A stretch of DNA of 32,000 nt from Pseudomonas aeruginosa (GTDB taxonomy: Bacteria > Pseudomonadota > Gammaproteobacteria > Pseudomonadales > Pseudomonadaceae): positions 6,270,001-6,302,000 of the forward strand of contig NZ_LN831024.1 of the NCBI RefSeq assembly GCF_001457615.1. The letters are read 5' to 3'. The notes below the pieces were generated by a model that was not told the DNA's origin, searched no databases, and saw only the letters and a program-made list of their open reading frames with translations. This document shows, piece after piece, positions 1 to 32,000 of this stretch (the first letter of the stretch is position 1; each line of letters starts with the position of its first letter). The position numbers and the translations under genes were made by a program.

Positions 1-177
1 TCGAGCACCGCCGAAGAACGCCAGGCCGCCCTGGCCAGCCCCAGCGGACGTGCCGGCCGGCCCGAAGAGGTGGCCGCCGCGGTGGCCTTCCTCGCCTCGC
101 CCGAAGCCAGCTTCGTCAACGGCGAACTGCTGGTGGTGGATGGCGGCAACTGCCTGATCGAAAACAAACGGAGCTGA
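1..177 (+). CDS. Short-chain dehydrogenase/reductase, C-terminal fragment (5' end outside window)
   Basis: Frame 1 is open from base 1 to TGA at 175-177. Translation ...[40 protein letters not shown] is a typical SDR C-terminus. Confidence 0.8.
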
Positions 178-241
178 ACATGCGCAACTGCAGCCTGACG
201 CTTTCCCAGCTTCCGGCGCCACCGGCGACCCGGAGCTGACC

Positions 242-922
242 ATGGCCGAGAATCTCCAGGAACGACTCTACCAACGACTGCGGGAAGACTTGCTGGCCGG
301 ACGTTTCCAGCCCGGCGAGCGACTGAAGATCCGCGACCTGGCGAACCAGTGGGGCACCAGCCCGATGCCGGTTCGCGCCGCCCTGCAACGGCTGGTGGCG
401 GAAGGGGCGCTGGAGGGCGAGGCACAACGCTCGCTCAGGGTGCCGCTAATGACCCGCGAGCGTTTCCTGCAGATCCTCCAGGTGCGCCTGTCCCTCGAAG
501 GGCTGGCGGCCGAAAGCGCCAGCGGCCGGCTGGACGAGCAGGCACTGGAAGGACTCGAAGGTTGTCTGCGGCGAATGGAGGACGCCTTGCGCCGACGCGA
601 GGTACAGGCCTACCTGGAAGCCAATAGCGAATTCCACCTGACGCTCTACCGCGCCTGCGGCAACCCGGTGCTGCTGCGTCTCATCGAGACGCTCTGGCTA
701 CAGGTCGGGCCGTTCTTCAACCGGCTGTTCACCGAGGCCGACCTCTCCCTACGTCTGAACGATTTCCACGAGGACGCCCTGGACGCGCTACGCCGCGGCG
801 ACGGCCCGGCCGCGCGCGCGGCGATCGAACAGGACCTGGCCTACTTCGGTCAGTACCTGCTGAACCTCCTGGAGCTGGAGGCCCGGCCACGAAAGCGACA
901 CCGTTCCGGCGAGCACGCCTGA
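242..922 (+). CDS. GntR-family (FadR/FCD subfamily) transcriptional regulator
   Basis: 226-aa ORF. N-terminal wHTH (LKIRDLANQWGTSPMPVRAALQRLVAEGALE) plus a helical FCD-like C-terminal domain. GGAG lies 7 nt upstream of the ATG. Confidence 0.9.
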   Translation: MAENLQERLYQRLREDLLAGRFQPGERLKIRDLANQWGTSPMPVRAALQRLVAEGALEGEAQRSLRVPLMTRERFLQILQVRLSLEGLAAESASGRLDEQALEGLEGCLRRMEDALRRREVQAYLEANSEFHLTLYRACGNPVLLRLIETLWLQVGPFFNRLFTEADLSLRLNDFHEDALDALRRGDGPAARAAIEQDLAYFGQYLLNLLELEARPRKRHRSGEHA

Positions 923-938
923 CGGGAGATAAGCGCCG

Positions 939-1151
939 CTACTGCGGGCGAATGGTGCGCACATTGTCCTTCTTGATCAGGATGGTGTCGCCATTCAGCT
1001 GTTCGAACTCGTAGTAGTCATTGTATTTGTCGTAATCCGACTGATCCTTGACCAGGACCTCGCTGCCATCTTGCAAAGTGACCACCGCCTGGTTGGCGCA
1101 ACCCGCCAGGCTGGTCAGCAGCAATGCAGCGAACAGAGCTTTGAACTTCAT
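939..1151 (-). CDS. Small lipoprotein, YgdI/YgdR (DUF903)-like
   Basis: 70-aa ORF with signal peptide and lipobox (LLLTSLAGC). Convergent with the GntR gene. Confidence 0.85.
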   Translation of the reverse strand: MKFKALFAALLLTSLAGCANQAVVTLQDGSEVLVKDQSDYDKYNDYYEFEQLNGDTILIKKDNVRTIRPQ

Positions 1152-1368
1152 AGAATCTCCACACGGGGCAGCGCACTTGCCTACATCCGGAGCGACAAGT
1201 GCGGAATTGCCCTTGTGACCGTCGCAATCGAGGGAAATTCCTTAGCGCAGCGGCGCTTTGTCGGAGACGAAGCGCCGACGGCGCCGCGCAGGGCCTCCAG
1301 GCAGCCTCGCGCGACGTCGGGAAGTCAGCGGCAAAGGCGCGTTGCAGAGCCTTTGCGGCGGTTCAGGC

Positions 1369-1770
1369 TCAGCTCTCCAGCCAGACGTCGCGAGCCCAGA
1401 CCCACACCGAATCCCAGCTTTCATCGGTGAGGTCGCCATCGGCCCAGAGCACCACCTCGCCGTCCTCCGCCACGCAGTAGTAGCTGCCGTCGTCCTCGCA
1501 AAGCGGGATCAGCTCGCGCGGAACGCCCAGGTCCCAGGCAGTGGCCGCCACTTCGGGCAGATAGGTGTGCGAGTGCGGATCGGTCACGGTCACCGGCTCC
1601 AGGCGGCCGTAGACCACATCGCTGACCAGCAGGAGGAATTCGCGGAACTCGGCGGGAATGCCGATCAGCAGCTCTTCCTCGATTTCCACCAGCAGTTCTT
1701 CTTCCGGCAGTTCCAGGGGCACCGGAACCGGTTCGTTGAGTTCACGCAGTTTTTCGATGACGTCTTCCAC
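1369..1770 (-). CDS. Acidic hypothetical protein, SMI1/KNR4 (SUKH)-like
   Basis: Only the 3' part of ORF 1369..2082 looks coding. The GTG at 1770 is preceded by GAGAGA. Product is VEDVIEKLRELNEPVPVPLELPEEELL...WADGDLTDESWDSVWVWARDVWLES. Start codon is uncertain. Confidence 0.65.
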   Translation of the reverse strand: MEDVIEKLRELNEPVPVPLELPEEELLVEIEEELLIGIPAEFREFLLLVSDVVYGRLEPVTVTDPHSHTYLPEVAATAWDLGVPRELIPLCEDDGSYYCVAEDGEVVLWADGDLTDESWDSVWVWARDVWLES

Positions 1771-1966
1771 GACAGGCTCTCTCGCAACGGGTGGCGCGCT
1801 TTTTATACAGTAGCCGCACCGAGCGCAAGACAAGTGTCGCGGCTGGCCTTCGGCCATGGCGCCGGACGAATGGTCGGTCAACCCGCCAACGGAGATGAAA
1901 AAACCCCCGTTCCCTGGCGGAAGCGGGGGGTTCGGCGGCCCCCGAAGGGACCGCAACCACTCGGGA

Positions 1967-2821
1967 TCAGTTCTGCCGGATACCGGCCACCAGCCATGGC
2001 TGGTTCTCGCCCTGGGCGCGCTCCATCCGCCAGCTTTCGCTGAAGGCTTCGCCCTGGTCGAAGCGCGAGGTCTTCGACACACCGCTGAAGGTCAGGGTGG
2101 CGATGGTCTTGTCGGCCTGGTCGTCGACGCCGTCCAGTTGCACGACCAGGTTGTCGATGTAGGTGGACTGGTAGGCGTCGCCGATCTCGGCGCGCTCCTG
2201 CTTCAGCCATTGCAACATCTGCGGGGTGACGAACTCGGCGATCTTGTCCATCTCGTTGGCATCCCAATGCTGCTGCAGGGACATGAAGTGTTCGCGAGCG
2301 GCACCGACGAAGCGCTCCTCGTTGAACCAGCTCGGCGCGTTGATCACCGGGCTCGGCGCAGCGGCAGCAGCGGCGGCGCCACCGAAGATCGGCGCCTGGG
2401 CCGGCATTTCGCGCTGCATCGGCGCGTGCCCGGCCATCGCAGGCTGGCCCTGGTTCTGCTGGCGCCGGCGAGCGGCGATGAAGCGGAAGGCAATGAAGGC
2501 CACCAGGGCGATCAACAGGATGTCGAGCATCTGGATGCCCTCGAAGCCGTCGCCCATGAACATGGAAGCGAGCAGGCCGCCCGCGGCGATACCGGCCAGC
2601 GGGCCGAGCCAGCGCGAAGCACCGCTGGCGGCAGCGGCGGGACGAGCGGCGTTGGGGGCGGCAGCAGTGGCGTTCGGCGCAGTGGCCGGCTGCGCCTGGC
2701 GGGTCTGGTGGCTGGGTGCCGAGCCGAGGCTCTTGCCGCCGCCGAAGCGCTTGGCATTGGCATCCAGGCTGACGGTCAGCGCCAGGCAGAAGGCGAGGGC
2801 GATGCTGAGAACACGCTGCAT
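1967..2821 (-). CDS. Tim44-like domain membrane protein
   Basis: Internal ATG at 2821 of ORF 1967..3244 gives MQRVLSIALAFCLALTVSLDANA (signal peptide). This is followed by an Ala/Pro-rich linker, a TM segment and a C-terminal Tim44-like domain (FMSLQQHWDANEMDKIAEFVTPQM...). Confidence 0.85.
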   Translation of the reverse strand: MQRVLSIALAFCLALTVSLDANAKRFGGGKSLGSAPSHQTRQAQPATAPNATAAAPNAARPAAAASGASRWLGPLAGIAAGGLLASMFMGDGFEGIQMLDILLIALVAFIAFRFIAARRRQQNQGQPAMAGHAPMQREMPAQAPIFGGAAAAAAAPSPVINAPSWFNEERFVGAAREHFMSLQQHWDANEMDKIAEFVTPQMLQWLKQERAEIGDAYQSTYIDNLVVQLDGVDDQADKTIATLTFSGVSKTSRFDQGEAFSESWRMERAQGENQPWLVAGIRQN

Positions 2822-3182
2822 TGTAGTCTTTCTCTCTTGGGGGAATCGACGCGCGCCATGTTGCGGCGGTACGGGCGACAGGACCAGCCGGATTTTGTTT
2901 CGGGCTATTGCTCCCCGGCCGCCGTTTTTTCGCCCGCCGCGTCTGGCTCGCGGGTCGGCGCCAGGGTACACCTTCGTTGCCGGGGACGACAGGCATGCAC
3001 GCGGATCGGCGCGCGAAGATCCGCCCGGCGACCCGGGAAGCACAACGCAGAGCCTCGCCGAAACGTCTGTTACAGTTTTTTTCAGCCCACCGATCAAGCA
3101 CTTGCGGATGCTAGTCTGCGGGTCTGCGAGGCCGCCCGGTCGCCGCGTCTGCCGACCCATTCCCCGAGCGAGGACCGCCGCC

Positions 3183-4940
3183 ATGCATGCCGTCGATTTC
3201 ATCCAGGACCTCGCCGTGATCATGCTGGTGGCGGGTGTGGTCACTATCCTCTTCCACCGCCTGCGCCAACCGGTGGTCCTCGGCTACATCGTCGCCGGCT
3301 TCATCATCGGCCCGCACACCCCGCCCTTCGGACTGATCCACGACGAAGACACGATCAAGACCCTGGCCGAACTCGGGGTGATCTTCCTGATGTTCTGCCT
3401 CGGCCTGGAGTTCAGCCTGCGCAAGCTCTTCCAGGTCGGCGCCACGGCGTTCATCGCGGCGTTCCTGGAAATCGTCCTGATGATCTGGATCGGCTTCGAG
3501 ATCGGTCGCTTCTTCGAGTGGAGCACCATGGACTCGCTGTTCCTCGGCGCGATCCTGGCGATCTCCTCCACCACCATCATCGTCAAGGCGCTCGGCGACC
3601 TGAAGATGAAGAACGAGCGCTTCGCCCAACTGATCTTCGGCGTGCTGATCGTCGAGGACATCCTCGGCATCGGCATCATCGCCCTGCTGTCGGGAATCGC
3701 CGTGAGCGGTTCGGTGGAAACCGGCGAGGTGTTCTCCACGGTCGGCAAGCTCAGCCTGTTCATGATCGTCGCGCTGGTCGTCGGCATCCTCCTGGTGCCA
3801 CGCCTGCTGGCCTACGTGGCGAAGTTCGAGAGCAACGAGATGCTGCTGGTCACCGTGCTCGGCCTGTGCTTCGGCTTCTGCCTGCTGGTGGTGAAGCTGG
3901 AATACAGCATGGTGCTCGGCGCCTTCCTGATCGGCGCGATCATGGCCGAGTCGCGCCAGTTGGTGCAGATCGAACGATTGATCGAGCCGGTCCGTGACAT
4001 GTTCAGTGCGATCTTCTTCGTCGCCATCGGCCTGCTGATCGACCCGAAGATCCTCGTCGAGTACGCCTGGCCGATCGCCCTGATCACCGTCGCGGTGGTG
4101 CTCGGCAAGATGTTCTCCTGCGGCATGGGTGCGTTCATCGCCGGCAACGACGGACGCACTTCGCTGCGGGTCGGCATGGGCCTGTCGCAGATCGGCGAGT
4201 TCTCCTTCATCATCGCCGCCCTGGGCATGACTCTGAAAGTCACCAGCGACTTCCTCTACCCGGTGGCGGTAGCGGTCTCGGCCATCACCACCCTGCTCAC
4301 CCCGTACCTGATCCGCGCCGCCGACCCGCTCTCGCAGCACCTGGCCAACGCCATGCCGCAGCGCATGGCGAGGATCTTCGGCCACTACGGCGACTGGCTG
4401 CGCAGCATCCAGCCGCAGGGCGACCGTGCGGTGCTGGCGGCGATGATCCGGCGCATCTTGCTGCAGGTCGGGGTGAACCTGGCGCTGGTGATCGCGATCT
4501 TCCTCGCCGGCGGTTATTTCGCCGATACGCTTTCCGCCTGGATGAGCCAGTGGGTCGCCTACGACGGGCTACACAAGGCATTGATCTGGGGCGGCGCGCT
4601 GCTGGTCTCGCTGGCCTTCCTGATCGCCGCGTACCGCAAGCTCAAGGCCCTGTCGATGCTGCTGGCCGAACTCGGGGTCAAGCCGGAGAAAGCCGGACGC
4701 CATACGGCGCGGGTACGTCGGGTGATCTCCGAGATCATCCCGCTGCTGTCGCTGGCCGGCATGATGGTGCTGCTGGCGGCGCTCAGCTCGAGCATCCTGC
4801 CGCCGGGCGAGTTGCTGGTCGTAGTGGTGCTGGTCGCCGGCCTGGTGATCGCAGTGCTCTGGCGCTGGCTGATCCGCGTGCATTCGCGGATGCAGATCGC
4901 GCTGATGGAAACCCTCGACCAGGAAAAGGGCAGCCACTGA
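3183..4940 (+). CDS. Cation:proton antiporter (CPA2 / Kef-type Na+/H+ exchanger family)
   Basis: ATG at 3183 inside ORF 2226..4940 gives MHAVDFIQDLAVIMLVAGVVTILFHRLRQPVVLGYIVAGFIIGPH..., a polytopic membrane protein typical of Na_H_Exchanger family proteins (585 aa). Confidence 0.9.
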   Translation: MHAVDFIQDLAVIMLVAGVVTILFHRLRQPVVLGYIVAGFIIGPHTPPFGLIHDEDTIKTLAELGVIFLMFCLGLEFSLRKLFQVGATAFIAAFLEIVLMIWIGFEIGRFFEWSTMDSLFLGAILAISSTTIIVKALGDLKMKNERFAQLIFGVLIVEDILGIGIIALLSGIAVSGSVETGEVFSTVGKLSLFMIVALVVGILLVPRLLAYVAKFESNEMLLVTVLGLCFGFCLLVVKLEYSMVLGAFLIGAIMAESRQLVQIERLIEPVRDMFSAIFFVAIGLLIDPKILVEYAWPIALITVAVVLGKMFSCGMGAFIAGNDGRTSLRVGMGLSQIGEFSFIIAALGMTLKVTSDFLYPVAVAVSAITTLLTPYLIRAADPLSQHLANAMPQRMARIFGHYGDWLRSIQPQGDRAVLAAMIRRILLQVGVNLALVIAIFLAGGYFADTLSAWMSQWVAYDGLHKALIWGGALLVSLAFLIAAYRKLKALSMLLAELGVKPEKAGRHTARVRRVISEIIPLLSLAGMMVLLAALSSSILPPGELLVVVVLVAGLVIAVLWRWLIRVHSRMQIALMETLDQEKGSH

Positions 4941-4971
4941 GAGCCAAGCGATCCCGGCCTGCCGTCGAATC

Positions 4972-5000
4972 GGCGGATAACCACGCTGCGGTTATTCGCC
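4972..5000. repeat. REP-like palindromic element, copy 1 (GGCGGATAACC-N7-GGTTATTCGCC)
   Basis: 11-bp inverted arms with one G:T position. A near-identical element lies at 6765-6792 in the same orientation. Both are intergenic and flank the MFS gene. Confidence 0.7.
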
Positions 5001-5148
5001 CTCGCCTGCATCTGGTGTCGCTATCGGACCCTTTGCCCTGAAGGATCGGCGGATTTCCGCTTATCCACTCTCCCGGTCGGCGGACTCCCGCTCGGCCAAG
5101 ACCACCCCGCTCCTCTTCCAACCCAGTCCCCACGCGGCTTTCCCGCGT

Positions 5149-5164
5149 TGGCACGGCACCTGCT
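5149..5164 (+). promoter_or_regulatory. Sigma-54 (RpoN) -24/-12 promoter
   Basis: TGGCACGGCACCTGCT compared with consensus TGGCACG-N4-TTGCW. GG and GC have exact spacing. It lies ~92 bp upstream of the MFS ATG at 5256. Confidence 0.75.
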
Positions 5165-5255
5165 ATCGAGCCATCCAATACGTCGCCCTCGCGATGTGCC
5201 GGTGTGCTGCGCCCTGATCAGCACATCCAAGACAACAACGAAAAGAGGAAACACG

Positions 5256-6563
5256 ATGGAAAGCGCCAACGCCATTTCCGCGTCTGCCCAGCCCCGCACC
5301 ACTTCGCAACGCATCAAGTCGATCTTCAGCGGTTCCGTCGGCAACCTGGTCGAGTGGTACGACTGGTACGTCTACGCCGCCTTCTCGCTGTACTTCGCAA
5401 AGGCATTCTTCCCCCAGGGCGACATGACCGCCCAACTGCTGAACACCGCAGCTATCTTCGCTGTGGGCTTCCTGATGCGCCCGATCGGTGGCTGGCTGAT
5501 GGGTATCTATGCCGACCGCAAGGGCCGCAAGGCGGCGTTGCTGGCCTCGGTGCTGCTGATGTGCTTTGGCTCGCTGATCATCGCCCTGACCCCCAGCTAT
5601 GAAACCATCGGCGTCGCCGCGCCGATCCTGCTGGTGGTCGCGCGCCTGCTCCAGGGCCTGTCGGTCGGCGGCGAATACGGCACCTCCGCCACCTACCTGA
5701 GCGAGATGGCGAACAAGGAACAGCGCGGGTTCTTCTCCAGCTTCCAGTACGTGACCCTGATTTCCGGCCAGCTCATCGCCCTGGCGGTGCTGATCGTCCT
5801 GCAACAGACCCTGACCGTAGAACAACTGGAAAGCTGGGGCTGGCGCGTCCCCTTCTTCATCGGCGCGCTGTGTGCAGTGGTGGCGATGTTCCTGCGTCGC
5901 GGCATGGAAGAGACCGAGTCCTTCTCGAAGAAGAAGGAAGAGCCGAAGGAAAGCCTGCTGCGCACCCTGCTGCGCCACCCGAAGGAAGTGCTGACCGTGG
6001 TCGGCCTGACCATGGGCGGCACCCTGGCCTTCTACACCTACACCACCTACATGCAGAAGTACCTGGTGAACACGGTAGGCATGAGCAAGACCGATTCGAC
6101 CATGATCTCGGCTGCCACCCTGTTCCTCTTCATGCTGCTGCAGCCCATCGTCGGCGCCCTCTCCGACAAGATCGGCCGGCGGCCGATCCTGATCGCCTTC
6201 GGCGTACTCGGCACCGTCTTCACCTACCCGATCCTCAGCACCCTGCACAGCGTCGACAGCTGGTGGGGAGCGTTCTTCCTGATCATGGCGGCGCTGGTGA
6301 TCGTCAGCGGCTACACCTCGATCAATGCGGTGGTGAAGGCCGAACTGTTCCCCACCGAGATCCGCGCCCTGGGCGTCGGCCTGCCGTATGCCCTGACCGT
6401 GTCGATCTTCGGCGGCACCGCCGAATACGTTGCCTTGTGGTTCAAGAGCGTCGGCCTGGAGAGCGGCTTCTACTGGTACGTCACCGCCTGTATCGCCTGC
6501 TCGCTGCTGGTCTATGTGTTCATGAAGGACACCCAGAAGCACTCGAAGATCACGACCGATTGA
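5256..6563 (+). CDS. MFS metabolite:H+ symporter (KgtP/PcaT-like alpha-ketoglutarate / C5-dicarboxylate transporter)
   Basis: ATG at 5256 is preceded by AAGAGGA. Product MESANAIS...GNLVEWYDWYVYAAFSLYFAKAFFP...ADRKGRK carries MHS-family signatures. Recalled as PA5530. Confidence 0.9.
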   Translation: MESANAISASAQPRTTSQRIKSIFSGSVGNLVEWYDWYVYAAFSLYFAKAFFPQGDMTAQLLNTAAIFAVGFLMRPIGGWLMGIYADRKGRKAALLASVLLMCFGSLIIALTPSYETIGVAAPILLVVARLLQGLSVGGEYGTSATYLSEMANKEQRGFFSSFQYVTLISGQLIALAVLIVLQQTLTVEQLESWGWRVPFFIGALCAVVAMFLRRGMEETESFSKKKEEPKESLLRTLLRHPKEVLTVVGLTMGGTLAFYTYTTYMQKYLVNTVGMSKTDSTMISAATLFLFMLLQPIVGALSDKIGRRPILIAFGVLGTVFTYPILSTLHSVDSWWGAFFLIMAALVIVSGYTSINAVVKAELFPTEIRALGVGLPYALTVSIFGGTAEYVALWFKSVGLESGFYWYVTACIACSLLVYVFMKDTQKHSKITTD

Positions 6564-6604
6564 TTGAGCCTCGTGCTCATGGCCCCGACACACTCCGGGC
6601 CTTT

Positions 6605-6613
6605 TTATCCACA
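6605..6613 (+). other. Exact DnaA-box consensus 9-mer TTATCCACA (intergenic, overlapping the 5' base of the terminator stem after the MFS gene)
   Basis: Exact string match. Function as a DnaA site is a hypothesis. Confidence 0.5.
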
Positions 6614-6647
6614 GGACGGCGACCTTCGGGTCGCCGTCCTGCTTTTT
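6613..6647 (+). terminator. Rho-independent terminator after the MFS gene
   Basis: Perfect 12-bp stem AGGACGGCGACC/GGTCGCCGTCCT with a TTCG loop, followed by GCTTTTT. Confidence 0.85.
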
Positions 6648-6764
6648 GGCGCGGCAACCGATTCCCCCACACCCGCCGACTGTTGGTCTACGGCACGGCA
6701 TCCCGACCGGAGCCCTAGGGCGCGCAACGCCGGCGGCGTAATCATCCGGTGTCCCTGCGTTCCA

Positions 6765-6792
6765 CGGCGGATAACCGCAAGCGGTTATTCGC
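6765..6792. repeat. REP-like palindromic element, copy 2 (GGCGGATAACC-N6-GGTTATTCGCC)
   Basis: Same arms as the 4972-5000 element. A degenerate partial copy (~80% by eye) lies at 6851-6879. Confidence 0.7.
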
Positions 6793-6925
6793 CCTGCGGC
6801 TCGTCATTCCGGCGGGGCTGGAACCTTGGCGCGCAAACGCCGATCTCCTCGCGTTCCCACGGTGGAACAGCGCAAGGGGCCTGCCGTCCCCAGGCAGCGA
6901 AGCCCCGTCTGCGAGACCTACCGGG

Positions 6926-6954
6926 AATAAAAAAACCGCGCTCGAAGGCGCGGC
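6926..6954 (-). terminator. Rho-independent terminator of tonB1
   Basis: The minus strand reads GCCGCGC-CTTCGA-GCGCGG followed by TTTTTTTATT, 25 bp after the tonB1 stop. Confidence 0.8.
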
Positions 6955-6978
6955 TCTTTTCGTTGTCAGAGAACCGCC

Positions 6979-8010
6979 TCAGCGGCGCTTCTCGATCTTG
7001 AAGAAAAACATCTTGGTCGCCTGGCGGGCGACGATCTTGCCACCACTGACACGCGGCTCGAAACGCCACTTGGCCATGGCCTGGCGCACTTCGCGGTCGA
7101 ACATGCGCGACGGCACCGACTCCAGCACCTGGATGTCGTCAATGCGGCCATCGCTGGTGATGGTGAACAGCACCTTCACCCGGCCTTCGATACCCCGGGC
7201 CTGGGCCATCCGGGGATAGACCGGAGGATCCATGCGCAACGGCTTGATGTCACTGTCGTTGAGGCTGCCGCTGGGCAGGCCGGCCGGACCTTGCGAGCCG
7301 CTGGGCGCGGTCTGCGCGCCGGGCGTGCTCTGCCCGACGGTAGGTGCGGGCGGCGGCGGGGCGGCGCTGGACGGGCTGGGCTGACTGGATGCCTCCGTGC
7401 TCGGCTCGGGTTCCGGCTTGGGTTTGGGTTCCGGCTTCGGCTTGGCCTTCGGAATGGCGTTTTCCACCGGTTTGGGCTTGGGTTTCGGCTTGGGCTTGGG
7501 TTTTTCCACCGGCTTCGGCTTCGGCGGCTCCGGCTTGGGTTCCTCGATCTTCGGCGGCGTCGGCTCCGGCGCGGCAGCCGGCGGCTGCGGGGTCGGCTCG
7601 GCCTTCTTCTCGAGCTGGACGAAATTCACCTGCATGGTCTTCGGCAGTTCGCCGTGGCCAAGGTTGAGTTCGGCCGGGGTCGGCATCACCCACACCAGCG
7701 CACCGATGATCGCCACATGCATCGCCACCGCCGCGCCGGAGGACAACCACCAGCGCGACTTGGGCGGCTCGCCGGGGACGTCTTCGGGATCGCTGCCATG
7801 GGCGTAGGGGATCAGCACTTCCTCGACCGCCACTTCCTCGTCGCGGCGCGCACCGGAGCAGTCCACCACGCGCAGGTTGGGTTCTCCGCGCTGGGCATTC
7901 ACGCATGGCAGGGACTCGCTTTCGTCTCCCTGGGCGGGAGCGGTGGGGTGGTCTTCGGCGAGCGCGGCCAGCGAAAAACGGTCAGGCGACCGTGAAGGCT
8001 GTGGCGACAT
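6979..8010 (-). CDS. tonB1: TonB energy transducer with long N-terminal extension and Pro/Lys-rich spacer
   Basis: 343-codon ORF. TM segment around residues 87-108, (E/K)P repeats, and a C-terminal TonB domain (YPRMAQARGIEGRVKVLFTITSDGRIDDIQVLES). A Fur box lies upstream. Confidence 0.95.
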   Translation of the reverse strand: MSPQPSRSPDRFSLAALAEDHPTAPAQGDESESLPCVNAQRGEPNLRVVDCSGARRDEEVAVEEVLIPYAHGSDPEDVPGEPPKSRWWLSSGAAVAMHVAIIGALVWVMPTPAELNLGHGELPKTMQVNFVQLEKKAEPTPQPPAAAPEPTPPKIEEPKPEPPKPKPVEKPKPKPKPKPKPVENAIPKAKPKPEPKPKPEPEPSTEASSQPSPSSAAPPPPAPTVGQSTPGAQTAPSGSQGPAGLPSGSLNDSDIKPLRMDPPVYPRMAQARGIEGRVKVLFTITSDGRIDDIQVLESVPSRMFDREVRQAMAKWRFEPRVSGGKIVARQATKMFFFKIEKRR

Positions 8011-8056
8011 GAGGGCGACCTGCGGAGAAGTGAAAGGTAAGGAAGTAGAGTCTTCT

Positions 8057-8075
8057 GATAATTATTATCATTCAG
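8057..8075 (-). promoter_or_regulatory. Fur box upstream of tonB1
   Basis: GATAATTATTATCATTCAG matches 14/19 positions of GATAATGATAATCATTATC. It starts 47 bp upstream of the tonB1 ATG in an AT-rich spacer. Confidence 0.8.
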
Positions 8076-8102
8076 TCGCGTCCTCAGGGCAACCTTGGCG
8101 GA

Positions 8103-9071
8103 TCATTCCGCGACCATCCGACACGCCAGGAACGCCTCTTCGAGCGCCTCTTCATCCGCGCCTGCGGCGAGGATCAGTTCCAGCCGATTATCCCGCCGCC
8201 ACGAGGATTTGCCCCAGTTATCCACAAACGGCGCGGCATTCGCTGCATACCAACCGTCCGCGCAATGCAGCACCGCCTTGGCCCGCCGCAGTCCGGACAG
8301 ACGGTTCAGCCAGGCGTCCACTGCGGCCCGATCGAAACGCACCGACGGCGCCAGCCGCCAGCCGATGGCGAACTGGCCGTCCTGCTCGCGCACGGCGCGC
8401 AGCGGTCGCTCGGCGGGCAGCACCGTTCCCAACTGAGCAGGCGCCTCCGGCAGGGCCGCCCAGGTCGTCGCGCTACCTTCCCCGGCAACGCTGGTCGGCA
8501 GATCGCGCAATGCCAGGTGACCGCGCACGCTCCAGCGCAACGGCAGGACCGGCAGGCGCGCGCGCACAGCGCAGCGCTGCGTCGCGTCGAGCGTTTCGGA
8601 TTTGTTCAGCAGCAACATGCCGGCCGCTTCCAGCGCCTGTTCCTGTGCCTCCGGCAGCGGTTGGCCGGAGGCCAGCGCGGCGGCATCCAGCACCACTACC
8701 AGGGGTTGCAGGGCCAGGACGCCGGACCAGGGAGGAGCCTGCAGCTGTTTCCACAGCGCCAGCGGATGTCCCAACCCGGAGGGTTCGATGAACAGCCGGT
8801 CCGGCCGTGCCCGACGCAACAAGCGACCGAGCCCCACCTGGAACGGCACGCCATTGACGCAGCAGAGGCACCCGCCCGCCACCTCGCCGATGGCCACGCC
8901 GTCGACGTCCGTGGCCAGCAGCGCGGCATCCAGGCCGATCTCGCCGAACTCGTTGACCAGCACCGCCCAGCGCTCGCCCGCCGGCTTCTGCGCCAGCAGC
9001 GAGCGGATCAGGCTGGTCTTGCCGGCCCCCAGGGGGCCGCCGATCAGGTGTGTGGGTATCTCTCGAAGCAT
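8103..9071 (-). CDS. COG0523/CobW-family G3E GTPase (putative metallochaperone)
   Basis: 322-aa ORF with Walker A GPLGAGKTSLI, a CxCC motif (GGCLCCVNG) and a CobW C-terminal domain. Confidence 0.9.
   Translation of the reverse strand: MLREIPTHLIGGPLGAGKTSLIRSLLAQKPAGERWAVLVNEFGEIGLDAALLATDVDGVAIGEVAGGCLCCVNGVPFQVGLGRLLRRARPDRLFIEPSGLGHPLALWKQLQAPPWSGVLALQPLVVVLDAAALASGQPLPEAQEQALEAAGMLLLNKSETLDATQRCAVRARLPVLPLRWSVRGHLALRDLPTSVAGEGSATTWAALPEAPAQLGTVLPAERPLRAVREQDGQFAIGWRLAPSVRFDRAAVDAWLNRLSGLRRAKAVLHCADGWYAANAAPFVDNWGKSSWRRDNRLELILAAGADEEALEEAFLACRMVAE
8218..8226 (+). other. Exact DnaA-box 9-mer TTATCCACA (inside COG0523 gene 8103-9071)
   Basis: Exact string match. The coding strand reads TTT-GTG-GAT-AAC, using minor codons TTT and GAT. 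Confidence 0.5.
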
Positions 9072-9173
9072 CTGCGCAACCGGAATGTGAAAGCCTGTGG
9101 ATCAATGCGGTCCTTGCCTGCGGGGAGCCAGGCCCCGTGCTAGAGTCGCGCCCGTCTGCAATGGAGTCCTCGC

Positions 9174-9542
9174 ATGCGTCCGTTCCTGTTCTTCCTGTCC
9201 TGCCTGCCGGGCCTGGCCCTGGCCGAAGCCTGCATCGTCCATAGCCAGGCGAAGAATCTCGACGTGAAGGTCTGCCAGCAGAACCGCAGCATCCCGGCCA
9301 AGCTGTTCCACGAAGGCTTCTGCCAGCCACAACTGCAGGGCCAGAAGGTCGAGGTGACGTTCGCCGAGGAGTGTCCGACGGGCGCCTTCGGTGTCTGCCG
9401 CGACGCCAGGGTACCCAACGCGCCCTATCGGCAGGACATCTTCTACTACGGCATCGCGACCGACGCACGCTACCTGGAGCCGTTCTGCGCCAGCCAGAGC
9501 CAAGGTCGCTGGGAAGAGCCTAGCGCCGCGAAAAAGCCCTGA
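9174..9542 (+). CDS. Secreted Cys-rich hypothetical protein
   Basis: 122-aa ORF with signal peptide MRPFLFFLSCLPGLALA/EA and six Cys in the mature part. High GC3. Followed by a strong terminator. Confidence 0.7.
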   Translation: MRPFLFFLSCLPGLALAEACIVHSQAKNLDVKVCQQNRSIPAKLFHEGFCQPQLQGQKVEVTFAEECPTGAFGVCRDARVPNAPYRQDIFYYGIATDARYLEPFCASQSQGRWEEPSAAKKP

Positions 9543-9640
9543 GCGCGTCATCAGCCTGTCACAGCGTCAGGGCTAAATGGGAGTCGGGTACCTCAGCACC
9601 CTTCGTCCCCATCCCCAAGGTAGGACGACTTTTTGGTGAT

Positions 9641-9668
9641 AGGCCATCTGCGGATGGCCTTTTTTTAT
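9641..9668 (+). terminator. Rho-independent terminator
   Basis: AGGCCATC-TGCG-GATGGCCT followed by TTTTTTTATT. Confidence 0.85.
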
Positions 9669-9694
9669 TCCTCGAAAGACACTTGTCCACAGGC

Positions 9695-10336
9695 TCAGGC
9701 AAGCCAGTCCAGGGTCAACAGCAGGCGCGCCAGCCCAGGCTCCGCTCGCGGCGAGCGATGCACCAGCCCGGCACCTTCGTTACCCTCCCAGCGTTCGCCC
9801 TTGAGCAGCGCCACGTCGCCCGTGGACAAGCTGTGGATAAGCTGTTCATCGACAACTTCAGCCTGCGCTCCGCCAAGAAGCCGACGGTCCAGGCCGGACT
9901 CGTCCAGCCATTCGCTGGCGGCGCCCTGGTAGGTGGTGACCAGCCGCAGCGGCACGTGGTCGACGTGGAAACGCGGGCACATCGGTTTATCCAGAACGCG
10001 CAGGCGCAGGCCGATACGCCGCGCCCCGGTCAGGCAGGAGAAGGCCTCGACCAGCCAGCCCAGGTCGTCGAGGAAATCGGTTTGTCCCGGCAGTTGCTGC
10101 GCGTCGAGCAGGCCGTCCAAGACGGGTAGCCGTTCCTCTTCCATCTCCAGCGTCTGGCTCAGCGCCAGTCCCGGCCGGTTGCGCACCAGGGCGGCGGCGA
10201 AGTCGCGCAGCGCCGGGCTCAACCGGCGTGTCCAGACCGCCAGGTTGACGCCCTCGCGAAGCACCTCGGCCAGCACCTGGGGGTCGTCATCGAACGCCTG
10301 GCACGGCAACGGTTTTTCCTGCGGCAGTGCGCTCAT
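9695..10336 (-). CDS. DUF1826-like protein, translationally coupled to the upstream COG0523 gene
   Basis: 213-aa ORF. Its ATG overlaps the stop of the upstream gene (ATGA at 10333-10336). Contains CPRFHVDH ... GDVALLKG ... LVHRSP. Confidence 0.8.
9832..9840 (-). other. Exact DnaA-box 9-mer (TGTGGATAA on +) inside the DUF1826 gene, in tandem with a 2-mismatch box
   Basis: The minus strand reads CTT-ATC-CAC-AGC-TTG-TCC-ACG, i.e. TTATCCACA-gc-TTGTCCACG. Confidence 0.5.
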
Positions 10337-11535
10337 GCGGCGTGCCCCCAGTCCTCGAAGGGGTCGTCCAGGCCCTGCCAGCCGGGGATGCCCAGGTTCA
10401 TCTCGGCGTCATCCAGCAGGCAGGCGTCCAGGGCTGCGCGCAGGGCCGCGAAGTCCAGGTTCTGACCGATGAAAACCAGCTCCTGGCGACAGTCGCCGAC
10501 GCCTTCCTCCCAGTGCCGCATGATCGCCCGCAGGCCCTCTTCGTCCTGTGGCCACTGTCCGGTCGGCACGAAGCGCCACCAGCGGCCCGCCAGGCCGTAG
10601 CGCATCAGGCCGCCGGCCTGCGACCAGCTGCCGGCCTCGCGGGGCCGGCTGGCGAGCCAGAAGAAGCCCTTGGAGCGCAGCAGCCGCCCCTGCTTCAGCG
10701 GATTGTGCAGGAAGGCGTGGAAGCGCGCGGGGTGGAACGGCCGGCGCGCCCGGTAGGCCATGGAGGCGATGCCATATTCCTCGGTTTCCGGCAGGTGCTC
10801 GCCGCGCAGTTCCTTCAGCCAGCCCGGCGCGGACGCCGCGCGATCGAAATCGAAGCGACCGGTATCGAGGATCTTCGCCAGCGGCACCTGACCCATCACC
10901 ATCGGCAGGATCTCCGCCTCGGCATTGAGCTGGCGCAGGATCGCCAGCAGTTCCTCGCGCTGCTCGCTGGAGATCAGGTCGATCTTGCTGACCAGGATCA
11001 CGTCGGCGAATTCGACCTGGTCGATCAGCAGGTCGGTGATCGAGCGCTGATCCTCCTCACCGAGGGTTTCGCCACGACTGGCCAGGCTGGCGGCCTCCTG
11101 GTAGTCGCGGAGAAAATTCATCCCGTCGACCACCGTGACCATGGTATCCAGTCGCGCCACGTCGGACAGGCTGCGGTCCAGCTCGTCGCGGAAGGTGAAG
11201 GTCTCGGCCACCGGCATCGGTTCGGAAATCCCGGTGGACTCGATCAGCAGGTAGTCGAAGCGGCCTTCCCGGGCGAGACGGCCGACCTCTTCCAGCAGGT
11301 CTTCGCGCAGGGTGCAGCAGATACAGCCGTTGCTCATCTCCACCAGGCGTTCTTCAGCGCGGTTCAGGCTGACATCGCGCTGGACCTCGCTGCCATCGAT
11401 ATTGATTTCGCTCATATCGTTGACGATCACCGCAACCCGTCGGTTCTCGCGGTTCTTCAGCACATGGTTGAGCAGCGTGCTCTTGCCGGCGCCGAGAAAG
11501 CCGGACAGCACGGTGACAGGTAGGCGTTGGTTCAC
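10333..11535 (-). CDS. COG0523/CobW-family G3E GTPase (zinc metallochaperone-like)
   Basis: GTG at 11535 is preceded by GAAGAGG within ORF 10333..11760. Product (V)[24 protein letters not shown] has a Walker A motif, a [10 protein letters not shown] CxCC motif and a CobW_C domain. Lies 14 nt downstream of dksA2. Confidence 0.9.
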
Positions 11536-11549
11536 GGTTGGTAACCTCT

Positions 11550-11954
11550 TCAGTTGTGCCGCACGTGGCGTTCGCGCTTCTCCTGGCGCTCTTTCGCCTC
11601 GATGCAGAGGGTGGCGGTGGGACGCAACAGCAGGCGGCGCAGGCCGATCGGCTCGCCGGTTTCCTGGCACCAGCCGTAGTCGCCGCGGGCCAGGCGCTCC
11701 AGCGCTTCGTCGATCTTGTCGAGCAGCTTCTTCTCCCGCTCCAGCAGGCGAAGTTGCCATTGCCGCTGTTCCTCGCGGGAAGCCAGGTCGGCCTCGTCGC
11801 TGGGGCGTTCGAGATCGCGCAGCTCGCCGAATTCGCCTTCGATGCGCGCCTGAAGTTCCTGGCGCTGACGCAGCAGCAGGTCGCGGAAGAAGTCCTGCTG
11901 GGCTTCGTCCATGTAGGCAGCGTCGGGCTGGGCAAGCAGTTCCTGTTCGGTCAT
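11550..11954 (-). CDS. dksA2: DksA paralogue lacking the Cys4 zinc finger (Zn-independent DksA2)
   Basis: 134-aa ORF of the DksA/TraR family. The finger region reads [28 protein letters not shown], i.e. CxxT...CxxA in place of CxxC...CxxC. A Zur box lies 25 nt upstream. Confidence 0.95.
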
Positions 11955-11979
11955 GGGCTGAACCTGGGAAATTTAAAAC

Positions 11980-11992
11980 GTTATACTATAAC
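11980..11992. promoter_or_regulatory. Zur box (perfect palindrome GTTATAcTATAAC) in the divergent dksA2 / secreted-protein promoter region
   Basis: Matches the GTTATAnTATAAC core of the gamma-proteobacterial Zur operator. Embedded in the AT-rich stretch AAAACGTTATACTATAACAATTAA. Confidence 0.9.
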
Positions 11993-12066
11993 AATTAACA
12001 CCACAATCGATGGCCCGCCAATCGCCTTCCGGCTACCCTGGGCCCACGTCATCCCGGGATCCACCG

Positions 12067-12483
12067 ATGCGCCGCGTCCTCCGCCTTTACTGCCTGGCCC
12101 TCCTGCTGCTCGCTCCGGCGGCACAGGCGCAGGGCTTTCTTCCCGGCACCCGCCCGGCGGAATGCGCTTACCTGCGCACCGTTCTGGCCTGCATGGATCG
12201 GCTGGGCAACCACTACAGCGTCGCCACCGGCGGCAACGACACCTGGCTGCGCGGCTACGACGCGGCGAGCGGACGACGCTGGGCCCAGACCAATACGCGC
12301 TACGGGCGCCTGACCTTCTTCAGCGGCATCGCCAGCGATGGGGAAATCTGGGTCGGCCTCAGCCGCAACATCGGCTGGACCAGCATCAGCCGCCTGAGCA
12401 GTTCATCGGGCCAGCGCCAACGCCTGACCTGCGGGCGGGTCAGCGGCTGCAGCGAAGGCCCTAGCCGGGAGGCTGCGCGCTGA
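12067..12483 (+). CDS. Secreted hypothetical protein (divergent from dksA2)
   Basis: ATG at 12067 inside ORF 12010..12483 gives signal peptide MRRVLRLYCLALLLLAPAAQA/QG. High GC3. Its 3' end overlaps the amiA 3' end by 23 bp. Confidence 0.65.
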   Translation: MRRVLRLYCLALLLLAPAAQAQGFLPGTRPAECAYLRTVLACMDRLGNHYSVATGGNDTWLRGYDAASGRRWAQTNTRYGRLTFFSGIASDGEIWVGLSRNIGWTSISRLSSSSGQRQRLTCGRVSGCSEGPSREAAR

Positions 12484-13654
12484 GCGCCGCCAGGTAGCTG
12501 CCGGCGGGAGGGCGTTGCCGGAAGTAGCCCTGCACGCCAGCGAAGATCGCCTCGGCCAGGCGCTGGCGATGGCGTTCGTCCATCAACCGGCGACAATCGC
12601 CGCGATTCGAGATGAAGCCGGTCTCCACCAGGATCGAAGGGATGTCCGGCGACTTGAGCACGGCGAAGCCGGCCTGCTCGACACGCTTCTGGTGCAGCGC
12701 GGTGACGTCCGACAACTGGCCGAGAACGCTGTGGCCGAGGTCCAGGCTGCTGGCGATGGTCGAACTCAGGGCCATGTCGAGGATCACCCCGGCGAGTACC
12801 TTGTCGCGGCCCTGTAGCGGCAGGTTGCCGCTGTTGCCGATCAGGTCGGCGCCGTTCTCGCGCTCGGCCATCCAGCGCGACATGGTCGAGCTGGCGCCAT
12901 GCTCGGAGAGGGCATATACCGACGCGCCGGAGGCGGTCAGTCGCGGCGCCGCGTCGGCGTGCACCGAAACGAACATGTCGGCGTTGTAGCGCCGGGCCAC
13001 TTCCGGCCGCTTGCGCAGCGGGACGAACACATCGCCGTTGCGCACCAGGCGCGCCTTGAAGCCTTTCTCACGGTCGATCCGCCGCGCCAGCAGGCGGGCG
13101 ATGGCCAGCGCCACGTCCTTTTCGCGCTCGCCCTTGCTACCGACCGCGCCGGGGTCCTTGCCGCCATGGCCGGCATCGACCACCACGAGGATGTCGCGGC
13201 CCGTCGAGGGTAGCGGGCGGGCCAGCGCCAGCATTGGCTCGGGGGGCGCCGCCAGCGCCTGTGGATATAGGTCCAGGACCAGGCGATGGCCCTTTCCCGC
13301 CTGCGGTTCCAGGGCGAAGCTGCGCGGCCTGACCGCTTGGCGCAGATCGAGGACGATGCGCGTCCCGCCGCCACCCAGTTGGCCACTGCGTATGGCGCGC
13401 ACGGGGCCGTCCAGCGGTAGCTCGGAGAGCGTTGCGAGCAATTGCGCGTCGGGCAGGTCGAGGATCAACCGCTCGGGGGCCTGCAGGGAAAAGGTTCGAT
13501 AACGCGGCGGGCCGTCCAGTTCCAGCACCAGGCGCCAGCTTTCCGAGGAATTCCAGGCCCGGGCCTGGCGGATTCGTACATTGGCGCTGGCGGCCAGGAA
13601 CGGCTGGAGGGCCAGGCCGGCGAGCAGGCTTTGCAGGAGACGACGGCGCTTCAT
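12461..13654 (-). CDS. amiA: N-acetylmuramoyl-L-alanine amidase (Amidase_3) with twin-arginine signal
   Basis: The ATG at 13654 gives MKRRRLLQSLLAGLALQPFLAASA (Tat-like); the ORF-track start at 13675 is a TTG. Catalytic domain VVVDAGHGGKDPGAVG...FVSVHAD. Confidence 0.9.
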   Translation of the reverse strand: MKRRRLLQSLLAGLALQPFLAASANVRIRQARAWNSSESWRLVLELDGPPRYRTFSLQAPERLILDLPDAQLLATLSELPLDGPVRAIRSGQLGGGGTRIVLDLRQAVRPRSFALEPQAGKGHRLVLDLYPQALAAPPEPMLALARPLPSTGRDILVVVDAGHGGKDPGAVGSKGEREKDVALAIARLLARRIDREKGFKARLVRNGDVFVPLRKRPEVARRYNADMFVSVHADAAPRLTASGASVYALSEHGASSTMSRWMAERENGADLIGNSGNLPLQGRDKVLAGVILDMALSSTIASSLDLGHSVLGQLSDVTALHQKRVEQAGFAVLKSPDIPSILVETGFISNRGDCRRLMDERHRQRLAEAIFAGVQGYFRQRPPAGSYLAALSAQPPG

Positions 13655-13695
13655 CGACGAAATACCCGATTGCAAGGGTCGGCATTAGCTAATAC

Positions 13696-13708
13696 GTTAT
13701 ATTATAAC
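13696..13708. promoter_or_regulatory. Zur box (perfect palindrome GTTATAtTATAAC) in the divergent amiA / folE2 promoter region
   Basis: Second exact GTTATAnTATAAC. It ends 45 nt upstream of the folE2 ATG and starts 41 nt upstream of the amiA ATG. Confidence 0.9.
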
Positions 13709-13753
13709 ATTCAAACCATTTCCAGGCCTTGCCTGCCCTTCTTCGAGTTCTCC

Positions 13754-14650
13754 ATGAATGCCTTGACGCTTCCCGATATCGCCCGCCAGACCACCACCGC
13801 CGATCTTCCCCTGGACTGGGTCGGCATGCAGGGCATCGCCCTTCCCGTGCAGATCGGCGGGCAGAGGGTCGCCGCCGAAGCCGATGCCGGTGTCAGCCTG
13901 GACGACCCGCAGGCCCGCGGCATCCATATGTCGCGCCTCTACCTGGCGCTGGCCGAACTGGAACAGGGCGAGCTGGACCTTTCCTGCCTGCGCGCCGTCC
14001 TGCAACGCTTCCTCGCCAGCCACGCCGGCCTGTCGCGTCGCGCCTACCTGCGCCTACGCCTCGCGCCGCTGCTGCGGCGTCCGGCGCTGGTCAGCCCGCT
14101 GAGCGGCTGGAAACGTTATCCACTGGTGCTGGACACGCGCCTGGAAGGCGATGACTTCCAGGCCGAAGTCCATCTCGAGCTGACCTACTCCTCAACCTGC
14201 CCCTGTTCGGCGGCACTGGCCCGGCAATTGATCCAGGAGCGCTTCGACCAGGACTTCGCCGGACAGCCGCTCGATCATGCCAGCGTGCTTGCGTGGCTCG
14301 GCAGCAGCGCCGGCATCGTCGCCACCCCGCACAGCCAGCGCAGCAGCGCGCACCTGCGCATCGGCCTGGCGGAAGACTGCATCGGACTGCCCCTGGAAGA
14401 GCTGGCGGATCTCGGCGAAAGCGCCCTCGGCACCGCGGTGCAGACTGCGGTGAAACGCGCCGACGAGCAGGCCTTCGCCCTCGCCAACGGGCAGAACCTG
14501 ATGTTCTGCGAGGACGCGGTGCGCCGGCTGCACCGCGCCCTGCAGGGCTATCCACAGGCGAGCCGGTTCTCCATACGGGTCGTCCATGCGGAAAGCCTGC
14601 ATGCCCATGACGCCGTCGCCGAAAGCCATTGGCAGCGAGGTGCAGCATGA
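13754..14650 (+). CDS. folE2: GTP cyclohydrolase IB (FolE2)
   Basis: ATG at 13754 inside ORF 13442..14650. FolE2/MptA-like sequence (HMSRLY..., TYSSTCPCSAALAR..., SQRS..). 298 aa. Confidence 0.9.
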   Translation: MNALTLPDIARQTTTADLPLDWVGMQGIALPVQIGGQRVAAEADAGVSLDDPQARGIHMSRLYLALAELEQGELDLSCLRAVLQRFLASHAGLSRRAYLRLRLAPLLRRPALVSPLSGWKRYPLVLDTRLEGDDFQAEVHLELTYSSTCPCSAALARQLIQERFDQDFAGQPLDHASVLAWLGSSAGIVATPHSQRSSAHLRIGLAEDCIGLPLEELADLGESALGTAVQTAVKRADEQAFALANGQNLMFCEDAVRRLHRALQGYPQASRFSIRVVHAESLHAHDAVAESHWQRGAA

Positions 14651-15207
14651 TCCGCAAGAATCCCTCCGGCGACCTGCCGGTGATCGACGAATCGGCCTAT
14701 GTGGACAAGACCGCGATCATCTGCGGCAAGGTGATCATCCAGGCCAACGTCTTCGTCGGTCCCTACGCAGTGATCCGTGCCGACGAAGTCGACGCCGACG
14801 GCGGCATGCAACCGATCGTGATCGGCGCCAACTCGAACATCCAGGACGGCGTGGTGATCCATTCCAAGTCGGGTGCCGCGGTGACCATCGGCGAGCACAG
14901 CTCCATCGCCCACCGCTCCATCGTCCACGGTCCTTGCGAAGTCGGCGACCGGGTCTTCATCGGCTTCAACAGCGTGCTGTTCAACTGCCGGGTCGGCGAT
15001 GGCTGCGTGGTCCGCCACAACGCGGTGGTCGACGGCTGCGACCTGCCAGCGGGTTTCTACGTACCGTCCACCGAGCGCATCGGTCCGCGCACCGACCTGG
15101 CGAGCATGCCGCGGGTCAGCGTTTCCGCCAGCGAGTTCTCGGAAGACGTGGCGCGCACCAACGTCGACCTGGTACGCGGCTACAAGTCGCTGCAGAACGA
15201 GTTCTGA
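14647..15207 (+). CDS. Gamma-class carbonic anhydrase-like left-handed beta-helix protein
   Basis: ATG at 14647 overlaps the folE2 stop (ATGA) and is preceded by GAGGTG. Hexapeptide repeats and His ligand pattern (VIHS...IAHRSIVHG). Confidence 0.85.
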   Translation: MIRKNPSGDLPVIDESAYVDKTAIICGKVIIQANVFVGPYAVIRADEVDADGGMQPIVIGANSNIQDGVVIHSKSGAAVTIGEHSSIAHRSIVHGPCEVGDRVFIGFNSVLFNCRVGDGCVVRHNAVVDGCDLPAGFYVPSTERIGPRTDLASMPRVSVSASEFSEDVARTNVDLVRGYKSLQNEF

Positions 15208-15209
15208 AC

Positions 15210-16547
15210 ATGCAAAGCCTGCTGATCCGCAATGCCCGGATGGTCAACGAGGGGCAGGTACGCGAAGGCGATCTGCTGGTCCGCCACGGTCGCATCGAAC
15301 GCATCGCCGGCTGCCTGGAAAACTGCGGCGCCAGCCGGGAGATCGATGCCGCCGGACGCTACCTGCTGCCGGGAATGATCGACGACCAGGTGCACTTCCG
15401 CGAGCCGGGTTATCCACAGAAGGGCTCGATCGCCAGCGAATCCCGCGCCGCCGTGGCGGGCGGCATCACCAGTTTCATGGACATGCCCAATACCCGCCCG
15501 GCGACGCTGAGCCTCGAAGCGCTGGCGGAAAAGAAGCGCCTCGCCGCCGCCCATAGCGTGGCCAACTTCGGTTTCCACTTCGGCGTCAGCCGCGACAACC
15601 TCGACACCGTGGCCGCCCTCGATCCACGCGAGGTCGCCGCGGTGAAGGTGTTCATGGGCGCCTCCACCGGCGACATGCTGGTGGACGACCTGCCGACCCT
15701 GGAGCGCCTGTTCGCCAGCGTTCCGACCCTGCTGCTGAGCCATTGCGAAGACACGCCGCGGATCGAAGCCAACCTGGCGCGCTGGCGACAACGCTTCGGT
15801 GAACGTATTCCGGCAGCCGCCCACCCGCGCATTCGCGACGCCGAGGCTTGCTACCGTTCCACCGCCCTGGCGGTGGAACTGGCGCAACGACATGGCACGC
15901 TGCTGCATGTCCTGCACTTATCCACAGCGCGTGAACTGGCCCTGTTCGAGGACAAGCCGCTGTGCCAGAAACGCATCACCGCGGAAGTCTGCGTCCACCA
16001 TCTGCTGTTCGACGACAGCGACTACGCCCGCCTCGGCCATCTGCTCAAGTGCAACCCGGCGATCAAGAGCCGCGAGGACCGCGACGCCCTGCGCAGGGCG
16101 CTGGCCGGCAACCGCCTGGACGTGATCGGCACCGACCACGCGCCGCACGCCTGGGCCGAGAAGCAGCAGGCTTATCCACAGGCGCCGGCCGGCCTGCCAC
16201 TGGTCCAGCATGCGTTGCCGGCACTCCTGGAGCTGGTCCGCGAAGGCTGGCTGTCGCTTGCCACCCTGGTGGCGAAGACCAGCCACCGGGTCGCCGAACT
16301 GTTCGCCATCGCCGATCGCGGTTTCCTCCGCGAAGGTTACTGGGCCGACCTGGTGCTGGTCAGCGAACTGGAGCACCCGGCGCTGGCCAGCGCCATGCCG
16401 CTGCTGTCGCGCTGCAACTGGACGCCGTTCCGCCACCGGGCATTCCACCATCGGATCGATACCACCATCGTCTCCGGGCAACTCGCCTGGCACGCGGGAC
16501 GCCTGTCCGACGATTGCCAGGGACTGCCCCTGCGGTTTTCCCGCTGA
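15210..16547 (+). CDS. pyrC2: Dihydroorotase paralogue (amidohydrolase superfamily)
   Basis: ATG lies 2 nt after the preceding stop. 445 aa: MQSLLIRNARMVNEG..., DDQVHFREPG, VIGTDHAPH motifs. Recalled as PA5541. Confidence 0.9.
   Translation: MQSLLIRNARMVNEGQVREGDLLVRHGRIERIAGCLENCGASREIDAAGRYLLPGMIDDQVHFREPGYPQKGSIASESRAAVAGGITSFMDMPNTRPATLSLEALAEKKRLAAAHSVANFGFHFGVSRDNLDTVAALDPREVAAVKVFMGASTGDMLVDDLPTLERLFASVPTLLLSHCEDTPRIEANLARWRQRFGERIPAAAHPRIRDAEACYRSTALAVELAQRHGTLLHVLHLSTARELALFEDKPLCQKRITAEVCVHHLLFDDSDYARLGHLLKCNPAIKSREDRDALRRALAGNRLDVIGTDHAPHAWAEKQQAYPQAPAGLPLVQHALPALLELVREGWLSLATLVAKTSHRVAELFAIADRGFLREGYWADLVLVSELEHPALASAMPLLSRCNWTPFRHRAFHHRIDTTIVSGQLAWHAGRLSDDCQGLPLRFSR
15410..15418 (+). 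other. Exact DnaA-box 9-mer TTATCCACA inside pyrC2
   Basis: Encoded as GGT-TAT-CCA-CAG (G-Y-P-Q) using minor codons. Confidence 0.5.
15918..15926 (+). other. Exact DnaA-box 9-mer TTATCCACA inside pyrC2
   Basis: Encoded as TTA-TCC-ACA (L-S-T). TTA and ACA are rare codons in high-GC Pseudomonas. Confidence 0.5.
16172..16180 (+). other. Exact DnaA-box 9-mer TTATCCACA inside pyrC2
   Basis: Encoded as GCT-TAT-CCA-CAG (A-Y-P-Q) using minor codons. Confidence 0.5.
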
Positions 16548-16591
16548 AGTCTTGTCCACAGCCTGCTGTGGATATCCGTTAGCCCACGGCC

Positions 16592-17836
16592 CTAGCGCAG
16601 GGCTTTCACCGCCGCGCCAAGGAAGGCATAGGTCTCCTCCTCGCGATCGTCCATCTCCGGCTTCGGCCAGGCGCTCCAGACCACCGCCACGATCTTCTCC
16701 TTGCGGTTGATGTAGAGGTACTGGCCGAAGATGCCCTGGGCTTCGAAGGCCCCGCCGTCATGCTCGGGCAGGGCCTTGGCGCCCACCGGGAAGGTCCACC
16801 ACTGGTAGCCGTAGCCGAGCGCGTATTCGCCATCGTAGAGCTTGCCCGGGGCCAGGTGGGAAGTAGCCTCGACGCGACTGGCACGATCGACCCAACCTTC
16901 GGGGAGGATACGTTCGCCATCGATCACCCCGTCCTCGAGGACGAACTGGCCGAAGCGGCCATAGTCGCGCAGGGTCGCGCTCAAGCCGCTGCTGCCGATC
17001 TCTTGCCCGGCCGGCGATTCCAGTTGCCAGAAGCCGTCGCTCTCCATGCCCATTCGCGCCCAGATCCGCTCGGACAGGTAGTCGCTCACCGGAATGCGGG
17101 TCGCCGCGTGCAGCAGCTCGCTCTGCAGGTGCGACTCGCCGGTGCTGTAGGTGAAGTGGGTACCGCTCGGGTACTGCCGCGGCAGGCTCGCCAGCAGCCG
17201 CAGGATGCCACCGGGACGTTCGGCGAGCTGGGCGTCGAACATCTGCCGGCGGTCGGACTTCGGATCGCGATAGGTCTCGTTCCAGCGGACCCCGGAACTC
17301 ATCTGCAGGACCTGCTCCACCGTCACCCCCTGGTAGGCGGAGCCGGCCAGGCTCGGCAGGTACTTGTCCACAGGCTGGTCGAGAGCCAGCAGGCCCTGCT
17401 GCACGGCGGCGCCCACCAGGGTCGAGGAGATCGACTTGACCACCGAGAACGAGGTCCAGCGCGTGCGTTCGTCGTTGCCCAGGCCGTAGCGCTCCAGGGC
17501 GACCTTGCCATCCTTGAGGACCAGCACCCCGCCAACGCGGTTGCGCCGCATGAAATCGTCGACGCCGTATTCCTCGCCGCCGATCCGGTAGCGCGGCGCG
17601 ATGGCCACACCCGCCGGCAGCGGACGGACCTTGGTCCCCTTGTGGATAACCCGGGTCGGATAGACCTTGTCCATGTTCCGGTAGGTGTCCGGCTGGTATT
17701 CCGGGATCAGTTCATAGAGATCGGCGGCACGGCCGATCCGCGGGTTTTCCACAGCCGCGTCGGCGCCGGCCGAGCCGCTTGCCGAGACGAACAGTGCCAG
17801 CAGGGCCGGCCGGAAGACTGATATACAGCTACGCAT
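16592..17836 (-). CDS. Beta-lactamase-fold serine hydrolase (class C-like; recalled as PA5542/PIB-1)
   Basis: ATG at 17836 is preceded by AAGGAAAA within ORF 16592..17950. Signal peptide MRSCISVFRPALLALFVSASGSAGA. S-x-x-K motif SVVK. Confidence 0.85.
   Translation of the reverse strand: MRSCISVFRPALLALFVSASGSAGADAAVENPRIGRAADLYELIPEYQPDTYRNMDKVYPTRVIHKGTKVRPLPAGVAIAPRYRIGGEEYGVDDFMRRNRVGGVLVLKDGKVALERYGLGNDERTRWTSFSVVKSISSTLVGAAVQQGLLALDQPVDKYLPSLAGSAYQGVTVEQVLQMSSGVRWNETYRDPKSDRRQMFDAQLAERPGGILRLLASLPRQYPSGTHFTYSTGESHLQSELLHAATRIPVSDYLSERIWARMGMESDGFWQLESPAGQEIGSSGLSATLRDYGRFGQFVLEDGVIDGERILPEGWVDRASRVEATSHLAPGKLYDGEYALGYGYQWWTFPVGAKALPEHDGGAFEAQGIFGQYLYINRKEKIVAVVWSAWPKPEMDDREEETYAFLGAAVKALR
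17641..17649 (-). other. Exact DnaA-box 9-mer (TGTGGATAA on +) inside the serine hydrolase gene
   Basis: The minus strand reads GTT-ATC-CAC-AAG (V-I-H-K). Confidence 0.5.
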
Positions 17837-17907
17837 GGACGTTTTCCTTATGACCGGAAGCAGCTCCGGCTTCGTCGTTTTTATGGATGTGGACTGGCGT
17901 CTCAGGG

Positions 17908-17916
17908 TTATCCACA
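17908..17916 (+). other. Exact DnaA-box 9-mer TTATCCACA in the 86-bp spacer between the DUF1850 gene and the serine hydrolase gene
   Basis: Exact string match, starting 72 bp upstream of the hydrolase ATG. Confidence 0.5.
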
Positions 17917-17922
17917 GGACGT

Positions 17923-18321
17923 TCAGTCGCTCGGGTCCCGTATCGGACACGCCCAGAGTTCGACCGCCGGGCGCTCACGGTCCGGCGGACCGATCCAGCG
18001 CGCCAGCGCATCGCAGCGCCCCTGACGGCAGATCCGGTAGTCGCCGGCCTCCGGTGTGCGCCCCAGCCGCAACGGTTGCAACGGCGGCACCCCACGGTGG
18101 TAATGCCAGGCGCCGTCACGCAGCACGGCGCCCTCGGGAATCTCCATCCCCGCCCCGCTGCCCCGCACCCGGGCCTCTTCCAGCAGCAGGCCGCGCTCAC
18201 TCAGGCGATAGTCTTCTTCCCAGAGCACCTTCTCGACCGTGTGTTGCCAGGCCAGGGTGAACGACTGCAGCGGCAGCGTCGCCCAGACGCTGCCGGCCAT
18301 GCCCAGACACAGCGCGATCAC
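17923..18321 (-). CDS. DUF1850-like protein associated with the TAXI-TRAP transporter
   Basis: Only the 3' 133 codons of ORF 17923..20082 look coding. The GTG at 18321 overlaps the permease stop (GTGA). An alternative ATG lies at 18300. Confidence 0.7.
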   Translation of the reverse strand: MIALCLGMAGSVWATLPLQSFTLAWQHTVEKVLWEEDYRLSERGLLLEEARVRGSGAGMEIPEGAVLRDGAWHYHRGVPPLQPLRLGRTPEAGDYRICRQGRCDALARWIGPPDRERPAVELWACPIRDPSD

Positions 18322-20342
18322 GCCACCGCCTCGCGCGCACGCTGGCGCCAGAGGTGCCAGCCGATCACCAGCGCGCCGAGGACGAAGCCCAGCTCGTCGC
18401 TGATCGGCAAGGCCAGGACCAGGCTGGCCCCGGCGGCGAACGCCACCAGGCGCTCCCACCAGGCCAGCGGCCCCTGCAGGTAGCCGATGGAAGCCATGCC
18501 CCACAGGCCGATGGCCAGCACCGCCTTGCAGGTGACATAGAGCGTCGCCCCCCAACCGCCTTCCTGCAGCATCAGCGCCGGGGAATACACCGCCATGAAC
18601 GGCACCACGAAACCCGCCAGGGCGATGCGCACCGCCCAGAAGCTGATTTTCAATCCCCTTTCCTTGGCGATCGGCGCGGCCGCGAAACAGGCCAGCGCCA
18701 CCGGAGGGGTGAGGTCGGCGAGGATGCCGAAGTAGAAGACGAACATGTGCGAGACGATCAGCGGCACCCCCAGTTCCAGCAGCGCCGGCGCGGCGATGGA
18801 GCTGGTGATGATGTAGTTGGGGATGGTCGGGATGCCCATTCCCAGGACCAGGCAGGTGACCATGGTCAGGACCAGCGACAGCAGCAGGTTCTCCCGTCCC
18901 AGGTCGAGCACGTAGCTGGCGAAGGTGGTGGCGATGCCGGTCAGCGAAATCACCCCGATGATGACTCCCACCAGGGTGCAGGCGATGCCCACCGGGATCG
19001 CATGTCGCGCACCTTCGGCGAGGGCGCGGACGCAGATGCGCAGGGTTTCCCGGCCGCCACGGACGAACCAGCAGGCCAGGGCCAGGGCCGCGATCACGAC
19101 GAAGATCACCCCGATGCCGAGGCGGAAGAACCCCGCGCAGAGCAGCCCCAGCGCCACCCAGAAGGCGATGCGCAGGCCGAGCGAGGACACCCGCAGGATG
19201 ATCGCCGAACCGAGGATGACGATGGCGGTCAGCGCCAGGCCGATGGTTCCGGAGAACAGCGGCGTGCGCCCGGAGAACAGCAGCGCGATCAGCACCAGCA
19301 ACGGAATCAGCAGGAACCAGCGCTCGCGGACGGCACCCCAGGCGCTCGGACACTGATCGCGCGGCAGGCCCTTTAGATCGGCCCGGCGGGCCTCGAGGTG
19401 GACCATCCAGTACACCGAGCCGAAATACAGCAGGGCCGGGATCAGCGCCGCCTTGGCGATCTCCACGTAGGGGACGTTGATGGTCTCGGCCATAATGAAC
19501 GCCACCGCCCCCATCACCGGCGGCATCAGTTGGCTGCCCATGCTCGCGGTCGCCTCGACGCCGCCGGCGAACGCCGGCTTGTAGCCGAAACGCTTCATCA
19601 GCGGGATGGTGAACTGTCCGGTGGTGACCACGTTGGCCACGCCGGAGCCGGTGATGGTGCCCATCAGCGCCGAGGAGAATACCGAGACCTTGGCCGGCCC
19701 GCCGACCCGGTGACCGAACAGGCCCATGGCGAAATCGGTGAACAGGCGGATCATGCCGGCCTGCTCGAGGAAGGCGCCGAACAGGATGAACAGATAGATG
19801 TAGGTGGCCGATACGTAGGTCGGCGTGCCGTAGAGACCTTCGGTACCGAACGACAGCTGGTTGACGATCTGGTCGAAGCCGTAGCCGCGGTGGGCCAGGT
19901 CGCCCGGCAGGTGTTCGCCGAACAGGCCATAGGCAAGAAACAGCGCGCAGATGATCGGCAAGGCGATGCCCATCACCCGTCGCGCCGCCTCGAAGACCAG
20001 GACGATCAGCACCACGCCGACGACCATGTCGGCCTGGGTCAGCTCTCCGGAGCGCTGGATCAGGTCGCCCTCGAAAACCCACTGGTAGACCGCCGTGCCC
20101 AGGCCGGCCATGCCCAGCAACCAGGCCAGCGGCTGCCAGGGGCGACCTATGCCGAAGGCGGGATAGCTGATGTACACCACCAGCAACAGCAGTCCGACGT
20201 GCATTGCCCGCAGGACCTGGGTGGAAATCAGGGGAAAGGCCGCGGTGACGACCTGGAACACGGAAAAGGCCAGGGCCACGGCGAACAACGCGCGCGGCCA
20301 GTTTTCCGCCTCAAGATGCAGCCCGTTCTGATGATCGCTCAT
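18318..20342 (-). CDS. TRAP transporter fused permease (TAXI-type, 4TM/12TM fusion)
   Basis: ATG at 20342 is preceded by GGGAG within ORF 18318..20390. 674-aa polytopic membrane protein. Confidence 0.9.
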   Translation of the reverse strand: MSDHQNGLHLEAENWPRALFAVALAFSVFQVVTAAFPLISTQVLRAMHVGLLLLVVYISYPAFGIGRPWQPLAWLLGMAGLGTAVYQWVFEGDLIQRSGELTQADMVVGVVLIVLVFEAARRVMGIALPIICALFLAYGLFGEHLPGDLAHRGYGFDQIVNQLSFGTEGLYGTPTYVSATYIYLFILFGAFLEQAGMIRLFTDFAMGLFGHRVGGPAKVSVFSSALMGTITGSGVANVVTTGQFTIPLMKRFGYKPAFAGGVEATASMGSQLMPPVMGAVAFIMAETINVPYVEIAKAALIPALLYFGSVYWMVHLEARRADLKGLPRDQCPSAWGAVRERWFLLIPLLVLIALLFSGRTPLFSGTIGLALTAIVILGSAIILRVSSLGLRIAFWVALGLLCAGFFRLGIGVIFVVIAALALACWFVRGGRETLRICVRALAEGARHAIPVGIACTLVGVIIGVISLTGIATTFASYVLDLGRENLLLSLVLTMVTCLVLGMGIPTIPNYIITSSIAAPALLELGVPLIVSHMFVFYFGILADLTPPVALACFAAAPIAKERGLKISFWAVRIALAGFVVPFMAVYSPALMLQEGGWGATLYVTCKAVLAIGLWGMASIGYLQGPLAWWERLVAFAAGASLVLALPISDELGFVLGALVIGWHLWRQRAREAVA

Positions 20343-20416
20343 GCATCGACTCCCTACAGCCGGAAACGCGGGGAACCCGGTCCGCCGCACGGACCGGGGC
20401 TACGGAGAAACGGGCC

Positions 20417-21376
20417 TCACTCGGGCAGTACGCCCTTCTCCTTGTAGAAGCGCTCGGCGCCGGGATGCAGCGGAATCGGCAGGTTCTTCGCCGCCTTGTC
20501 CAGGGCGATGTCCTTGGCGGCAGCATGGGCGGTGACCAGGCGCGGCAGGTTGTCGAACATCAGCTTGGTCATCTGGTAGGCCAGCTCGTCGCTGACCCCG
20601 GAGTGGCTGACCAGGATATTGTCGATCGCCACCGTCGGCACGTCCTGCTCCTGGCCATCGTAGGTGCCGGCGGGAATGCTCGCGGCGTGGTAGGCCGGGC
20701 TGTCGATCTTCGCCACCACGTCCGCCGGGATCGCGACGAAGGTGATCGGCATGGTCGAGGCCAGGTCGCGGATGGCCGCCATGCCCAGGCCGGAGGATTG
20801 CAGCGTAGCGTCGAGCTGGCGGTTCTTGATCAGCTCCACCGACTCGGCGTAGGGCAGGTACTCCACCTTGCCCATGTCCTCGTAGCTCAGGCCGGCGGCC
20901 TTGAAGATCGCCCGGGCGTTCAGCTCGGTACCGCTCTTGGGCGCGCCCACCGAAATGCGCTTGCCTTTCAGGTCGGCCAGGGTCTTGATGCCCGAGGCTT
21001 GGCTGGCCACTACCTGGATATAGTTCGGATAGGTATTGCCGATAGCCCGCAGCTTCTTCAACGGCGCCTTGAAGCCGGCGTCGGCGACCCCGTTCCAGGC
21101 GTCGGCGACCGAGTCGCCCAGCGCCAGCGCCAGTTCTCCACGCCCGGCCTGCAACAGGTTGAGGTTCTCGACCGAAGCCTTGGTGGCCTGCACCGAGGTT
21201 TTCGCGCCCTGGATATCGTGCCCGTAGATCTGCGAGAGGCCGACCCCTATGGGGTAATAGACCCCGCTGGTGCCGCCGGTGAGGATATTGATGAAGGTCG
21301 GCGCGGCAAAGACCGCGGTACTGAAGGTCACCGTTGCGGCAAGCGTGAAAAGACCGAAGCGTCTGCTCAGCGACAT
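20417..21376 (-). CDS. TAXI-family TRAP transporter solute-binding protein
   Basis: 319-aa ORF with strong RBS AGGAGA and a signal peptide, followed by INILTGGTSGVYYPIGV, typical of TAXI SBPs. Confidence 0.9.
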   Translation of the reverse strand: MSLSRRFGLFTLAATVTFSTAVFAAPTFINILTGGTSGVYYPIGVGLSQIYGHDIQGAKTSVQATKASVENLNLLQAGRGELALALGDSVADAWNGVADAGFKAPLKKLRAIGNTYPNYIQVVASQASGIKTLADLKGKRISVGAPKSGTELNARAIFKAAGLSYEDMGKVEYLPYAESVELIKNRQLDATLQSSGLGMAAIRDLASTMPITFVAIPADVVAKIDSPAYHAASIPAGTYDGQEQDVPTVAIDNILVSHSGVSDELAYQMTKLMFDNLPRLVTAHAAAKDIALDKAAKNLPIPLHPGAERFYKEKGVLPE

Positions 21377-21539
21377 GGGAAGTCTCCTGTTCTTATCGTT
21401 GTTGTCGCGCTGTCGCGGAAGCGTCCCGGCTTCCTTCGACCGCGCAGGACTTCGTGCAGACTAGACCGCCCCGCCACGCAGGACAATCAGCAAGGACCGA
21501 TTGCGCGACCGGCTCCGCAAGGGAGCCGGTCGCCGGCGT

Positions 21540-22724
21540 TCAGGCGTACAGGTCGCGCCGCGACCAGGGCAGCTCGTGGGAGCCATCCTCGTGGGGGCGA
21601 ATGGCGAGGATCTGGTGCAGGTTGATCCAGCCGCGCTTGAAGCCGTAGGCGCATCCGGCCAGGTACAGCCGCCAGATCCGCAGGGTTTCCTCGGGCACCA
21701 GGCGAGCCGCCTCCTTCAGCCTGGCTTCCAGGTTGGCGCTCCAGAAATCCAGGGTCCGGGCGTAGTGCAGACGCAGGCTTTCCACGTCGACTACTTCCAG
21801 CCCGGCTTCGCTCATCCGCGCCACCGCCAGCGACAGGTGCGGCAGCTCGCCGTGGGGAAACACGTAGCGATCGATGAAGTCGCCGGCCCCCTTGCCAACC
21901 GGGCGGCCGTCGGTGTAGCGCGAGGTGATGCCGTGGTTCATCACCAGGCCGCCGGGACGCACCGCATCGTACAGTTGCTGGAAGTACAGCCCCAGGTTGG
22001 CGTGCCCGACGTGCTCGAACATGCCGACGCTGACCACCTTGTCGAAGCGGCCATCGCGCGGCAGGTCGCGGTAATCCAGCAGCTTGAGGGTGACTCGGTC
22101 CTCCAGGCCTTCGGCCTTGACTCGCTCCCGGCCGAGCGCCAGCTGCTCCTTGCTCAATGTGATGCCGGTGACCTCGACGCCGAACTCGCGAGCGGCCAGG
22201 CGCGCCAGCCCCCCCCAACCGCAACCGACATCGAGCAGCTTCTCGCCCGGCTGCAAACGCAGCTTGCGGCACAGGTGACGGAGCTTGGCCAGTTGCGCGG
22301 TGGCGAGGTCTTCCTTGCCGGTCTCGAAATAAGCGCAGGAATAGACCATTTCCGGATCCAGCCAGAGCTGGTAGAAGTCGTTGGACAGGTCGTAGTGGTA
22401 ATGGATGGCTTCGGCGTCGGTGTCCTTGTCATGGCTTTCGCGAACCGGCGGCGCGCCGCCATCGGGTTCGCCGAGCGCTTCGCTGAGGGCATCGCCGATA
22501 CCGATGACCTGGCTGATCGGTCCTTCGATGTCGAGACGCTTCTCGACGTAGGCCTTGCCCAGCGCATCGAGGCTGGGATGGGTGATCTCGGTTAGCAGCG
22601 AGGGGTCGCGAATGACCATGGTTACCTGTGGATCCGGCCCCAGATCGAACGCCTGAGCATCGCCGATGCGGATCCGCAACGGCAGTTGCAGGGACAGCAA
22701 CTCAGAGGGGAGCTGTGCAATCAT
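21540..22724 (-). CDS. Cyclopropane-fatty-acyl-phospholipid synthase-family SAM-dependent methyltransferase
   Basis: ATG at 22724 is preceded by AGGAGG (the ORF-track start at 22742 has no RBS). SAM motif LLDVGCGWGGLA. 394 aa. Confidence 0.9.
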   Translation of the reverse strand: MIAQLPSELLSLQLPLRIRIGDAQAFDLGPDPQVTMVIRDPSLLTEITHPSLDALGKAYVEKRLDIEGPISQVIGIGDALSEALGEPDGGAPPVRESHDKDTDAEAIHYHYDLSNDFYQLWLDPEMVYSCAYFETGKEDLATAQLAKLRHLCRKLRLQPGEKLLDVGCGWGGLARLAAREFGVEVTGITLSKEQLALGRERVKAEGLEDRVTLKLLDYRDLPRDGRFDKVVSVGMFEHVGHANLGLYFQQLYDAVRPGGLVMNHGITSRYTDGRPVGKGAGDFIDRYVFPHGELPHLSLAVARMSEAGLEVVDVESLRLHYARTLDFWSANLEARLKEAARLVPEETLRIWRLYLAGCAYGFKRGWINLHQILAIRPHEDGSHELPWSRRDLYA

Positions 22725-22961
22725 GCCAAACCTCCTGGTCACAAGACGGGAACACTATAGTCCAGTACCTGATAGAGTTTTGCTATCGACTACTTAGCCT
22801 CCTATCTATCGATGCAAAACCCCTGAGCACTCCGATTCAGGTTAGCAGCCAGTCTGCCCATGAATAGTTGACAGTTCTGATATACAAACTTTCCCTTGCT
22901 GCAATAACGGAATGACGCATACACCCTGTCAAAGGAAGCGGAAGCGACATAAGGAATGCCG

Positions 22962-23585
22962 ATGAACGAGACCGTATCCCTCGAAACACGCGAAGTACGC
23001 TTTCTCTCCGTGTTCGACTTCGACGGTACCCTGACATACCGAGACAGCTTCGTGCCCTTCCTGCGTTTCGCCTTCGGCAACCGGGTGTTCGTCCGCCGCA
23101 TGCTGCGCATGGCAGGACCCAGCCTGGCCTATCTCTGCCGGCGTATCGACCGCGACGACCTGAAGGCGCGCCTGATCGCCACCTTCCTCACCGATGTGCC
23201 CGTACATGTGCTGGAAGAGCGGGCGCTGGCCTACCAGAATCGCTTCTGGGAAACACTGATGCGTCCCCACGCATTGACCGCGGTGGCCGACCAGGTCAGC
23301 AGCGGCAGCACCGTGACCATCTGTTCCGCCTCCCCTTCGCTGCTACTCAGGCCGTTCGCCGAGAAGCTCGGCGTGCACCTGATCGCCACCGAGCTGGAAG
23401 TGGTAGACGGCGTACTGACCGGCAGGATCGTCGGCCGCAACTGCCGGCGCGACGAGAAAGTCTGCCGCCTGGAGCGGCACTACGGTCCGCTGACCCAATA
23501 CTCCCTGCGCGCCTGGGGCGACTCGCGCGGCGATACGGAACTGCTGGCGGCGGCGCTGGAGCGCTTCTGGAAACCGTTCCGCTGA
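22962..23585 (+). CDS. HAD-IB family phosphatase (YfhB/PgpC-like)
   Basis: DxDGT motif (FDFDGTLT). C-terminal CRRDEKVCRLERHYG resembles, from memory, CLGHEKVAQLERKIG of E. coli YfhB. AAGGA lies 6 nt before the ATG at 22962; an alternative ATG is at 22956. Confidence 0.8.
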   Translation: MNETVSLETREVRFLSVFDFDGTLTYRDSFVPFLRFAFGNRVFVRRMLRMAGPSLAYLCRRIDRDDLKARLIATFLTDVPVHVLEERALAYQNRFWETLMRPHALTAVADQVSSGSTVTICSASPSLLLRPFAEKLGVHLIATELEVVDGVLTGRIVGRNCRRDEKVCRLERHYGPLTQYSLRAWGDSRGDTELLAAALERFWKPFR

Positions 23586-23944
23586 CCTGTTGCCGGGTAT
23601 GGTCTGGTCCGAGTATCAATCCAAAGTGGGAACCAAACCGGGGCGAATGTCGCGATATCCGGCAGGAGAGCAGAATTCGGCTAACGTTCCGATAGGGTAG
23701 TTTCTCCTGCGCTCCCAAGCCCGGGCGGTTCCGCTTGCGGCGATACTCCGAAGCCTTCTTCGATGAAATCGTGCACTGGCGCCCGGAATCTCGCTTCGTT
23801 CCCTTCTTTTCTCCCCGCCGTTCCCGCACCAGCCACACAACCATCCCTTCCATAGCCCGAGCGGTTCATCCCTGGCCCTGGCGCCGGCTCCGCGAGCCGG
23901 CGCCCCCTTGGCGTTCGTCCGCTCATTCAGCCAAAGAGAACATC

Positions 23945-25150
23945 ATGAACCAGAAAATTTCCCCGCCTCCACAGAAGCTCGACGGCCTGTTCCTGCTGGC
24001 CCTGTCGATGGCCGTGTTCTTCGTCGGCGTGACCGAGTTCATGCTGTCCTCCATGCTCGGGCCGCTGGCGCAGGCGTTCCACACCACTACCAGCGGCGCC
24101 GCCTGGCTGATCTCCAGCTACGCGTTCTCCTATGCGATCGCCGCGCCGTTGCTGGGCTACTTCTCCGACCGCATGCAACGCAGGAAGCTGCTGCTGCTCG
24201 CCCTGATCCTCTTCGCCGTCGATACCCTGGCCATCGTCATCGCCCCGACCCTGGAAATTGCCGTTGTCCTGCGGGTAATCGGGGGCATCGCCTCGGCAAT
24301 CATCATTCCGACCACCTTCGCCCTGGTCGCGGAGGTGGTCGCCCCGCAAAGACAGGCCGGTGCCATGGGCCAGGTGATGCTCGGCATGACCCTCGGCATT
24401 GCCGCCGGCCCGGCACTGGCCGGCCTCCTCTCGGACTTCTTCGGCTGGGCGACGCCCTTCCTGATGGTCTCGTGCGGTTGCGTGCTGGTCTTCCTGATGG
24501 CGCGCCAGCGCCTTCCCGTGCAAGCCGTGGCACCGCGCGCCGAGGGCCACGCGCTGGGCTGGTGCAGGCAATGGAGCATCCTCAGGCCACTGATCGCCAA
24601 GGGGGCCTGGAACGGCACCGGGGTCGCCGGCCTGCTTCTCTCGGGAGAGGTGCTGCGCCAGCGCTACGGCTTCAGCACCGCGCAGATAGGCGTCAGCATC
24701 GCCGCCTTCGGCGTGGGCCTGGCCGTGGGCAACCTCGCCGCGGGTTACCTGCGGCGCTACCTGAAGCGCGACGAAGACATGCTCCTGCTGGTGCTGGCGC
24801 TCCTGGTGCTATCGATGTCGACCTTCATGCTCCTGCCGCTACCGTTGCCCGTGGCGCTCTTCTGCCTGGGCGCCTGGGGCACCGCGCTGGGCCTGGGCGC
24901 GCCGGCGGGCACGGTGGTACTCGCCTCGCGCTCCGGGCCGGACAAGGGCATGGTGCTGTCGTTCGCCGAGACGTTCAACAACATCGCCATTCTCGCCAGC
25001 GTGCCCCTGGCTGTGCGACTGCTGGAGCTGAAGGGGCCGCCCGCCACCCTGTGGGTATTGGGCATCGGCCTGGGCATCGGCGCCTGGTTCACCGTGCTGG
25101 ACTGGTTCGCCAGCCGCAGGAGCGACGAAGCGCTGCCGTTGCGCGATTGA
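23945..25150 (+). CDS. MFS transporter (12-TM, drug/metabolite exporter-like)
   Basis: ATG at 23945 inside ORF 23735..25150 gives MNQKISPPPQKLDGLFLLALSMAVFFVGVTEF... The motif GYFSDRMQRRKLLLL lies between TM2 and TM3. Confidence 0.85.
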   Translation: MNQKISPPPQKLDGLFLLALSMAVFFVGVTEFMLSSMLGPLAQAFHTTTSGAAWLISSYAFSYAIAAPLLGYFSDRMQRRKLLLLALILFAVDTLAIVIAPTLEIAVVLRVIGGIASAIIIPTTFALVAEVVAPQRQAGAMGQVMLGMTLGIAAGPALAGLLSDFFGWATPFLMVSCGCVLVFLMARQRLPVQAVAPRAEGHALGWCRQWSILRPLIAKGAWNGTGVAGLLLSGEVLRQRYGFSTAQIGVSIAAFGVGLAVGNLAAGYLRRYLKRDEDMLLLVLALLVLSMSTFMLLPLPLPVALFCLGAWGTALGLGAPAGTVVLASRSGPDKGMVLSFAETFNNIAILASVPLAVRLLELKGPPATLWVLGIGLGIGAWFTVLDWFASRRSDEALPLRD

Positions 25151-25158
25151 CGGCGAGC

Positions 25159-25183
25159 GCCGGGGCCGCATGCCTGCCCCGGC
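25159..25183. terminator. GC hairpin between the convergent MFS and glmS genes (possible bidirectional terminator)
   Basis: GCCGGGGC-N9-GCCCCGGC, followed only by the weak TTCTC. No strong U-tract. Confidence 0.45.
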
Positions 25184-25204
25184 TTCTCGGGCACGCGGCC
25201 GGCG

Positions 25205-27040
<1,836 letters not shown>

Positions 27041-27055
27041 GGGGTCTTTCTCCTT

Positions 27056-27829
27056 TCAGGCCTCGACCGGGGTGCAGATCAGCGTGACGCCCCGGGCGGT
27101 TATCTGTTCGCGCGCGGAAGGTTCCAGGCGCTCGTCGGTAATCAGGGTATGGATGCTGCTCCAGGGCAATTCCTGGTTGGGAATGCGCCGACCGACCTTG
27201 TCGGCCTCGGCCATGACGATCACCTCGCGGGCGACCTCGGCCATCACCCGGCTCAGGCCCAGCAATTCGTTGAACGTGGTCGTCCCGCGTTCGAGATCGA
27301 TGCCGTCGGCACCGATGAATAGTTGGTCGAAGTCATAGGAACGCAGCACCTGCTCGGCAACCTGCCCCTGGAACGACTCGGAATGCGGATCCCAGGTCCC
27401 CCCGGTCATCAGCAGCACCGGCTCGTGCTCCAGTTCGCGCAGGGCGTTGACCACGTTCAGCGAGTTGGTCATCACCACCAGGCCCGGCTTGTGCCCGAGT
27501 TCGGGGATCATCGCCGCGGTGGTGCTGCCACTGTCGATGATGATCCGCGCATGCTCGCGGATGCGCGCCGCGGCGGCGCGACCGATAGCCTGCTTGTAGG
27601 GCGAGACGGGCTGCGCAGCTTCACCGATCAGTTCCTGCGGCATCGGCACCGCACCGCCGTAGCGACGCAACAGCAGGCCGTGGCTTTCCATGGCGGCGAG
27701 GTCCTTGCGGATGGTCACTTCCGAGGTGGAAAAGCGCTTGGCGAGTGCGTCCACGCTGACCTCGCCCTGCTCGGAAAGCAGCGCGAGGATGGCATGGCGA
27801 CGTTGCGGCGTATTACGTTTCGAGATCAC
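27056..27829 (-). CDS. glmR: DeoR-family transcriptional regulator of amino-sugar metabolism
   Basis: 257 aa with a GTG start. DeoR HTH (RRHAILALLSEQGEVSVDALAKRFSTSEVTIRKDL) plus a DeoR C-terminal sensor domain. Ends 15 bp upstream of glmS. Confidence 0.9.
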   Translation of the reverse strand: MISKRNTPQRRHAILALLSEQGEVSVDALAKRFSTSEVTIRKDLAAMESHGLLLRRYGGAVPMPQELIGEAAQPVSPYKQAIGRAAAARIREHARIIIDSGSTTAAMIPELGHKPGLVVMTNSLNVVNALRELEHEPVLLMTGGTWDPHSESFQGQVAEQVLRSYDFDQLFIGADGIDLERGTTTFNELLGLSRVMAEVAREVIVMAEADKVGRRIPNQELPWSSIHTLITDERLEPSAREQITARGVTLICTPVEA

Positions 27830-27896
27830 TTAAGTTTCGTTTCGAAAGAAAAGTGTGCGAATCAAAACTTATCCGGCGCTTCTCGTCAATGACTTT

Positions 27897-28406
27897 TCAT
27901 CGGCTCGGCAGCACCGTATCGGGATCGAGATAGAACATCTTCTTCCAACCCTGGGTGCTGTCGTCGGCCAGCCAGGGATAGGGCAGCAAGGTGATGATCG
28001 CGTAGTGCAGGTGGGCCGGCTTGCCGCGCGCGTTGCCGGTGGTGCCGACCGTACCCAGGCGGGAACCGGCAAGGACCGGCTGGCCCGGATAGGCGTCGAG
28101 GCTATCGAGATGGGCGTAGTAATGCAGGCGCCACTTGGGCGCCAGCACCAGGACGACCTTGCCGCCGAGGGCGATCTCCCCGCGATAGAGCACCAGGCCG
28201 TAGCTGGCGGAGCGTACGGGGGTGCCGCTGCGGGCGAAGATGTCGATGCCCTTGTGCACTCCGGAGCGCCCCCAGGGCTCGAACCAGAAGGTTCGCGGAT
28301 TCCAGTCGCGGGCACTGGCGCCTTCGACGGGTATCCGCGGCCATTCGGGCAGCACCGCCCAGGCTATGAGCAGCCCCAGCACGATCCGTTTCGCAGGCTT
28401 CGGCAT
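27897..28406 (-). CDS. M23-family metallopeptidase (LytM-like)
   Basis: ATG at 28406 (RBS GGAG) within ORF 27897..28544. N-terminal anchor MPKPAKRIVLGLLIAWAVL. HxxxD (HKGID) and HxH (HLH) motifs. Confidence 0.85.
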   Translation of the reverse strand: MPKPAKRIVLGLLIAWAVLPEWPRIPVEGASARDWNPRTFWFEPWGRSGVHKGIDIFARSGTPVRSASYGLVLYRGEIALGGKVVLVLAPKWRLHYYAHLDSLDAYPGQPVLAGSRLGTVGTTGNARGKPAHLHYAIITLLPYPWLADDSTQGWKKMFYLDPDTVLPSR

Positions 28407-28419
28407 CCGTGCCGCTCCG

Positions 28420-29784
28420 TTACTTCTTGATTTTTTCCGGGCGCTTCCAGTTTTCCAGGTTCTTCTGCCGGGCGCGGCCGAAGGCCAGGTTCTTCGCCGG
28501 AACCTCATGGGTGATGGTGGAGCCGGCCGCGGTCGTCGCGCCATCGCCGATCTTCAGCGGCGCCACCAGCGAGTTGTTCGAGCCGATGAACACATCGTCG
28601 CCCAGCTCGGTGCGGAACTTGTTCGCGCCATCGTAGTTGCAGGTGATGGTGCCGGCGCCGATGTTGCAGTTGGCGCCCAGCTCGGCATCGCCCAGGTAGC
28701 TCAGGTGGCCGGCCTTGCTGCCCTCGCCCAGGCGGGCATTCTTCAGTTCGACGAAGTTGCCGACATGGGCCCGAGCGCCGAGCACGCTGCCCGGACGCAG
28801 GCGGGCAAACGGACCGGCATCGCTACCCTCGCCCAGCTCCGCGCCTTCCAGGTGGCTGTTGGCCTTGATCACCGCGCCACGCCGCAGGACGCTGTCGCGA
28901 ATCACGCAGTTCGGTCCGATGCGCACGTCGTCCTCGATCACCACGCGGCCTTCCAGCACCACATTGACGTCGATCAGCACGTCGCGGCCGACCGAGATTT
29001 CGCCACGGACATCCAGGCGCTGCGGATCGAGCAGGGTCACGCCCTGGCGCATCAGCTCCTCTGCGCGCATGCGCTGGTAGTGACGCTCCAGCTGGGCCTG
29101 TTGCATGCGGTCATTGACGCCCTGCACTTCCATCGCGTCCAGCGGTTGGGCGCTGGCCACCACCAGGCCGTCGCCGACCGCCATGGCGATCACGTCGGTC
29201 AGGTAGTACTCGCCCTGGGCGTTGTCGTTGGACAGGCGGCCGAGCCAGTCGGCAAGGCGCTTGCCCGGCACCGCGAGGATGCCGGTGTTGATCTCGCCGA
29301 TCTGGCGCTGCGCCGGGGTCGCGTCCTTGTGCTCGACGATGGCCTGCACCGCGCCCTGGTCGTCACGGACGATGCGGCCGTAGCCGGTGGGGTCGAGCAT
29401 GTCGACGGTGAGCAACGACAACTGGTCCGGGGTGACTTGCGCCAGCAGGCGCTGCAAGGTGTCCAGCTGGATCAGCGGCACGTCGCCGTAGAGGATCAGC
29501 ACCTGGTCTGCACTGAGGAACGGCAGGGCCTGGGCCACCGCATGGCCCGTACCGAGCTGTTCGGCCTGGAGCACGAAATTCAGGTCGTCGGCGGCCATCC
29601 GCTCACGCACCAGATCCGCGCCGTGGCCGATCACCACGTGGATCCGTTCCGGCTGCAACTGGCGCGCGCAGTCGATGACGTGGCCGAGCATCGGCTTGCC
29701 GGCAATGGGATGGAGGACCTTGGGCAGGGCCGAACGCATGCGGGTGCCCTGGCCGGCGGCGAGAATCACGATTTCAAGGGACAT
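28420..29784 (-). CDS. glmU: Bifunctional UDP-N-acetylglucosamine diphosphorylase / glucosamine-1-phosphate N-acetyltransferase
   Basis: 454 aa: [25 protein letters not shown]... plus C-terminal hexapeptide repeats. Confidence 0.98.
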
Positions 29785-29840
29785 GGACTGAACTACCGTT
29801 CCTGGTGGTCACAGGCAAAACCTGTGAGTGAAGATGCAAA

Positions 29841-29873
29841 ACGAAAAAAGGGTAGCCCACAGGCTACCCTTTT
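29841..29873 (-). terminator. Rho-independent terminator after atpC (end of atp operon)
   Basis: The minus strand reads AAAGGGTAGCC-TGTG-GGCTACCCTTT followed by TTTCGTTTT. Confidence 0.85.
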
Positions 29874-29904
29874 CCCTGACACCGCTAGAAGTACCGGCTG
29901 GAAA

Positions 29905-30330
29905 TCAGCCGCCGAACTTCTTGCGCAGTTGCTGGACGGTGCGCAGCTGGGCTGCGGCTTCGGCCAGACGCGCGGCAGCGGCGCTGTAGTCGAACTCGGC
30001 GCCCTTGCCCTGCAGCGCCTTTTCGGCAGCCTTCAGGGCTTCCTGGGCGGCCGCTTCGTCGAGGTCGCCGGCACGAACCACGGTGTCGGCGAGGACCTTG
30101 ACCATGTTCGGCTGGACTTCGAGGAAACCGCCGGAGATGTAGTACACCTCCTGCTCGCCGCCCTGCTTGACCAGGCGGATGGGGCCCGGTTTCAGGTCGG
30201 TGATCAGCGGCGCGTGGCCCGGGGCGATACCCAGGTCACCCAGAGCGCCGTGCGCGATAACCATCTCGACCAGGCCGGAGAAGATCTCCGCCTCGGCGCT
30301 GACGATGTCGCAATGGACTGTTATGGCCAT
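29905..30330 (-). CDS. atpC: F0F1 ATP synthase subunit epsilon
   Basis: 141 aa: [42 protein letters not shown]... Confidence 0.97.
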
Positions 30331-30371
30331 ACGCTTGCCTCACATGAGCGCCCGTCGCCGGGCGCACAGGA

Positions 30372-32000
<1,629 letters not shown>

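Follow-up and report, generated by a model that had tools for sequence, protein, structure and literature searches.

Origin-proximal DnaA boxes dispersed over about 30 kb of the Pseudomonas aeruginosa chromosome form a candidate DnaA-binding region

DnaA-box matches in the window

The stretch analysed here (the window) covers 32 kb of the P. aeruginosa chromosome, window position x corresponding to CP047067.1 position x+6,217,919 in a genome of 6,264,417 bp. Its sequence contains eight exact copies of TTATCCACA (6605+, 8218+, 9832-, 15410+, 15918+, 16172+, 17641- and 17908+), at the positions given by an earlier sequence-only reading of the same DNA, and no further exact copy. Allowing up to one mismatch to TTATCCACA brings the number to 20; the 12 one-mismatch sites, 11 of which fall within 6605-17916, are one more than had been counted, as the site at 14700- (TTGTCCACA) had been omitted. 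The window sequence from 17917 to 32000 holds no exact or one-mismatch box. The features are as follows.

6605-17916, both strands: in-window part of the DnaA-box zone, with 8 exact and 11 one-mismatch sites
5061-5069, plus strand: one-mismatch site TTATCCACT, not conserved in the sister species L081
6605-6613, plus strand: exact box TTATCCACAGG, intergenic, between the convergent 3′ ends of an MFS transporter gene (5148-6563, plus) and tonB (6979-8010, minus)
8218-8226, plus strand: exact box inside a COG0523/CobW-family gene (8103-9071, minus), codons TTT GTG GAT AAC
9683-9691, plus strand: one-mismatch box TTGTCCACAGG, directly past the stop of the DUF1826 gene
9821-9840, minus strand: tandem pair in the DUF1826 gene (9695-10336, minus), an exact box at 9832-9840 (codons CAG CTT ATC CAC AGC) and, after 2 bp, TTGTCCACG
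13260-13268, minus strand: one-mismatch box ATATCCACAGG in an amidase (AmiA/AmiC-family) gene, codons CTA TAT CCA CAG (LYPQ)
14116-14124, plus strand: one-mismatch box TTATCCACT in folE2, codons CGT TAT CCA CTG
14548-14556, plus strand: one-mismatch box CTATCCACAGG in folE2, codons GGC TAT CCA CAG (GYPQ)
15410-15418, plus strand: exact box in pyrC2 (15210-16547, plus), codons GGT TAT CCA CAG (GYPQ)
15918-15926, plus strand: exact box in pyrC2, codons TTA TCC ACA (LST)
16172-16180, plus strand: exact box in pyrC2, codons GCT TAT CCA CAG (AYPQ)
16552-16575, both strands: inverted one-mismatch pair TTGTCCACAG cctg CTGTGGATAT, located where pyrC2 and a beta-lactamase-family gene converge, between their stops
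17364-17372, plus strand: one-mismatch box TTGTCCACAGG in the beta-lactamase-family/serine-hydrolase gene (16592-17836, minus)
17641-17649, minus strand: exact box in the beta-lactamase-family gene, codons GTT ATC CAC AAG
17745-17753, plus strand: TTTTCCACAG, fitting the relaxed DnaA-box consensus TTWTNCACA
17908-17916, plus strand: exact box TTATCCACAGG, intergenic, between the DUF1850 gene stop (17923) and the beta-lactamase-family gene start (17836)

Dinucleotide shuffles (n = 100) yielded a mean of 0.04 exact sites and a maximum of 2, none reaching 3, compared with the eight observed. For sites with one mismatch or none, the 20 observed compare with 1.68 expected (maximum 5); for the one-mismatch class by itself, about 1.7 are expected. 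When the 9-mer was permuted in all 1680 composition-matched ways, the DnaA box ranked first with 8 copies (runner-up 3, mean 0.04), and it is the commonest window 9-mer among all those with three or fewer G/C. The earlier claim of an excess beyond chance is thus upheld, and an explanation of the cluster by chance or by base composition is effectively refuted: that one window was chosen from a genome scan, a general caveat, is outweighed by the shuffles, the clean permuted-motif control, codon-resampling simulations that fall far short, independent reproduction of the excess in a species 10% diverged, and odds against which a 200-window multiple-testing correction is negligible. Individual weaker sites (5061+, 9096-, 9987+ and 14700-) are probably chance matches; they are not conserved in L081.

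The zone motif, including the G that follows it, matches genuine high-affinity DnaA boxes, namely E. coli R1 (TTATCCACAGGG) and R4 (TTATCCACAGTA). Consensus boxes of the R1/R4 type bind both the ATP and the ADP forms of DnaA. The continuation CCACAG is present at 14 of the 20 sites, in line with the TCCACAG extension previously noticed at most sites, and most box-like sites of the oriCII/gidA region likewise continue ...ACAG. Electrophoretic mobility shift assays have demonstrated binding of P. aeruginosa DnaA to oriCII boxes 6-10 (PMC13438810).

Extent and chromosomal position of the zone

Measured leftward from oriC (the rpmH/dnaA origin), the in-window exact boxes are 28.6-39.9 kb away, which agrees with the few tens of kb estimated from synteny. 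Confinement of the cluster to 6605-17916 did not hold, as seven more exact boxes are found 1.8-11.7 kb past the window's left end. The whole zone extends from about window position -11672 to 17916 (about 29.6 kb). A 62.3-kb composite has 17 exact boxes, 15 of them in the zone, and 22 TTWTNCACA sites, of which the zone contains 18. The window portion represents the right-hand two-fifths of this roughly 30-kb left-replichore zone, which lies 28-58 kb from oriC and adjoins the parAB/oriCII region; in other P. aeruginosa strains no box occurs right of 17916 until gidB/gidA (about 39.2-40.9 kb).

Genome-wide, chance extrapolates to about 88 TTWTNCACA sites and, at 66% G+C, to about 8 exact boxes. 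The PAO1161 whole genome has 129 TTWTNCACA sites (PMC13438810), and the 18 in the zone make up about 14% of these in 0.47% of the genome; we judged the uniqueness of the zone from this published total and the chance expectation. The sequence-only reading knew of no description of such a locus. This is nearly correct: Wawrzyniak 2026 leaves the zone unanalysed, but its supplement tabulates all 129 sites, left-arm enrichment being remarked on in passing (PMC13438810). Our literature search found no ChIP-seq study and no DnaA-binding or replication data on the zone boxes.

The boxes had been presented as superimposed on tonB1/Zur-regulon genes. This association is incidental, since the zone runs 18 kb leftward into unrelated genes (transpeptidase-family, short-chain dehydrogenase, glutamine-synthetase-like and aminotransferase), and the Zur and Fur operators are AT-rich palindromes separate from the boxes. 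A rival reading takes the boxes as DnaA transcription-factor operators for local genes, such as tonB, the Zur-regulated operons, the beta-lactamase-family gene and the leftward transpeptidase-family gene. Box 17908 lies in an 86-bp gap upstream of the beta-lactamase-family gene, box 8218 precedes the start codon of tonB by about 200 bp, where orthologues in the P. fluorescens group retain three boxes at a matching location (one a few codons off, plus two more), and in P. aeruginosa DnaA activates gidA through the oriCII boxes (PMC13438810). We nevertheless consider this role quite improbable, given that six of the eight in-window exact boxes sit deep in coding sequence in either orientation, that the boxes span at least six unrelated transcription units over 30 kb, that both exact box 6605 and the inverted pair 16552-16575 are placed between convergent 3′ ends, and that the recognisable metal-regulator operators are distinct sequences.

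Selection and conservation of the boxes

Six exact boxes occur in coding sequence, whereas synonymous-codon resampling produced 0.12 on average and never more than 1 in 300 runs. Codon inspection confirmed the minor codons described before. TTA has a frequency of 0.001 among the Leu codons of the window's gene models, and its sole occurrence is in box 15918, the counterparts of which are TTG TCC ACC in L081 and CTG ACC ACC in outgroups. Tyr-Pro-Gln, encoded by TAT CCA CAG, is found at four box sites (twice in pyrC2, and in folE2 and the amidase gene), and outgroup residues differ: outgroups encode PGAPHK or PGAPDK at box 15410, and Tyr and Gln are therefore specific to box-bearing lineages; they have YAQ, YRE or YSR at 16172 and TPR, VPR or RRQ at 13260, and variable residues at 14548. 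At 14116 most outgroups carry TAC CCG or TAC CCC. Between P. aeruginosa and L081, A/T third-codon positions are conserved at 21 of 26 positions (81%) in boxes versus 381 of 793 (48%) outside (Fisher p=0.001), and whole 9-mers are kept in 5 of 8 boxes against a 46% background, that is, no better. Conservation at synonymous sites, proposed earlier as a check across Pseudomonas, is seen at third positions in L081, and more distant species lack the zone. Resampling, codon and residue choices, and third-position conservation agree with the earlier argument that the DNA motif, and not the protein, is under selection, and indicate that the boxes are selected as DNA, via rare codons and, where the protein is variable, via amino-acid replacements.

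Over 19 kb the identity of L081 is 89.5%, and it has 10 exact boxes, including five of the eight window exact boxes (6605, unchanged with its flanks, 8218, 15410, 16172 and 17641). Three window one-mismatch sites are exact there: the position aligned with 9683 reads TTATCCACAGG, 13260 reads CTT TAT CCA CAG, and 14548 is likewise exact. Sites 14116, 17364 (with its flanks) and 17745 are unchanged. In the tandem pair the exact box is gone and the neighbouring site is TTGTCCACA; box 17908 is degenerate, with an opposite-orientation exact box about 26 bp away, which represents turnover. The inverted pair 16552-16575 could form a 9-bp hairpin (MFE -19 kcal/mol, z -1.9, no U tract), and although the intergenic spacer that holds the pair has diverged in L081, two one-mismatch boxes are present there again. 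Ten P. aeruginosa strains retain essentially all boxes, 6605 and 17641 being present in 10/10, and a SNP abolishes the exact match of 9832 in strains L087 and L100. The window strain stands at the low end, as 14548 is exact in 9/10 other strains and 13260 in 4/10.

The syntenic region of P. panipatensis and P. knackmussii has 0-1 boxes, and the zone is limited to P. aeruginosa and one sister species. Because DnaA and its box are universal, this restriction is slightly odd and would suit another lineage-specific DNA-binding protein, or a non-selective process such as a repeat element, gene conversion or a mutational hotspot. A motif of such origin that only resembles a DnaA box is very unlikely: the 9-mer reproduces the DnaA consensus exactly and is followed by G, as are R1 and R4; box flanks are alike only to about 11 bp, so that no repeat or mobile element has been copied into these positions; and the sites arose through independent point changes in differing reading frames and strands.

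Known DnaA-box systems and the probable role of the zone

The E. coli locus datA lies outside the origin: it measures about 1 kb, is about 470 kb away from oriC and carries several DnaA boxes of high affinity. It lowers initiation potential, and its DnaA-ATP hydrolysis requires boxes in a defined arrangement together with an IHF site. E. coli DARS1 and DARS2 have a tight three-box core with IHF/Fis sites and reactivate DnaA. The zone resembles datA as a non-origin region with multiple predicted high-affinity boxes, and its 15.4-17.9 kb sub-cluster is of similar density (9 sites per 2.5 kb at 15410-17916, the densest part); as a non-origin DnaA-box cluster it also resembles the DnaA-modulating DARS loci. 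It differs from datA in spanning 30 kb at 28-58 kb from oriC. The IHF consensus is absent anywhere in the 32-kb window, and no three-box core within about 100 bp is present there, the closest exact trio spanning 770 bp. A datA or DARS homologue is ruled out because the IHF consensus and a DARS-like trio are absent, and the analogy drawn in the sequence-only reading falls on these points and on the dispersed, mostly intragenic layout. Another DnaA-linked role, either a change of nucleotide state (datA-like hydrolysis or DARS-like reactivation) or organising and anchoring of the origin region for segregation, would draw on the same sequence evidence for DnaA binding, on the dense 15410-17916 segment and on the adjoining parAB/oriCII. 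Lacking the IHF consensus and the tight core, and with a structural role without support of any kind, it appears unlikely.

Origin-proximal DnaA-box clusters (DBCs) have reportedly been described in B. subtilis, in work attributed to Ishikawa (2007) and Okumura (2012), to which PMC13438810 refers. Like the zone, the DBCs comprise several separate consensus-box groups near but outside oriC, and restraint of initiation by holding DnaA has been proposed or shown for them; they are compact and mostly intergenic, with DnaA binding and a deletion phenotype shown, whereas the zone has roughly one candidate box per 2 kb over 30 kb, mostly intragenic. Measured against uniform and permuted-motif nulls, E. 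coli and Salmonella have a surplus of DnaA boxes in the neighbourhood of oriC (Olivi et al. 2025, PMC12371093), which in E. coli has been read as favouring titration soon after initiation (PMC12371093). The E. coli enrichment is an approximately two-standard-deviation excess of relaxed motifs over about 10% of the chromosome (PMC12371093), whereas in the zone it is the perfect consensus that is in excess, approximately 30-fold, and the zone takes up 0.5% of a GC-rich chromosome and lies on a single arm. The oriCII/gidA-promoter boxes share species, arm and box type with the zone, including the ...ACAG flank, but are clustered compactly between genes in an origin-like structure, and a role for them in the promoter has been demonstrated (Jiang 2006; Wawrzyniak 2026, PMC13438810); the zone begins about 22 kb farther from the origin and lies outside the analysis in PMC13438810.

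With 9 plus-strand and 6 minus-strand boxes the zone lacks polarity, which fits a duplex-binding protein and not a polar motif. Because the boxes are dispersed, oligomers of cooperatively bound DnaA like those at datA, DARS or oriC would be unexpected except at a few close pairs. We therefore regard the zone as a dispersed, mostly intragenic, origin-proximal candidate DnaA-binding region and, with somewhat more belief than doubt, as probably a titration sink; DnaA occupancy and a negative effect on initiation are what we infer for it. Each box would bind DnaA in the ATP as well as the ADP form, and, chance boxes being scarce at 66% G+C, 15 extra boxes would form a large share of the high-affinity sites. 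The zone would be replicated very soon after initiation, and high-affinity sinks near the origin would therefore double at once, upon which free DnaA would drop and re-initiation would be discouraged. The same titration logic has been invoked for E. coli datA, for boxes close to the origin and for the DBCs of B. subtilis. If the zone does titrate DnaA, it would be a lineage-specific solution.

DnaA-box excess and the limits of the zone

Eight exact copies of the DnaA-box consensus 9-mer TTATCCACA lie in the window (6605+, 8218+, 9832−, 15410+, 15918+, 16172+, 17641− and 17908+) with no others in its 32 kb, confirming the count made in a sequence-only reading, whereas shuffles of the window gave 0.04 on average and 2 at most. 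The excess of one-mismatch sites claimed by the same reading is real too, but there are 12 of them and not eleven, a minus-strand site at 14700 having been overlooked; sites with at most one mismatch thus number 20, against 1.68 expected from shuffles. Fourteen of these 20 continue as CCACAG, and the exact sites tend to TTATCCACAGG. As a composition control, every one of the 1,680 permutations of the box 9-mer was counted in the window: the DnaA box ranked first with 8 occurrences (mean 0.04), and the second-ranked permuted 9-mer, with 3 occurrences, overlapped box-like sequence. Because the G+C content is uniform (0.60–0.69 throughout the window), an AT-rich island cannot account for the box excess.

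The interval 6605–17916, proposed earlier as the limits of the cluster, proved too narrow. Flanking sequence from P. aeruginosa genomes that encode the window's GntR protein, extended further leftward by means of PdxY, revealed seven further exact boxes to the left of the window (negative coordinates):

Exact DnaA boxes left of the window
−4985 to −1831, five boxes, in an unannotated ORF, a short-chain dehydrogenase, a glutamine-synthetase-like gene and an aminotransferase
−11672 and −11457, two boxes, in a transpeptidase-family gene

No exact box was present in the next 8.9 kb leftward of −11672, nor rightward of 17917 for approximately 22 kb, up to gidA, which carries two exact boxes and is followed by the one-mismatch boxes of oriCII, the box cluster upstream of gidA near window position 41.7 kb. 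A 62.3-kb composite contains 22 TTWTNCACA sites (the relaxed DnaA-box consensus), of which 17 have the exact consensus; the 29.6-kb zone between −11672 and 17916 accounts for 18 of the 22 and for 15 of the 17. Nine of the zone's 15 exact boxes are on the plus strand and six on the minus strand, indicating no strand polarity. For genome-wide context we combined a published total with an extrapolation from shuffles: by chance TTWTNCACA occurs 0.45 times per 32 kb, or approximately 88 times per genome, and the published total is 129 sites for the whole genome (PMC13438810), which places the remainder of the chromosome near chance level. The zone makes up 0.47% of the chromosome, yet contains approximately 14% of all TTWTNCACA sites.

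In the gidA region of locus L084, boxes lie at 942 and 2047 (within gidA) and at 810, 2164 and 2568; two exact and several one-mismatch boxes occur inside gidA, over and above the oriCII boxes upstream of it, and they match the extra boxes 11–14 predicted by Wawrzyniak et al. 2026.

An AtpD look-up placed window position x at x + 6,217,919 of CP047067.1, a PAO1-type chromosome (genome 6,264,417 bp), and hence the window boxes 28.6–39.9 kb left of the rpmH/dnaA origin, in agreement with the earlier estimate of a few tens of kb from oriC; the far end of the whole zone is approximately 58 kb from oriC in this 6.26-Mb genome. Cumulative GC skew is negative on the plus strand, in keeping with the lagging-strand side of a left-replichore locus.

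Selection on the motif within coding sequence

Gene models were obtained by family scans and ORF analysis, with the Pfam assignments for DUF1826, DUF1850 and DksA taken from syntenic loci. The window's COG0523 protein shares 99% identity with one from P. aeruginosa.

Genes of the window
242–922, plus, GntR-family regulator
2226–4940, plus, CPA2 antiporter
5148–6563, plus, MFS transporter
6979–8010, minus, tonB
8103–9071, minus, short COG0523/CobW-family GTPase
9174–9542, plus, small ORF
9695–10336, minus, DUF1826 gene (Pfam from syntenic loci)
10333–11535, minus, zigA
11550–11954, minus, dksA-like (Pfam from syntenic loci)
12461–13675, minus, amidase
13754–14650, plus, folE2
14629–15207, plus, gamma-carbonic anhydrase
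15210–16547, plus, pyrC2-like dihydroorotase
16592–17836, minus, beta-lactamase-family hydrolase
17923–18321, minus, DUF1850 gene (Pfam from syntenic loci)
18318–32000, mixed strands, TRAP/TAXI transporter, cfaB, glmS, glmR, glmU, atpC, atpD

When the proteins were held fixed and synonymous codons were redrawn from the locus's own usage in 300 runs, the twelve genes of the interval 6605–17916 yielded 0.12 exact boxes (maximum 1 in 300 runs) and 2.0 one-mismatch sites, compared with 6 and 7 observed; the fourteen genes outside it contain neither exact nor one-mismatch sites. The boxes are written with the rarest codons of the locus: CCA (5% of Pro codons), GGT (12% of Gly), TAT (22% of Tyr), GCT (5% of Ala) and ACA (4% of Thr), and the one TTA codon for Leu in all 26 gene models of the window (15918–15920) begins a pyrC2 box. 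Codon-level alignment against up to 22 orthologues revealed that several boxes also needed amino-acid changes, at variable protein positions. Tyr-Pro-Gln (TAT CCA CAG) occupies four box sites, twice in pyrC2 and once each in folE2 and the amidase gene, where other species have APH/APD, YAQ/YRE, SDA and TPR, making these three enzymes a clean case of a DNA-binding motif shaping proteins.

To follow individual sites, we used L081, a sister-species locus from the Logan assembly of ERR4785195, which matches the window at 82% identity in the COG0523 protein and, across 19,032 bp, at 89.5% in the DNA. It carries 10 exact boxes in 21 kb, and site-by-site mapping shows that boxes are retained with turnover. 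Five of the eight window boxes are exact in both (6605, 8218, 15410, 16172 and 17641), and the box at −1831 is shared as well; three one-mismatch sites of the window are exact in L081 (9683, 13260 and 14548) and three others are identical in the two (14116, 17364 and 17745). The 17908 copy is degenerate in L081, but a new exact box lies 26 bp away, and the pyrC2/hydrolase spacer, which has diverged, once more holds two box-like sequences. Since whole-9-mer retention (5 of 8) is no better than the 46% background, the informative class is that of third-codon positions occupied by A or T, whose turnover in the P. aeruginosa genome is rapid: the window and L081 agree at 21 of 26 such positions (81%) within boxes but at 381 of 793 (48%) elsewhere (Fisher p = 0.001). 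The box conservation at synonymous sites that the sequence-only reading had proposed to look for is therefore present and, together with codon resampling, rare codons, residue replacements and sister-species retention, upholds its claim that selection acts on the motif DNA and not on the protein.

Across ten P. aeruginosa strains all eight boxes are kept, save 9832, which is missing in one of them and in a further strain (L087); exact boxes occur at 14548 in nine of the ten and at 13260 in four. In one PAO1-type genome (L093, 3002–3862) the COG0523/CobW-family product is called at 286 aa, versus 322 aa elsewhere, and the boxes left of this gene are displaced by 7 bp, which suggests a small indel or frameshift.

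Reading of the motif and comparison with known DnaA-box loci

As to whether a protein other than DnaA might read the motif, the 9-mer is the textbook high-affinity DnaA box. The following G is found in E. coli oriC as well (R1, TTATCCACAGGG; R4, TTATCCACAGTA), and around oriCII and gidA, too, the majority of box-like sites run on as ...ACAG. Box flanks are unrelated beyond about 11 bp, so the sites are not repeat copies. EMSA experiments in PMC13438810 show binding of purified P. aeruginosa DnaA to oriCII boxes 6–10. Literature searches returned no Pseudomonas DnaA ChIP-seq study or DnaA-box cluster, and no published ChIP or EMSA data on the zone's boxes.

The sequence-only reading had tied the cluster to the tonB1/Zur-regulon genes. 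This tie does not hold, as unrelated genes account for half of the zone and the Zur/Fur operators are distinct AT-rich sequences, among them a pair of Zur-type palindromes (GTTATAnTATAAC) at about 11985 and 13700:

Zur- and Fur-type operators of the window
11951–12010, Zur-type palindrome ACGTTATACTATAACAAT, divergent promoters dksA-like/PA5537-like
13660–13719, Zur-type palindrome ACGTTATATTATAACATT, divergent promoters amidase/folE2
8017–8076, Fur-like box GATAATTATTATCATTC near 8055, just upstream of tonB

The analogy with datA or DARS, also put forward earlier, does not extend to homology, since the architecture lacks both an IHF consensus in the 32 kb (no match to WATCAANNNNTTR, a consensus-level test only) and a tight three-box core. 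In datA an IHF site lies within the box cluster, whereas the zone is without such a site at consensus level. As to the four to five boxes that datA has in approximately 1 kb or less, 15410–16575 packs three exact and two one-mismatch sites into 1.17 kb, and the zone as a whole spans 30 kb. DARS combines three closely spaced boxes with an IHF/Fis region, and the zone has neither: its tightest three exact boxes span 770 bp, close spacing being confined to the pairs 9821/9832 and 16552/16567. An oriC-like or cryptic replication origin was rejected because none of the box groups has an AT-rich unwinding element beside it; the lowest-GC 60-mers (33–38% GC) are found upstream of glmR and at the Zur/Fur operators, none of them next to a box group. 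Inspection of 16.4–18.1 kb found no promoter or terminator motifs connected with the boxes. At 16552–16575 an inverted one-mismatch pair forms a 9-bp hairpin between the convergent pyrC2 and beta-lactamase-family stops; it lacks a U tract and is marginally better than shuffles (z −1.9).

Set against the class typified by the B. subtilis DBCs, the Streptomyces cluster and the E. coli ori-proximal boxes, the zone has a local excess of consensus boxes outside oriC, an origin-proximal and hence early-replicated position and a DNA sequence maintained by selection, and is a further instance of such non-origin clusters and origin-proximal box enrichment. Its architecture is unusual for the class, being 30 kb long, mostly intragenic and built by recoding. 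To our knowledge, Pseudomonas has no established datA, DARS or DBC equivalent, and little is understood of how initiation is controlled outside E. coli and B. subtilis. In the literature searched, the zone is mentioned only in one line, as a 'left-arm enrichment', in a 2026 supplement (Wawrzyniak et al., PMC13438810).

The sequence-level case is strong, and the predicted function best supported by it is initiator titration by dispersed, origin-proximal, high-affinity sites. These candidate DnaA sites would double within the first moments of every replication round, and the doubled sites would sequester DnaA. Less likely rivals are local transcriptional control by DnaA, a datA- or DARS-like change in its nucleotide state or a structural role, and a different protein as reader of the motif. 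Titration fits the bias towards the perfect consensus, the absence of spacing or orientation rules, the proximity to oriC and the rarity of chance boxes at a genomic G+C content of 66%, as well as the redundancy with turnover that weak per-site selection predicts. Location in genes that are probably mostly silent would reduce eviction by RNA polymerase and lower the cost of rare codons. A more far-reaching proposal, which we consider improbable, is that the zone is the main DnaA-site reservoir of a GC-rich genome otherwise nearly devoid of high-affinity sites, that it arose de novo in the P. aeruginosa lineage as motif-driven changes recoded dispensable genes that are usually not expressed (Zur-repressed operons, beta-lactamase-like genes), and that derepression frees DnaA. 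Transcription through a box would evict the bound protein, such that derepression of an operon, for example by zinc starvation, would release DnaA; metal or nutrient status would then be tied to replication initiation. For initiator titration itself, the zone offers a small, concrete target of 15 synonymously recodable sites and permits a direct test in a GC-rich pathogen, and background boxes are so rare that loss of a handful should matter.

Other Pseudomonas groups and the variable neighbourhood

A PyrC2 search of genome contigs gave, among the matches listed, orthologues at most 74% identical and none from P. aeruginosa or close relatives; among these matches, no pyrC2 orthologue of another Pseudomonas group has a box, which demonstrates absence of the pyrC2 boxes elsewhere at a resolution insufficient for fine-scale phylogeny. 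In P. panipatensis and P. knackmussii, the stretch syntenic with the zone contains 0 and 1 exact boxes, respectively. As a rough background, other Pseudomonas and gammaproteobacterial loci among the matches listed have hardly any exact boxes save at one conserved spot, the 3′ part of the orthologous COG0523/CobW-family gene directly upstream of tonB in ten P. fluorescens-group species. Here three boxes recur in the orientations +, −, + at offsets of 0, 37 and 234 bp (reference locus L004, gene 605–1579, boxes 723+, 760− and 957+; also L001, L002, L005, L006, L007, L008, L010, L013 and L039). They form conservation islands in an otherwise variable region, with an invariant rare GTT codon, and could constitute a separate compact site that is regulated by DnaA or titrates it. 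Strict orthology of the P. aeruginosa 8218 box with a P. fluorescens-group box was rejected, given an offset of approximately 3 codons in the protein alignment and absence from intermediate species; the two may be convergent.

Several rearrangements were observed around the zone. One strain (L094) carries ISL3-family transposase insertions at 3245–4447, between the small ORF and the DUF1826 gene and thus inside the box zone, and at 20929–21338, near glmS. The segment 22956–25150, from a HAD-family gene to glmS, is strain-variable: PAO1-type genomes, among others, have an MFS transporter there, and L092, L098 and L101 (18834–21338) have instead a cyclodipeptide synthase and two 2OG-Fe(II) oxygenases. 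In another P. aeruginosa strain (L085, 16711–21377), a Tn7-like element encoding TnsA, TnsB, TnsC and TniQ/TnsD directly follows glmS, at the classical attTn7 position, where the window strain has an MFS gene.
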